In this document: in pieces, positions 1-64,000 of the stretch
Numbering within the stretch: position 1 is the stretch's first letter
Layout: each line of letters opens with the position of its first letter
Source: Seison nebaliae
Taxonomy: Eukaryota
Length of the DNA: 64,000 bases
Direction of reading: 5' to 3'
Assembly: GCA_023231475.1 (NCBI GenBank)
Contig: JALJEE010001258.1
Span: 1-64,000 of the forward strand
Notes under the pieces: model-generated
Databases searched by the model: none
The model's input: the letters and a program-made list of their open reading frames with translations, nothing else
Told to the model about the DNA's origin: nothing
Translations under genes and position numbers: made by a program

Positions 1-221
1 ATAAATGAATAGAATATACAATTTATTTTTCTCAGTTACGTAACCGATATTTATTTTATTGGCAATGAGAAAATTTGACGAGATTGTCATTCGGCGTTTC
101 AGCTAGACAAACTAACAAGATCGAAAGAGAAAGAAGAAGTAAAGAAACATTGAAATCTCCAAAATTAATTATATAATTCATTTTTATGAAATAAATAATA
201 TTCAAACATTATTCTAACATA

Positions 222-293
222 TCCCATGTGGTCTAGGGGTTAGGAATTCGCCCTCTCACGGCGACGGCCCGGGTTCGATTCCCGGCGTGGGAG
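222..293 (+). tRNA. tRNA-Glu (anticodon CTC)
   Basis: 72-nt cloverleaf: acceptor TCCCATG/CGTGGGA, D-arm TGGTCTAGGGGTTAGGA, anticodon stem TCGCC/GGCGA with loop CT-CTC-AC (255-257), T-arm CCGGG-TTCGATT-CCCGG. A T-run (Pol III terminator) follows at ~298-303. Confidence 0.95.
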
Positions 294-500
294 AAAATTT
301 TTTCAAAAGGAATATTGTTTTCACTGTATCATTTGAATGGATAGAATTAATTGGAATTTTTAAAATAAAAGAAATTTAAATTAATTTGATTTTAAATTTC
401 CTCGTATGTTCCATCTTATTACGATTAATTTCAGAGCATGATCAGACGATTGACAACGTGTACATATAATACAAAATTATAAATATCAACATCAAGTATG

Positions 501-572
501 TCCCATGTGGTCTAGGGGTTAGGATTTCGCCCTTTCACGGCGACGGCCCGGGTTCGATTCCCGGCGTGGGAG
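501..572 (+). tRNA. tRNA-Glu (anticodon TTC)
   Basis: Same cloverleaf as 222-293 with anticodon TTC (534-536), followed by AAAATTTTTT. Confidence 0.95.
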
Positions 573-739
573 AAAATTTTTTCTAATATTGAAAAAAAGC
601 GAATTGAAGAAAAATGAGAAAAAGTCAAATTGAAGAATCACATCAAGAAATTTGTGATCTTTACCGAAATAATTTGATTAATTATTGCCAAGATTCTTCC
701 ATTCTTATTACGATGTATTTCTTAAATAGATGAAAATTT

Positions 740-1030
740 AGAGACTATCTAGTCAATATATTTTCCAGCATTGGAGGAAAAAACTTTATAAAAGAAGTTT
801 TGATGGGATTAACAAATGAGAACATTCCATCAATTTCCATCAAATAACCATCAAATAATTTTCATTATCGACAATGCACTTGTCCATCCAACGACATAAG
901 ACGCAATTGGAGGGATTATTCGTTTGGCATCACATTAATTGTTTGAAGTATCATCGAATAATTTTGGCGTCAGTTAAAGAATGGTTTTCCAAAGAAATAT
1001 CTTCAAGTATGTGGCATGTTGGTGGAATAA
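740..1030 (+). mobile_element. Highly decayed IS630/Tc1-like (DDE) transposase remnant
   Basis: Manual translation across stops and frameshifts gives IIFIIDNALVHP (855-890), then IIRLASH, then IE*FWRQLK. This resembles the DNAxxH ... RLPPY..LNPIExxWxxLK signature. No TIRs found. Confidence 0.4.
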
Positions 1031-4000
1031 TGAATTAGAGTAAGAAGAAGTGTGTTTGGAGAGGCGAACACAAATGTTTATGTTGAAAGGAATGAATGAA
1101 TGAACATATCAATTGATTTTTATTACCCATAATAATTCCATTATAATTCCATAATAATTCCATAATAATTCGATCAATTATTCCAATGTTGTCTTTTTTG
1201 ACTTGGGTCAAACTAATGGACTACAAATGGTAATTTCATCCGTCTCAATTTAAAATCGATTACGTTTCAATATTGATCTCGTGAAATTTTAGGGGAGTAT
1301 TTTTAAATTCAAAATGTAATTCACGAAATGTTTGAAAATTTCATGTGGCACTCACGCAAATATTTTCCATTCCACTAACAAAATTTAAACTTAGGAATTG
1401 CGTGTAATTCTAATAGCAATTCAATTAGTGGTCAGTTGTTGACGATGTTAATCACAAAATCATTTCAAATGAAAAAATTGCGATAATTTTTTGAAAAAAA
1501 TTTTTAGTTTTCTATTTTTTTTTGGGGAAATTGATTTTAGTTTTTTCTTGATATTTTTCAAATTTTTACATTTAATTTATTTTCGTTCTCAGAATCCAAA
1601 TTGTTCCTCCATCGATAGAAATTTTTCGAGGTCGAATTAATAAGAGAAGTGGCGATGGATTTTGATATGGGGACGAGATGTGATAGATTGATTTATAATT
1701 AGAGAAGATGAATAATGTAAAATTGGATTATAGTTGGAATTTCATGGTTTATGCATCAACATAAACGATGATTAATAAAGTTGTTACAAGAATTGTTGCA
1801 TGTGCCGCTAACTGGAACTAAATGATTTGATGCTGACTCTTCAAGAGCACATTTGTTTTCAAGTTTCTTTTACCTGAACGTTTCTCTTCGCCATCAACAT
1901 CATCATCGAATGAAATGTTCATTTTTCATCAACAACTTCTCATTTTCAGACAATTGTCCGAACGGAGTTGAGAAAGTAGAATCATAAAATTTATTCATGA
2001 AATGCTTCTCTCCTCATTCAGCTAATGGACATGCTCTTGACGTCATGGCAGGAGAAGAAGGAAGAGGAGGAGAGAAGGCGGATGATGCAATGCCAATTGG
2101 TAAATTGGTTGGGAGTTCGTCCTGATTAATTGTAAATTTCGTCAACTTTGTGAGGCAGCTTAGAATGGTGAGGGAGAATGGGAAGCAGTAGGAGTGTCGA
2201 TTCTTGTGATTAGGTCGTCGGGAAGTGAAGTGAAAGAGGAAGATGTTGGTCGTGAGAGACGAAGTATTAAAGAGTTCACTTCTACGAATTCGGATGAAAT
2301 GTATCGATCAAATTGAAAATTAATTTATCTCCTATCACATCTCTTGTTACTAAAAATTTCATTTTTACGTCATTCGTCTAATATCGTCTTCTTCTTCTTC
2401 TTCTTTTTCTTCTTCTGATGTGAATGACGGAATAGAATGAAGAAATATATGAATGATAAATGTATGATAAGAGAATATATTTATTTTAGAAGAGAAAATT
2501 CTCATCATTCTTACCGAACGAATGAGATTCTCCTCGTTAAATTATTTCCTGCTCGTACGGTTAGATCTAACGCGAGAGTAATAACGAAAGAACAAAGATA
2601 ATGAGATGGCGGAAATGGAAGGAAAGAAAGTCGATTCATTTGGTGCGATTCCTTTTCATCATCTCTACACATTCCTACTCTTCACGTTCTCCCCTATTGT
2701 GCGTGCGTGTGTGTGTGTCTGTGTGTGTTGGGACAGAAGTGCTATGACTGAGCGGATTTTTGATAGGGTTCCCCCCACTTCCAGATAACTTTCCACTCCA
2801 TTGTGCATATTAGTGGAATGAATGTAACAAGAAGAAGAAGAAAAAAATGAGAGAGATGACGGAATGGGATTATAATGTCTTCTAACGACGACGAGATAAG
2901 AAGAAGAATGGTCTTACTAACTAACGAATTGACTTGTTTAGGCCGTCGAGTTAGTTAGTCGTCTTCGTCGTCGTCGTCGTCGAGAGTTATGTGAAGGGTA
3001 GAATGGAAGAGAATGGAATAAGCCTCAAAATCTGATTAAATTCAAAATTAAGAAGAACCATTTGCTGTTGTTGATCGAACGAATAAACAGAGGAACGGAA
3101 TGAATGACATGATCAAATATATCATGTTTTCATTCAATATTTCCAAACAATTCGGTTTAACAAATTGCTTATGACATAACATCCATTCATTAGAGTTCCA
3201 AGACATAGACGAAATAAATTCGTGTGTTACATGAAAGAAACTATAGCGATGGGCAGCAATAATAATAGTAGTAATAGTAGTAGTAATAGTAGTAATAGTA
3301 ATAGTGGTAGTAGTAGGGGGAAGTGGAAATTATAATTCGTTTCGAAAATGTTGAGAAAAGAGGATTGGAATAGAATTGCATTAAAAGATCGATGACTGAA
3401 AGGATTGTGTATTTACATATTTTGTTCCCAAGTATTGTTCCTCCCGCCCAGTCGTTCCTGTCAGAAGTATATGAGCAAAATATTTATTTGTTTATTTCTC
3501 CTTCTTTCTCCCTAAATTCCTTCTTTCTTCATCAAAAAAAAGAAAGAAAAAAAAACAATTCTCTTATTCTGACTCTTATTTACTTCCTGTGTCGCCATTC
3601 GTTTCCCATCCCTCCACAACCAGACCAGACGAGAATGAGAGAGAATTGATTGGAAAAGATTAAAAAGATTCTGTTTAACCGGAGCAATTAAGAGTGGACT
3701 TGAGTCGATTAGAATGAGGAACATTCACTTCACCAGTCTGGATGGAGAAGAAGAAGTTCTTGTTGTCATGTAATTTCCACATTGCCTACCGACATTTCAC
3801 GGAAACATTCGTCTTCCGCTCTCATTTATTCATAAATCCTTTATACAACAACCTTCTCTCTTACCTCTCAATAAGTCATCGTATGTATCGTGTGGATATG
3901 GGAGGGCGGGAAACGGAATCGTTAAACACGATCACTTCCAACCAACTACTGTTCATGCTTAGCCGATTTTGTCGAGCCTGCTCTTAAGGGAGAAGAGTAA

Positions 4001-6559
4001 GATACGTCGAGTTTTAAATTTAGTTTGTATGAAGTGTGTTGGAATGTATGTACGTCATATATCCAATGTTGACACATCCAAGATAATCTCTTTAACAAAG
4101 CAAAACAGAATAATATCGTATTGTGCACACATGTTAACGCAAATGGAAACAGTTCGTGTTTTCCTTTCCCTTCTATGTACGTAGCATCATCCGTCGAAGA
4201 ATCGCGAATTTGCCTTCAAATTCCTTTCTTAACTGTCTTCCGTCCTAATTGATTATCTTTCTCCTTATCCTCTTCTCCCCATATAATGAAATATGTTGTT
4301 AGTAGAAATTCAGTTACAGTCGACGAACATCGACAATGGAATAACTGTCGAAGAGAATTTATAGTTAATGAATCGGATTGACTTAATTTTCAGTCAATTA
4401 TAAGAATTTCAAATAATTTCCTGAGCCTTTCTCTTCTACCCAAATTCTTATTTGCCAATTCCTATTATTATGTCATTGACGACACATATCCATGAACAGA
4501 TGAGAGTGATCTCTAGATGAATTGGTCACTCAACGACATCGATTGGAGAGAAAGGAATTAATCATTCGTAATTTAATAGTAAACCGAAGACGAGTTATAT
4601 TTGAAATGGAGATGTAAGATTAATTCAAAGTTGTTTGGAGACTGGTGTGAGAACGATGTTGAATGTCCTTGTCCCATCATTTCCAGTTCGAATTTGGAGA
4701 GTTATGAATAAATGATCCAATTCGAGAGGAATAGAGTGTGGTACGTAAAGTAGTATTGGTGGGGGAAAGATGAGGGTAGGAGATCGAACTGAAATTGAAT
4801 GACATTCCCGACATAACTGGAGATATGTTCGAGAGAGACAGAGAGACAGAGAGAATAGGAAACAAATTGCATTGGATTTTAGGGACTTGTTATTCCTTCG
4901 AACGAATTAGTCGTTTTGTGCAAAGTTAATGTAGATATATTTGAACATGCTCCTCTCATGTACGTGGCAAAGGAGTTATCGGGCGACTATAAAATTCTTT
5001 TTTTGGAATTTTCTGATTTTCCATCATTTCTACGTGTGAGAATAATAATAATAATAATAATGATAATAATATTGTGTAGATGTTGTGTGAGAAATAATTC
5101 ATCGCTTCAATTCCGATATGTATGCGGGCTGTATGGGAGAGATGTGTGCAGTGCATACATCTGTATGCGCGCTATATATCGACGCCGATGTAAGGTGAAC
5201 ATTCTTCGCATATAATTCGAAAACAATCGAAACACATATGAGAATGAAGAAATTGGAAATAATGAGAAAGTTCAAAAAAGAAAAATTGAAAAAAAAGAAA
5301 GGATGGTGAAAAAAGTAAATGGAGTTGTCGAAGAGAAAACATGTGGTGTATGGACATGTCGATAATTGTGGGGAGGAAGAGTGTGAGGAGAAGGAAGTGC
5401 CAACTATTGACATTGGCCCCTTGTCAATTAGTTTCCAATCGATATTAATTCACATAGTGAAATTCGCCAAATATAATTTAAAGTTTCATTCAATAATTAA
5501 AAATGATGGTAAGGTCAAAATGAATCTCCTAATTATTTCAATGAGTTAATGAAATAATTCGATTGGGGAAAATGGCGAGCGGAAGTGAAATTGTAATGTT
5601 GATAATGAAATTGATTCCTAACGTTATTCAAGTTGACCCCTCCTCCCCTCCTCGACAATTCTTCCAATAATAGTCATGTAATTAGATTGGATAACCATTT
5701 TCCTTATCATTCACCTCGTCGTCTCACAAACATCCATCCATTTAGCCATCCATCGACGACTAACTGATGTGTTGAGTTATTTGTGCACATTGTTTTTGTG
5801 TATGTGCGCGCATGTGTGGAGCTGATTAGATGTTTCATCTTCGCCTTTTTCATTCATTTCCAACAGTTCATTTCTCATTGCACTTTGTCTGCTCCACTCC
5901 TCTTTCAACTACTACTACTACGATTATTTCTTGTGATAAATGTAAATTGATGATGGTCTGTGAGGGATGGTGAGAGAGTGTTTCCTATTTCACTGTGTGT
6001 CTGTGTGTGTGTGTGTGCGTGTGTGTGTGTGTGTGTGGAGGATTGGAATGAAATGAAATGATTGCATAGAACAATGTTATATTGAGTGTGAAAAGTGGTG
6101 TATCCGAACGAAATTAATTCAAATCTCTCTATTTCAACCTTAACAAATTAAATATTGGTACGATGTCAGTGTCTGTCCATAAAACCGATAGAGAGAAAGA
6201 GAGAATATATAAACATGTGTAAGTGAATGAACGAAACTTACATAATATACATAAGGACATATAACCGTCGAAAGAGAAAATTGTCCGTAAAGAGAGAAAG
6301 AGAGAGAGAGAGAGAATGGATAGAACACATGACGATTATGATGGTAGGGAGGAGGAGGAGGAGGAATGTGCTGTATGGGAATTGATGGAACGGTAGCATA
6401 TTAGAAATAATATTATATACGATATAAATTTCTTGAAGGAAACCATTAGAGAAGTATCTGTCGAGTGGGCGAAAGAGAAGAACGAAGCAAAAGGAGAAAG
6501 GACTATCAATCTTTCCTTCTCTAATTCCTCTCAAATCTGATCGTCGAGTGTGAATACAC

Positions 6560-9139
6560 ATGCTGATCAGAGAATATCGAATACCGATACCCATGTCGGT
6601 GGACGAGTATCGTATTGCACAACTCTACATGATACAGAAGAAGACACGTACAGAAACGACAGGTGAGGGAAATGGTCTGCAAATCGTGGAGAATCATGCG
6701 TACGAAGACGAGAATGGGAGTGGACAATATACACTCAAAATTTATCATGTGGAGAAGATGTTGCCCAATTGGTTGAAGCGTCTTCTGCCCAAGAACGCAC
6801 TCGAGATCTATGAGGAAGCTTGGAACTCTTATCCTTATACGAGAACGACATATAAAGTTCCATTGTCCAATCGATTCTCGATCGATATTGAAACAAAATA
6901 TTTCGACAATGATCTCGGCGATAAATTGAACGTTTTCAATTTATCTCAAGACGAATTGAGTCGTCGACAATGTCGTCTCATTGACATGGTGAATGACGAA
7001 CAAGCGCCCAACTCGGAAGAAGAAGATTGTCGACTTTTTGTCTCCGCCAAATCGAAACGAGGTCCATTGAAAGAGAATTGGCTCGAAGAACGACGATTGG
7101 CCTTGACGGAAGAACGCACCACCGAACTACCAATTATGTGCGCTTACAAATTATGTCGAGTGGACTTCCGATATTGGGGCATTCAATCCACTGTCGAACA
7201 ATTCATTGATGATATCGCTCTTTATCGAACGATGTTACGCGCTCACCGTCAAGCATGGTGTTGGCAAGACGAATTCTACAATTTTCAAATTGAAGACATT
7301 CGTCAATTGGAGGACGAAACTCAACGACTCGTTAACGAACGAATGAAAACTATTAAACCAACAACAAAAACAACAGCAACAACAACAACCACAATTTCGA
7401 GTTCTTTAACCAAATCAACAACAACAACATCATCATCAACATCATCATCAACAACAATATCAACAACATCGAATTTGAAGAATGATAAATTTTTAAATAA
7501 TACGACAAATATCGAACCATCATCATCGTCGTCGTTGATGGTTTTGGAAGATGGAGATGAATCCACCACAAATGATCGAGTGATAAGACCGAAGAATTTA
7601 TCGATCAATTCAACGAGAACGATAGAGAATGAGGATGAGAATGACGATTTTTTCGATTGTCAATCGCAATTCGGTTCGACATATTTCTCGAGTCAAAAAC
7701 CGTTTCCTGTTCGACGTATCCATCTTTTGATAACGACACGACCGACGGACAATAAAGAGTCGTTGGACGAATTGAAGCGATTGAGAGAGTGTTTGGGAGA
7801 GAGACGTAGCGTAACTTATTTCAACAAGTCAGATGAGAATATTCGAAAAAGTGAAGGAAATGGTCGTCTGATAATGACGACAAATGACGAGCGAGATGAG
7901 ACGAATGTCAATAATCGATTATCAGTGGATGATATTGACGTAGAAAAGAAGACGATGCGACGAAATGAGAGAAATCGTCAAAGTTTCCCACCCGCTGCCA
8001 CTCAACTTCATGAGAATGATGAATTGATCGCTGAATTGATGATATTCGATCTCTTCAACAAATATTACGAACATTGGATTGAGAAATATGGATTGCATTA
8101 TCTCAAGAATACGTCGTCGTCATCGATATCGGTTGAACAATTATTAATTTTAACATCGAATTCTTATTATCTTCAAATTCTCAATGAATTCATCGAACAA
8201 TTGAATGAGCGTTTAAAACGATTATTTAATCATCATTATTCTACTACATCCATCTCTCTCGTTACGAACGACACAATTTCTGCCGTTCTTCTTTTCGATG
8301 CTCTTATGCTCAATAATCATCGATCAACAATGCAAGATGAATTAATCAATTTCATTTTCAATTATGATACAAAACATTTATTAAAATCGATTAATCTTCA
8401 TAAAACTGACAATATAAATAATAACTTAAATAATTTAAATTCAAATAATTATAATGATAATTTGCGAGAGTTCAATCATCTTCCATCCGATCAATCATCA
8501 TCAAATAATCGGAAATCAATTTCGTCAATTGATGGAAAAGGTTTTCGTCCACTCTCCGCCATCTTGCCATCCGGTGAATCGATTCAATCGATCAATACTC
8601 TCTTTTATGCGTCCTGTTCCAATGTGTCATTACTCGATCAGAATTATTCGAATTCCATAAAAAATCCTCCGAACTTCCTTCGATCCTCCTCCACGTCAAC
8701 CATCACTTCCGCCACGCCCACCATCTCCCGACTCCACAACGATCGTGACGACTCCGACGACAGTTTCGATATTTCGTCACCACCAACGATGTTTTCGCTA
8801 GTGGAGCCAGTACCGTCACCGCCACCGTCGCCACCAACCGTCATTGCCAAAGAGGAGAATAGCGCCATGAATTTACCGTCGCCAATACCGTCGTTGACTT
8901 TGTCGGCCGTTTCGGCGTCCGATAAACAGGAATCTCGATCGATCGGTCGCAAAATGAAGAGAGTGACCGATACATTTCGTCAGCAATTCAATCATCATAA
9001 TCAACCATCGTCCAACAATCATCAGACATCGATGAATGTTGTCGATCGAAATAAATTAATAAAAAGTCGAACGAAAATGAATTTCTCATGTATCTCTCAT
9101 AACAATTCATCAGAAAACGAATTTTTCGATGTTACTTCC

Positions 9140-9172
<33 letters not shown>

Positions 9173-10171
9173 AATAATTTAAATAATTTTAATAATCAAA
9201 AATCAAATATTTCCAATGATAATAATTCATTAACATTATCAACAACATCAACTCTCACTAAATCAATAATCAATAACAACAACAACAACAATAATAATAA
9301 TAATAATAATAATAATTTAAATAATGAAAATCAATCGATATCATCAGTCGATACGACGGATGGTGCCGAAAGTTTCTCTCTCATGTCTTTCGAGAGGATT
9401 TATGCGGAAATGTTTCCCGATAAGAAATGTCTGGTAAAGTCGGCAGATCAATTGATTTCTCGTCTCCATATCCTCCCACAACAATCGATATTGATTAATA
9501 CGAATTTGGCGATCATTCTCCGATATCGATCGATGAGAATGAAAGACGCGAATATCAAGATGAATTTCGAGTCGTTGATTGACGAGTCGAATATTCGCTT
9601 CCTCAACATCCAATCGGCTAAGCGAATATTGGAGAATTCATTGAATGAAATATTTTTTCCATATCGGACACTCACCACCATTCCCTCCGTCGACAATTGT
9701 CTAGAAGAGGAAGAAGATGAAGTGAAACGAATGAATGTCATCGATTTCGTTTGGAACGATAATTTCTCTTGTCTCATCGATCTGATGAGAAGTTCGATGA
9801 GATTCCAAACGAGTCCATCATTCCTCCAAAACGAATCATTAATGGAAAAGAATGAAAAGAATAAAAAAGAAGATAATTTCACCAATTTATCATTGAAGAA
9901 TAATGTGGAGAGGAGAGTTCTTTTTCGTAATCTCTCCGCTAATCATCGATGTAATGACGTGATTTGTATGAAAGGTGAAACGGCAGTTATTCGAGCGAAA
10001 TTCTCTTATGGTCCATTCGATTTATTTCCATTAACAAATGAGAATGTTCATTTATTCATAGCAAGAGGTGTCTCTAATACTTGTTCTTCTACCACCTCTC
10101 TTATATCATCGAAACGATCATCTTTCCTCTCATCTAACACATTTCCAAAAGATCTCAACAACAACAACAAC

Positions 10172-10210
<39 letters not shown>

Positions 10211-11638
10211 AATAACGGTAAAATGAAAAAAATGATGGAAAATGAATCGAATATCGATTGGGAACATGTGGCGACGGCAGTCACGTCATCGAGTGGTCGT
10301 GTTATTTTATCAATTGCCACGTCAAAATTGTCGAGTGGTGTCCACTCGTTGAAATTCGTCACTTCCATTGATGATACTTCGACGGATTTTTTATTATTAG
10401 TCACTACGAAGAAATTGGACGCGATTCTCTTCAATTTCGATGGGGCATTGACTGCGAGTTTATCGTTACGTGGTCGTGATCCCAAATTGAGACCAGGAGT
10501 CATCGACGTAGTACGATGGTGGCAACAGAATGGTTATCTCATAATTTATGTTAGTGCACGTCCCGACAATCAACGACGTTACATTCTTCAATGGTTTTTC
10601 CGTCACAATTTCCCATTTGGCTTAATTTTCTTTTGTGAGAGTTTGTCACGCGAACCTCAAAAACAGAAACGTGAAATGATTCAAACACAATTGATCAATA
10701 CTCGTTGTATCAATTTCCATCTGATTTACGTTTCGGCACGTGACCATCAACTTTATTCGTCGTTCGGTTTATCATTGAAGAATATGATATTTATAGCTCG
10801 ATCGAAACAACTTTCATTGAATCGTTCTTTACAAACCGCTCATAGTTCTAACAATTCTTTAAATCTCACAAATCATCAAACAAATTCAAATTCTAATATA
10901 AATAATAAAGAAGAGAATTTGTTAAATAATAATTATTCAAATTCCTGTTATTCGAAATTGAAGAAAGATAAAGAGAAAAATAAAAATCATCATCGTACAC
11001 GTCAACAACAACAACAACAACCATCACAAGAATTATTGATGGATATTGGAGAGAGTTATTCGGAGCATTTACAACTCCTTCAATCATTCCATAAATGCAC
11101 CAATTTCAATTCATCATCATCATCATCATTATCATCATCAGCAACAACAACAACAACAATAACGTCATCGGGACAATCATCGAAAAATATTAAATTATCA
11201 TCATCGCCACCGTTCCAATTGTCTACACCATCATCAATCAACACTCCATCGACATCGTCACTTTCGACGACATTTACTGAAGCATCGCTGGTCGAATCGA
11301 AACCGTCAAAGAATGAGAATATTTCCAGATCATATATCGATCTCTCATCGTTCATTGAACGACCCGTCTTTTTTTATCAGTTGATGTCGACGGCCGTCAT
11401 CTCCACTACTTTCCACTATTTCCAGCAACAGATCGCGTCGGATTTCTCTCGAAAATTCTCCTTCATTATCATGATGTGGAATAATAATGTTCGACGAACG
11501 TCCATCAATCGTAATATCAGACACAGATTTTTGGGCACGACCGATTGCGCAAAAGAATCTCACGAATCCTCATCTCATCGAAATAAATTCTCTCGATTGT
11601 TCAGTGGCAATCATTCGCCCAACTATCCCAAAGAATGA
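6560..11638 (+). CDS. rdgB: Membrane-associated phosphatidylinositol transfer protein (RdgB alpha / PITPNM / Nir family), intronless, 1692 aa
   Basis: N-terminal PITP domain (MLIREYRIPIPMSVDEYRIAQLYMI, YTLKIYH, EEAWNSYPYTRT, MCAYKLCRVDFRYWG, RAHRQAWCWQDE); FFAT-like DDFFDC; C-terminal LNS2 region (NHRCND, FSYGPFD, FDGALTASLSLRGRDPKLRPGVIDVVRWWQQNGYLIIYVSARPD). AATAAA at ~11660. Confidence 0.93.
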
Positions 11639-14600
11639 CTCCATTTCCCAATTTTTGTAAATAAAAAACAAATTGACTCAAATCTCAATTTATTATTCGT
11701 CGAAATCAGCTTCTTCCAATCGAATCTTCAATTGGAATTTTTCCCCTTTTCTCCAACAAACTGTTTTCTCTAACATTCTTTCCTTCCACTTCGACAACAT
11801 ATCCGTTTCTAGTCAATTCATTATTATCATCATCAACTTTAGGACAAGAATCATCGTGAAATTATTAAGAATTAAAAAAAAAACTTTTTTGCTCGAACTT
11901 AAATTTAATTTTACTCAAAATGTTTGCTTATACAAAAGAACACCAATCCCCCTAAAAAATACCATGATGACACATTCCTATTTTCCTTCGATTTACTTTT
12001 TCTTCCTTTCGAGACGCGTGCCTAACACTCATTCGTTCCGCATCATGCCCAATAGTCAGAGTACCGTTGAAGAAAAACGAATCGATGTCAAAAACTTTCT
12101 GAAAAAAAAAGTCTTTTTAACACCAAATTCATCTTTTCTCGCACCTTTTCAAAGTCAAATTATTCGTATTCGGTTTAGATTATATTTCTAATTATTTATT
12201 TATCTCTCAATAAATTTTATTCAAAACTGGTTTTACTCGAAATCTTTGTTTACTCGAAAAATGGAAAAAATTAAATATTAATATTAAATTTGAAAGATTT
12301 CAATCGAAAATTTTGAGTTTTAGATCAATTTCGGAAATTTGAAATGAAAATTTTCCGTCATGACGAGGGAGAGAAAGAAGAAGTTGGATTGTAATTAAAC
12401 AAATAAGAAATTGTGTTAAAGATTCGGCAATCGATTTTGATGAAATGTTTCCAGGATAGTTCTCAAGATTTGTAAGTAAAGGAGGAATGGTGGGAGACTT
12501 CCGTTTTTTCAACATTTCTCTCCGTTTTCAATTTCATTACACAAATAACGATCGGCCCACTTGGGAATAAGTAGAATATATGCCCGTTTAGTGTGATTTG
12601 AGGTTTGTTGGACGTCCATAAAGGAACGTCGGATGTGTGTGTGTGTTGGGAGAGAAGAGAACTTGATATAAATTCGACATACACCCACGTCGATTCTGAC
12701 GGAAATACACATACTTAATATTCTTTAATTGGAATTATAGTTGTTCACTATTATTTATTATCGTCAACAACAACAAGAAGAAGAAGAAGAAGAAGAATGA
12801 GCGAGCAGCAATATCATCATGAGAATATGGTGTTTAAATTCTATATATTTATTACAAATAGATATGGTGTAAATCGCCGAATATTAAAAGGAAATAGAGT
12901 TTAATGGTAACCTATCGACAGAAGAAGAAGAAGAAGAAGAAGAAGAGAATTCTTCATTTATCGCCTATTAAATAACTTATGCTTGGGAAGGAATACTCGA
13001 TATCGTCTAGTTCAATTTTAAAAAAGTTTTGTAGTTTTCTCTTCTTTTCTTCTTCCCACACGCTCAATAGAATACGACCTCATACCAGAACAAATTCCTT
13101 CATCACCTTCTTTCGCCATTCGATACTTCGTGTTCATTTCCCAGATTTCCACTCCACCACCAACACAAGTGTAGGGAATGGGAAGTGGTTGTCATAAATC
13201 GTAAGCGAACGATGGGCAATCAATTTCTATTCAAAACGGTAGGCGTCATTATTAGTGGAGCTCTCACCGGCGTTGTTCGGAGTGGAGAGGAAGGAGGAGT
13301 AAATTGTATTTGAACGTTGAGAATGGGATGTCGAGATTTTCTGGAGGTAAAACATCGATTTGCTTGTGAGGAAAATTGGTGAGGGATTCTAGGAAATAAG
13401 TCGATGACAAAACAATAATGGTTGAATGACGATAACTACAATATCGATGAATGAATAAGTAAATTTTCGCAGTAAGTCTTAATGATTTCGTCAGTCATTG
13501 TTCAGACAATGTTACCACAATTCATCATCTTCTTCTCCATTCAATTCTTTCCTTCTCTTATATAAACGTCGACAACGACTTCATTCATGGAACATCAAAA
13601 TAATAATTTTTATTACCATTCTTAATATTACGATCATGATCAACAGTTTAACAAATTTCTTTTATTATTATTACTTCTCATTCTCATTCCATCACTACCA
13701 TCACTCCCTACTACACGTACTTTACAGTCGAACGTACCCATATACATGTAGTGACTTGAAGAACAATAATAACTGAAAGAAAAAAAAATGAAAAACAAAA
13801 TTGAATAGAAATCATTATGTCTCAAATCGATATCAGCATAATGATTATTATAATCATGGAACTTTTAGAAAACTTTTTTTTTCGAAACTAAAACTAACGA
13901 ATACTAATTTGTTAAGTTGAAAAGAAAACACAGAGGATTTTACTGATTGACTAATTTTTCATTTTGTGCCATTTACTCTCAGAGAAACATAAAAAAATGA
14001 CATCGACAAACATCGTTCGTGCGGTTTTGTGATGGACAGAATGTAGAATTTGAAAAGATTTTTCCTTTCCTCTAATTATTCGTCATTGAACAGATGTCTT
14101 TTTCCTTGTCGACGAATGGAGGGGAGAATGTTAGAAAGAAGTTGTTTCTCCCAAGAATAATTCATGGAAATTTTCATATTCCTCTTCCACCTCATTCACC
14201 TCATCATTACCATTATCATTAAATTCTTCTTCCTCTTCTTTCGTTTTCGTGGGAGGGTAAGATTCATAAATCTTTCTACTACAAAACATTTCGTTTAACG
14301 ATGAGTTACGATGTAGCTAAAGGTTCCCACAAATTGGATGAATTCAAATGCCACTCCATCCATATATCAGCTGATGGTGATAAATTAGAATGAAGTGACT
14401 TGTTTTCTAAAAACCACAATCACTCTTGCCGTACCAACTACACGTACTATGACATATTTATATACAATTCTCACTTATGAGATGATGAAGGACTCGATCC
14501 AAGGATTTAACCAAATAACTAGCTCGATAGCTCGCTAGGTAGCTCACTAGTTCGCTAGCTAGCTAGCTCGATAGGTAAGAGAATGAGCGTAGAAAAGAAC

Positions 14601-16732
14601 AGAAGTACTACACTTTATACGTCGTCTTTTATTCGTTGAATTTATTCGTTTCTTTTTGAGAAAATTTCAAATGATGTTGCTAACAGCGATAGAAATTCTA
14701 TTCTAATAAATGTTCCACGTTCAATGACATAATTTGAAGGAAGTAGAAGTATTTTCTTACATCGTCAATCTCTCCTTATCGTTACTACTCGTCTTGTATT
14801 TTTGTCTACCTCACACGACGTGTACTGCCAACTGAGTAATCGTTCATATGATTCCGATCATGTGGCAAATATGAACTTATCTTATCGCCATCAATCAGAT
14901 GTCGAGCTAAACATGAGAAGAACTGCCTCCCAATAAAGAGCACGTCGAGAATGAGACAGTTATCAAATTGAAATGTTATATGAAATAAAAAGATTGTCGA
15001 ATACTTTTCTCATAATTCTGAAGAAAAGAAAAACATTCAGAACAACTTTTCCGGAAACCAATTCATTCAATTCCTTTCTTCTTTATGAGTAACAAAAGAG
15101 AAATTTCTTCTTATCAACTTTCACTCATCATCACAAATAATCTCTTGCTCTCTGACTGGTTAGTCAACGGGATTGCCTCAGTCAAGTGGATAGTGGAAAT
15201 TCATTCAATTCCCTATCAGCTGTACGTATACTAAGGGGAGTGCTTATATCATATGATCATTCTCATGAAGTATATTGCACAGGTTTCTTTCTCATTATGT
15301 TGTTTCCTCTAAAAACAAAAAATATGAATTCAATTCACTCTAATTCCACCACTCCATTACAATGATTGTGAAGCTCAAGAAATGGCTGTGTGTCCAGACT
15401 ATTCCCAATATTTATAAAATATTTTTAATGGAAATGAGTATATTGACATTTTTTTTTATCGATTCAATTTATCAGAGCAGATCTCTTCAATGAATTGAAG
15501 TAATTGAGGATGAATGTAAAGATTTAGTGCTGAAAGATATTTGCCTTTTCAGTTCTCAATTTTCATCGTTGTTCTTTTTAGAGACGTAAACAAACAGCAA
15601 ATCCGTCCGTATGAATGAAGCAATCAGTCGTTTGTTTACGTTTGATTATGAATTAGGAGAAAGTTAGACTGAGACCACGATCGGAAATGAATTCCAATGA
15701 ATCTTTTGCATATGTTATCCGAAAGCGATATTATTCAATTCCTTCTCATTCTTCTCAATTCTCTCTCCCAATCCGCCACTTCCACTCGGAGGGGAGTTTC
15801 TTATAGTTCGAGTAATTCCTTCGTATTTACAACACAGAAAATTGTTCCCTCATCAGTTTCAAGATGAAATTTTATCGATTAGGACGAGTGTGTGCACGTG
15901 TGTGTGTGTGTGTGTGTATTTAGTGTTGTTTTGTGGCATCCGGTAGATGTGTGAGGACACTTCTTTTTGTGTACCGGGAGAATGTGGTGAAAGGAAGAGG
16001 TCGTAACGTCAATGTCATTGGGAGGAAATGGCGGGGAGTATGTTGACAAAATTGACGGCAACTAATATATCTTCATTGGGAACTTCATCAATTTGCATGT
16101 TTTGTTCTTTCTCTCATTCGTTAGGTATCATTCTTAGGTTGCCATGACAACGACCGATTATTGTGACATGACGAGGGTGACGTTAGGGGAAATATCTAAA
16201 TTCGTTTTTGATTATTCTCAGACATATCAACAACTGATGAATCGTTATTGAAGGAAGGTGTTGTGATGGGCTATTATCATTGAGACGATATTTGAATGTT
16301 GAAAGGAAAAAAGAAATTTAAACTTCTCATTCTTCGAATTCTTCTTATTAATATTGGGTATATACCTTTCGTTAATGAAGGGAAACGGTTGGGTTTGTAT
16401 GGAACGGGAGGAATGTCCCGTCCGATTACATTTCCTTCATTCATAAAACGATAATGGACTATTGAGTTGGTGAAGTATCAATATTCCTCTTTCCATTGAT
16501 ATGTTACTTGAATTGATTGCATTGACAAGTCAATTTATTTCGATAAATTATCATTAATTTCCTTCTCCCAATTTTCTATGACTCTTCGCCTTCCCTTCCA
16601 TTTTTCTTCTTTCGTATTTATCGAAATCGCCATTCGTCATTCATTTTTTTTAATTAATAATTTTCTATTTCCATCCAACAAATTGAATTGATTGAATTGA
16701 TTGTGGGACATCATCAGCTCCATTAATGTCGT

Positions 16733-19700
16733 ATGGATGTCAGATTACATCTTTCGTTTATATTCAATCTCATCCACATCATATCCGCCCTCCATCTATC
16801 CGTTGACGACGGTGAGATACTGAGGAAACATGAAAATTATTCCGTCTACAATTTGACGGACGAACGACTGCCAATACATCTCAATTGTTCTTCATCAATT
16901 TATCATGAATTTAAAAATGGTTCCATTCAACTATTCTCATCTACCACCGTCGACACGACGAAGACGACGAATATCCATCGAAATGATTTGAATAAGATTT
17001 GGTTGGACGATAGATATGTCAATGGACTGCATTGCATCAATTATATGAATAGCACATATGTCTTAGAGAAATCATTCCACTTCTATTCGACTCGTTTACA
17101 ATGGAAGGAGAAATTACAATCAAAATTGGTACGTGTCGGTGAACGCATCGAATTAACTTGCTCAATTATTCCATTTATTCAACACATTCACTTCAATTGG
17201 ACATTCTCACCTTATTCCAGTTTATTCATCAACAACAACAACGAAAATGGGTCGGAATTCGAAGATCGGAAAAGTATTCGAATTACCAGCAAATATCATT
17301 TCATTACCGTCGAATGTACCGTACAAGAGACAAATGGAGAAATGATGTTGACCACGAGAGCAAATTTCACTTTGATCAGTTTATTTTCCGTTTTTCTTTT
17401 ATTCTCATCATTCGCTCGTCAGTTCCCATAACCATCGAAGCGGTTAAAGGTGATTCCATCATCATCGATTGTGCATATGACGTCAACATTAACCAACCGA
17501 TCAATTGGTTCTATGAAAATCTGACGGCCATCACTCCAATCACCTCTCCAACATCTCATGTTCAATACCGTTCGAACGGTAGTCTATTCTTCAACAACAT
17601 CACATTGGACGATGGTATTGTCATTATTTGTTATCAGAATCGGAAGATGATCAAATCATTCCAAATAGTCGTTCTATGTTCCCATTTCTCCATTTCTACA
17701 TTTCATAAATTTTTCGTCAATTCAGATTTCGATTCACAATTCTACGAAGAACCAGCTAATCAAACTAATGTTATTTCAGGATCGAACATTTATTTGAATT
17801 GTCTACCACCCAATTCCTTTCCAACGGTGACGGTTCGTTGGATGAAAGACGGAAAATTACATGAAACGATCGAAACGGATGAACGAATAAAAGGTTAATA
17901 ATTTGATGATAATTTGATGATAAAAATATAAAAATTTTATTTTAAAGAATTTCATAATGGAACGTTGATCATAAACAATTCGAAGTATAATGATAGTGGC
18001 CGATATAGTTGTCGAGCGATTAATGATCGAGTGGCACCGTTCTATCGAGAATCGAAAATGGCTTTCGTCGACGTTAAAGGTTCGTTGAATTAGTAAAATA
18101 TTTCCATTTTAAATTTCAAATTTTTGATAGGAATTCCTGAATTCACTAAAGATTATGATTCGACTATCGTGGTCGATTGGGTGAACACGACCATTTATTG
18201 TCCCATCATCAGTCATCCACCAGCACGTTATGTTTGGACATTGAACAACCAGATTGATTGGCAGGAGATGATAGAGATCAAGTGAATTTAAATTTGAATC
18301 TATTTAAATTTAAATTTTCTTTCAGTGACAACAAATTGACATTTCTTCAATTTCCAACTGATCGTCAATTCATCGATATCGAATGTTCGGCAACGAATCA
18401 ATATGGAGATTTAGTTGCTAATCTGGACAACATAACTTTTCCTCTCTTACCACTGCCATTGGAGAATCGGTTAAATGTGGAATTGATTGAAAATGGAAAT
18501 GGTTCGATTGCGAAGAAAACGGTACAGAATTCACTCTCAAACCATCAGGATAACGTCACCAACACCACTCCTACTACCACCACTACCATATTAACAAGTG
18601 TCACCAGTTTGTCATTCGATCTTCTCACAACAACGACGACAACAAGGAAAACCGTCGAAACGACATCTAAACGGAAAATAATTTATAATTTTTTAGGAAT
18701 TCCTATGAATGTCGATGAATCACCTACATCTACAACTTCACCTCCTCCTTCGTCGACTAGTACCCAAACAACAACAACAACATCAACAACAACTTCAATT
18801 AGTGAAAATGAAGAAACCGTTTCGACGTTTTCCAATGGAAATCATTTAAATATGAAGAATAGTCAAACTTTGAACGATATGATTTTCCCATCTACCACTC
18901 AACTCACTCCGATGTTGTTAACAGGTGAGGAGGATGGTGAGGAGGACGGAAATGGTTTCATTTGGAAGACGATGGAAATCGGTCCCCGATACATCGAATT
19001 ACAATTGCGGAGAATGAATAATGAATCGTTACCATATCGTGGATCGATCGAGATCGATGTAGAAGAAACGTCAGCCAATTTAGGAAATGGTTAGAAATTT
19101 AAAAATTTTTATAAATAATTAAAATTTTTAAATTAAATTAATTGTCAATTGAATAGTTAAAAGGACATCTCATCATTTCCAATTACTCCAACGATATTAT
19201 CATGAGGACATTCTCATCGACAGTATCATCCACGACAATTCGACATCATCTTATTATATTTGGAGGAATTGGTATACGATGGATTACTTCAACAAGAATG
19301 CCAATACAATTCTCCGGACCGATATGAAATTTCTAAATTTGAAAAATAATACAAATTATCTCATAATGGCGTCGGTTGATGGTGAGAAGAAATCCATCGT
19401 TTTCAAAGGCTTAACGCAAAATTTCGGTTAGTAATTTCAAAAGAGAAAATAATTGAATATTTTTGATTTGCAGTCGATCTGGTATGGAAATATAACGTGA
19501 CAAATCGAACGGGAACATCAATGAAATTTAATTTCGCCGTTTCATTTTCATTTTCCCACTCTTAAACTGTATGTGTGTTGGACAGTTGAATGAGATCGGT
19601 GAAAAATTGAACGAGTTGGATTTCCAAGTGAGGAATGTGGAGACGAAAGACGTTTCTTATATCAAATGGTTGAAAGTCGGTCCCCCACCATACACCATAG

Positions 19701-22101
19701 AAATGAAGTTAAATTTCTTTATTTTAATTTAAACACGATAAATTAATTAAAAATTAATTAATTAACTTAAACAGTCAATTGGAAGAGAATGAGACATATG
19801 AATTATCTGTATGTAATTCATATCGTTGTTCTGATATGACACAATTAATAGGAAATATTCCATCAGTTAAAGGTTTTCAAAATAATTTTCAAAATATTTT
19901 TCATTTAAAATTTGATTTTGTAGAAAGGGTAAAGGAACCAATGAATGGAAATGAGGAAAGTGCGATAAATATCGATGATCAAGTGCCGTTATTGGTGCAG
20001 AATGTTGAGATGAATATCATGAACGAGAAAGACTTTCCCCAAACCAACGTGCAATTGTGGTGGAGTATGTTGAAGAATGGAAACGAATTATATGGAACTC
20101 GAAGTCGAATACGATTCGGTATCGATAACCACATTTGTGAGAACGTCGACAAATGGAACAATGAGACATGGAACGATCAGAACTCTTTTGATTTGGGCGA
20201 TCGAATTTACAATAACATTATCATTCCACTTTCCATATATCTGCAGAAATCGGCCATTTTCAATCCAGTTTGCACCGCCATCATTCTGAGAACGGAACGA
20301 TTATCAGATAAACATTTATCTTCCGATTATTCCACCGCGACCATCACATATGATGGGAAGATCGAAAAACGGTTTTTTTCCACCATTCCCAATCGACAAT
20401 TACCAGCCGTTACCACCACCACTGCAACCACCACCCAAATCACCAACACTCAATCCTCAACAATGTCGATGAATTTGTTGAAGAATCAATATTACTATTA
20501 TATCGGTTCATAATTTCCTTCATCATTTCCATCATTTTCCTTTTTAGATGGTATTCGTTTGAATGAAGTCGCCATCACCAATCAGACGAATGACGCATTC
20601 GAAGTGACGTGGATGACGAACGATCAAGTAAGAGATCAATACCAAATGGCCATTTATGATAAAGTGAAAGATCATTTCGATGGTTTTCATTTGACCGTCA
20701 GAAAATTGAAAGAACTTCAAGACGCCAATCCACTTTACACCAAACGATTCGCTCCCGACCAATTCAGTACTTGGATCAGGTTTTCATTATCTTTTTTGAT
20801 AATAATTTGTTTTAAATTTAAATTTTTCTTTCAATTTCCAGTACAGCAAATACGTCGGCAAATGATATTTTGGAAGTTCAAGTCAATAATTATGGAACTC
20901 TCCCAAACAACGAAACGATTATTAGTCATATTCATGGGAAAGTTTATCATATCACATCGAACATGATCGACGAAAACGGAAATGAAGAAGAAATAAAAGA
21001 AGACAATAACGGCGACAATTTACTTTCCTCGTTTCTTTTTTTTTGAAAATTTTAAAAACTTTATTTTCATTCTCAGAACTTCGACGATCACTACTCGAAG
21101 TAGCGCCAAAACGAATTTACCAAATATCGGAATAATAACCGTCAGCAAATCGCCAATTATCATCAGTACTACAACGACCACAATGATGATAATGACATCA
21201 TCAACACAAGCAAATACTGTAACAACAACAACACAAATTACTATGGGAATAACAACAACGCGTGTTACTAGTAGTCAAACAACGAGAGATACTTCAATTA
21301 GTCCTTCAACTATTACGAATTCGAATATTAATAATATTTCGGATAATGGAAATGAGATAAAAGTGGAAGATAAAAATTCAATTAAACTTCGAGTAGAAGA
21401 CGATTTGATTAATGATCCTCAATTGACATGGGATTTCGATATCAATCAATATTTGAAAGAAAATTTAAAGAATGTTGATAAAGAGATCGATTATGATGGT
21501 AATTATGATTATAATAAAGAGATAAATTCATTTGAATTGAAAATTGATAATAACTATTTTTATTTGCAACCCGATAATCATCAATTCCCGTTGCCACCAA
21601 CCAACCAATTGTGGACTCCACTCGAGACACATAACACGAATTTGCGAATAAAACCCACAATGAAATTAGTTTATTTACTCGATCAGATTCCAAAAGATGT
21701 TTATTCTCCTATCAACTATCTTCCCAATAATGTGCCAATTCGATTGGATTACGCTAAGCCTAATAATTTATCCGTTTCTACTCATCGCGAATTCTACGTA
21801 CTCAATTGGGAGGACGAGAGAAGAGGAATGAAATCTGATTCTGTTCTCGTCACGTTATTGGAATTGGAACGACAAACGGATAATTGTCCGGAGAGACCGA
21901 ACCTTCAAAATTCTCCAAAATTCACCAGATACCAATCGAATGTTAATGAGAAATATTTTTTGATTGATCATTTCGATGAGAAGAAATGTAATTATTTTTC
22001 CATAACGAACGAAAACCATCGAAATGCTCAATATTCAATTGAATCCGATTACCAAATGATTTCATCACCTGAACATTATCAAACGGAAATCGTCACAACT
22101 T

Positions 22102-22134
<33 letters not shown>

Positions 22135-22135
22135 T

Positions 22136-22185
<50 letters not shown>

Positions 22186-24346
22186 ATATTACTACTACAA
22201 CTACGACATCTATTGAAACGACGACAGAAAATTCGGAAAAGGAACCATTGGAAAAGTTGAGCATTCGATCAATTCAGTTGAAGGAAACTGATGATTCATT
22301 GAACGTTGAATGGACGGTGAGTAACGAGTATTTAATTCCTCTCTAATTTCCCTCCCTAATTACCTTTCTTTTCAGATGAATGATATGGAAATGTTTTCCA
22401 ACTCCTCCGACATGTACTCGAAAGTTGAACTTATCAACTCCAATAACAAGAAAGTTGTTCATGAAAGAAACATTCCTAATACACGAAACTCGTATGATGT
22501 GAGATGGGAAGACGTGATCGATCCGGAAACAAAAGAATTGCCTAACCCTTATCAATTATTGGCGGTACAATTGACACTGATGGCGAAGGGAAAGTCAGGA
22601 AGTCAACAAAAGAAATTCTATCAAATTTCAAATTCATTATACGAAAAATTGAAATTACGTTATCAAACTACTACAACAAGTACAAGTACAAATAGTAGGT
22701 TTTCGATAACTGAATCACATCCATTCATTACCACCATAACGACGACGATGGGTGTGGCAATAAATATTCCACTTTATGGTGAGAATGAGAGAGATATTCG
22801 ATTAGATTCCAACGATGTTATTGACACTGTCGAATTGACAGTAATTTCGTCGAATTTGCGCTCAAACATTCTCTCCGACGTCAAAGTCGAATGGAAAGTC
22901 ATTTTTCAAATTTGAATTTAAAAATTGAAAATCATCTTTTAATCATCGTTGCAGGAATTGAAGGACATCTATCAAGGACTAAATTTGGATATGGCGACGA
23001 ACGATCTCCAAATGGAATTTCGAGCACGACCAACCAATTACAGTTGGTTGACGAACGGAATGACTCGGACGTTTAGGAAACGATTAAATGAATCACAATC
23101 GATTTTGAAACAAGTTCCTGATAATATGACATATTTATTAGGAATGCGATTCTCCCCCAAAAATGCGAATGTTATAACGAACAAATATGATTGGAGTAAA
23201 GAGATAGCATTCACTAAGAAGGATTCGAAATTGGTGATTGATAAAAATTCTGATGGTTTCGACGTCGCATCTCTCACACCATTATTCGTCATTCTTGGAC
23301 TGTTGTTGTTAATTGTGACGATAATTGTCTGTTTTCAATCGGCAACTATTCGAAGACGATTTCCCAAACTCACCAAACGTACGACGTCGTGGGCGAGCAC
23401 ATCAGAATCGTCGTTATCGACTCAATTGGAAGTGAGAAAGATAAATAAAAATAACGAGAAATATGCGAAGGCTCATCTTCCTGATTATGTGGATTATGCG
23501 AAGGAGAATGTCCGTACGAAAAAATTTACATCTCATCCATTATCTAAGAACGAGATTGTTCATCAAACGGCGATGGAAACGAGAAGAGGAAAAACTTCGA
23601 AGAATTCTGATGATTTCGATGTCTCGTCAATCGACGACGACGAATATGACGATTATAATGGAATTAAATTCAATAACAAGAAAAAAAAGAGACGAAATAA
23701 ACATCAGAAAGAGAAGATTTATACTTTATCTCCAATCACTCCAAATGACAACAACAACAACAACAACAATAATAATCAGATAAAGAATGAACTCGATGAC
23801 GATCCAGAACTTTATTCGAGTACGGGAAAATATTCGAATTATTTCGAGACGAATGAAAAAAATAATAAATCGTCCAATTCGAATACTCTCACCAATTCGT
23901 CGTATGCAAATCCGTTGCAAACGATACAAATCAGAAAACATTCTCAATCTTTATCCAATGATGATGTGGCGGAGAAGAAAACGGTCGTTACATCATTCGA
24001 TCTCTCCGAAGACGATGTCTCACCAAACAAGTTTCCCGTATTCGGTGCTAACGACTTCTATATTAACCAACGAACATTGGAACGAGAAGATGACGAGAAA
24101 TTATCGGTGGAATCACTTCAATATGGTCCGTTGACGGAAGTATTCACAGCCAACGTTCCTGTTGTCAATATCAAAGATCAGATGTATGCTGCTCTCCCCG
24201 TCACCACAACTGAATGGATGGATATGGATAAGAAGCAACTCTCATCCGCCAATACCAATACCAGTTATGGAGATGAGATTGGAAAGATTCCTCAGACATT
24301 ATCCTTCGAACAATGGCAACAATTGCAACGATCGAAAAGAAGTTGA
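16733..24346 (+). CDS. Large single-pass Ig-superfamily receptor/adhesion protein: signal peptide, several Ig domains, FN3-like domains alternating with Thr-rich stalks, TM, long cytoplasmic tail; ~2275 aa
   Basis: Manual 16-exon model: 16733-17378, 17423-17677, 17726-17893, 17948-18079, 18131-18281, 18326-19089, 19157-19426, 19474-19538, 19586-19707, 19775-19872, 19924-20505, 20548-20779, 20842-21030, 21077-22316, 22376-22897, 22955-24346 (6828 nt, open frame). Ig motifs: GERIELTC, GDSIIIDC, NIYLNCLPP..VRWMKDG..NGTLII..DSGRYSCRAIN. TM LFVILGLLLLIVTIIVCF. Confidence 0.8.
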
Positions 24347-24439
24347 ACGGAGAGATTAAATAAATTAAGATAGATGGAATATTAGTAATTCCATCAACAA
24401 AACATTTTCCATTTTCACAATTCATACTTTTATACTTCA

Positions 24440-24650
24440 TAAAATTAAAATTAATAAAATTTAAAAATTAAAATTAGAAATTAAATTAAACTAAATTAAA
24501 ATTAGAAATTAAATTAAAATAAAATTAGAAATTAAATTAGATTAAAATTAGAAATATAATTAAATTAAAATTAGAAATCAAATTAAATTAAAATTAGAAA
24601 TTAAATTAAAATAAAATTTGAAATTATATTAAAATTTGAATTAATGAAAT
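24440..24650. repeat. AT-rich degenerate minisatellite (AAATT/AAATTAG units)
   Basis: Visible tandem array such as aaattaaattaaaattagaaattaaattaaaataaaattag, between two convergent 3' ends. Confidence 0.75.
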
Positions 24651-24995
24651 TTACAAAATCAATAAAAACATTTCTCTATAGCGACGACGACAAACAAAGA
24701 AAGAAAGAAAGAAAGAAGGATGATATAGAAAGGAACGAAATGAAGTGAAATTAGAAAGAAAAAACGATCGGGAAAAAAAGTGAAACGGTTCGATTTGATG
24801 GATTTCCTGAAAAATTAAAGAATAATTTCAACTAAAAATTTCATTTTCAAACTATAAAATTTTCATATACAAATATGATGGAATAAGATTGAGAATAAGA
24901 TGTAAATTTCACAGGTGTACATCGAGAAGGCGAATGAGGAAAGGAAAAATAAGCGATGACATTTCCGGAATTATTGGTCGATATCGAGAAGAGAA

Positions 24996-26780
24996 TTAGA
25001 AGAATCGATTCATCATTTTCGTGACGATATTCAAATGATTATCCGTTATCATTGTGGTGGTGGGTGAATAAAAGATGACAGCCATAATTCCGATACCGAT
25101 AACAGACGCCATTGCCCATGATGCTGGTCGATTGATGAAGGAGATTGTATGTTTTCTCACCGTCAATGTCCCTGATGTTTTGGCATGATTATTATTATTA
25201 TTTGAATTTATTCCACTTCTCTCGTCTAACATCTTCTTTCTCACACTCCAATTATCCAGCATTCCATCGAACGTCGAGGGTGGAGCGGCAGCGAAAATTT
25301 CCAAAGTCTTCTCGAACAATTGTGGGAGATTTGTCGAACCTGTCAATCGACGTAATGTGGCATGGAGAGTGACGAAATCGTCGTTTTCCAACACTTTCTC
25401 CCGCTCCAACACAATGATGCCCACACACATATATATGATAGTTTTCGGATGTTTGGCTGCCAAGAGAAATTCGAAAATTTGCTGACAATAATTTAATGAG
25501 TCGATATCGTGACACATCCAAGTGACGAGCCAAGACACGGCAAAATTGGCCGTTTCGTGCTGAGAGAGATAAAGACGTTCTGCCAATTCCTCGTCCACTT
25601 CATTCAATAACGGTACGATAAATCCCAATAATTTTTGTGCTTCCGTCATCGTCTCTGCCATATAATCATCGAAATGATGTAATGTGAGAGATTGAAGGAA
25701 GTTGATGAGTTCATTGTCTAATTTGATCATTGATCGATCGTCATTTGATTGATTAGTCTGATGAACAATTTGATCGAATAGGAAAGTGAGAACGAATGTG
25801 AAAATGATATCATGAAATCCTTGATAATAATGAAGATGTTTATTATTGTCCAATATCCACAAAATGATATTTCTCGTTTCGTTTATAAGGAAATTGCCGA
25901 TTTTCTCTTTATCTTCCGTCGTCATCATCATATGAGGAAAAAACGATTCGTTGAATGTGGAATTGAGTCGTTTTCCTAATCGATTGACATCAAGTGTAAT
26001 TTGATTAAAATAAGAATTCTGTTTCAATTCTTCTTCATTCACAAACATCGAATGTCGATGTTGTGGGATGGGTTCATTCGAATTTCTTAATCCTTCTTCA
26101 AATCCATATGAATTTGTCATATTTCCTTTTCTCTGTCTCAAATAATTCTCATTATGTTTCTCCAATGTCCTCATTCTCATACGACTATTAAACCGTTCAG
26201 TTGACATCTCATTCTTCTCATCATTTGATGATTCATCATTTGTGATTGTTGTGGTAAGTGTCGAATCGACATCATTAATGAAACTGGAACTATCTTCCGA
26301 AATTGAATTTTCCGTCCCGTACAAACCACGAATGACCCGTCGCCAACAATCTCGCCGATATTTCTGTCCCATGGACGTGATAGGCCAAATTCGGTCGCCC
26401 GCGTTTTGAGTGCCCAATAACGGATTGAGGAAGATCATTCGCAATTCCTCCAACGTCAAATTCGTTATATAATCGAATTTCCGCTCGTCAATACATTTGT
26501 TGATTGAGCAAATGAATTTCGTCTTTTTCAAACGTTTTATCAATTTCTTCAATTCGATTTCGATCTCTAACGATCGTTTCTCACTCTGATCCAACACATT
26601 GCCACTATTCACCAAATTACTAATTGTTGGCGATGTGATCGACGACGAACTGAACGTCGAATTGGAGAGATTATCCAAAATCGGAATATTTTCCGGTGTC
26701 GACGATTCTCGCGCCACTATTGGCCTCAATTTCCCATCGACTTTTTGCGGTCGTCGCAATCGAACACCTGAAGTATCCAT
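24996..26780 (-). CDS. TBC1D20: TBC1 domain family member 20-like Rab GAP, intronless, 594 aa
   Basis: QITLDVNR (arginine-finger motif), HLHYYQGFHDI (glutamine finger), FAVSWLVTWMCHDI, and a C-terminal hydrophobic anchor WAMASVIGIGIMAVIFY typical of TBC1D20. Confidence 0.88.
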   Translation of the reverse strand: MDTSGVRLRRPQKVDGKLRPIVARESSTPENIPILDNLSNSTFSSSSITSPTISNLVNSGNVLDQSEKRSLEIEIELKKLIKRLKKTKFICSINKCIDERKFDYITNLTLEELRMIFLNPLLGTQNAGDRIWPITSMGQKYRRDCWRRVIRGLYGTENSISEDSSSFINDVDSTLTTTITNDESSNDEKNEMSTERFNSRMRMRTLEKHNENYLRQRKGNMTNSYGFEEGLRNSNEPIPQHRHSMFVNEEELKQNSYFNQITLDVNRLGKRLNSTFNESFFPHMMMTTEDKEKIGNFLINETRNIILWILDNNKHLHYYQGFHDIIFTFVLTFLFDQIVHQTNQSNDDRSMIKLDNELINFLQSLTLHHFDDYMAETMTEAQKLLGFIVPLLNEVDEELAERLYLSQHETANFAVSWLVTWMCHDIDSLNYCQQIFEFLLAAKHPKTIIYMCVGIIVLEREKVLENDDFVTLHATLRRLTGSTNLPQLFEKTLEIFAAAPPSTFDGMLDNWSVRKKMLDERSGINSNNNNNHAKTSGTLTVRKHTISFINRPASWAMASVIGIGIMAVIFYSPTTTMITDNHLNIVTKMMNRFF

Positions 26781-27566
26781 GAGTTAAATTCACGAAATTT
26801 ATTCACTTCACTTTGATTCAAACAATCAACATTGAAGAATTGAACTAAAAATTCACAGAAAGAAAAAACTAAAAGAAAATGGAAAAATCACTTCCAATTC
26901 TTTCCACACAAATAAAATATTCAAAAATTTTTTCAATTTTATTCACTCTTATATACAACCGACATAGCTACGTAGTTAAACGTATCTCCATTATTTTCAT
27001 TAATCATTCTTCTCCTCTTTCTCACTTATTCTTCTCATTCTTTCTCTCAAATTACTTTTCTCAATTTTTAGCCTTTCTCTCCCATCCTCCAACCATCTTT
27101 TCTTCCAATATTTCCATTTAATTCTTCCATCATATAACCATCTTTTCTCTCACAGTATTCTTTCTTAAAAAACGCTTATCAGTCGATAAAATCTATTTAG
27201 AATGGAAATTAAAAAATTTAATGATAATTTAAAAATGAAAATTTTTTAAATTATTTTTAATATTTAAAGATAATTTTAAATAAAAAATTGTAAAATTTTT
27301 AATTAAAATAGAAAAGTTTTATGATAATGTTTTATGGAGAGTAGAAAAATTTTATTGATAATCTTTTATGGAGAATTGAAAAATAGAATGATAATTTTAT
27401 ACGGATAATTAAATAAATAGAATGATAAAGTTTTGGAGAATGGGTCTTTAGGAGAGAGAAATAGAACTGATCAGTTATCTTTATTCTAGAATCGTGACAG
27501 AAAGTGAATTCTCTTTATGAATGAAAATGAGTAGAATAAAATGTTTATTGGATGAAACGAGCCATA

Positions 27567-28124
27567 TCATCGTAAGAAGAATGGAATGAGAACTAGAAGA
27601 AGAGTCTTGCCGACTGTGACCAATTCTCCCGAATTACATTTGTTTCCATTGCAACAATAGAATTGGGATTTATCAAGAAACTCTTTCTTCGTCTTCTCAC
27701 TCTCTAAATTGGGAAGAAGATAATTCTTCGATTGACATTCCGCTTTAGTTGCGCATCGACGTCGCACATCTACAACAGAGGAATTATGAAAGACAAATTT
27801 ATTCTATCACTACACCTAACAATTATAAGTGGCTGATTCACGAGTCAGTTTCGAACTATTCGTTTTCTCCATAGCTGGTGGGAAAATGTATTTCTTTAAT
27901 TTAAATTTTAAAAAAAAAACGGAGAAAGATGCAATGGTAACCATACATTGAGTATGGTCTTTGGGACACTGTTCAATTTTGAATATGGTGACGGGCGCGC
28001 CTTCGACGTAAGATTCTCTACATGACGGGTCGTTTTGATTGTTGGTCAAGCAAGTGTAGCAATTTAATGAGTAAAAAGTTGAAGGAAGGAAACTACAAAG
28101 TAATAGAACCAGAATCATTTTCAT
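27567..28124 (-). CDS. Ly6/uPAR three-finger protein, probably GPI-anchored (quiver/sleepless-like fold)
   Basis: Signal peptide, LNCYTC, ten Cys ending YCCNGNKCNS, hydrophobic C-terminus. Last intron 27770-27820 (GTTAGG..TAG). A first intron probably starts at 27920, but its acceptor is ambiguous: 27867 keeps frame, 27875 does not. Confidence 0.8.
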
Positions 28125-28933
28125 TAAAATGTTCGTTAGGAATTATACCAAAATATATTTATAGTAAGAGAGAAATGAACAGATTCGTGTAAGTGGACAC
28201 CAATTCAAACGTTAATGTATCAGATTCGATTTCAATCGATTATTTACTGATTTCAACGTTTTCTTCTTTTCGCACTACAATCGAAATTTAAACATTGTAA
28301 TTTTAGATCTCACTATACGTCCTTATCAAAACATCGACATCAATTAACAACGAAATCATAAAGAAGAATTAGCAAACACTTATCTCTGTCGAATGGCAGA
28401 CCTTTCCATCTCTTCCGATATGTTCCACCTAATTATCTATCTCAATTAATCACGTTTCTATAAAATTCCATAACATGTCGAATTTTCCTATAATGTAATT
28501 TGGAAAGTGTTTCAAGGACTCTCTACTTCTACTCTCCCATTTCATCCAATTCTTATCAATTCAAATGATTTCCATACAACTTTCAAATTTATCATGTTCT
28601 AGTTCGATTGACCCGATTCCATTTCAACCCACTTGCTACCCTTCTCCAACACCACCACCACTATCACCACTTCTTATCTCACTTCATCAAATTAATTCGA
28701 ATTATCATCTAAATATTATCAATTTCTCACAGTTTATTCCTATTTGCTGTTGAACTCCCAAATAAAATTATGTTAAACGAAATAATATAATTAAATTAAA
28801 ATTAAATTAATAATTTTTCAAATTAATAAGTTAGAAGTTGATGAACTACATAAGGAAATATTAAACAATTTTCTTTTCTAATAAATATGATGACCAAAAA
28901 TTGGTCGATCTGGGTCGAAATATTGTTTTTGAT

Positions 28934-44421: not shown

Positions 44422-46432
44422 ATGGAAACGAAAACGGACGACGAACCAATTGGGACGACGTCGAATATCATCAACGAGAATAATTTGGGTAGAACAAACG
44501 ACAGTTTCGAGAACGAGGAAAATCATTCGATCGATGACGGAGATCATGTCATATTCAACGATAACAATAACAACAATAATGAGAGGGATGAAGAACGACA
44601 TAAGTTAATGAAAAAATATACGACGGTGGGTGTGATGGTATTGATAAACACGTTGAATTATATGGACCGATTTACGGTCGCTTCGGTTTTGGATAAAATT
44701 CAAAAATTTTACCAAATTTCAGATTCATCCGCTGGATTATTGCAAACGGTTTTCATCATCTCCTACATGTTACTCGCACCAGTTTTCGGATATTTGGGCG
44801 ATCGAGTCAATCGGAAGATTCTCATATTGGCTGGTATCACTTTCTGGTCATTGACCACTTTATTGGGATCGTTTGTACCGGCCGACAATTTCGGAGTTTT
44901 CGTTTTCTTACGAGCACTAGTGGGAACGGGAGAAGCGTCTTATTCGACGATGGCACCACCAATTATTGGTGATTTATTCAAAGGCAGACAACGATCGTTA
45001 ATGTTGTCAATTTTTTATTTGGCCACTCCACTCGGTAGTGGTTTGGGCTTCATTATCGGTTCGAATGTGGCTGATATTTTTGGTGATTGGCGATGGAGTT
45101 TACGAGTCACCCCAGCTATCGCCGTCATTTGTATCGTATTATTAGCGGTTTTAGTGGAAGATCCGAAAAGAGGTGACGCTGATGTCGGTGTCAATATGGT
45201 ATCTCATTCGACATTTAAAGAAGATTTGATGGATCTGTTGACAAATCGTTCGTATATCGGAACGACTTTCGGTTTTACATCTGTCGCGTTTGTAGTGGGC
45301 ACTTTGGTATGGTGGTCACCAAATATGATCAGTTACGGATTAAAAGCTCATTTAAAGAGTGGAGATCGAGTATCTTTATATTTCGGATTGATAACTATTT
45401 TGGGAGGAGTAATCGGTGTAGTGAGTGGTTCGAATATCGCTAATTGGTTGAAGGAACGAAGATGGCCTGAAGGAGATCCATTTGTATGTGCTTGTGGCAG
45501 TCTGTTATGTATCCCCTTCCTAATCATTGCCATTACTCAGACATTCAATATCAATTTCTTCATTTGGTTTTCCATCTTCCTTACCATCACTTTACTCTCT
45601 CTCAATTGGGCACTTGTCTCTGACATCACTCTCTATACCGTCGTCCCGACGAAGAGATCGACGGCGAATGCACTCCAAATTCTCACCTCACATTTATTGG
45701 GTGATGCCGGCTCTCCTTACTTCATCGGCTTAGTTCAACTTAAAATTTAAATTATTATTTTAATTATTATTATTATTTTAAAATTTAGATATCTGATTCC
45801 ATCCGTCATCGACATGAAGACTCATATTTCTATCATTGGTATTCGTTGTCTTTAGCACATTACATCTGCTTCTTCGTGTGCATTATAGGTGGAGCATCAT
45901 TCTTGTTCACGGCACTCAATGTGGAAGGAGATCGAAAACGCGCTACCGCACTTATGCAAGGTTCAAATTTCCATTAATTATCTTCCTTCCTCACCATCAT
46001 TCTCCAATTATTCACCATCATATCTTCTCCTCGTATGTGCGTGTGTAGAGGAGTCTCATCGTAGTCAAATTAACGAATTTGAGACTTATGAATCGGATGC
46101 TGTAAAAAAGCTGCGTAGTCTTTCTCAGGTATAGAATATAAACAAAACTTTTTTAATAAACAAATTTTTTCTTTTCATTTCAAATAACAAATTAACCAAC
46201 TCTAACCCCAAATAGAATTAATCGACTAATTTAAATGTATAATTTAAAAGAATTTATTTAAAAAATTTATTATTTTTAAATTAATTTTTTCCGTTTTCAA
46301 AAAGCATGTGCTGGAGAAAATACGATAAGGAATCCGACGTTCAACAAAGAGAATAATTTGGGAAAAATCAATTCGAACGACGATGACAATGAAGGAGATG
46401 AAGATGATATCGATATCTCAACGAACGCGTAG
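44422..46432 (+). CDS. spin: Spinster (SPNS1-like) MFS lysosomal transporter with two candidate terminal exons
   Basis: INTLNYMDRFTVASVL, GLLQTVFIISYMLLAPVFGYLGDR, RALVGTGEASYSTMAP, WRWSLRVTP, SHLLGDAGSPYFIGLISD. Exons 44422-45732, 45789-45960, then 46049-46134 (522 aa) or 46305-46432 (536 aa). Confidence 0.93.
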
Positions 46433-47302
46433 AGAATTAAACTTTATTTCTGTTTCATTTCTCGAAAATCCAAGTCGTTATTCCGATGATTGATATGATA
46501 TCGAACATTCCTTCTATTTATTACCATAATCTATTCAGCAGTTTCCCTTCTGTTTGACAGATGAAAAAGAGAATTCTGCCAATTCTATTTATTTTATTTT
46601 ATTTTATTTCTCCTCATTCATCGTCTCATTTGAACGAATGAATGGATTTATTCACTTTTTTTTATTGAAATGAAAAAGAAAATTTTTTTGTATAAAATAA
46701 AAACTCGATTGAACATTATTTCATCAGCGACTAGTGAGACAGTGTAACTAGACAAGTGACACACATTAAGAGAGACCACATGATCAGCCTCTCAACCATG
46801 GAAACGTTGCATAAAATTCAAGAACGTTCTATTCATTCAAAAATTCATTAGTTGAAAAAGATATTGGGGAAGAATAAAATAGAGAGAGAGAGAAATGAAA
46901 TGTGTCTGCCCTTAAAACTCAATTTATTTTACATGTCCATAATCGGATTGATACGAATGTCAAATTGATTAATTTCTCTCAAGTTTCTTTCTGAAAAAGA
47001 AACGAACATTTTTTACATGAACTTTCTTCGTCCGTGTGAAATTTTAAAATTTGTTTTCAATCATCCTCAAACAGACGTAGTTGTGAGTATGGAAATTGAT
47101 CAACATAAAGTAGCTCATAGTAATCAAATGAAAGTTTCCTTTCCACTAGACACTGGAGTGGGGAGAGGGGGGAGGTAGAGATACATATGGTTATTTTTGG
47201 AATACATATTTTCTCGAGAAGACCAGATGTATTCGTTTTGAATGGAAAGTTGCGTTACGTTTGGAAGGAAGAAATGTTTAATTCTAAATAATAATGTTCA
47301 AT

Positions 47303-47336
<34 letters not shown>

Positions 47337-48216
47337 GAAAAACAATATGATATTTCTGATGATACTAAATAACATGAATAATTCTTCTACCCTCAACAAC
47401 CTCCCAATCAGAGGAGAGAGGAGAAGAAATTTATTTATATATTTAATCAGTAAATTTTCATAATTAAACAAAATAGAATTGAAGGACTTTCATTGTCTAA
47501 TAGTTCATCATGCTCATTATCATCGTGTCTTATGGTATTGGAGGGGAAAAAACCTCCGTTTAATCGAGACGAATAGAACTATTAGAGAATTGAGTAGAGA
47601 ATTGAGGTTTCCACATTCATCCACTTCCTCTCCTCAATTCTTCCGATATTTCCAAATGTCTCTCAACAATTTCTCCTTTTGAAATTCTTTCAAAATTTCA
47701 AATTCCAATTTATGTACTACCCTTATGTTTTACTAGTTTTATTCCAATTTTCTTTTTAAAAACTAGTTCATCGTTTGGTCATGTGTGTTGTGTGTCGTTT
47801 CAGCCGTCATGAATTCTCACGACGAAATCGATAATTTGTATAATTCTATTTGTTCCTTTACGTTTCCTTCTCACATGAATAACCTCGTCAAATGTTCTTC
47901 TACAAAATTCTACAACAACAATAATAATAACAATAATAATAACAATAATAATAATAATAATAACGTTTTATCAATTAAATTTGAATTAAATATTTTTCAT
48001 TCCAATTGAATGATACCCAATGGACAAATGAATTGATCCGATTCCATTCTAAATTGTTGACTTGTCAAATTGAATAAATCTTGTTTAGCCTAATAATATA
48101 TTTAATTATTTCCGGTTTGTTTCCGTTCGTTCAGATCTGTCTGAAAAAGAGTGATCATTTGAATTGCATGAGCAGAAATCAGAGAACGTTCGTCATTAAA
48201 TTCTCTTTGGATTTGG

Positions 48217-51200
48217 ATGTCATACACTTCGAACGACAATGGCTTCCTCCACATCGGAGACATCATCACTCTCTATGGTAATGCTGACCATTCTGGTTAC
48301 ATTTATACGATGGGGTTTCTTTCTCTTTCGTTTGTTTTCTCCTCAAATTTATTTTCATAGTATTATTGATGATCGAATGTTCATCAGGAAGAATGATGAT
48401 GTGGGAAATGAAGAGGATTTGTCCTCCGATCGTTTCAGAGGTTTCCATCCAAATTTCCATTTAATTCAAATTTCGTCATGAAATGAATCATTTACAGATT
48501 GTTTATTCCGCATTTGTAATTGTTACAAGTATAATGCACAAAAGCAATATTGGCATGCATTGCAACAACGGAAGGAAGCATGTCAATATCGACCTCATTT
48601 AGAAATGCCGATGGACGACTGGTCGCATCGTACGCACAAATACACCGATCGATTCATTCGGAAATTGAAGGTTTGTTACACCATTTTATGATTGTGGAGA
48701 ATTGTCCAATTAACATATCATTCTCGTATTTGAGAGCGAGTACGAAAAATAAATTATTAAAAAAAACGAGTTTGTCTCGTTGAAATTGAAAATAGAAGAA
48801 AAAAAATAATGAAAAAGATTTTTGAAATTTGAGGGAAATAATTTCAAATCCAAATGGATTTCGATGAAAATTTTCGCTTTTTTCCCATTTTTTCACTTCG
48901 ATTTTACGACGACTATAAATTGAGCGTTGTATTAGGCTTTCTTTGCATTTCATTAATCCATTCATTTTATTCGACATTCATTAGTTCCGTTATTCCATTT
49001 CATTCATCATGTCCCTCAATTTCAATGTGATCGAATCTACTCCGGACTATATGAACAATGAATCGTCTTCTTCTACTTTTACCGCCACACCCAACCAATT
49101 GTCGATGTCTCCTATTTTTGACGTGAACGATGAATTTCGTTGTCTTACTCGTAGCTCGAACAAATGTGGTACTTCTATTCAATCTAGTCTCACGACTAAT
49201 GGTAAAATTCATTTGAATTCCAATTCGAATATTCTCAAAAGTGGTTATGTCGAACAACAGAATAACAATCATTCCGTTTTCAATTTCGATATGTCAATTA
49301 CCAACTCCAAGTCATCGATTGAAAGTAAGATTTCTGATCTCTATCTGACATCATTGACGGATAAGTCGGATTTAAGTAACGACTCTCACACCACGAAAAA
49401 CCATCACATCATTGGAGCGTATGATCAATCGCCCGATAGCGAACCAGAATTTAAATTAGCCGATTTAAATGACGACACTTCATTAATTGAAGTATGCAGT
49501 CAGAATAAATTCCCAGTTCGTTTTGAACTTCTCACGACCTTCTAATTCTTCTCCGTCTTCTAGGGATGTTTAGAGAGCGACCAACCTTTCCGACTCGCAC
49601 ACCGACAGACACAAATGTCCTGCGAAAGTTTTACCGTTTGTTCTCCCCCGGCTAACCAGGTAACCATCGAATCCACCAACCAAATGAACCGGGTTGGTGA
49701 TGAAGTGAGTTTGAAGGAATTTGAAACGAATCATTCCTTCAACTCCGTCACCGAGTTCTATGGTTCGCCGCAGACTTGTGTTCTACCCTCATCATTTCCA
49801 TCGTCGTCCGGTGATAGTGAATTCATTAAAGATAAGAACTTATCCAATTCTAAAGAGTGTCAGGCCATTCTCTCATTGAAAAGGGACATGGATCAACTCT
49901 CCGATTCATCCGACAACGAATCGATTTCAGGGAAAACTGGCGCCGTTTACGTACTCGAAGTTTGTGGTACTCTCCCCGTCCTTTGCGATTTATTACGAGA
50001 TCGTCGAATCCATTTTACTGCGGATAGATGTCATGATAATGTGAGACGAGTCATCGCTACTCCTCAATTCAAGACGATATCGACACAGACATCAGATTGA
50101 TATGATTCTCGATCATTATTGAACGAAATTGATGAATGAAATTAAATAATAATAATAATAATAATTAAATTTAAATAATTCGATTTTTAATGAATTTTTC
50201 CATTTTTATTAAATTTTTCGATGGATTCGATTCGAACATTTTCTTTTTCTATTTAATTTCTTTTTTACCTAAGAAATATTAAATGATATTAGTTCGTATA
50301 ATTGTAGATGAGAAATTTAATAATTTTGTGCTCGAAGAAATTTCAATGAAATTTCCAATGTTTCCCGGATGAATATTAATAAGAGGATTATCTCCTCTTT
50401 CCACGAGTGCTTCCTCATCAACACCGATTACATGAAACACCATCTCTTAAGAACACCATCGGAAGATGGTAGTAAGAAGGAATTCGAATAAAATTAATCA
50501 ATAAAAATACATTAGCATCAGCCCTCGAACACTATTACATGTGACATAATTTCCCGTCGAATTATTTATGTTTTATGTCACTTATTTTTAGAAGGAGGGA
50601 GAGCACGCTTCCTGGGAGAATTCGTAGTCGGAAAAGTATGTTATAGAATTATAATTCTTTCGTGTCATTAATCGGAGTGTAAGAAGAAATATGTTCGAAC
50701 TGTGAACTTGTTTTCAATTACAACAAATAAAAATCAATATTCGACTTTCCTCCCCTCATTCCCACCACTTCTCAACGACTCTGCACAATTTTCCCGCTCA
50801 ACATTTCTCTGTAGTTATCCTCAGCTGAATTGATGACAACTTCACACCAATCAACTCTACTTCAAACTTCATTTCCTTCCTTCATATAAATACCTGAACA
50901 TCTCCCACTTTCTCCTCCACATTCCCCCTTAATTTTCCATTCGTTCACAACTCGTTACCGTCTGTGATGGTTCGAATGATCTGTTGGGGGAAATCATTTC
51001 GAATTTTCCAGAATTTTTTTTTGAAAAATTCATAAATAATGTTGGAGAAAATGAAATTTTTGATTGATGAATATCAAAATTATTGACTGATTGTGGTAGA
51101 TCGATGGTGATGATAATGATATTAATTAGGATTATAAATATTTCATGATTTATCTCACATCAGTGTCGTGAGAATGAAGATGTTGAAGAGAAGTTGTTTT

Positions 51201-54200
51201 CTCCAATCGCTGTTAGTTTTATTAAGATTAAGAATGGATTGTGAGAACGATCGTTTTAAAATCGATTTTCTTCCTTTCTCTCAATCGAATATTCATCGAA
51301 TTGAGAAAGTTTTTTTTTCTTTCCGAAGTATCAATTGGATGTACGAGAAGTGTAAGCAAGAGTAAAATTGAAGGTTATAAGCCGGAATTTATCGAATTTT
51401 CTATGGTGGCTCATTGGGAGAAGTTTTATAATATTCCTGGGAATATTTCTTATAATAGACATTGTCCCCCCAATATGTGTTGGGGGAATGGAGGGCGGGA
51501 GGTAGAGCAAAGAGTTATTTTGTTAATGATAATGATGTTGTTTAATTTACTTTTTTTAATATTCAACTTATCTCGTCGCAATAGGAACGATGCATTTCTT
51601 CTTCTTCTTTTTCTTCTTCTTCTTGTTCCCTTTTCTTCAACAAATGAATTTTTCTTCCATTTACACTTTATTCCATACCCGACATGGAGACCGATGTAGA
51701 ACGTTACTCAACTCGCTACATTGGACGCAAATATTTCATTTGTCACCTTATTCTCCAATATCACTCTCACAACAATTCTGAAAAAGAAAGATCGACATCC
51801 ATTGTACGATTATCGTATTTGTTCGGCTTCTGTTGGATGATGAGCAAATATCCTATTTTATTTGTTTCCTTCGAAATATCATTATCGGATCGACGGAAAT
51901 GAGATATAATCATATCATTCCTGGGAACATCCTTCTAACATCCTCTCCCCTAACTAAACTTTTCTGTTAATTGGAACGATTTCATATCGATCCATTTCGT
52001 CACCAACATCATTCGACGGCCATTTCCATGATTATTCAGGAATCATAAAAAATATTTCAATTTTTTTATTTTCGTTCAGTTTCCTAAAATTATGATTGAT
52101 AATTTATGAATTTTCAAATTCCATTTAAATTTAGTTTAACCGGTTGTTTTGATGAGAATTTATGAATTTAAAATTTATGATAAAAAAATGGCTGGAAGAA
52201 GAAATTTCGAGGGATTAACACGGAGATTACTATGATGACATCCATTCTTCTATTCTGGAGATATCTCAGAATTTTCATGTACTTTTCAAAGTTGATCGTC
52301 GTGTGAAACGAAGCCCGAAATGGACAGTTTTGGCTAATAAGGAAATATTAGGGTTGTTGTTGTTGTTGTCGTTGTTGGATTGTTGGTTAGTTTGAAATTT
52401 GGTTGCTCGACAGAAATTGAATAGAGGAGGGGACGGAGAGAGGAAAGAATAATGTTAAGATTAATGTTGTAAGGACCATGAGATTTGTCATCATCCCAAT
52501 TGTCATCTCATTCATATTAATAAATGGAACGACAAGTTTCGTTATAAGATTATGTTTCAGTGTCACCATATTAACTCATGACATTAACTCGTTATTGGAT
52601 GTTGTATCTCTCTTGTCATAATCAATGGAAGAGAGGAATGGTATGGACGAATTGTAATTTAGATCAGTCCTTCCTTCTCCCTCAATTATAGATCACTTCA
52701 GGCTATATGCACTGAATCTTTAACAAAGCAAAAGGGAAACGAGAAAGATGATGATGATGATGATGATGATGATGATACGATGACTACCACTACTAGTCAT
52801 GTTAGTTGGCATTCGAATAGTCAATCATTTGCCTTTTCTCAAATGTCGTTTCCTTCCTTTCCTCGCCTTCCTCCCCAATAGTCGATACTTTATTATAAAA
52901 TATTAGACTGTCGTAGAATCGAGTGAAAAGTCGTAGAATAAGATGTAAAGTCGATATTGTCTCTTCGTCCTTCGTCTCTTAATTGCTTCTGTCTCCCGCA
53001 TAGTTTTCCTTTGGTGCGATTTTTACCTTCTTATTTTTCTTCCTTTAATTCTCATCATCCATTCATCACTGCATTATGTCAACACGTTTGCTTCATCTGC
53101 TACAACAATATTTTCCTGCATGATTAATTACTTATAGCTTATTACACAGATGTATCCGTGTAGACATGTGTGAGATTGTGTGTGGTGGTGTGCGCGCGCG
53201 TGTGTGTGCATGAGTGCGAATTGGTGTGTCGAGGGGAATATGTTGGTACGAGTGTATCCGTTTATGTTCACTTTATTTCTTCTTTATTATTCCCATATTA
53301 TTCCAAAAGATATTGATAGGAAATATTAACAATTCATTTTTATTCCATCTATTCATCACCATCTTGTGCCGGGCAACTAATGTTGTGCACATTATATTAG
53401 ATTCTCAGATTCTCTCAAATATTCAATTCATCTTCTTCTCTCCAATTAATATCCGAATGAATCCTCTTCCCATTCTCTTCTTTCTGCTCCCACTCCAACA
53501 CTCTCCCCCAACATATTCAATGAATTTATTAGAATTTCAATTTTATCCTTCTTTCCAAAAAGAAAAAACGATGTCAAACCGTATTCGAATCAGATGAACA
53601 TGTATCACACTCCAATTCTGTTCTCGTTCTCCACCTTCCAATTATTCCTATTAACATGCCGATGTATCAAATCATTATTACGATGATTTCCCATTCAATT
53701 TGAGTCATGTAATCGGAATTCGCTCCCAACGAAAACTTTCACACTTCTCTTCCATTCCTCCTCCCATTCATTCTCCTTTCCATGTCCATCGATGGAGAAA
53801 AAGAAACTTCATTTCTACAATTCACCTTATGAAGATTCCGTTTGTTCATTTGCTCCCAAATAATCTCGACAATCAAATTGAAATGCTTCTCCAATTATTT
53901 TATTATCGGGGAATGAGAGGCAAATGTCAAAGAGACCGAACTCGTCAATCTGGTGTGGGAAACCAGGAGGAAATATGTTTTCGCATTTTCTTTAAATTCT
54001 CGTTCGTTCTTTCCACTAATCCCTCTCAAATGACCCAAATACTCTTCCCCTCATGTTCCTACTACGAACGATAATTGCACTTCCTTCCCTCGTTCGTTAA
54101 TCTGATAGTCAGGCCGGTTGACGGCTGACGGGGAGGGGAGACGTCGAGCTGAATAACAAAGAGTACACAGAATATGCGAGGACATCGTGATAAGGAGGAA

Positions 54201-55034
54201 ATTCCAATGGAAACGATTGATAAGTGAGAGAAGAATGTTTACAATATTAGTTGACGTCAGAATTTTTGTATTTTTCTTCTTATTGTTGCCCGCCCGAACG
54301 GCGAGAAAGAGAGAACAGAAGAAGGTGATAAATACAATGTTTATATTGTTGTTAATAATCATCATTATGATGATCGATGTTATATCAATGATTTTCAAAT
54401 TTATTGTTGACTAATAAGAAGTGACATCTATTGTTCATATCAATTCTTCTTCTTTCTTTCCATCATATTCCATCATTCATTTCATTGTTTTCAGTCGTTG
54501 GATGATTGTTGAGCGAATGTGCACAATCAGTGCACAAAAATTCCTGCTACCATATATTATGGAATATCTTCTGCCGATAATTCTCATAATGATAATCATG
54601 ATGGTGATGATGATGAGAGTGTTATTGGGGGAGAGCAAGAAAGGAAGAGAAAGAGCAAAAAATGAACCATCTTATTTGAAGAGAATTTCGAATCTTTTCT
54701 TAATCGTCATTTGATCTACGTTCTCATCATTAAGTCATTTCTCCTTTCTTCCCGTCAACACTCGATAGTTTGTGCATATTGTGAAGTGTCTTCCCACCCT
54801 AATATTCTTTCGCTTCATTCTAACTGCCAATTTTCATTCATCAATTCCATTGCCATAAAGACGATGACTATATTGATAATTATCATTAAATTTTATATGT
54901 GTTGACAAAAAATAAATTCTTTACCGTCACATATCATCTCCAAACAGGAATTGATGTTTGACTACGTATACTATCGATTATATATCGATACGTTTCCACT
55001 CGAACTGATCGGACTGATATCGAACAGTTCACAA

Positions 55035-55065
<31 letters not shown>

Positions 55066-58000
55066 TTAATAAGTTTAACAAATTATTCTTGTTCACCAGC
55101 ACTTTTCTTGGAAAGAATTTAAGAAGAAGAAATTCCATAAGTGTTATGTTATAGGGAGAACAGGATTTCTACTAAATAAGCAAGGAGAATCGTTCATTTT
55201 CTTGCCCAGTCGTTGCCAGTTTTAGCTGTGGAGAGGAGAAGTAATTGATGTCAAATAAAGTTTATTGAATTCAAGTTAGTTGTAATGAGACAGAATTTCC
55301 ACTGTTATTTCTCTCCAGCCAATAATCTAATTTGGCATTGATACTGAAAATGTTGTATAAGTCGCTGGTAATTAGGAGGGAGCACGAATTGGTCGTCGTG
55401 TGAGTGAGGAGAAATGTCAGAGATGGAAGTGAAGGAATAATGTTATTAATGGAAAGATTAAGTTTGATAACGATCATCAAACTATCATCTTATTATACGG
55501 CATATTAGTGATAACAATAATATTATTATTAGTCTGAATGGAATGTCGGTGGTGGTTGTTCGTTATTTTTGTTATGATGTCTGACTCAATGGGGAATGGT
55601 TTGAAGGAAATCGGGAAAATAATTATTTGGAATATTTTTAAATGATAATCATCGATTAATTTCATGTTAGTCGTCGCGAGTCAATTGATAGAGTTGTGCG
55701 AGTCGTTCATATATTTTCTTATTATTCATCCTAACATTCTCTCCCCCCTTATGTTACTTGCTATTTTTGGTTGATTTGCAATTGCCTGCTCTCGTACAAT
55801 TGCGCTAATTCGGCATTATAATTGCATAAACATATTCATCATAAATATCTTATAATAAAGCAGATTTCCTAATAAATACACTAACAAGAAGAAGAAGAAT
55901 AACAACAACAACAACTGTTGGAGTATAGGACCAATCGGAGTTTTGTGTACATGAAGAAGAGGAGGAAGAGGAAAAAGATGAGGAATATTTTAATACGTAT
56001 AAAGAATAAGGGGACAATACTGGGGGGTCGCAGTAACCGACAAACAAGAACGACAAAGAGGGGAAAAGAAGACAAGAAGGAAAAATCCAAAAGATTCATG
56101 AGAGAACAGTTGAGTTGTCGGAGTGGGCAGGATGGTGGGTATTGTAAGGGGGAAGGATATCACCAAATTAGTTAAATGAGAAATTAGACTCAACTCCATT
56201 AATCTCATTAATTAGTTGAGAAAGTGCAACAGTGAAAATTATAGATCAATAAGTACGAACATTATAGTCATCTTCATAATCGATAACATCCGAACAGGAA
56301 TGATTAATGAAAGATTCTCGTCCGAAATGACGAAAAGTAGCTGATAAATGGAAGAAAAAGAAGAATTACTGAGAACATACTTAATCTTTCCATTTCGGCA
56401 TTGGCCTGGAAGTAATTGTGTAATTTTATCTAATATCATCGATCTAGACAGAAGGAAACGATATGGAAGCTAATTATCATCCCTGCCATTATAGAGTGCG
56501 AACGGTCTTCTATTTTCAGTAGTCCGAAAGATAAGTTGTGGAAGATAAAGGTTAGAGAAAGGAGATTGTGCAACTTCCACTACGCTCGACGGTTGGCCGC
56601 TCATAATCTTAACTCGATAAAGATCGATCCTTCAACCTCCTCCAATCCTACGTCGTCCACTGATGTGATTTGTTCGCTTCTTCTTTCCTTTTTGTACTTT
56701 AACAACTACGAGATTAACTTTCAATGTTCCATGAATGTGCAATTATGTGTGTGCGTGCGTGTGTGTATGTGTATATGTATATTCGGATGTTCATTTGAAT
56801 GATTTCATTGGAATCATTGAGACATTGAGGTGAGTGTATACGCGATTTTATCATTCTACACACAAGATAAACATTCGGGTGGATGTTGGTGGCGATGTAT
56901 GTGGAACATTATCTGATGAAGAATATGTAAATATTATCAGGAAATTATTCGCTGTAATCATGCTCCCCCTCCAACAAAAAAAATAATAACGAACAATCAC
57001 CTCATTAACGTTCGGAATAAAATTCCTATAAAAATCAATCATCTTTCTCCTTTTCTTTCTAATGCAACTTACAACAATGTAGCAATAATTTCGGTATATC
57101 ATCCATCCCCCCTTCCTCACCAACCTCCCCAACAAACACATAAATTATATTCGTGCTGATATTCAACACCCATTTAGGTTAAGTTAGAAATTCTCCATCA
57201 TCATCATCATCATTATCATCGCCCAGAGGGATAGACCTTCAATATAATTCATACTAGAATTATATCTATCTATCTCCGATTGGTGTTAATATAATCATGA
57301 TTATGATGATGATGATGATGATGATAATAATAATGATGATAATGATGATCTTCATTGACAATGATAACGTTTAGAGACGCAAGACCATCACATGAAAATT
57401 CGACAGTGACTTATTTACTTTTATTTACTTATCATCTCATAAATTATTTTAAACTTTCCATCATTCGTCAACCTTCTGATTCGTTTGCCCATGAGCACTA
57501 CACTGATGTTTATCGCTTGCTCTTACACTCATCGAATTTCTGATGAAGGAGAATTGGCGGTTATCCACCAGTGATGGTGGTCATGATAGTGCAAAAATTA
57601 AAGTTCAATAAATCATTCAAAAAGAAGATTTTGATTCTTATTAGGCGATATGTCAAATGTTATGGTATGGTGACAGTGTATTATACGAATTGTTTACAAT
57701 TGTCATGTTTGACTAATTCCTTCAATTTCTCATCGTCTAATCCTTCATTTCCATTTCTATGTTATGCTCGATAAGAAAGTTGTAAGAAATTTTTAATTTG
57801 TTTGTCAACTTTCCTCATCTCGAACATCGGTCGGGAGTGATGAGTTCCTATTTATTTCTCTTATCTGCTCCTACGACTTGGTCGATGGGGTGAAGGGGGC
57901 AGTCGGTGGAGGGGGCATTGGGAGTGGAACACTAGGGAATAATTAACAGTGAAAATGATTTGCTTTCTCTTCTGTCAAGAAGGAATGATTGAGAGGAATT

Positions 58001-61000
58001 GTTAGGGAAGTGGCGAGAAGGGAATGTGTTAACATCCAATTTGTGAGATGAGCACAAACGAACAATAATAAAAATGGAAAAAATCGGATTGAGTTCGTTC
58101 GTTTCAATTTGGTTTGTCATCGTTTATGTTTCATTAAATACACTCTTGTTCTCCTCAGATATTTTTTCATTTTTTTCTTTTTTTCTCTTTTTTTTTTCCT
58201 TTTCGTTCCATCTAACGTCGTCATTACTCGTCGTTATTCCCAATTACTTTTCTCATATTTTCCTTCCATCACAATAAGACGATTCTTTATCATACATTTT
58301 ATTATTCACACTTCTCTCCTCACCAGTACGAGACACGAGCGGTACCGTTACTTTTTCGATTACCCAATCGGCATATCTCATTATCATACGCTCCCCCCAC
58401 TACTTAAGTTAGTTAGTTTCTGGTAATTTATTTTTAAATCTTTTTTTATGATTCTTATCTATCATTCTTCATCTCTCCGACTCATGTCATTACAGCGAAC
58501 ATCTTCTTATCAACTGATGGCGAGTTGTTACCTTGAGTGGGAGATATCTCACGAAATTGAGTCTTTATTCTCTTTATTAATTCTCCATTAATTCCAACGA
58601 ATGTGTAATCGGGAGAAGATCCGAAAATCTTTCAATCTATTCCTATTAATCTGAAAAAAGTGAATGTGACAATGTGCGCATGAAATGGAAAAATTAGAAA
58701 TTCCTTCTACCATTTCCCCACCTTTTCTCCCCAGTCACATGCTCTTCCAAGCTACGCCATTTCTTCTTTTCTAACATCTTGTCTCCTGATTATGTCCATA
58801 CGTTATTGACAGATGTGTGTAGTCGTTGCCTCTTCTACTTGGTGATGGTGGAGCGAATGTCGTTGTCTCTTCTACTTCTGATGGAGAATGTCGTTGTCAG
58901 TTTTGTTTTTGTTTCGGGAGGGGAGATGGGAGAAGCAGAAGATAAAATACATTTACAAATTAATTATCATCGTCCTTTCATTTGGGTGTAGAGTTAATTA
59001 ATTAATTCAAACCGAATGAACATTCGCGACCATCTTATGGAAAAGATGACAGATATTCTCCTCAATCGCTTTATTACTCTGCCATAATCTGCCCAGTCTC
59101 TTCAAATATCAGTGTCTCTCCAATTAAATGAGACAATTGTATGTTCTTCTTCCAAACGTCACTATCGTCATCCATGTCAACATGTACGACTTCGCTCCAA
59201 CACTTCATTCATTAGAGGAATCGAATAATTCTATGCAAATATTCTGCTCGTCCTCTCCCCACACACATTCCACTCTGTGACATATGTAGATAACAGTGTT
59301 TAATTCTTCTCTTCATTTTTTCATATTCGCACTACTGAAGGAAAACATCAACTCTTATCTACTTCATTCCCTCCCTTATTCGCTCATTGTTTCTTTTTCT
59401 TTTTGGGATATTCCTCCACACCTCAAACATGTGCACATTCAGTGCACATTATTTTTCTCTTGTCATTGTTGTCGTTCGTCTTCCCATTCTCTTTCGGAAG
59501 ACGGAGGAATATAATTGAAACATCTAATAAGGCTTCACCACATCATTCAACTTCTCCTCCCAATAATACCTTCTCGAATGGTCGGAGAAAATTTACTTTC
59601 TGGTGCTCCTACACAATTTTTCATACCCATCTAATATTCTTATCAATGCAATATAATTCCAATTATTTTTCTCTAATTTCTCATATCATACGACGGTTAA
59701 GAAATGATATTCTTCTCATTTCCATTCCTAAAGCACCATCTTCCAATACCATCACCAATACCATCACCAATACCGTCACTAATACCATCACATTCAAATG
59801 TCCATCCGTTCTCTTAATGATGATGATCATCATCATGATGATTGAGAGAAGAAACCTCTTAATAAAATTTATGTGATTTTGATTTGATGATTTGAATGAA
59901 TTCCAGGAAAATTGTCATGAGTCAATTATTCGGATTATGATTCCTGTGCGAAAGAACCGAAAGCACATTTTCAATTTGTTTCATGAAAAGCGAATGTAAT
60001 TTAAGGAAAGAATTTCTCCCATACTCGTTCGTTGTCTAATCGACTTCACTCAATCCGATTCTTCATATTCTATTTCATTCCATTTTATTTTCTCTTTTTT
60101 GGTATTTGCCTTTTTTGTTGTAATTTCCGCCCGCACACCTCTTTCACTCGTGTCCTTGATTTGGGAGAGAAGACAGATAATTTTATCCCAACTCATTGGC
60201 AGTTTGTTTGAAAATAATCGATTTTATCTAATTGTTTTTTTTTAATTTTCTTCCTCCTCTTCACCCCTGCAAATCAACCAACCAAACCAATACAGATAGA
60301 TAGATAGTCAGCTAGAGAGTTAGGTAGATATTGTGATCAAGACAATTGTTTGATCCCAACACTTTGGTATACATGAAATATTCGCCATCATATCTATAAG
60401 ATCAACCGACTCATTCTCATCAGCTACACAAAAAAACCTTAATTGAATTCATTCGAAAATTGAACATTTGACGGTCGAAAGGTAAATGTCGGCTGTGTCG
60501 AAAACCAGCCAAGATACCATTGGGACTGGCGGATCACGGAGACGTGATATCAAACTAACCGATTTCTACTTATGTAAAGCGTTGGGAGAAGGTTCGTTCG
60601 GCAAAGTCATTCTGGCTTACCATCGCCAAACGTTAAGGTTTTATGCAATTAAAGTGCTCAGCAAGAAACGGATTGTCAAATCGCGACAAATCGATCACAC
60701 CCTAAATGAACGTCGTTTACTCAATTACGTAAATCATCCATTCGTCGTTAAAATCAATTTCACTTTCAAAGACAATTCCAATCTGTATATCGCTTTGGAA
60801 TATTTGTCGGGAGGAGATCTATTCCATTATTTGCGGAAGGAGGTCCGATTCAAAGAGCAGAAATCTCGATTTTATGCGGCGCAAGTATTTCTCGCTTTCG
60901 ACTACCTTCATACACGCCACATCGTCTATCGGGATTTGAAGCCCGAAAATATCATGATCGATTCGGACGGATATTTGAAAATTGTCGATTTCGGTTTCGC

Positions 61001-64000
61001 CAAAGAAGTGCAGGGCAGAACGTGGACGTTGTGTGGAACGCCCGATTATTTAGCGCCGGAAATCATCCAGAATAAACCGTATAATAAAGCGGTGGATTGG
61101 TGGGCGTTCGGCATTCTCGTTTGGGAGATGTGTCAGGGCGAACCACCGTTCAGCGGTTCGAATCATATGGAATTGTATGAGAATATCGTCAAATGTGAGC
61201 CTCATTATCCCTCTCGCTTCTCGAGCGAATTGAAGGACTTGCTGAAGAACATTGTCATTGTCGATACAACGAAACGTTACGGTTGTCTTCGACGCGGCAG
61301 TGAAGACATCCGAGCACATGCCTGGTTCAAAGACGTCCATTGGAAGACGATTTATAATCGGCAGGAAAAGGCTCCTTATGTGCCGCGAATAAAATACAAG
61401 GCCGAACCCGATCTCTATAAGGGCCAAGAGATCACGCTGAGAATATCTGCTACCAATTTGTACGAAGACGAATTCAAAGATTTTTAAACGAATCCATCAA
61501 TTCCTCCAAAATCATCCCAGTGATTATATAGAAAAGGAATTCAAATTCATTTCATAAGAAAACCGTAAAAAATAGTAATCACCAGAAGATGAAAAATGAT
61601 GAAGAAAGACAAAAACTGAAACTGTCATCACAAAAAAATAATTGAACTTTCTAATTGTTTTAATGTTCCTCCCAAAAATGTGTTACTCTATAATGATGTC
61701 ACTCTTATTTTGATTATCATTTCTTTCTACATGTAAAAATATCGATAGCTTTCATTTCGTTCTCGTAAAAACACTTCTTCTTTTTCAAATAGTTTCTTTT
61801 CCTTCACACACACACACACACCACCACCACCACTTAACCAAATCCTTTCCATGTGGTCCTTTGAACATAATTCAAATTTCTTCACCATTACCATCACCAT
61901 TACCATCACGATCAACATTATGATAATCATCCATTTGACATCAGGTCGAAAATATATTTAATGAAATCATTGTCTTTCCGCCAATATCCATTCACGTCGG
62001 TTCGAAGTGTGTCCAATTTGGACGATTCGATTTCTATGAGAAATTCTCCCCATCTTTTTCACCGTCACTGGAAAGAAAGAGAGAGAGAGAGTGTTGGTGG
62101 CGAGTCGACTGAAATTGCCGAATTCCCTTCAAACCGATTACCCACCATAACAAAAAAAAACTTATTCTTCATAACCATTTTTCCAAATTGCGTTAATGTG
62201 CTCACAATATTCTTTCATCATATTATTATTCTCATTCTCCAAACCATCACCATTACCACCAATAACTACCACCACTTCATCTATGAACATGTGGGGATTG
62301 GTTCCATCCTTCCTCTTCTCCTCCTGCCCCCCTTCCCCTACTTAAAACACCATTCTTTCAATATTTGTAATAATATATATTTCTACGCGTAAATCTAAGT
62401 GAAATTTGTATCGTCTCATTCGTCTCATTCGTTAAGTGATGACGGTAAATGGGACAGATGAATAGGAATGATATATTACAAAAATCGATTGACCAAACCT
62501 TTCAACTTTTTGCTCAAATTATCAAATGAAAACTCTTTTATTTTCTTTGCTTAACTTATATTATACTCATTTATTATTATCTTCTTCTCCACGGGACGAA
62601 AACCAGACGAGATGAAACGATTCATTTCACTCTCAAGTTCCAATGTTGTACTTATTCACAATAACTTTTCCTCCTCCTAACAACTCCATTCGAGAAATCG
62701 ATTTCAAACGTATCATCTCAATGAAACACCCTTCATAGAATGGGAAAGGAATGATAATTTCTCTTCTATCCTTTCCCAATAGCCAAACAGAAGTGAATGA
62801 AATCATATCATTATGATTATGTCTACAACTGTTGCTCTTCATTCTTTCTCACACTTAGATTATAGACGGGAGACTTGAATATATGCATCCTATATACCTA
62901 TATATTTACGTTGACATCTATATCTATTTTAACATTTTACGAATTCTGGTCAAAAAATAAACGATTCTGTACCAAAACGAACAACAATTACTTTTCTTCG
63001 CTTTCTCTCGAATTCAGATAGAGAAAGTCGAATTCTTTTATAATTTATTAATAAATTTTTTAAAGATTTAATTCATTCGTATTATCATTTCCACACAATT
63101 TCAACACAATATTAACACAATATTAACACAATATTTATTCGATAAGAAACCATTTAAAAATTAACTAGATATGATAAGAGAAACAGATATAATAATTTCC
63201 AAATACTTTGCTAAGATTCAAATATCTCAAAAATTACAATTCAATTTTAATTCATTTAAAAAAAAATGAATTAAATTTAGCGAAAATTCTCATAAACTTA
63301 AGTCGAGTTCTATGGGAACTGTTGGAGAAAATATTACCAAAGAAATAAAATAAATAAATTTAGAGTTAAATAAAATCAAATATTCGGTGAATATAATAAT
63401 ATGAATATTTTATGGAAATTTAATGGAAAAACTTTTATTTTGTAGCAAATCGGAGATATGGAGAAGAAGCAGAATAAAGAGGAAGATATCAATATGGCAG
63501 GAACGGCGTTACAATACGGATGTGCTATTCAAGTTTAGTTAGATTAGATTGATGGAATAAATTTCAAATTATTTTCCAGTTATATCACGTGAAGAGTCAT
63601 CGATTTTTGACGATTCACAAGCATCTCTCAGCGCAACAAGAGAAGAATGCGATGAGAGTGACACTCGACCGATGTGGAAATGATGGGTCATGGGTTCGGA
63701 TAGAGCCCTATTTCAAAATCCGTCGATTTGGAGATTATGTGTTGGAGGGAGATCGAGTTCTTTTGCGACCGATGAACAGTTCTCAATCATTACATGTGAG
63801 TAAGAGAGAATCATTGACCGATCCATATTGTCATGAAGTGAATTGTTTCCCCGAGACGTCTCGATTAACCGATTGGAAGTTGAATGTTTTTATGAATTTT
63901 AAGGACAACATGTCGGACGTGTTGAAAGGAGGTAGTGTCGTTCGTTTGTTTCATGCGGAACAGGAGAAGTTTCTCACCTGTGGCAAATATAAGAAAGATG
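48217..64000 (+). CDS. ITPR: Inositol 1,4,5-trisphosphate receptor, 5' part (continues beyond the window)
   Basis: Not in the ORF track. Exons 48217-48314, 48361-48440, 48498-48670, 63446-63532, 63580->64000 join in frame: MSYTSNDNGFLHIGDIITLY..TMGIIDDR..FRDCLFRIC..YNAQKQYW..IRKLK|QIGDMEKKQN..LQYGCAIQ|LYHVKSHRFLTI..EKNAMRVTLDRCGNDGSW..LKGGSVVRLFHAEQEKFLTC, collinear with the IP3R suppressor/MIR domains. Confidence 0.93.
49009..50100 (+). CDS. Uncharacterised Ser-rich protein, ~347 aa, two exons, nested in ITPR intron 3
   Basis: Two long ORFs (49009-49515, 49564-50100) joined in frame by a 48-nt GTTCGT..TAG intron that contains a stop codon. No domain recognised. Confidence 0.65.
60486..61487 (+). 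CDS. PKA-C: cAMP-dependent protein kinase catalytic subunit (PKA-C-like), intronless, 333 aa, nested in ITPR intron 3
   Basis: LGEGSFGKV, YAIKVL, QIDHTLNERR, FKDNSNLY, RFYAAQV, YRDLKPEN, DFGFAKEVQGRTWTLCGTPDYLAPEII, YNKAVDWWA, C-terminal hydrophobic motif EFKDF. Confidence 0.93.
   Translation: MSAVSKTSQDTIGTGGSRRRDIKLTDFYLCKALGEGSFGKVILAYHRQTLRFYAIKVLSKKRIVKSRQIDHTLNERRLLNYVNHPFVVKINFTFKDNSNLYIALEYLSGGDLFHYLRKEVRFKEQKSRFYAAQVFLAFDYLHTRHIVYRDLKPENIMIDSDGYLKIVDFGFAKEVQGRTWTLCGTPDYLAPEIIQNKPYNKAVDWWAFGILVWEMCQGEPPFSGSNHMELYENIVKCEPHYPSRFSSELKDLLKNIVIVDTTKRYGCLRRGSEDIRAHAWFKDVHWKTIYNRQEKAPYVPRIKYKAEPDLYKGQEITLRISATNLYEDEFKDF

Follow-up and report, generated by a model that had tools for sequence, protein, structure and literature searches.

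Genes nested within the introns of other genes are well described in Drosophila melanogaster, in which 71% are reported to lie antisense to their host and about 29% on the same strand (PMC3814207, PMC5174743). According to the former report, 72.5% of the same-strand nested genes are single-exon, those with several exons carry a median of one intron, 58% reach their expression peak in testis, and the expression of nested genes and their hosts shows a weaker correlation than that of neighbours on the chromosome and one no higher than that of random pairs (PMC3814207). For mammals, nested genes are described as favouring long 5' introns, as occurring in both orientations in broadly equal numbers and as being less conserved (PMC11694760).

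Here, we analyzed 64,000 nucleotides of DNA (hereafter the window; contig JALJEE010001258.1, positions 1 to 64,000, forward strand) from Seison nebaliae, a marine seisonid rotifer whose genome is described as having compact genes and whose biology includes separate sexes and two diverged lineages within the species (PMC8351084). A first-pass annotation had proposed that one IP3 receptor (IP3R) gene is split at 48670/63446 by a 14,775-nt gap holding two genes on the same strand, an orphan and a PKA catalytic subunit. No paper on the Seison IP3R locus or on its passengers was found in a search of main texts that lay largely outside the subscription journals. The features concerned are as follows.

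48217..48314, + strand: IP3R coding exon 1, from the ATG to a phase-2 junction within the Gly that aligns with G31 of rat ITPR1.
48361..48440, + strand: IP3R exon 2, ending in phase 1 within the Asp that aligns with D55.
48498..48670, + strand: IP3R exon 3, ending in phase 0, its last residue aligning with H93.
48671..63445, + strand: putative IP3R intron 3, 14,775 nt, with a donor matching U1 at 6 of 9 positions; the splice is predicted from the sequence.
49009..49515, + strand: orphan exon 1, 169 codons, Ser-rich.
49516..49563, + strand: orphan intron, 48 nt, phase 0, with a +5G +6T donor and a weak acceptor.
49564..50100, + strand: orphan exon 2, giving together with exon 1 a protein of 347 aa whose C-terminal part is under purifying selection.
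60486..61487, + strand: PKA-catalytic-subunit-like kinase, intronless and diverged, 333 aa (deposited model P0121).
63446..63532, + strand: IP3R exon 4, phase 0, containing the in-frame Met at 63458 at which the deposited model starts.
63580..64000, + strand: IP3R exon 5, continuing past the window end.

In this arrangement, the exons of the host lie on either side of the inner genes, collinear, in frame and on one strand. The locus is thereby like the same-strand nested genes described for Drosophila (Lee and Chang 2013; Assis 2016), which are short, intron-poor and fast-evolving and reside in long introns of large, conserved hosts, and the intron counts of the passengers (none in the kinase, one in the orphan) fit that class. 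Unlike in Drosophila, the background intron measures ∼57 nt, making the contrast larger, and two passengers share a single intron. The placement in a long 5' intron resembles the mammalian host/nested pairs (PMC11694760); mammalian introns, however, are long in general, and that catalogue is not limited to protein-coding pairs. Overall, the locus fits a known class of same-strand, intron-poor nested genes, and we regard it as real but ordinary.

The proposal of a single split gene was borne out by the reading frame. IP3R exons 1–5 form an open frame of 286 codons interrupted by introns of 46, 57, 14,775 and 47 nt, all of them GT-AG; the last base of exon 3 is 48670, where the donor reads AAG|GTTTGT, and TTTGTAG precedes the first base of exon 4 at 63446. 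In an alignment with 11 animal IP3Rs the Seison model is collinear with its relatives, and the long gap falls in phase 0 between the counterparts of rat H93 and H94. The PF08709 profile is tiled without overlap by exon 1 (profile positions 2–26), exon 3 (53–79) and the downstream model (96–213), the matches of exons 1 and 3 being weak (E 0.013 and 0.005) and under the curated cut-off. Using tblastn with eight IP3Rs and the model itself, we found in the window no further IP3R piece and no second copy of exons 1–3 or of exon 4.

The encoded protein comprises the domain set Ins145_P3_rec, MIR, RIH, RIH_assoc and Ion_trans (deposited model P0242 plus exons 1 and 3). When aligned to owl ITPR1 (P0243), it retains the GGGxGD pore filter together with R265, T267, R269 and two later basic motifs, which we take to be the IP3-binding residues. 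By its domains and key residues, the gene is thus an IP3 receptor (ITPR), and IP3R-type gating is predicted for it. Domain order, IP3-binding residues and pore filter are shared with animal IP3Rs, and the residues aligned to D34/R36 are kept within exons 1–3. In contrast, exons 2–3 are diverged from animal IP3Rs and carry an insertion of ∼15 residues: with 29% and 34% identity to owl ITPR1, exons 2 and 3 form the most diverged part of the N-terminus, whereas five of six other non-vertebrate animal IP3Rs reach 62–75% and 43–62% over the same exons; the sixth, from a fluke, resembles Seison.

The intron sites at D55 and H93 are common to Seison IP3R and human ITPR1. The human variant c.279+4_279+7del is reported to result in p.Asp55Alafs*11 (PMC11585489), and the human gene therefore has a donor at c.279. 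Such an outcome would be expected if an exon that extends from D55 to codon 93 were skipped, and this exon would have the boundaries of Seison exon 3. At the H93/H94 site, the Bugula IP3R model carries a 16-residue insert, beginning with V and ending with Q, like a read-through intron. Upstream of the Seison IP3R start, a frame opening with ATG and containing a run of Asn was observed together with two acceptor-like sites (47809–48009 and 47800–48135, + strand), possibly representing 5' UTR exons or an upstream ORF.

At 2901 aa, the Seison IP3R model as deposited takes the Met within exon 4 as its start and is without exons 1–3; joined to the upstream exons it reaches 3022 aa, a gain of 121 residues, and the deposited model likely lacks these first 121 residues. 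In the acanthocephalan Pomphorhynchus (P0245), the N-terminus and the remainder are present in one protein, and in Clonorchis an older IP3R model is cut at the same place, whereas the newer one has the N-terminus. Deletion of the suppressor domain, delimited as residues 1–223/225 (PMC10952845, PMC7939385), is reported to abolish Ca2+ release by IP3R1 (PMC12276195), so the channel probably needs exons 1–3. Because of the Pomphorhynchus N-terminus, the cut and complete Clonorchis models and the need for the suppressor domain, we read the exon-4 start as an annotation cut.

We next consider the gap itself. It measures 259 times the median short intron (57 nt), so that the scale given by the first-pass annotation (∼300 times the typical intron) stood while its figure was slightly high. 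The reference set consists of 21 hand-modelled introns from five genes, ranging from 46 to 211 nt and including only the first spinster intron. The mean U1 match of the donors was 3.65 of 9 positions for the 17 introns below 100 nt and 6.0 for the four introns of 159–211 nt, as compared to 6 for the long intron. Across 31686–40712 (Cdc14, AMPK) and in IP3R, short introns mostly carry degenerate GTT donors and the 159–211 nt introns stronger ones, which, on 21 introns, suggests a size-dependent donor code. The combination of +5G with +6T was, as previously pointed out, that of a minority, occurring in three of the 21 short donors. At the other end, the long-intron acceptor is matched in score by just nine of the 615 remaining AG sites of the gap (profile of 15 window acceptors) and reaches 3.3 bits, as compared to −4.2 bits for the acceptor of the orphan intron. 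With splice-site scores resting on 15–21 hand-modelled sites, and hence on small numbers, this pattern agrees with a long intron whose ends are the stronger sites and within which an inner acceptor is hidden.

Reading on through the exon 3 donor yields a predicted product of 123 aa. The TGA at 48689 and the AATAAA at 48748, to which a possible short intronic-polyadenylated product had been attributed, are both present; the gap, however, contains 22 AATAAA motifs, that is 1.49 per kb as compared to 1.39 per kb across the window, and the motif at 48748 is therefore not special. Intronic polyadenylation at this site and trans-splicing are possible, with no specific pointer to either, and the exon-1 read-through peptide was not found among deposited proteins. 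The search for recursive splicing proposed along with the earlier claim gave four YAG|GT sites in the gap, one of them within an orphan coding exon, and none was convincing. Outside the two nested genes, none of the 87 other stop-free frames of at least 50 codons in the gap appeared coding (best total, 7.4 bits). Rfam matches in the window were confined to two tRNAs, with none in the gap; these are tRNA-Glu genes on the + strand at 222–293 (anticodon CTC) and 501–572 (anticodon TTC).

Three further features of the gap are as follows:

50076..50350, no strand: AT-rich island at the orphan 3' end, resembling islands behind other window genes.
60479..60487, + strand: putative donor-like site with 7 of 9 U1 matches, a value reached by 8 of 680 gap GT sites, overlapping the kinase start codon.
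63026..63450, no strand: AT-rich island just ahead of exon 4, containing AATAAA at 63050, 63344, 63353 and 63369.

The second island may represent the kinase 3' end, an internal promoter or a plain intron end; its AATAAA cluster lies 76–101 nt ahead of the exon-4 acceptor, and the first AATAAA after the kinase is found 1.47 kb past the stop codon. Two further joins would be in frame: exon 3 with the second exon of the orphan, and the first exon of the orphan with exon 4, the latter being free of stops. These in-frame joins, the donor at the kinase ATG and the island before exon 4 were noticed post hoc, and phase-0 matches are common.

The orphan is identical to the deposited Seison nebaliae model SNEBB_008532 (KAI3385552.1), and a search with exon 2 gave 100% identity. 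In a leave-one-out coding model its reading frame scored +0.157 bits/codon and both alternative frames scored below zero; the range for eight further genes in this model was 0.145–0.30 bits/codon. Among 317 candidates of 313–2000 aa, the only relative recovered was the orphan itself, and searches gave no Pfam family, no solved relative at E 10 and no usable Atlas match. Folded as a single sequence, the last 76 residues of the orphan reached a pLDDT of 52. A possible likeness of the C-terminus to the SLX4 SBD was unsupported by Pfam and was dropped.

The best solved match of the kinase is PKA C-alpha (E 4e-115). It is 51–53% identical to nine animal PKA-C proteins, which are 74–90% identical among themselves; local identity was 53–57% for most matches listed. 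The catalytic motifs and the C-terminal FxxF are kept, whereas the N-terminal helix (A-helix) and the myristoyl glycine are absent, a further upstream coding exon being possible, and the FDDY stretch of the C-tail is altered. We take its signature motifs to be nearer to PKA-C than to PRKX. We regard the kinase as PKA-C-like and probably as an extra copy. Invertebrate PKA-C proteins are reported to be >77% identical to human C-alpha/C-beta and nine introns to be conserved in many animals (PMC3625193); the kinase falls below that mark, as measured against the nine animal proteins, and has none of the introns. In this respect it is like primate PRKACG and marsupial C-alpha-II, PKA-C-derived kinases without the nine ancestral introns, of which PRKACG is described as testis-only at the mRNA level (PMC3625193). 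The Seison kinase is nevertheless far more diverged than C-gamma (51–53% as compared to 82%; PMC3625193) and, unlike PRKACG and C-alpha-II, is without the N-terminal helix and lies inside a host gene.

An origin of the kinase by retroposition is possible. Since other long genes of the window, namely RdgB (∼1690 codons) and TBC (594 codons), are intronless too, the missing introns are a weak sign of it. These two genes lie at 6554–11638 (+, RdgB/PITM) and 24996–26783 (−, TBC), and the AMPK gene of the same window has 11 introns, a picture of patchy intron loss. Elsewhere in the window, two in-frame ORFs split by one stop codon (28934–30250, −; Dimer_Tnp_hAT) encode a hAT-type transposase and are probably a decayed transposon. 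A large multi-exon gene at 16727–24346 (+) encodes a Thr-rich membrane protein, Ig/fibronectin-like by eye, one ORF of which was tested and gave no Pfam match. Two small, divergently oriented genes at 41879–42529 (−; RAD51-paralog-like by eye) and 43161–43876 (+) surround an AT-rich island, and neither matched Pfam.

Assembled DNA contigs from runs of two studies were used to evaluate the physical linkage of these features. A single contig (47972/47974–52734; runs X2, X3 and X5) holds exons 1–3 and the orphan, and another (57356–64000; X2 and X3) the kinase and exons 4–5, the latter being split with overlap at ∼61650 in X5. The passengers are therefore physically tied to IP3R exons. The long pieces listed show no differing letters, the pieces being 23 of 365 and 16 of 341 rows. 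Breaks occur near 52735–52787, 55026–55074 and 57188–57355, all of them simple repeats and unbridged by the contigs listed, and the exact gap length rests on the source assembly. Split joints among the contig matches listed, with sides of 20–27 letters, are probably repeat noise; none of them corresponds to 48670–63446, a junction not to be expected in DNA.

Run X3 also yielded low-depth (2–3) diverged contigs, for which 40 of 61 differing places were listed: 8 in the orphan, 27 in the kinase and 5 in non-coding DNA, essentially from one contig per gene covering ∼140 nt of the orphan and ∼240 nt of the kinase. All eight orphan differences are synonymous and in third positions (chance 1.5e-4 for one named position), and the 27 listed kinase differences, in 26 codons, are synonymous as well, none changing a residue. 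Either a related lineage or a paralog may be the source of these contigs. The orphan and the kinase are both under purifying selection. The synonymous-only differences, the coding score of the orphan and the deposited models argue that both nested genes are real, in agreement with the claim of two + strand genes in the gap. Short non-coding matches of the diverged contigs were found at ∼50654–50726, 51826, 60339–60355 and 47441–47450, two of which precede the kinase and IP3R, and are possibly conserved regulatory elements or chance.

As both passengers lie on the strand of the single host gene, the IP3R pre-mRNA would, as first suggested, pass over them. The further suggestion that nesting links or mutually excludes the expression of channel and kinase, through shared transcription or intronic polyadenylation, found no such support, and we consider it very unlikely. 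In its favour, mammalian IP3R is reported to be phosphorylated by PKA (PMC8301844), nested-gene expression in mammals is described as able to alter host polyadenylation and isoforms (PMC11694760), and the kinase meets its first AATAAA far beyond its stop codon, with a cluster shortly before the exon-4 acceptor. However, alignment revealed no RRxS in Seison IP3R at the two vertebrate ITPR1 PKA-type positions, a region that aligns poorly and in which other sites are possible; the channel thus differs from vertebrate ITPR1. A review describes Drosophila IP3R, too, as being without PKA sites (PMC8301844). The kinase is also atypical, AATAAA occurs at background density, and the Drosophila nested pairs referred to above are correlated no more than random ones. 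The sole strict RRxS/T of the Seison channel lies just behind the pore filter, presumably beyond reach of a cytosolic kinase. Judged from these sequences, the link between kinase and channel would be a coincidence of names until tested.

Taken together, we consider it most likely that the gap is an ordinary cis-spliced long intron carrying two independent same-strand passengers. According to this model, two probably unrelated genes would have inserted, as is likely, into an ancient intron, and exon 3 would be joined to exon 4 by ordinary cis-splicing to give the 3022-residue receptor. Passing over the inner genes may be made easier for the spliceosome by the fairly strong donor and acceptor of the long intron and by the weak acceptor of the orphan. 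Each passenger likely has its own promoter, active in other cells, so that competition between the poly(A) sites of these genes and the transcription of IP3R would be rare; the male germ line would be the most likely place by analogy to Drosophila, and their expression in testis is suggested by this analogy only. The kinase itself would likely be a fast-evolving extra PKA-C copy, possibly a retrocopy, and not a dedicated regulator of this channel.

The start of the deposited model at the exon-4 Met, the AT-rich island ahead of exon 4, the stop-free in-frame join of orphan exon 1 (ending in phase 0) to exon 4, the donor-like site across the kinase ATG and the fast evolution of exons 2–3 would all agree with a main IP3R mRNA that starts in the gap, from an internal promoter or a nested first exon spliced to exon 4, exons 1–3 being minor or decaying. 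We regard this as unlikely, and equally unlikely that the receptor would thereby lose or replace its first 117 residues: exons 1–3 keep an open frame, canonical splice sites at human ITPR1 positions and the D34/R36 residues, the two Clonorchis models show annotation failing at this very spot, no in-frame ATG exists upstream of the donor-like site at 60482, and IP3R1 is silenced by loss of the suppressor domain. Distinctly unlikely, in our view, is a nested-gene switch in which orphan exon 1 and the donor at the kinase ATG serve as alternative IP3R 5' ends, the choice of promoter and splice site yielding the full channel, a channel with its suppressor replaced or cut, or the kinase.

The two halves could also belong to separate transcripts that are trans-spliced, or the downstream part could receive a spliced leader, as spliced-leader trans-splicing is reported for rotifers (PMC3795323) and both a stop and an AATAAA are met downstream of the exon-3 donor. 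This appears highly improbable, as the parts are ordered on one strand 14.8 kb apart and cis-splicing needs no extra steps; moreover, the 25 longest of 153 inverted repeats include none that would place long complementary arms close to the two splice sites, and spliced leaders were not found reported for Seison itself in the literature searched. That the locus reflects an assembly misjoin or two IP3R paralogs side by side seems barely credible. No contig among those listed covers the whole gap, with its three simple-repeat breaks; a random join, however, would not supply the missing N-terminal exons in the right order and phase, the two parts complement each other exactly, the long pieces listed match without differing letters, and both passengers remain between IP3R exons whatever the repeats do. 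Nor was a second Seison IP3R present among the 10 + 4 matches looked up, out of 150 listed, which together with the single copy in the window speaks against two different paralogs.

Overall, the cis-spliced long intron that we favour would mean that, in a genome whose introns measure ∼57 nt, one of 14.8 kb can nevertheless be removed across two same-strand genes, a splice predicted here from its exons. In-frame alternative joins to exon 4 are possible and speculative; if the nested genes gave the channel alternative 5' ends, or if its halves were trans-spliced, the locus would matter more. As it stands, and although Seison is hard to work with, the locus allows two questions to be put cleanly in an animal with short introns, namely how splice sites pair over a long range and how poly(A) sites are suppressed.
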